This document shows, one piece after another, positions 1 to 15,537 of a DNA stretch of 15,537 bases. Source of the DNA: Candidatus Thorarchaeota archaeon (GTDB lineage: Archaea; Asgardarchaeota; Thorarchaeia; Thorarchaeales; Thorarchaeaceae). Location of the stretch: NCBI GenBank assembly GCA_029858305.1, contig JAOUFI010000051.1:1-15537 (forward strand), in the 5' to 3' direction. The notes below the pieces were generated by a model, which was not told where the DNA came from, did not search any database, and saw only the letters and a list, made by a program, of their open reading frames with translations. Position numbers and translations under genes: made by a program. Position 1 is the first letter of the stretch, and every line of letters begins with the position of its first letter.

Positions 1-28
1 GGAAGTTTCCTGGAAAAAGGAATATCCC

Positions 29-1027
29 ATGGAGAGTAGGTATAAGGTCGGCGTAGTAGTATCTATCCTGCTATTGCTGACACTCGGCATAACGATTCCC
101 TTGCTTTTCCCCTCATACCCATCATCTGTAGAGTTAACTATGCTTGGTCAGATTGGAACAGGCGGCGAGACTTGGGATGTGGAGGTTGTGGAAGATATTG
201 CATATGTCCTTGACTCAAATGATGGTCTTGTCCTCATCAACGTCAGTGATCCAGCGAATCCTGTACGTCTATCCTCCTATGATGGTGGTGGCGGACCGAT
301 GGCTCTTGATGTTGTGGAAGAATACGTGTTTGTGGCGGATCAATTTGATGGACTAGAGATTGTAGATGTCAGTGATTCAACCAACCCAATTGAGATAGGC
401 AGTTATCCTGGAAGTGAGGCAGCCTACGATGTACAGGTGATTGGTGACCTTGCCTATCTCGCAGACTGGAATGATGGTTTCGTCATCCTGAATGTCAGTG
501 ACCCGACAAATCCGACGTATCTAGCAAGGTATCAGACTACAGGCTCCTGTATCTTTGGTCGTGTAGTTGGCCAACTTGCATACATCATTGACCACCAAAG
601 CTATAGCTCGGGCCTGAGAATTCTCAATATCAGTGATCCACTCCATCCAAATCAAGTAGGCACTCATATGCCAAGTGGAGTGATACTCTGGAATCCAGTA
701 GTGGTTGGAGACTATCTCTATTGCGGAAATCATGGAGATGGTGGTGGAGAACTCAGAATAATCGATGTGAGTAATCCATCAAATATTACCCAGATAGGCA
801 CCTTTGTTAATTGTGGAACTGTATTCGCAATTTGGATTGTAGGGAATATGGCCTATCTAGCAGACTACCAACAGGGAGTGATAATAGTAGACATCAGTGA
901 TCCCTCAAGTCCCACAATTGATGGCAGGTACTCCAATGGAGGCCATGCTAGTAACATCGCCATTGCTGATAGTATCGTATATCTTGCTTCGCGTGCGGAT
1001 GGACTGAGAATCTTTCAGATTGCATAA
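29..1027 (+). CDS. Membrane-anchored LVIVD-repeat beta-propeller protein (about 7 blades)
   Basis: N-terminal hydrophobic helix (VGVVVSILLLLTLGITIPLLF) followed by seven ~43-aa repeats of the type V.gd.aYlad...Gl.i.dvsdP.nP..ig.y. Several N-x-S/T sequons (NVS, NIS, NIT). Confidence 0.9.
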   Translation: MESRYKVGVVVSILLLLTLGITIPLLFPSYPSSVELTMLGQIGTGGETWDVEVVEDIAYVLDSNDGLVLINVSDPANPVRLSSYDGGGGPMALDVVEEYVFVADQFDGLEIVDVSDSTNPIEIGSYPGSEAAYDVQVIGDLAYLADWNDGFVILNVSDPTNPTYLARYQTTGSCIFGRVVGQLAYIIDHQSYSSGLRILNISDPLHPNQVGTHMPSGVILWNPVVVGDYLYCGNHGDGGGELRIIDVSNPSNITQIGTFVNCGTVFAIWIVGNMAYLADYQQGVIIVDISDPSSPTIDGRYSNGGHASNIAIADSIVYLASRADGLRIFQIA

Positions 1028-1029
1028 AT

Positions 1030-1244
1030 ATCGCCGCTAATTCCCTCGAGTGTCTTACGTGCCACCAAGAGAACCCTTTCTCTTTTCCCCTGTATTCGTA
1101 TAGATTTTATACACATTCAGGACACTTTCGATGGTTCTCCTCCGGGACTGAATTTCAGATAACGTGATGCAGATTGGATATGTCTTTCCTCATCATAGTA
1201 TTAGCTTCATCGAGTGTCTGTTGTATTATCTTTTCCAAACTCAT
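1030..1244 (-). pseudogene. Possible decayed small gene with a CxxC motif
   Basis: From ATG at 1244 the frame reads MSLEKIIQQTLDEANTMMRKDISNLHHVI*NSVPEENHRKCPECV*NLYEYRGKEKGFSWWHVRH, with stops at 1155-1157 and 1107-1109. It fills an otherwise empty 370-bp gap between convergent genes. Confidence 0.25.
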
Positions 1245-1399
1245 TGCAGTCCGCCGCACGTACCTTGATACGTCCTACTCATGAACAATTGGATACAACC
1301 AAGGGGATTGGAATCACCCAACTACAAATTGCTCAAAATGTCATTCACACACTATCCAAATTGACATAGTTCTGGGAATCTATTGAGATGCTTGCCAGT

Positions 1400-2593
1400 T
1401 CATTTAGAAAATGCTTCATATGAGAGACTTCGAATATTGTCAAAAAATGGAGTCTGTCTTTGCTCTACTGAAACCGCAGCGTACAAATACATCCCAGCGG
1501 ACCATGTCTGCCAGTCTTGTCCTCTCGGTGTGCCATCTTGAGCCCGAAACCATTCATTGAAACCAAAATCGACATTAGCTTCACGTGAAGGGCGAACCAG
1601 TTCGGTTAGTGCGAGCAGTTTCTTTTCAGCCAATGAAGTCCTGCCTGCTGCCACAATCGCAGCTATGTAAAAACCACAAATGAAAGGCCAGATTCCTCCG
1701 TTGTGATATTCACCTGGATGATTGAATCTAGCGTATCTGGGATGCCACTCTCGATCCTCTGGATGAACGTAGGGGAAGAAATTGGGAGGGAGGTCAAGTG
1801 CCAGCTGACCTTGTTCACACATTGTCTGACATTCACGCTCGATCCATGAAACTATTCTTTTTGCTCTCGACGGCGAAGCGAGACCTGAGAGGATAGCTAG
1901 GCTGTTGCCCAAGAGGTCAAAATGCTCGTCACTGAGGACTTTATACACCCAGGCAGCATAATATGGTCTTTGACGGGGTGCCTGTCCTTTTTGGTTGTGT
2001 CTGGGTTGAACTTCGCCACTAATTCTGTACTTGTTCAACTCATGCCGAATCCTGGAAGCTTTCTTGGTCTGATTGTGAAGGAGAAGATAGCTGTAGACGA
2101 TTGTATTCACAAAAAGACCGTACCCCAATATCCAATACTCATCTCGCCAATCACTGGTTGGCAATTGGGCCACCATCACTTCATTTGCTGGACTCTGGTA
2201 TTCCATCCATGTAAGCGCTTTCTTCACTGAATCATCAAGAAAGTTGGCTTCCCCGGTTGCTTTTCTGTAGAGACCGACGGCCAAGAGAAAGAGCGGAGTC
2301 GAATCGCTTGAGTTGAGTTCGTTTGGATTATGAACAAGTACTGGAATTTGCCCCAGACGACTTTGATTTCTTGCCAGCGTTTGGAGTACACGTCGCAGAA
2401 CTTCTGTTAACTTCTGATTCTCGCAGGCCAGTATTCCTAGCCCAGAGATTAATAAATCACGAGTGTAAGGCTCCGGGTACCCCCATCCAGCGGCTCTAGG
2501 CAATGAATGATACGGACCTCGAGCATTGTGCAGCAAGACCTCTATAGCGGCGTTCTTAGCCTCTCTGATACTAGCCCATTGCTGTGCGTTCAA
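1400..2593 (-). CDS. GH100-like (alkaline/neutral invertase-related) (alpha/alpha)6 glycoside hydrolase
   Basis: Motifs YTRD, FDLLGNSLAILSGLA, YHNGGIWPF, FNEW and QTWSAGMYL match the GH100/amylo-alpha-1,6-glucosidase-like barrel. TTG start lies 1 nt after the GT4 stop. Confidence 0.8.
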   Translation of the reverse strand: MNAQQWASIREAKNAAIEVLLHNARGPYHSLPRAAGWGYPEPYTRDLLISGLGILACENQKLTEVLRRVLQTLARNQSRLGQIPVLVHNPNELNSSDSTPLFLLAVGLYRKATGEANFLDDSVKKALTWMEYQSPANEVMVAQLPTSDWRDEYWILGYGLFVNTIVYSYLLLHNQTKKASRIRHELNKYRISGEVQPRHNQKGQAPRQRPYYAAWVYKVLSDEHFDLLGNSLAILSGLASPSRAKRIVSWIERECQTMCEQGQLALDLPPNFFPYVHPEDREWHPRYARFNHPGEYHNGGIWPFICGFYIAAIVAAGRTSLAEKKLLALTELVRPSREANVDFGFNEWFRAQDGTPRGQDWQTWSAGMYLYAAVSVEQRQTPFFDNIRSLSYEAFSK

Positions 2594-2594
2594 C

Positions 2595-3737
2595 TCATTT
2601 GACTCCTAGTTTCTCGGAGATGAGTTGAACAAACTTCTTTGCCACAACTCGGTAGTCGTAGTTCTCTACCACTCTTTTCCTTCCCGCTTCACCCATTCGG
2701 CGTCGTAATTTCTCATCTTGCATAAGAGTCAACAGGTGACCAGCTAGATCATGAACGCTAGCTCTATAATCGACTGTACTTGGATTCTGAAAGACTATTC
2801 TGTGCCCGGTTTCCCAGCCAGACTCTTCTCCAACAGTTGCTTCTTTCATGACTATCTCAGTGGCCACATCAGCCAAGAAAGCTGTTTCACCATGGACCAG
2901 TGTGTCAAGCAGAGCCATAGCTTTGATGGATATTACCGGTTTGCCGCAGGCTCCGGCCTCAACTTGCGGCATCCCAAATCCCTCTAGTCGTGAGGGAGCC
3001 GTGTAAATGTCACACGCATTCAAAAGGTACGGCATGAAATTCCGCGAGACTATGTTAGTAGTGTAGACCATTTTGTCATTTATACCGAGGGAGGTCGCTA
3101 GTTGAAGGTCCATGAGGTTCTGCTGCAAGGTTCTGGGTTGTGGCCAGACCTTGCACACGTATTTCCATTTCGGAGCTTTGCTATCAATAATCGCTAGAGC
3201 CTGCATCACTTCTTGTGCGCCTTTGGATGCAGCATCTCCGCCTACGGTGAGGAGCATAATATCTTCAGGCTTTACTCCCAATGCTTGACGGACACAGGCC
3301 ACTTTCTGTTCACTCTTGTCACGTGGCACGAAGGAGTCAGTGTCCACACCAACCGGCAAGACCTCGATATTATCTTCCTGTAGACCGTCGCGTTTGTAGA
3401 CGCTCTTCACCCAATTTGATGTGACTAGAATGAGAGGAAGCTTGTTAAGAATCTCTTGATAATTCGCTATATAGCCATCAGCTACCAGCCATGGCACAGT
3501 TAGTATCCCATGCCGCTGAGGATGGAGAACCAGATCAGGTGTATTTCCCCAGTAGCCTACTCCTACAACTACATCTGGTTTGAACCAGTGGTAGTACCAT
3601 TCTTTTTCCTGTGCAGAAGTATAATGGACCGCTTGAGCGTCAATTCCTAATTCCTTTAGTCCTCTGTAGAGTAGGTCACCTTGGGTCGCCAGTCCTCCAG
3701 GGGGAGGTGGATAATCATATAGAACCAGTACTCTCAT
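2595..3737 (-). CDS. Glycosyltransferase family 4 (GT-B)
   Basis: N-terminal PPPGG loop, GVDTDSF, and the EX7E motif PSRLEGFGMPQVEAGACGKPVI. Start overlaps the upstream stop (ATGA). Confidence 0.92.
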   Translation of the reverse strand: MRVLVLYDYPPPPGGLATQGDLLYRGLKELGIDAQAVHYTSAQEKEWYYHWFKPDVVVGVGYWGNTPDLVLHPQRHGILTVPWLVADGYIANYQEILNKLPLILVTSNWVKSVYKRDGLQEDNIEVLPVGVDTDSFVPRDKSEQKVACVRQALGVKPEDIMLLTVGGDAASKGAQEVMQALAIIDSKAPKWKYVCKVWPQPRTLQQNLMDLQLATSLGINDKMVYTTNIVSRNFMPYLLNACDIYTAPSRLEGFGMPQVEAGACGKPVISIKAMALLDTLVHGETAFLADVATEIVMKEATVGEESGWETGHRIVFQNPSTVDYRASVHDLAGHLLTLMQDEKLRRRMGEAGRKRVVENYDYRVVAKKFVQLISEKLGVK

Positions 3738-4387
3738 CGCTTTTTCCTCTCAGACTCCAGCCATTCTCGGAATTTAGCAGGCGATTTGAAACACCAGAAC
3801 GCTTCTTCTCTCGCAACAATATTAGCTTCGTAGCTTCCAGGAGTAAAGCCATATGTGTCAGTAATGATGAAGTATTTCCTTCGCCATATATCCTCAGGCA
3901 AGTATGATATCAGATGTGCACTCTTAATTGCTTTGGGGGGATCATCCATACCGCCCTTTCCACCATCCTCATAGGCGAACATCCAGACCTCTCTTGTTTT
4001 AATCACGCCATTTTCCCAAAGCGATGCGACTGCTGTTCCAGTTTCTTCATGGCGTCGATGCCTTGTGTATTCTCCATTTGGACTATGGGTTAGGATAATA
4101 TCAAAATACAGTTGGGGCAATAAGGACAGCACCGTTTGTTGCACATCATCTTCTGATAGAGGCAATTGCTCCGGTCCATCATCAATGTCACCAATCTCAC
4201 TGACTCCACCAAGTTGCTGGACAGCTCGGATGAATTTTGGCGCTCGATCTCTGTCACTTCCACGGCATAGCGATGCAATCGTCCAATGCCAGTCCGAGTG
4301 CTTGAGCACAGTCCCGCCAGCCCAGATTGTTTCATCATCAGGATGTGCAACTATCAAAGCAGCTGTGACATGTGTGCTCTTTTTCAT
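3734..4387 (-). CDS. PIG-L/LmbE family N-acetyl-sugar deacetylase
   Basis: AHPDDE zinc motif, and ILTH...GEYTRHRRHEE as a variant of the HxDH motif. Confidence 0.88.
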   Translation of the reverse strand: MKKSTHVTAALIVAHPDDETIWAGGTVLKHSDWHWTIASLCRGSDRDRAPKFIRAVQQLGGVSEIGDIDDGPEQLPLSEDDVQQTVLSLLPQLYFDIILTHSPNGEYTRHRRHEETGTAVASLWENGVIKTREVWMFAYEDGGKGGMDDPPKAIKSAHLISYLPEDIWRRKYFIITDTYGFTPGSYEANIVAREEAFWCFKSPAKFREWLESERKKR

Positions 4388-4409
4388 ACATACCAGCAGT
4401 GGTGCGAAG

Positions 4410-4416
4410 TATAAAA
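4410..4416 (-). promoter_or_regulatory. Candidate archaeal TATA box for the PIG-L/GT4/GH100 operon (leaderless transcript)
   Basis: TTTTATA on the minus strand 23-29 nt upstream of the ATG at 4387, with no Shine-Dalgarno visible. Confidence 0.45.
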
Positions 4417-4543
4417 GATGTAGCTCTGTCGTTTCTGTAATGAGGTCTGACCAGCGGAACCGGACTTTCCTAGCAATGAAAAAAAGCTATGACCATCATC
4501 TTATTAACTCCCAATGATAGGGCACCGATTAGAGGTTGACTGA

Positions 4544-4933
4544 ATGAAGATTCAACATTGGATAGATGAAGATGTAGTAACTTCCTCGGGGGACATATCC
4601 ATCAGAGAAGCAATCGGTCTCCTTTACAATAGGCACATTGGTTCAATCATTATTATTGACAAAGATAAGAAGTGCAAGGGTATTTTTACCGAACGTGATG
4701 CAATCCGCGTCATAGCTAATGATATTCCATTGAACAGGCCTCTCACTGAGGTCATGACGACCAATCTAAGGACAGTAGATGAGCATGTTACATTCTCGAT
4801 GGCAAAAGAAATCATGAGAGAACATAATATTAGACATCTGCCTGTCGTCGATAAGCAAGGACGACTCATTGGTCTTCTTAGTCTCAGAAAAATCCTAGAT
4901 GAAGTACATGAGATGCATAAAATCAAGCGTTAG
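4544..4933 (+). CDS. Stand-alone CBS-pair (Bateman domain) protein
   Basis: IGSIIIID..GIFTERD, VMT, and IRHLPVVD..GRLIGLLSLR. SD-like GAGGT upstream. Confidence 0.92.
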   Translation: MKIQHWIDEDVVTSSGDISIREAIGLLYNRHIGSIIIIDKDKKCKGIFTERDAIRVIANDIPLNRPLTEVMTTNLRTVDEHVTFSMAKEIMREHNIRHLPVVDKQGRLIGLLSLRKILDEVHEMHKIKR

Positions 4934-4963
4934 GAGTCATTAATAAAACCAGGAGATATAGCC

Positions 4964-5854
4964 ATGAAGCGCTTCGACAATAATCCTATTCTTCACCCAA
5001 TACCAGGCCATTATTGGGAGAATCGAAATGTGTTCAATGCAGCAGTCCTCAACGCTGGAAACAGAGTCCACATTCTCTACCGTGCTCAAGGCGATGATGG
5101 AGTATCACGCATTGGGTACGCTAGTTCATCGGATGGCTATTCAATCGATTCTCGGCAACCTGAACCAGCATTTATTCCAGAGAATTCTTGCGAGAACCTT
5201 GGTTGCGAAGATCCACGAATAACACAAATGAATGGAAATTGCTTGATGACCTACACAGCTTATGGAAATAATCCAAGAACAGCCTACCAAGTATCAATCA
5301 CCGAGATCTCGTTGGAAAACTTTCTTTCACACAAATGGCACTGGGGAGAGAGACTATTGCCTTTTGAGGGCATCCTAAACAAGAATGCTGTAATATGCCC
5401 TCGGAAGATAAATGGTTCATATGTGATGTATCACCGCATAGAACCAGATCTCTGTGTTGCGTATTCTGATGATCTTAAGCGTTGGTGTCAAATAAAGGCA
5501 GTAATGCATCCCAGATCGGGTTATTGGGATAGCCTCAAAGTTGGATCAGCAGGACCCCCAATCGAGATTAATGAGGGGTGGCTTTTCATCTATCATGGGG
5601 TGGATAATGAATATGTCTATCGTCTTGGTAGTCTTCTGATTGACAAGAAAAATCCTGAGAACATTCTCTATAGATCTGAAAAGCCGATATTAGAGCCCCA
5701 AGAGCCTTACGAGAAATTTGGTCTAGTACCAAATGTCGTATTCAGTTGTGGCAGTACTTTTTTGGATGACAAGCTTCTGATTTATTATGGAGGCGCAGAC
5801 TCTGTAGTGTGTGGCGCAGAGTTTGAACTAGGTGAACTTCTACCGAGGGCATAG
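4964..5854 (+). CDS. GH130 family beta-mannoside phosphorylase/glycosidase
   Basis: NPIL, VFNAA, YRA, EDPR, KN, YHG, PNVVFSCG and YYGGAD motifs. SD AGGAG upstream. Confidence 0.9.
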   Translation: MKRFDNNPILHPIPGHYWENRNVFNAAVLNAGNRVHILYRAQGDDGVSRIGYASSSDGYSIDSRQPEPAFIPENSCENLGCEDPRITQMNGNCLMTYTAYGNNPRTAYQVSITEISLENFLSHKWHWGERLLPFEGILNKNAVICPRKINGSYVMYHRIEPDLCVAYSDDLKRWCQIKAVMHPRSGYWDSLKVGSAGPPIEINEGWLFIYHGVDNEYVYRLGSLLIDKKNPENILYRSEKPILEPQEPYEKFGLVPNVVFSCGSTFLDDKLLIYYGGADSVVCGAEFELGELLPRA

Positions 5855-5859
5855 AAAAC

Positions 5860-6924
5860 TCATCTGAGTGGACTTTGAGACTCATGCTTGGTAAGTACCT
5901 CCATCTCAAGACGTGCCATGAGATAAGAAAGACCAGCCTCAGCTCCCTGATTTCGATTTAGACCACGAGCAGATATCCCATCATAAGCGCCGCCAGTAAC
6001 AGGATTATAGACCATTACGCCTTTAGAGTTCTTCCCAAAAAACCAACCAAATGCAGTCCATGCCATCTCGTAGTATTCTCTCTTTCCTGTCACCTGGAAG
6101 GCAATGGATGCAGCTTCTACCATACATGATGCTTCCAGTGGCTGCTGGTCATAGAGTGCTTTCTTGCCGCCTTTTTTGTACCAACCACGATTACCTACTG
6201 GCTGATAACTACCCTTGACGATGTCGTTTGCTGCAAGAAACTTGAGTGTCTTCTCCGCAATGCGAAGATAGTCCTTTCTTCCAGTTATTTGATACGCTCT
6301 GAAAAGAGCATGAGGAAGACGCGGGTTTGCGTAAGTAATATGCGATTCAAACCATTGCCATGTAGGAGAAGATGTCTGTCTATAAAGTTCACAGAGCTGT
6401 TCGGCAAGGTGAATTATATTCAGTAGAGGATTCTTGTCTTCGGGGAAGGCATTTGCATAATGGTAGAGACCTAGGATGGTGAACGCTTGAGCCCGAGGTG
6501 AACTTATATTCAATGCCCAAGTAAGACTCTTGTCAAAGATTTCCTGTGCGGCCATTCTAGTATCCTCAGGAATTGAAGTTTCTTGAGCATAGCCGCAGGC
6601 CCAGAGTACACGTCCAAGTGAGTCGTCTGAGCCTATATCATCAAGAAAGCTACGGTCGTATCCAATGTAGTTATGAAGTCGTCCATCTTTTCTCTGAACA
6701 TACAGGAGAAAACTGAGGTATGTTCTAGAAAGCCCTACGTTTTTTTCTCCGTCCATTAGTTCATGGTATCTGAGAGTAGCTAGAAGTGCCCGGGCATTAT
6801 CATCTGTAGCGTATCCTTCTCTCCGATCAACTATCGATGACTTTGCGTGCTGAAGAATACCCGTGTCGTCGGTCATATTATACAGCCAAAGGCAATTAAC
6901 TGAAGGTAGCTCGATGGGGATCAC
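5860..6924 (-). CDS. Six-hairpin (alpha/alpha)6 domain protein, normally the C-terminal half of long GT4 fusion proteins
   Basis: TDDTGILQHA, GYATDDNARAL, WFE..ITYAN.RLPHAL, DQQPLEA, WFFGKN and NQGAE motifs. GTG start with AGGA upstream. Confidence 0.82.
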   Translation of the reverse strand: MIPIELPSVNCLWLYNMTDDTGILQHAKSSIVDRREGYATDDNARALLATLRYHELMDGEKNVGLSRTYLSFLLYVQRKDGRLHNYIGYDRSFLDDIGSDDSLGRVLWACGYAQETSIPEDTRMAAQEIFDKSLTWALNISSPRAQAFTILGLYHYANAFPEDKNPLLNIIHLAEQLCELYRQTSSPTWQWFESHITYANPRLPHALFRAYQITGRKDYLRIAEKTLKFLAANDIVKGSYQPVGNRGWYKKGGKKALYDQQPLEASCMVEAASIAFQVTGKREYYEMAWTAFGWFFGKNSKGVMVYNPVTGGAYDGISARGLNRNQGAEAGLSYLMARLEMEVLTKHESQSPLR

Positions 6925-6932
6925 TATCCTGC

Positions 6933-8096
6933 CTACTGCGTTAATTCTTTGAACAGGTCAGCATATTTCGAGGCCACGCGAGGCCATGTCATACTTTGGC
7001 CATGTTCGTATGCAAGTTTCTCAATGTGAGCTTTCTTTTGAGGATTGTCCAAGAGTTGCCTGATGCCATCGGAAATGGATTTAGGACTGCTAAACTTACA
7101 AAGGATACCTCTGTCTTCAGCTAAAAGCTCTTCGGCATAATAGAAAGGAGTGGATATGATAGGCTTTCCAGCCCCCAATGCATAAGTGACTGTTCCGCTT
7201 GAGAGCTGTTCCTTTTTGATGTAGGGACAAATGTACACATCTGTGGCTTGTAGGTACTTTATCAATTCATCCTTGCTAAGGAAACGATTATGGAATCGTA
7301 CATTTTCTTTTAGACTTAGCCTATTTACCAATCGCATAAGGCGCTTCCTGTATTTCTCGCCCTCGCCCATCCTGACCTGTGGATGAGTGACTCCGATTAT
7401 CAAGTAGAGTAAATCAGGATGCTCCTTTACAATCTCCGGTAATGCTTTGATTGCATGTTGAATTCCCTTGTCTTGACTTAGGAGACCGAAGGTTGACAGA
7501 ACAGTCCGCCCTTCCAAGCCCAGCTCCTTCTTTGCTGGTGTACTTGGTACAAATGGGAAGCTAGGGGTTCCGTGCGGGATGACATTGATTTCATCCTTGT
7601 TAATACCATAGTACTCATGTAGGATGTGAGCTGCCATATTCGTCATAACCACAATGGCAGAACTAGCTCGCGCTATTCCATTCACTACTCTATTGTGGGC
7701 GTCTGCGCTCTCTGATGTTTGGAATATCTTAGCATCAGGAAAAAGAGTTGTATGCATTGTAGTAACAATAGGTTTGTTCAGTTTTTCCAAGAATGTTAAT
7801 AGATATTCACCCCACGTCCCCCCGAAAAGTCCAAACTCGTGTTGTACATTTACTAAATTAAGATCTGAGCTATTAATGTAGTCGGCAGCCTTTTCATAAC
7901 TTGCTATTTCGTCCTCATCAATTTGCCATACTACTTCTTTTCCGTAGTTATAAGATGAACCAGGGTCATTGATAGCCATGATAGCCGAGGGTTCTATCAC
8001 TTTGAGGTTGTCTATACTCTTGCTCAAGTCTGCCGTGAAGGTGGCTATTCCACACTGTCTGGGGGAATAACTACTCAAGTATGCCACTCTTAACAT
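6933..8096 (-). CDS. Glycosyltransferase family 4 (putative mannosyltransferase-type)
   Basis: SYSPRQCGIATF, QHEFGLFGG, IPHG, TFGLLSQDKG, and SSGTVTYALGAGKPIISTP. Confidence 0.92.
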   Translation of the reverse strand: MLRVAYLSSYSPRQCGIATFTADLSKSIDNLKVIEPSAIMAINDPGSSYNYGKEVVWQIDEDEIASYEKAADYINSSDLNLVNVQHEFGLFGGTWGEYLLTFLEKLNKPIVTTMHTTLFPDAKIFQTSESADAHNRVVNGIARASSAIVVMTNMAAHILHEYYGINKDEINVIPHGTPSFPFVPSTPAKKELGLEGRTVLSTFGLLSQDKGIQHAIKALPEIVKEHPDLLYLIIGVTHPQVRMGEGEKYRKRLMRLVNRLSLKENVRFHNRFLSKDELIKYLQATDVYICPYIKKEQLSSGTVTYALGAGKPIISTPFYYAEELLAEDRGILCKFSSPKSISDGIRQLLDNPQKKAHIEKLAYEHGQSMTWPRVASKYADLFKELTQ

Positions 8097-8251
8097 AAAT
8101 CAATCACATCATTAGCAGAAACAAGGATTATCTATTTGAATTAGACGATGTGTAAACCTAGATAAGTGTGTGAACCAGCGATAGGAACGAGCAGTTCTTT
8201 TCACAAGGATAATGTTATCACATCAGTCTGAGTTCGGTTGTGGATGCCAGC

Positions 8252-9610
8252 TCAAACGAGTTTCTTTGCACGCTCAATGAGCTTAACACCCTCCTCACTA
8301 AGGCGATCAGCAGTTTCTTGTGTTTTCCCCTCAGCAAAACAACGATAGAGAGGCTCAGTACCCGAGGGTCTGATGAGAATCCAGCCATCATCACGAATTA
8401 TTTTGATACCGTCAATTGTGATACGATTCATGTTCTTGCTTATGTCAAGAAGCGCTGTTAAGATGGATTCTTTCTTATCTTGAGGAACTGGCACCTTCAC
8501 TTTTGTATTGAAATATGTAGGAAGCTCACTTACAAGCTGGGAGAGCGTCTTGCCTTCTAACGCAATCATTTCTACAATTTGGGAAGCAGTCATTGCACCA
8601 TCACGAACAGGCTGATGATCCGGATAGAAGACCCCTCCATTTTCTTCACCACCTAATTCCGCACCAATCTCGTCAATTCTGTGCGAGACAACAACACTTC
8701 CAACTTCAGTCCAGTCTATCTTAGCGCCTGCCTTTTGGGCGACATCTTCTATAAGACGACCACTTGAAATAGGTGTGACTAGAGTTGAACCACGTTTCTT
8801 AGCTAAAACTCTCGAGGCAATCAATGCAAAGGATTGGTCTCCCCAAAGAACCCTCCCTGTTTCATCAACAAAGGTTGCTCTGTCTGCATCGCCATCGTGT
8901 GCAATCCCTAAATCAGCTCCCATAGCAACCACCGCTCTCGAGAGGTCTGTTAAATTCTCAGGAATTGGCTCAGGATTTCTACCAGGAAAAGAACCATCTA
9001 ACTGAGCGTTGAGTGAAACAACCTTGCATCCAAGTTCTCGTAAGAGCCGCGGAGTCACAACGCTACCTACACTATTGGCACCATCAATAACCACTTTCAG
9101 TTTCTTCTCCCTAATCTTATCGCCATTAACAAGCGATTTGATTCCTTTAGTATATTCATCAACTGCAGTGGTATAATGTGTGATTTCTCCAATTTCGTTC
9201 CAATTTACAGTTTTGAACTCGTGGGAGTGGTAGACATTCTCAAGCTGAACTTCGGTTTCTCGCGTTATTTCAATTCCATTAGAGCCAATAACCTTAATCC
9301 CATTGAATTGAGGGGGGTTATGCGAGGCTGTAACCATGACTCCAGCGTTACAGCCTAATCTGGGCGTCATATACTGTAGAGTAGGAGTTGGTACAGAACC
9401 AAGATTGACAACCGAGCAGCCTGTTGAGGCCAGCCCAGACATCGATGCATAAGTAAACATTTCACCGCCCATTCGTGAGTCCCGCGCGATGGCAGTTTTG
9501 CCAGGTCCTAACACAGTACCTATTGCGCGACTCAGGTTGAGGACTAATTCAACGGTCAGTTCCTTGTTGATTATGCCTCGGACACCATTTGTACCAAACA
9601 TTCCAGTCAA
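8252..9610 (-). CDS. glmM: Phosphohexomutase (archaeal phosphoglucosamine mutase / phosphomannomutase)
   Basis: FGTNGVRG, catalytic TASHNP, metal loop DGDADR, GEENGG and RPSGTEP. The start may be the ATG at 9601. GlmM versus PMM/PGM specificity cannot be resolved from sequence. Confidence 0.9.
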   Translation of the reverse strand: MTGMFGTNGVRGIINKELTVELVLNLSRAIGTVLGPGKTAIARDSRMGGEMFTYASMSGLASTGCSVVNLGSVPTPTLQYMTPRLGCNAGVMVTASHNPPQFNGIKVIGSNGIEITRETEVQLENVYHSHEFKTVNWNEIGEITHYTTAVDEYTKGIKSLVNGDKIREKKLKVVIDGANSVGSVVTPRLLRELGCKVVSLNAQLDGSFPGRNPEPIPENLTDLSRAVVAMGADLGIAHDGDADRATFVDETGRVLWGDQSFALIASRVLAKKRGSTLVTPISSGRLIEDVAQKAGAKIDWTEVGSVVVSHRIDEIGAELGGEENGGVFYPDHQPVRDGAMTASQIVEMIALEGKTLSQLVSELPTYFNTKVKVPVPQDKKESILTALLDISKNMNRITIDGIKIIRDDGWILIRPSGTEPLYRCFAEGKTQETADRLSEEGVKLIERAKKLV

Positions 9611-9642
9611 AATTATATCACTAATACTATTGGGAGCTTATG

Positions 9643-9664
9643 TTATCTTAAGACTTATCTTAAG
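9643..9664. promoter_or_regulatory. Tandem TTATCTTAAG x2 in the mutase promoter region
   Basis: Exact 10-bp direct repeats at 9643-9652 and 9655-9664, each containing the palindrome CTTAAG, 33-54 nt upstream of the gene. Confidence 0.45.
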
Positions 9665-9723
9665 GGATTTTTTGGGGGTGATGTTTTCGACAATCTAATA
9701 CTACATAGAACAGTCGTGGACAC

Positions 9724-10341
9724 TCACAAAGGGTAGCCTATTGTCTGCGCGAATAAAATCCGTTGAGTAGGAAGCAGCTTGAATTCGACCATAATGGTTT
9801 CTCTATCACAATTGTGGAACCAGGTAGCCAATCCCTCTGAGGCGGCAAAGAGATTGATGTTCTGCGCGATGAACCCAGTGTCTGTGAAGTAATACGACTT
9901 CTGAACTTCGGGTTCACCAATATGAGGATCAGGTTGGTCAGGTCCAAGGTCATACCTTGCGAGGTCTACAACATAGAAGATGTTCACCGGTGTATGCCTT
10001 GTAAGTCTAGATGCACCGCCCTGACCTGAGATGCTACTGAAGTCCCCTGTAGCAATGGGCGTCAGCTGATGGGGAATTGCCTCATACAAGTACAACCCAC
10101 TCTTCAATGCAACATAAAGATCAATCTCTTGTGAATTACTTGCAGAGGGAGCTGTGCGTCCTGGTTTATGAAAGGATGCCTTCTCACGATTCACGCCAAA
10201 GGCGGCCCAGAGAAGGTTTGAGAGAACCTGTAGTGGAATCTCTCTAGAACCGATATTTCGATTAGTTCGCCTGAGTGATAGGGCTTCCAGTAGGGTCTTT
10301 CCACCTCTCTTCATAGGTTCTGGTAAGATAATTGAATCCAT
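9724..10341 (-). CDS. Nitroreductase family protein (SagB/ThcOx-like FMN oxidoreductase)
   Basis: LEALSLRRTNR, LSNLLWAAFG, RTAPSASNSQEIDLYV, and DTGFIAQNINLFAASEGL. ATG at 10341 is preferred over GTG at 10350 because AGGTG lies upstream of it. Confidence 0.88.
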   Translation of the reverse strand: MDSIILPEPMKRGGKTLLEALSLRRTNRNIGSREIPLQVLSNLLWAAFGVNREKASFHKPGRTAPSASNSQEIDLYVALKSGLYLYEAIPHQLTPIATGDFSSISGQGGASRLTRHTPVNIFYVVDLARYDLGPDQPDPHIGEPEVQKSYYFTDTGFIAQNINLFAASEGLATWFHNCDRETIMVEFKLLPTQRILFAQTIGYPL

Positions 10342-10449
10342 TGCACACACCTACTGCAGATCTGGTTCCCATCTCAGATAGATAGCATCGATGCCATCAC
10401 TTATGACTTCTATATCAGTAATCGCGAATTTATGTGATATATCAATTAA

Positions 10450-10560
10450 GGCAAAGAGAGATATTTGGACCTGACTGTTTACCGTATAGGCAAGAGAAGC
10501 AGATGTAGCTTCATTTTCAAAAAGAGAGAGGAGATTCCTCTCTCGTTCCTTTTCCTTTTC
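10450..10560 (+). repeat. Dispersed intergenic element, copy R1 (with 3' hairpin)
   Basis: CCTGACTGTTTACCGTATAGGCAAGAGAAGCAGATGTAGCTTCA (10470-10513) is 38/44 identical to R2. Confidence 0.9.
10524..10560. terminator. Perfect 9-bp hairpin with pyrimidine tract, possibly a bidirectional terminator
   Basis: GAGAGAGGA-GAT-TCCTCTCTC (10524-10544) with an A-run before it and a T/C tract after it. It lies downstream of the 63-aa gene. Confidence 0.55.
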
Positions 10561-10635
10561 AAAGAATGACTGATTAGACAGAATTTCTTCATTTTGTAGT
10601 CAGAATCTACTTTCTAAAGAGGAAGAAAGGTGTTT

Positions 10636-10827
10636 CTATGACTTTTCAGTCACTATATTGAGCCCTGCAATACCTAAACAAAACAGTGCGATTCCAATCA
10701 TTGTTTGATCTACGGATTGTCCAAGTAGGGGCAATACAATGGCTGCCACACCCATTGCAAGTGCAACCGCATAGAGGACTAATAGTACGATTTTTTGCGT
10801 TGACATTTTAGTCGACATTTTTTTCAT
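10636..10827 (-). CDS. Small two-helix membrane protein, function unknown
   Basis: Two hydrophobic segments and a strong SD (AGGAG) directly upstream of the ATG. Confidence 0.8.
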   Translation of the reverse strand: MKKMSTKMSTQKIVLLVLYAVALAMGVAAIVLPLLGQSVDQTMIGIALFCLGIAGLNIVTEKS

Positions 10828-10896
10828 CTTCTCCTATTGATACCAAGTTTTCTGGTGATATGGCATAGGATTGTTAGTATATTATTTAATCGATGC

Positions 10897-10990
10897 AACT
10901 TGATCCTGACTATCTGCCGTACAGGCAAGAGAAGCTGATGTAGTTTCAAGTTTCGAATCAAGAGAGAAGATTCCTCTCTCATCATCTTTT
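10897..10990 (+). repeat. Dispersed intergenic element, copy R2 (with 3' hairpin)
   Basis: CCTGACTATCTGCCGTACAGGCAAGAGAAGCTGATGTAGTTTCAAG followed by AGAGAG-N7-CTCTCT (10961-10979). 10906-10934 is 28/29 identical to 12863-12891. Confidence 0.92.
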
Positions 10991-11006
10991 CTTGCGGATC
11001 GTCATG

Positions 11007-11582
11007 CTATATTTTGTTAGGATTTGTCCATTCTCTTCTAAGTAAAGAGTAGTAGCAGTCATCTCTGAATTCTCCTCTAAAGAAGGAACTGTCTCGAGAG
11101 ATGCCCTCTTCGGAGAAACCCAGTCTCCTGAGGAGGTCCCTTGAAGCCATGTTAATGGCTGCTGTGTGAGCTTCGATTCGATTTAGATTCAGATTTTCAA
11201 AGCCATATTCTATTATTATTCTCAGAGCTTCAGTCATGAATCCACGTCCCCAATACTCCTTCAGAAGATCATACCCTATCTCACCACTGCGGTTCTCTTT
11301 GTCGATTTTCTCATAACTGCACGTACCGATGAATGTGTAATCTTCTTTCAATACTATTGCCCAAGCAATTCCATTCCTCTTTTCATAGCGGTCACTGAAG
11401 CTCTTGATGATGCTTTTTGATTCTTCCACATTTTCGAGAGGTTCCATTCCAATAAGGACCGCTACCTCATCATCCGAGAGATTCTTGAACCAGTTCTCTG
11501 AATCATCAACAGTAAGTTGGCGTAAGATTAGTCGTTGAGTTTCAAGTATAGGAAAAGGTGAACTTCTTGACATTAAATGCAT
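11007..11582 (-). CDS. RimJ/RimL-family GNAT N-acetyltransferase
   Basis: LETQRLILR, EIGY.L..EYWGRGFMTEAL, LNRIEA, and N.AS..LL.RLGF.EEG. Confidence 0.93.
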   Translation of the reverse strand: MHLMSRSSPFPILETQRLILRQLTVDDSENWFKNLSDDEVAVLIGMEPLENVEESKSIIKSFSDRYEKRNGIAWAIVLKEDYTFIGTCSYEKIDKENRSGEIGYDLLKEYWGRGFMTEALRIIIEYGFENLNLNRIEAHTAAINMASRDLLRRLGFSEEGISRDSSFFRGEFRDDCYYSLLRREWTNPNKI

Positions 11583-11674
11583 CTCAATTAGTAGGAGCCC
11601 AACGCCCCTGATATTTCAATCGGGTGAAAGACTAACAATTGCTCCTCTATGGAAACCAACTCTTCATTATATAG

Positions 11675-11716
11675 CTCAGGAAACCTTCAGACCGTATTAT
11701 CTGTCAGTATCAGCAA
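11675..11716 (+). repeat. Degenerate left half of the element (R2b), overlapping the ADH stop codon
   Basis: CTCAGGAAACCTTCAGACCGTATTATCTGTC shares CTTCAGACC exactly with R4 (13474-13482) and has TATCTG.C at the same spacing as in R2/R3. Confidence 0.55.
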
Positions 11717-12728
11717 TGTCGTTGAAAAGGACGATTCGGTAGCGTGCTTTGTTTTCTTTAACCTTCCGAATCGCTTTGTTGACCTCCGACATGGGCATCA
11801 ACTCCATTTTAGGCATGATGCCATGCTCCTGCGCGAAAGAGAGCATCTCCCGCATTGTGGTCCGATTGCCGAGGAAAGAACCAGTAATCGACAGCTGGTG
11901 TGCAACGAGGTCAGTCGAATTGAATGATACATCTGGGAAACCAACAACGACTAGCTCCCCATTTTTCTTCAAGATGTTCAATAACGGCTCCCAGTTAATC
12001 TTGCCGCTGGCAGTGCATAACAGTAAGTCGAAATCAAACTGAGCTTGCCTTAGGCTAACCTTGTCGTCCGAAGCGATGAAGTGGTCTGCGCCAAAAGCAA
12101 GCGCCTGCTGTTTCTTCTCTTCAGAGGAAGAAATTGCAGTGACATCGTAGTCAAGCGCGTGGGCGAACTGCAGTGCGAGGTGGCCTAACCCTCCCACACC
12201 AATGATACCGATCTTCTGTGCGGATCGATTTGCGTACGATCGGAGCGGGGAATAGACCGCGATTCCAGCGCACATGAGCACCGCGGCCACCTCAGAGCGC
12301 ATGGCATCAGGAAGCGGATAGGCAAAGCGGCTATCAACAAATACAGAGGACGAGAAGCCACCAAAGGGGACCCACGTTCCCGAGTCAACAATGTCCAAGC
12401 ACAGCTGTTCTTCACCCTGTAAGCACCACTCACATTTCATACAAGAACGGCCTTGCCAACCGATGCCTACACGATCCCCTTCCTTTAAGTCGGACACTGC
12501 ACCGCCTACATCTGACACGTACCCAACTATCTCGTGACCTGGGACAAAGGGATAGGCGGTTATTCCGTAGTAGTCGTCAATGGCGTGGATATCAGTATGG
12601 CACAGACCGCAGTGCGTAACAGAGACCCTGATATCATGCTCCCCTAGTTTAGGGGGCTTGAAGGCGAATTGCTCGAGCGGCTGTCCCACCGCTCTTGCTG
12701 CATATCCCAGAACCCTCGAGGAAGGCAT
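11697..12728 (-). CDS. Zn-dependent NAD(P) alcohol dehydrogenase (MDR superfamily, CAD-like)
   Basis: CGLCHTD, PGHE, structural Zn motif CMKCEWC.....C, GVGGLG, and ARYRIVL. ATG at 12728 follows GGAG; GTG at 12740 is the alternative start. Confidence 0.95.
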   Translation of the reverse strand: MPSSRVLGYAARAVGQPLEQFAFKPPKLGEHDIRVSVTHCGLCHTDIHAIDDYYGITAYPFVPGHEIVGYVSDVGGAVSDLKEGDRVGIGWQGRSCMKCEWCLQGEEQLCLDIVDSGTWVPFGGFSSSVFVDSRFAYPLPDAMRSEVAAVLMCAGIAVYSPLRSYANRSAQKIGIIGVGGLGHLALQFAHALDYDVTAISSSEEKKQQALAFGADHFIASDDKVSLRQAQFDFDLLLCTASGKINWEPLLNILKKNGELVVVGFPDVSFNSTDLVAHQLSITGSFLGNRTTMREMLSFAQEHGIMPKMELMPMSEVNKAIRKVKENKARYRIVLFNDIADTDR

Positions 12729-12843
12729 TCGTACGACCACTCCAGTTTAATAGTATGCATCCACTGGATAGGCCAAGGATGCTGCCCAATGTTAATTGAA
12801 GCTAGGATATTAGCATTCCGTTCAGTAGAGAAAAATAGTCCAA

Positions 12844-12897
12844 GCAAGAGAAATCTTTGGAGCTGACTATCTGCCATACAGGCAAGAGAAGGCAGGT
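12844..12897 (+). repeat. Dispersed intergenic element, copy R3 (3' part absent)
   Basis: GCAAGAGAAATCTTTGGAGCTGACTATCTGCCATACAGGCAAGAGAAG, located between divergent genes. Confidence 0.92.
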
Positions 12898-12959
12898 CTT
12901 ATTGTAGCATGAAAGACTTTTATCCACGAACCACTCTTCCATGCGCCAAGGGACAATAA

Positions 12960-13448
12960 GTGATTTTTAGAAGGAGGGCTAAGAAAGCGAAAATACAGGT
13001 CTATCTTCGGAGTGGAGAGAGACCAAACACAGACTGGCTGAGAGCTGCGTCTATTATGAGAGGAAAGGACAACAAACCAATGGATCCCATTACAAGGAGT
13101 ATGGTTGGTGCGTTCACTCTTGCAGCCAAGACAGAGATAGAACTGTCGGGAGGAACAGGTCTGCACATGTCAATCTTTGAAAACACAACACTCCTTATTG
13201 TTCAAAAAGCAGCAGAGGACTTGAATTGTGAATACGAGTTCATCGACCTCAGGACTGGTTCATTGATGGACTTAGATGAACGAGGTAGGCTTCGTACTAT
13301 AGGAAAGAAAAAACTAGACAATTATGAACAAAATCTACCTGCACCATGTTTGAGGGTGGGAGAGGCTGTGCAACCTTTCCGCTCAGAACAAGGTCCCACT
13401 ACTGACGAAATCAGACATTTCTATCTAAGCAATTCGCCACAGATGTAA
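12960..13448 (+). CDS. Hypothetical protein (162 aa), weak resemblance to a thioredoxin-like fold without CxxC
   Basis: Fills the R3-R4 interval. Segments IQVY, AAEDLNCEYEFIDL and PAPCLRVG recall glutaredoxin secondary-structure order. Confidence 0.7.
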   Translation: MIFRRRAKKAKIQVYLRSGERPNTDWLRAASIMRGKDNKPMDPITRSMVGAFTLAAKTEIELSGGTGLHMSIFENTTLLIVQKAAEDLNCEYEFIDLRTGSLMDLDERGRLRTIGKKKLDNYEQNLPAPCLRVGEAVQPFRSEQGPTTDEIRHFYLSNSPQM

Positions 13449-13463
13449 TCAGGCAGGCCTCAC

Positions 13464-13570
13464 CTCAAGGAGTCTTCAGACCTAATTGCTCACCCTACAG
13501 GCAAGAGAATCAGATGTGATTTCAAGTTCTAAATTAGGAGAGAGGGAACCTACCTCCCCTCTTCTTTTTT
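13464..13570 (+). repeat. Dispersed intergenic element, copy R4 (with 3' hairpin and T6)
   Basis: GACCTAATTGCTCACCCTACAGGCAAGAGAATCAGATGTGATTTCAAGTT followed by an imperfect GGAGAGAGGGA...TCCCCTCTTC hairpin and TTTTTT. Confidence 0.88.
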
Positions 13571-13623
13571 ATACTAAATATGCATTCTCACATTGCTACA
13601 AACAAGTAAACGAGAGATGAAGT

Positions 13624-14127
13624 TTGGTCGAGGAGTCTGATTTGTCAGAGGTCAAACAGGTGACATACACAAAGAAAGAGTTGAAGAAGTATCTGAAGGA
13701 TCTTGTCAAGAAAAAAGACAGATTGACCGCATTCAAATTCGAGTATCAATCGGGGCATACAGCTTTTCATACTCGACTGAGAATAGTGATAACATCCGAA
13801 AGAGTCGAGCATCGGAGAATTCCAAGAGGTATTCCTGTCGATAGTCCAAATGAAGCGAACGCGACGAAATTACAGCAGATGAATTTCTCCGGTGAGAAGT
13901 TATCTGAATTTGTAGGAGAGTTGATGAATAGTAAGATATGGGACTTGGAGAATTGTACTGAGAGAGCACTTCCTGATACAGCCCTACTCACCTTTAGTAT
14001 CAGGGACAATGACAATCTTGTGTTCGAACAGAAGGTCTGGGAGAGCTGCAGAAATGACGACAAGAGCACGAAAGAGCTACTACGTACTATCGCAGCTATC
14101 ATTCCGCGGGATTGGACTCCTCCGTAA
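13624..14127 (+). CDS. Hypothetical protein (167 aa)
   Basis: Long ORF with normal soluble-protein composition filling the R4-R5 interval. TTG start; no family recognised. Confidence 0.72.
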   Translation: MVEESDLSEVKQVTYTKKELKKYLKDLVKKKDRLTAFKFEYQSGHTAFHTRLRIVITSERVEHRRIPRGIPVDSPNEANATKLQQMNFSGEKLSEFVGELMNSKIWDLENCTERALPDTALLTFSIRDNDNLVFEQKVWESCRNDDKSTKELLRTIAAIIPRDWTPP

Positions 14128-14153
14128 CTTCTTGAAAATCATCATGAATCGCT

Positions 14154-14216
14154 AGATATTCGGATTAGATAATCCGCCATACTTATGACAAGAGAAGCAA
14201 ATGTATTTCCAATTCG
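14154..14216 (+). repeat. Dispersed intergenic element, copy R5 (diverged, 3-nt insertion in the core)
   Basis: AGATATTCGGATTAGATAATCCGCCATACTTATGACAAGAGAAGCAAATGTA aligns collinearly with R1 AGATATTTGGACCTGACTGTTTACCGTATAGGCAAGAGAAGCAGATGTA. Confidence 0.75.
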
Positions 14217-14318
14217 CATTTCGGAATTTTTGCCATAAGTAGAATATCAAAACGTACTTCCTATGCGCAGGGATTATATGCCTCATCAATCTTCTACGCT
14301 CTCGTGTGGTGATAGCAC

Positions 14319-14771
14319 ATGACAAAGGCTCTAATTGTTTATTATAGCTTATATGGTAATACTGAGAAAGTAGCAAATGCCTTGGCTGCAGGTCTACAGA
14401 GCGTCGGATGCGACGCCAAAACTGTCAAGGTTGACGCCTTCAACTTGAATAGTTTAGGCGAAACCAATCTTTTGTGTGTTGGGACTCCAGTGCATGCTTT
14501 TAATATTTCAAAGCCTATGAAGGAGTTTCTTGAGCGATTAGAGAATCAGGAAGGCCTGAGTGGTAAGAAAGCATTTGCGTTTGATACCAAGATGAAGAGT
14601 AGATTAGCTGGTACTGCTGGTGGCAAGATTGAGAAGAAACTCAAACAACTTGGTTTTGAGATTATCGAGCCAGCCAAGTCAGCAGTTGTGAAAGGCAGAG
14701 AAGGACCTCTTGAAGAGGGTGCTGAAGAAACATTCAAACAGATAGGTGCTGAACTAGGCAGAATGGTGTAA
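14319..14771 (+). CDS. Short-chain flavodoxin family protein
   Basis: FMN phosphate loop YYSLYGNTEKVA, GTPVH, and GKKAFAFDT. Confidence 0.92.
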   Translation: MTKALIVYYSLYGNTEKVANALAAGLQSVGCDAKTVKVDAFNLNSLGETNLLCVGTPVHAFNISKPMKEFLERLENQEGLSGKKAFAFDTKMKSRLAGTAGGKIEKKLKQLGFEIIEPAKSAVVKGREGPLEEGAEETFKQIGAELGRMV

Positions 14772-14795
14772 TAATCCAAAAGAGAACCAGATTAT
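14771..14795 (+). repeat. Vestigial element core (R6)
   Basis: AAGAGAACCAGAT (14780-14792) is 12/13 identical to R4 AAGAGAATCAGAT and is preceded by ATAATCC as in R5. Confidence 0.4.
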
Positions 14796-14826
14796 CGTGC
14801 ATACCTAGCGAGATTGGGTGAACTGA

Positions 14827-15129
14827 ATGGAAGCATCACTAAGAGATATGCTCAGGCATGGAAGGAAGTTTGAACGGATGAGGACTGATGAACCGGGAGT
14901 GTTCATAAGGAAAATACCTCAGTATAAAAATGAACCAGCCTATCTGGCTGTCGAAATCAATCCGATTGATAAGAACGGACTCCCAATGAATAAAATTGGA
15001 GTCATCATAAGAAACCAGAACGAACTTGACGCAATTAGAGCAATTCTCTCTCAAAAAAAGGTAGATGAAGTACTTCAGGCGATTGAGAATGTCAGCCAAC
15101 AAAAAGCTGACAAGAGAGATGAGGAATGA
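14827..15129 (+). CDS. Conserved archaeal-type hypothetical protein (100 aa)
   Basis: SD GGGTGA upstream. The PGVFIRKIP...LAVEINP...GLP..K.GVIIR pattern is recalled from uncharacterised archaeal proteins and was not verified by search. Confidence 0.8.
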   Translation: MEASLRDMLRHGRKFERMRTDEPGVFIRKIPQYKNEPAYLAVEINPIDKNGLPMNKIGVIIRNQNELDAIRAILSQKKVDEVLQAIENVSQQKADKRDEE

Positions 15130-15137
15130 CTGCCTGC
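15111..15137 (+). repeat. Possible decayed left half of the element (R7), overlapping the stop of the 100-aa gene
   Basis: CAAGAGAGATGAGGAATGACTGCCTGC compared with R1 CAAAGAGAGATATTTGGACCTGACTGTTTAC and R2 TGACTATCTGC. Confidence 0.33.
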
Positions 15138-15155
15138 TAAACCCTTTTTCTTCTT

Positions 15156-15419
15156 TCAGGTCAAATTAGCGTTGAATTCGTTAATTGTTTCCACATAAAG
15201 ATCAGTCTTATCGTTGTGAATCGCATGACTAGAGTCAATCCGTTTGTATATCATAGCAGGGGCTAACTCTCTTGCTCTTGCCGCATCATCATCGCCCATG
15301 GCTCCAGAAAGACCATAGTCGGGATGGCGCGACCAATTTGCATGGAGAAGCATCATCGGACATGAGGCTCGTTTCAACGCATCAGTGTGGTCATCAAATT
15401 CTAAATTTCTTATCATCAA
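15156..15419 (-). pseudogene. 5'-truncated alpha/beta hydrolase fragment
   Basis: DALKRASCPMMLLHANW...SHAIH...YVETINEF is the C-terminal end of an alpha/beta hydrolase. There is an in-frame TAA at 15516-15518 and another gene ends at 15484, so the N-terminal part is missing. Confidence 0.7.
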
Positions 15420-15483
15420 GAATCCGGTGTATCCACTAGTCAGGAAGGTATTCCGGTTTCCGATTATGACATTCCAAGGACGA

Positions 15484-15537
15484 CTATCCAGCTCTCTTTC
15501 GAACGAACAGCACGATTACGACAACAGCTATTATTCC
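15484..15537 (-). CDS. 3' end of a gene for a C-terminally membrane-anchored protein (runs off the window)
   Basis: Reads GIIAVVVIVLFVRKRAG*, a transmembrane helix with a basic tail. TAG at 15484-15486. Not in the ORF track. Confidence 0.7.
   Translation of the reverse strand, partial: GIIAVVVIVLFVRKRAG

Follow-up and report, generated by a model that had tools for sequence, protein, structure and literature searches.

The repeats of the array described here, each about 115-125 nt long, duplicate the 3' end of a three-domain acyl-CoA dehydrogenase (ACAD) gene. The DNA analyzed, a stretch of 15,537 nt referred to below as the window, comes from a Thorarchaeota archaeon (Asgard), and the whole of it is inside a variable region of that genome. 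Five same-orientation repeats of approximately 115 nt and one decayed half copy were found in the window, with unrelated genes between them. We are highly confident of this structure, namely ACAD-tail repeats forming a cassette array with the ACAD gene at its head. The features of the window are as follows:

2..1027, plus strand: LVIVD-repeat protein gene, truncated at its 5' end by the contig edge
1400..9610: glycan-related block (GH, GT1, PIG-L, CBS, GH130, unknown, GT1, PGM)
9724..10350, minus strand: nitroreductase, directly left of R1
10448..10561, plus strand: repeat R1, ACAD-tail copy with open frame (…QREIFGPDCLPYRQEKQM) and stop codon TAG at 10506-10508
10636..10827, minus strand: 63-aa ORF, cargo without Pfam family; a G042 contig holds a 79% identical relative
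10896..10997, plus strand: repeat R2, 5' third replaced, frame kept from …PDYLPYRQEKLM, stop at 10941-10943
11007..11582, minus strand: GNAT acetyltransferase, cargo; between two repeats also in G004 (80% nt) and G042 (82% aa)
11671..11703, plus strand: R2b, decayed truncated repeat, model columns 11-43 only, weak by profile (E 0.19)
11697..12740, minus strand: zinc-type alcohol dehydrogenase (ADH), cargo; unit also in G005_C113 at 14923-16102 (78% nt)
12833..12948, plus strand: repeat R3, frame …KIVQAREIFGADYLPYRQEK running into an altered end that shifts the stop to 12910-12912; ATG absent
12960..13448, plus strand: 162-aa ORF, cargo without Pfam family; a repeat-flanked unit of G042 holds an 84-85% identical relative
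13457..13573, plus strand: repeat R4, diverged copy (…GVFRPNCSPYRQENQM), stop codon TGA at 13517-13519
13624..14127, plus strand: 167-aa ORF, cargo, no Pfam family
14136..14226, plus strand: repeat R5, a degenerate copy interrupted by in-frame stops and a 3-nt insertion, which has lost its stop codon and lacks a hairpin
14319..14771, plus strand: flavodoxin, cargo
14827..15129, plus strand: 100-aa ORF; metagenome piece L189 has a 79% identical relative at a distance of 2 nt from a repeat

A repeat search of the window grouped copies at 10454, 10889, 12846 and 13465, and another family added one at 14189. The 11-nt core, allowing at most one mismatch, occurs five times, always on the plus strand, versus 0.49 occurrences expected, and none of 200 shuffles reached this count. 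With an nhmmer profile built from R1-R5 and run against the host genome, the five copies obtained E-values between 1.9e-25 and 1.5e-15, and six further copies were found, all on three short contigs (C2, C77 and C52). All eleven strong copies in this genome are on array contigs, and the next best match has an E-value of 0.11. The first 10 kb of the window contain no copy by profile, even with filters off (best E 1.8). The first-pass annotation had described this layout correctly: five copies and a half copy facing one way, none in the first 10 kb, and a gene order of 63-aa gene, GNAT and ADH on the minus strand followed by two orphans and the flavodoxin on the plus strand. The half copy, weak by profile, is backed by synteny: homology of the GNAT unit with G004 stops at 11667, where G004 has a full repeat. 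R2b also overlaps the stop codon of the ADH gene.

What was annotated at first pass as an anonymous asymmetric element is a copy of the ACAD 3' end; overlooked was that its core is a reading frame with coding-type variation and corresponds to the end of this gene. The repeat spans the last 20-23 or so ACAD codons (…K-I-V-M-A-R-E-I-F-G-P-D-Y-L-P-Y-R-Q-E-K-Q-M), the stop codon and a terminator hairpin with a T-run, and its translation ends …KIVMAREIFGPDYLPYRQEKQM-stop, as does the tail of the 413-aa ACAD. In G042, the repeat is the 3' terminus of the ACAD ORF, whose product matches PF02771, PF02770 and PF00441, with the C-terminal domain stopping at residue 399 of 413. Among the window copies, R1 has no ATG at the Met position and carries its hairpin at 10524-10543, followed by a T-rich run; the R2 hairpin is at 10961-10980; the 3' extension of R3 is of the CCACTCTTCC type, not the GAGAGAGG hairpin type; and the tail of R4 forms an imperfect hairpin followed by a T-run.

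An intact ACAD gene heads the array in seven loci (G042, G014_C56, G012_C61, G005_C113, G067 and two long metagenome contigs), and the orthologs heading other arrays are 88-96% identical at the amino acid level. The array runs downstream of the gene and in its orientation, as repeat-cargo-repeat-cargo. An empty site, where ACAD has its own tail only, is seen in G044 (one genus). ACAD residues 1-122 are encoded at the cut end of contig C60 in the host genome, and the array on the closed chromosome of G041 has no ACAD ortholog adjoining it, a point against the general picture. Mismatches among the repeats by codon position number 31/26/54, and information content computed from 132 copies shows a three-base periodicity. 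Codon differences among 147 gap-free copies are 63,390 synonymous and 50,285 non-synonymous, as against 7,965/102,468 and 11,967/99,726 in the two control frames.

The repeat motif is present in 62 of the 87 genomes of the class Thorarchaeia, representing 14 of its 17 genera. Most of the genomes compared are incomplete MAGs. There is one array per genome; on the closed 3.16-Mb chromosome (G041), all five repeat copies (5/5) lie within 5 kb. Considering only sequences with at least two copies, repeat orientation is uniform in 50/50 genome sequences and 43/43 metagenome pieces (93/93 in total), and array stretches with at least 20 copies on one contig were seen. The 151 units have a median length of 1,343 nt, and 97 of them contain one ORF; few are large (up to 14 kb). 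Their cargo is diverse, with 263 ORFs falling into 204 clusters, and includes surface proteins, redox enzymes, regulators and many orphans; 158 ORFs are oriented opposite to the repeat and 105 in the same direction. Cargo pairs with at least 60% amino acid identity have non-homologous neighbors in 27/29 and 20/21 comparisons (47/50), made between genomes that are related and not independent, and single-ORF cargo pairs differ in length by 15 nt or less in 10 of 16 cases. The first-pass suggestion of a gene-cassette-like array thus stands: one array per genome, uniform orientation, mostly single-gene units, and the same units elsewhere with other neighbors. Clustering of copies and synteny breaks at the repeats, which it had proposed as checks, were both found, and the two patterns that it had named as contrary evidence, scattered REP/MITE copies and conserved gene order, are both excluded.

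The neighbors of the GNAT unit differ in G004 and G042, the ADH unit of G005_C113 ends in a repeat, and flavodoxin-domain proteins account for 3 of 150 cargo representatives of other arrays; no relative of the 167-aa ORF was found within the 1.0 Mb of array DNA compared. The nitroreductase is cargo too: its 83-87% identical relatives in five other arrays all have a repeat at a distance of 7-65 nt. Within the glycan-related block, the CBS-to-PGM part, probably one large multi-gene unit, is separated from a repeat by 136 nt in G017_C76 and bounded by repeats on either side in L086. The LVIVD gene is a single-gene unit with flanking repeats in G042 (88% aa), and on contig C77 of the host genome itself a repeat lies 91 nt from a 91-93% identical LVIVD copy. 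R1 is not the start of the array, since three stretches to its left, namely the nitroreductase, the LVIVD gene and the CBS-to-PGM block, form units between repeats in other genomes.

Shared segments end in repeats 14 times more often than expected by chance: 61 of 115 internal ends are inside repeats, which make up 3.9% of the DNA. Median columns in the repeat are 22 for starts and 69 for ends, and the ends are spread over the repeat, not fixed. Cargo co-varies with the post-stop half of the repeat upstream of it (0.684 vs 0.576, bootstrap difference 0.032-0.182), and its pre-stop linkage is marginal (0.044, interval -0.002 to 0.090). Repeat identity is approximately 71% (0.713 within one contig vs 0.694 between genomes), which is low for homologous recombination outside a 25-30-nt core and speaks against frequent gene conversion. 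The only population-level evidence comes from assembled contigs of other samples in public runs: they show alternative joints at repeats, a weak signal (sides of 27-44 nt, likeness set at 90) that could come from assembly artefacts.

From these patterns, we infer that recombination occurs within the repeats, with steps of accretion and excision. DNA carrying one repeat would recombine with a resident repeat, adding a unit and duplicating the repeat (like attB x attP or Campbell insertion), and two resident repeats would recombine to release a unit as a circle with one hybrid repeat. Crossover would fall within the translated part of about 70 nt, mostly near the highly conserved last eight codons, which would make the mobile unit a post-stop half-site, cargo and a pre-stop half-site, in this order. 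A repeat landing beside the ACAD body would become its real C-terminus, and orphan copies would then decay; the coding-type divergence of the repeats would be due to this service as the C-terminus. Since every repeat contains a terminator, promoters must come with the cargo, in keeping with the mixed orientation of the genes. As for the driver, we lean to general or short-homology recombination of the host, with variable crossover points, over a dedicated integrase. Cassette accretion and exchange by recombination within the gene-tail repeat, with no dedicated integrase, has in our estimate about an even chance of being correct.

The first-pass reading corresponds to a different explanation: an integron analogue with a dedicated site-specific recombinase, which, belonging to an unrecognized family or acting in trans from transient elements, would bind the conserved core at the stop codon and insert and excise circular cassettes. 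We consider this unlikely, at roughly a one-in-three level or slightly below. Such an enzyme would account for the third positions of the last eight codons, which are conserved across genera far beyond coding needs, as expected for its protein-binding core, for repeat edges that are sharp and constant on both sides in more than 200 copies, and for arrays that are stable at up to 20 or more copies per contig. The copies (about 70% identical) are also too divergent for easy homologous recombination, and integrase-less attC clusters (CALINs) are common in archaea according to the portion of PMC9668308 consulted. However, no Pfam tyrosine or serine recombinase was detected in the genome of the window (G000), G005, G014, G042 or the closed G041, with 0 matches to PF00589 in all five; a Pfam-based absence leaves room for a recombinase of a novel family. 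Tyrosine recombinases (PF00589) occur in 29 of the 87 genomes without association to the arrays (21/62 motif-positive and 8/25 motif-negative genomes), and never on the same contig as repeats in the 15 genomes for which both positions are listed. In 1.0 Mb of array DNA (2,524 frames), a class-specific integrase profile retrieved a single integrase frame, which has no flanking repeats. Shared-segment ends scattered over the repeat also weigh against such an enzyme, and a fixed crossover hardly explains coding-type divergence upstream of the core. The proposed recombinase encoded elsewhere is therefore unsupported.

If plasmids or viruses with an integrase had inserted one after another at the ACAD 3' end and each had then been reduced to a gene or two, the array would be a relic of the CIME, ssrA-island or tycheposon type. 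Described examples share the architecture of an intact target gene followed by same-orientation partial 3'-end copies (PMC3146451, PMC5704250 and bioRxiv 2020.12.28.424599, each as far as consulted), and the units of up to 14 kb would fit; this origin is nevertheless improbable, given the median unit of 1.3 kb and the predominance of single ORFs. No integrase remnant is present among the 25 most frequent of 172 Pfam families matched by 150 cargo representatives or, with the class-specific profile, among cargo in the 2,524 frames; viral contigs gave 0 repeat matches; and small units are intact with conserved length in several species, which random decay would not give. The repeat might also encode a 19-residue peptide (M-A-R-E-I-F-G-P-D-Y-L-P-Y-R-Q-E-K-Q-M) as a gene present in many copies and equipped with a terminator, the likeness to the ACAD tail reflecting origin only. 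An ATG conserved at about 1.1 bits per base, the retention of ATG, 19 codons and stop in 100 of 218 copies, and coding-type divergence even in orphan copies speak for it, but as 19-codon frames over half of the copies, and all five in the window, are broken or truncated, nothing is conserved upstream beyond the 9 nt before the ATG, so that there is no shared promoter, and both the array architecture and the ACAD at its head are left unexplained, making a peptide gene very improbable. A dispersed REP/MITE-type repeat, regulon operator or small-RNA family would likewise be short, intergenic and hairpin-bearing, yet we give it practically no credence: strong copies in the host genome are confined to the window and three short array contigs, the closed chromosome has one locus, orientation is uniform, no Rfam match was found at E up to 1, and variation is coding-type. 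The distribution of copies refutes a REP/MITE-type dispersed repeat.

Thorarchaeia are Asgard archaea, close to the root of eukaryotes. Models of eukaryote origin give a central place to gene flow into Asgard archaea, for which few exchange routes are known. Those named in the literature consulted include viruses, tRNA-targeting elements such as aloposons, attC integrons (~8% of genomes) and integrated plasmids. We tentatively propose, with somewhat less than even confidence, that the array is a Thorarchaeia-wide gene-capture platform, integron-like but independently invented, whose recombination site comes from a housekeeping-type ACAD gene, namely its translated tail plus terminator, with single-gene cassettes circulating between species through a recombinase of an unrecognized family or none. 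With 20 or more units and its presence in 62/87 genomes, the array may be a main seat of accessory-gene turnover in this lineage. It also shows that integron-like modularity can arise on a very different site, a coding gene tail whose copies record coding selection, apparently dispensing with the tyrosine recombinase by which integrons are defined. Should there be an enzyme, it would be a candidate for a new site-specific recombinase; should there be none, the array would be a model for short-homology cassette exchange. In practical terms, the repeats break MAG assemblies and provide a simple marker for locating the variable region.

Several known systems invite comparison. The attC site ends in R'' (RYYYAAC) and R' (GTTRRRY) and forms a single-strand imperfect palindrome. 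There are 0 R''..R' pairs in the window between 10300 and 15537 (shuffles average 0.59), ssDNA folds of the repeats give only the 7-9-bp terminator hairpin, and Rfam has no match, in agreement with the first-pass view that the site is not canonical attC. An attC integron was rejected: there is no IntI, no attC motif or unit-spanning imperfect palindrome, and ACAD is at the head. The pdif modules have 28-bp XerC/XerD sites in alternating orientation, served by host Xer recombinases. A dif/Xer module array was also rejected, the sites here being about 120 nt long and in one orientation and the host having no PF00589 protein. Still, like integron arrays, including CALINs in Archaea, as portrayed in part of Ghaly et al. 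2022 (PMC9668308), the ACAD-tail array is one chromosomal platform of tandem, mostly one-gene units with one site copy each, its cargo is very diverse and often of unknown function, units stand in other orders between genomes, and site copies vary within an array. Unlike in integrons, the site is a translated gene tail plus terminator, the head is a metabolic gene instead of intI/attI/Pc, and cargo orientation is mixed; most integron cassettes share one orientation and lack promoters.

The tandem ssrA islands of Dehalococcoides, in the part of McMurdie et al. 2011 (PMC3146451) consulted, likewise have an intact single-copy target with downstream same-orientation 3'-end repeats that bound strain-specific cargo, all in one region, and some of them lack integration genes. 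There the target is tmRNA, the repeat 20 bp and the islands several kb long, and 16 islands carry a six-gene integration module including a serine recombinase (same source); the present array has a protein gene as its target, a repeat of about 120 nt, a median unit of 1.3 kb and no unit with an integration module. Prochlorococcus tycheposons, as partly covered by Hackl et al. (bioRxiv 2020.12.28.424599), also expand as insertions recur at one site and displace older units inward, with partial target-gene copies between units and degenerate remnants piling up; they use tyrosine recombinases and tRNA-gene targets, with 1-2 elements per genome. The ACAD-tail array differs in having no linked recombinase and up to 20 or more small units. 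For CIME accretion, the classic example is the fda gene. Streptococcal CIMEs, in the part of PMC5704250 consulted, resemble the array in inserting at the 3' end of a protein gene, which the element restores, and in integrase-less tandem units that keep their att sites. These are decayed ICEs or IMEs mobilized by a related integrase in bacteria, in arrays of 2-3 elements of kb to tens of kb, and no archaeal or single-gene equivalent is described in the literature consulted. Of the traits of accretion systems, an intact target gene with same-orientation partial 3'-end copies bounding variable DNA is present here (the seven ACAD-headed arrays and the G044 empty site), and units with a cognate integrase or integration module were not found (1 unflanked frame in 2,524). 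The literature searched yielded no earlier description of an ACAD-tail cassette array; apparently undescribed itself, it is best read as kin of the known att-repeat islands and integrons.

A profile of the repeat located five ~115-nt elements in a single orientation in the last 5 kb of the window, and a decayed sixth element, R2b:

10448-10561, + strand, R1, match to the repeat profile
10896-10997, + strand, R2, match to the repeat profile
11671-11703, R2b, decayed half copy, weak in the profile (E 0.19)
12833-12948, + strand, R3, match to the repeat profile
13457-13573, + strand, R4, match to the repeat profile
14136-14226, + strand, R5, match to the repeat profile

An 11-nt core occurs five times on the + strand versus 0.49 expected, and five occurrences were reached in none of 200 shuffles. 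The first-pass annotation had thus described the repeats correctly. Its half copy near 11675 is a weak profile match, but it lies exactly where the homologous GNAT unit of another genome of the class (G004) bears a full repeat. The annotation was also right about the first 10 kb, where a profile search detects no copy, and about the genes between copies, which are unrelated and lie on both strands: a 63-aa ORF, a GNAT, a zinc alcohol dehydrogenase (ADH), two orphan ORFs and a flavodoxin. At its end the 162-aa cargo ORF reads Q-M-stop (CAG ATG TAA, window 13446-13448), resembling the repeat's own end, and a second frame is open from within it into R4 for at least 30 codons; both features are possibly due to chance.

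When the window's genome (G000) was scanned with a profile built from R1-R5, as the annotation had proposed, 11 strong copies could be aligned, the five in the window and six on the short contigs C2, C77 and C52. Their conserved core is a reading frame, M-[A/G/T]-R-E-I-F-G-[P/A]-D-Y-L-P-Y-R-Q-E-K-Q-M-stop, in which mismatches concentrate at third codon positions (31/26/54 by position) and the differences between copies include CGT/AGA exchanges for Arg and CTG/TTA exchanges for Leu. Across 132 anchored distinct copies from many genomes the information content is three-periodic, with a sharp 5' edge 9 nt ahead of the ATG and a 3' side that fades ~50-70 nt past the stop codon, beyond a hairpin and a T-run. 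Synonymous codon differences exceed non-synonymous ones in 147 gap-free copies (63,390 and 50,285), with 7,965/102,468 and 11,967/99,726 in the control frames; third positions of the last eight codons are unusually conserved.

On a 77-kb contig of G042, the first repeat forms the genuine end of an ORF of 413 aa, which finishes ...GGSHVQKIVMAREIFGPDYLPYRQEKQM and contains three acyl-CoA dehydrogenase domains (Pfam), the C-terminal of which stops at residue 399. The repeat is therefore a copy of the last ~20-23 codons of this acyl-CoA dehydrogenase gene (ACAD), with its stop codon and terminator. Intact copies number 100 of 218; the rest lack the start (14) or have lost the stop (18), contain internal stops (15) or deletions (33), or are truncated (38), a mixture that is expected of gene-tail copies decaying once orphaned. 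Searches for a structured RNA gave no Rfam match at E up to 1, and the coding signal accounts for the conservation. Possible inverted repeats flanking the core were noticed by eye in R1 and R2. An integron attC site was excluded by attC-motif, single-strand folding and Rfam checks of the repeat, which bear out the earlier suggestion of a site other than canonical attC.

A degenerate codon pattern searched against 185,579 species genomes returned 65 stretches, all from MAGs labelled Thorarchaeota, other Asgard or uncultured archaea; viral contigs gave 0 matches, and a virus-borne element was rejected on that ground. At up to 2 mismatches the pattern is present in 62/87 genomes of the class, where some single hits may be ACAD's own tail alone, and in 14/17 genera; 0/16 genomes of the phylum outside the family have it. 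The window's genome is that of an archaeon and contains a full-length archaeal SSU rRNA. Repeat orientation is uniform in 93/93 sequences with at least two copies (50 genomic and 43 metagenomic), and the five copies on the closed 3.16-Mb chromosome (G041) all lie within 5 kb in one orientation. This distribution, with strong copies confined to array contigs and to one locus on the closed chromosome, excludes a REP/MITE or regulon site; the scatter in both orientations that the first-pass annotation had named as evidence against itself is not what we see. As duplicates of the gene's 3' end, the repeats occupy one insertion locus.

An ACAD ortholog (88-96% aa) heads the array, co-oriented with it, in G042, G014_C56, G012_C61, G005_C113, G067 and two long metagenome contigs; one ACAD-headed metagenome contig carries at least 20 copies in 52 kb. 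An empty site is found in G044, a member of another genus, where nothing but its own tail follows the body of ACAD (81% aa) and repeats are otherwise absent. An aspartokinase/Asd cluster is common to G044 and G067; in the latter it lies a few kb upstream of ACAD, with several other genes between, and the array follows ACAD. Downstream of ACAD at the empty site (L123/L124, G044:C1, reverse-complemented composite 16475-20156) are small ORFs, among them an apparent nucleotidyltransferase/PIN pair and a DinB-like polymerase, as judged from ORF starts only. Contig C60 of the window's genome breaks off within ACAD, whose residues 1-122 it carries at the cut end, and the array is evidently split over C60, C2, C77, C52 and the window. 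No ortholog of the anchoring ACAD adjoins the five-repeat array of G041 (composite 20136-25217); there is only a paralog of 27% identity, 7 kb downstream (32300-33502).

In 542 kb of array DNA the 218 copies are accompanied by 151 inter-repeat units with a median length of 1,343 nt (10th-90th percentiles 508-3,354 nt). The proposed alternation of one gene with each repeat agrees with these units, 97 of which contain a single ORF of 60 aa or more. Cargo ORFs number 263; they form 204 clusters, 161 of them singletons, and are of mixed orientation, as had been noted in the window (158 against the repeat and 105 with it). Of the 184 cluster representatives with 75 aa or more, 150 were scanned against Pfam, which revealed surface-type cargo (NosD/beta-helix and LVIVD proteins) along with TPR proteins, AsnC-type regulators, flavodoxins, GNATs, DUF362, ABC transporters, and beta-lactamase-fold and metallo-hydrolases; no recombinase was among the 25 most frequent of 172 families. 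One unit, bounded by a partial repeat on one side and the following repeat remnant on the other, is a giant ORF of 2,701 aa (L125/L126, G067:C1, composite 20589-28694). In L039 (G005:C113) repeats 14136-14236 and 14272-14386 are only 35 nt apart, forming an "empty" unit.

Units assort independently, with breakpoints in the repeats. The window's GNAT unit also occurs in G004 (80% nt, borders 10905-11667) and G042, and its ADH unit in G005 (78% nt, window 11710-12890); in each case homology stops in the repeats and the neighbours differ. Conserved gene order among relatives, which would have spoken against a cassette array, is not observed: among unit pairs taken from different genomes and sharing cargo at 60% aa identity or more (44 pairs), a homologous preceding unit was seen in only 2/29 cases and a homologous next unit in only 1/21. 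Lengths differ by 15 nt or less in 10/16 single-ORF pairs. Unit order is permuted, for example 28-24-0-3-8 in G004 versus 29-0-28-8 in G014_C43, and loss alone cannot account for such permutations.

The whole window is within the variable region of the genome. Relatives of the nitroreductase left of R1, 83-87% identical, lie 7-65 nt from a repeat in five other arrays, and in G042 the LVIVD gene forms a unit flanked by repeats; on C77 of the window's own genome a repeat lies 91 nt from a 91-93% identical LVIVD copy. In G017 the CBS-to-PGM block is separated from a repeat by 136 nt, and in the sequence piece L086 it is flanked by repeats at both ends. A profile search detected no repeat remnant at window 1074-10447. 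Direct repeats with a 126-nt period at window 240-912 correspond to the 42-residue LVIVD repeats inside the LVIVD gene and are ordinary.

Assembled contigs of other public runs (Logan) contain alternative joints, which hint weakly at unit polymorphism at the repeats; window parts without cover in runs X2-X4 were left out of the evidence. The joints run from 10421 to 10906, skipping R1 and the 63-aa gene (contigs of X2 and X3, one study), from 1073 to 10482, with repeats on both sides of the LVIVD gene (X2), and from 10941 to 11685, with a full repeat in place of GNAT before ADH (X2). Their matching sides span 27-44 nt inside repeats, with a likeness of 90, and may stem from the repeats or from other organisms. 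Compared with the window, an X2 contig also has 1,329 extra letters at 15392/15393, where a near-identical population thus carries an insertion or a replacement. Between G000 and G042 the cargo proteins are no more alike (79-85% aa) than the ACAD proteins (86%), a comparison that leaves recent between-species transfer unsupported; segments of 98-99% nt identity that occur between different species representatives are at most suggestive of such transfer.

Segments shared between genomes at 88% nt or more have 115 internal ends, 61 of which fall inside a repeat; repeats make up 3.9% of the DNA. Segments start at median column 22 of the repeat profile and end at median column 69, the stop codon occupying columns 67-69, although these positions are spread rather than fixed and are blurred by alignment extension through similar repeats. 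The post-stop part (spacer and hairpin) co-varies with downstream cargo (0.684 versus 0.576 for the repeat after the cargo; bootstrap difference 0.032-0.182) and the pre-core part marginally with preceding cargo (0.758 versus 0.714; interval -0.002 to 0.090), a signal interpretable only after limiting the comparison to the 44 pairs. Almost none is seen in all 81 cargo-sharing unit pairs (0.73 versus 0.69), and 19 pairs at 35-60% identity do not repeat the spacer pattern (0.46 versus 0.54). Together, segment ends in repeats and co-variation of repeat halves indicate that the unit is [post-stop half]-cargo-[pre-stop half], with exchange inside the translated part. Repeats cut at approximately column 48-52 accompany the same cargo (G042 composite 17028-17074, L076 4535-4581, L103 4199-4245); since they do so in several genomes, some half-sites are passed on as part of the unit.

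The interpretation offered by the first-pass annotation stands in part: the cassette-type array is supported, and a linked recombinase was not found. Neither PF00589 (tyrosine recombinase) nor PF00239 (serine recombinase) has a match in the window's genome (88.9% complete), G005, G014, G042 or closed G041 (G041/G051, chromosome CP070761.1); by the same models no XerA-type enzyme was seen in these genomes. Tyrosine recombinases are present in 29/87 genomes of the class (21/62 motif-positive versus 8/25 motif-negative), and never share a contig with repeats in the 15 genomes with both positions listed, an observation weakened by the shortness of MAG contigs. Upstream of ACAD the flank is only partly syntenic, with two genes common to G000 and G005, a leuACDB-like cluster in G012 and membrane proteins in G014; these four flanks hold no candidate for a conserved recombinase beside ACAD.

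Of 2,524 frames in array-bearing DNA (1.0 Mb), a profile from 22 class integrase frames matched one. This lone frame belongs to an island of metagenome piece L143 (1869-13513) that lies 10 kb from a single orphan repeat. Besides the tyrosine integrase, the island encodes a DUF3987 protein, nucleases of the PD-(D/E)XK and PLD types, a DDE transposase, a STAND-TPR NTPase and a truncated UvrD-like ORF. No second repeat bounds the island. We judged it unrelated to the array, since its one orphan repeat is 10 kb away and no tRNA is present; it probably represents an independent mobile or defence element inserted into the variable region. A weak 22-nt repeat match within the integrase gene (E 0.24) was taken as chance.

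Insertion may proceed by recombination of DNA bearing one repeat with a resident repeat, and a unit may be lost when two resident repeats recombine. That host recombination at variable points, or gene conversion, drives this exchange has in our estimate about an even chance of being correct. We lean towards it because breakpoints are spread, no recombinase is linked, and orphan copies show coding-type divergence upstream of the core; those segments must repeatedly have been part of a live ACAD gene, and a crossover fixed in the core would not give rise to such divergence. The same three observations argue against an unrecognised or trans-acting site-specific recombinase, which we regard as a less likely alternative. 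It would, however, fit the conserved synonymous sites of the core and the low identity of copies within an array (only 0.713 versus 0.694 between genomes), both of which count against host recombination. Decayed integrase-bearing elements are an unlikely explanation of the array, and it is very improbable that the copies constitute a micropeptide gene family.

A full-text literature search, which did not cover subscription journals and supplements, yielded no description of an ACAD-tail array in Thorarchaeota. The array is highly relevant to archaeal genome dynamics and possibly to the discovery of recombinases. According to excerpts of published accounts, Dehalococcoides ssrA islands have 20-bp repeats of the tmRNA gene end and serine integrase modules (PMC3146451), tycheposon islands have partial tRNAs and tyrosine recombinases (bioRxiv 2020.12.28.424599), and integrase-less CIMEs accrete at gene ends (PMC5704250). 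For integrons in Archaea, similar excerpts describe attC clusters, most of which lack an integrase, in ~8% of Asgard genomes (PMC9668308). The excerpted accounts of Asgard mobile elements cover tRNA-targeting aloposons and integrated plasmids with short att sites, with the ACAD-tail array absent from them (PMC8813620, PMC11529989). In structure the ACAD-tail array is closest to the tandem att-repeat islands (ssrA islands, tycheposons and CIMEs), and in unit size, diversity and shuffling to integron arrays. It differs from all of these in that no recombinase is associated with it, cargo orientation is mixed, units comprise about one gene, and the site is the translated tail of a protein gene.
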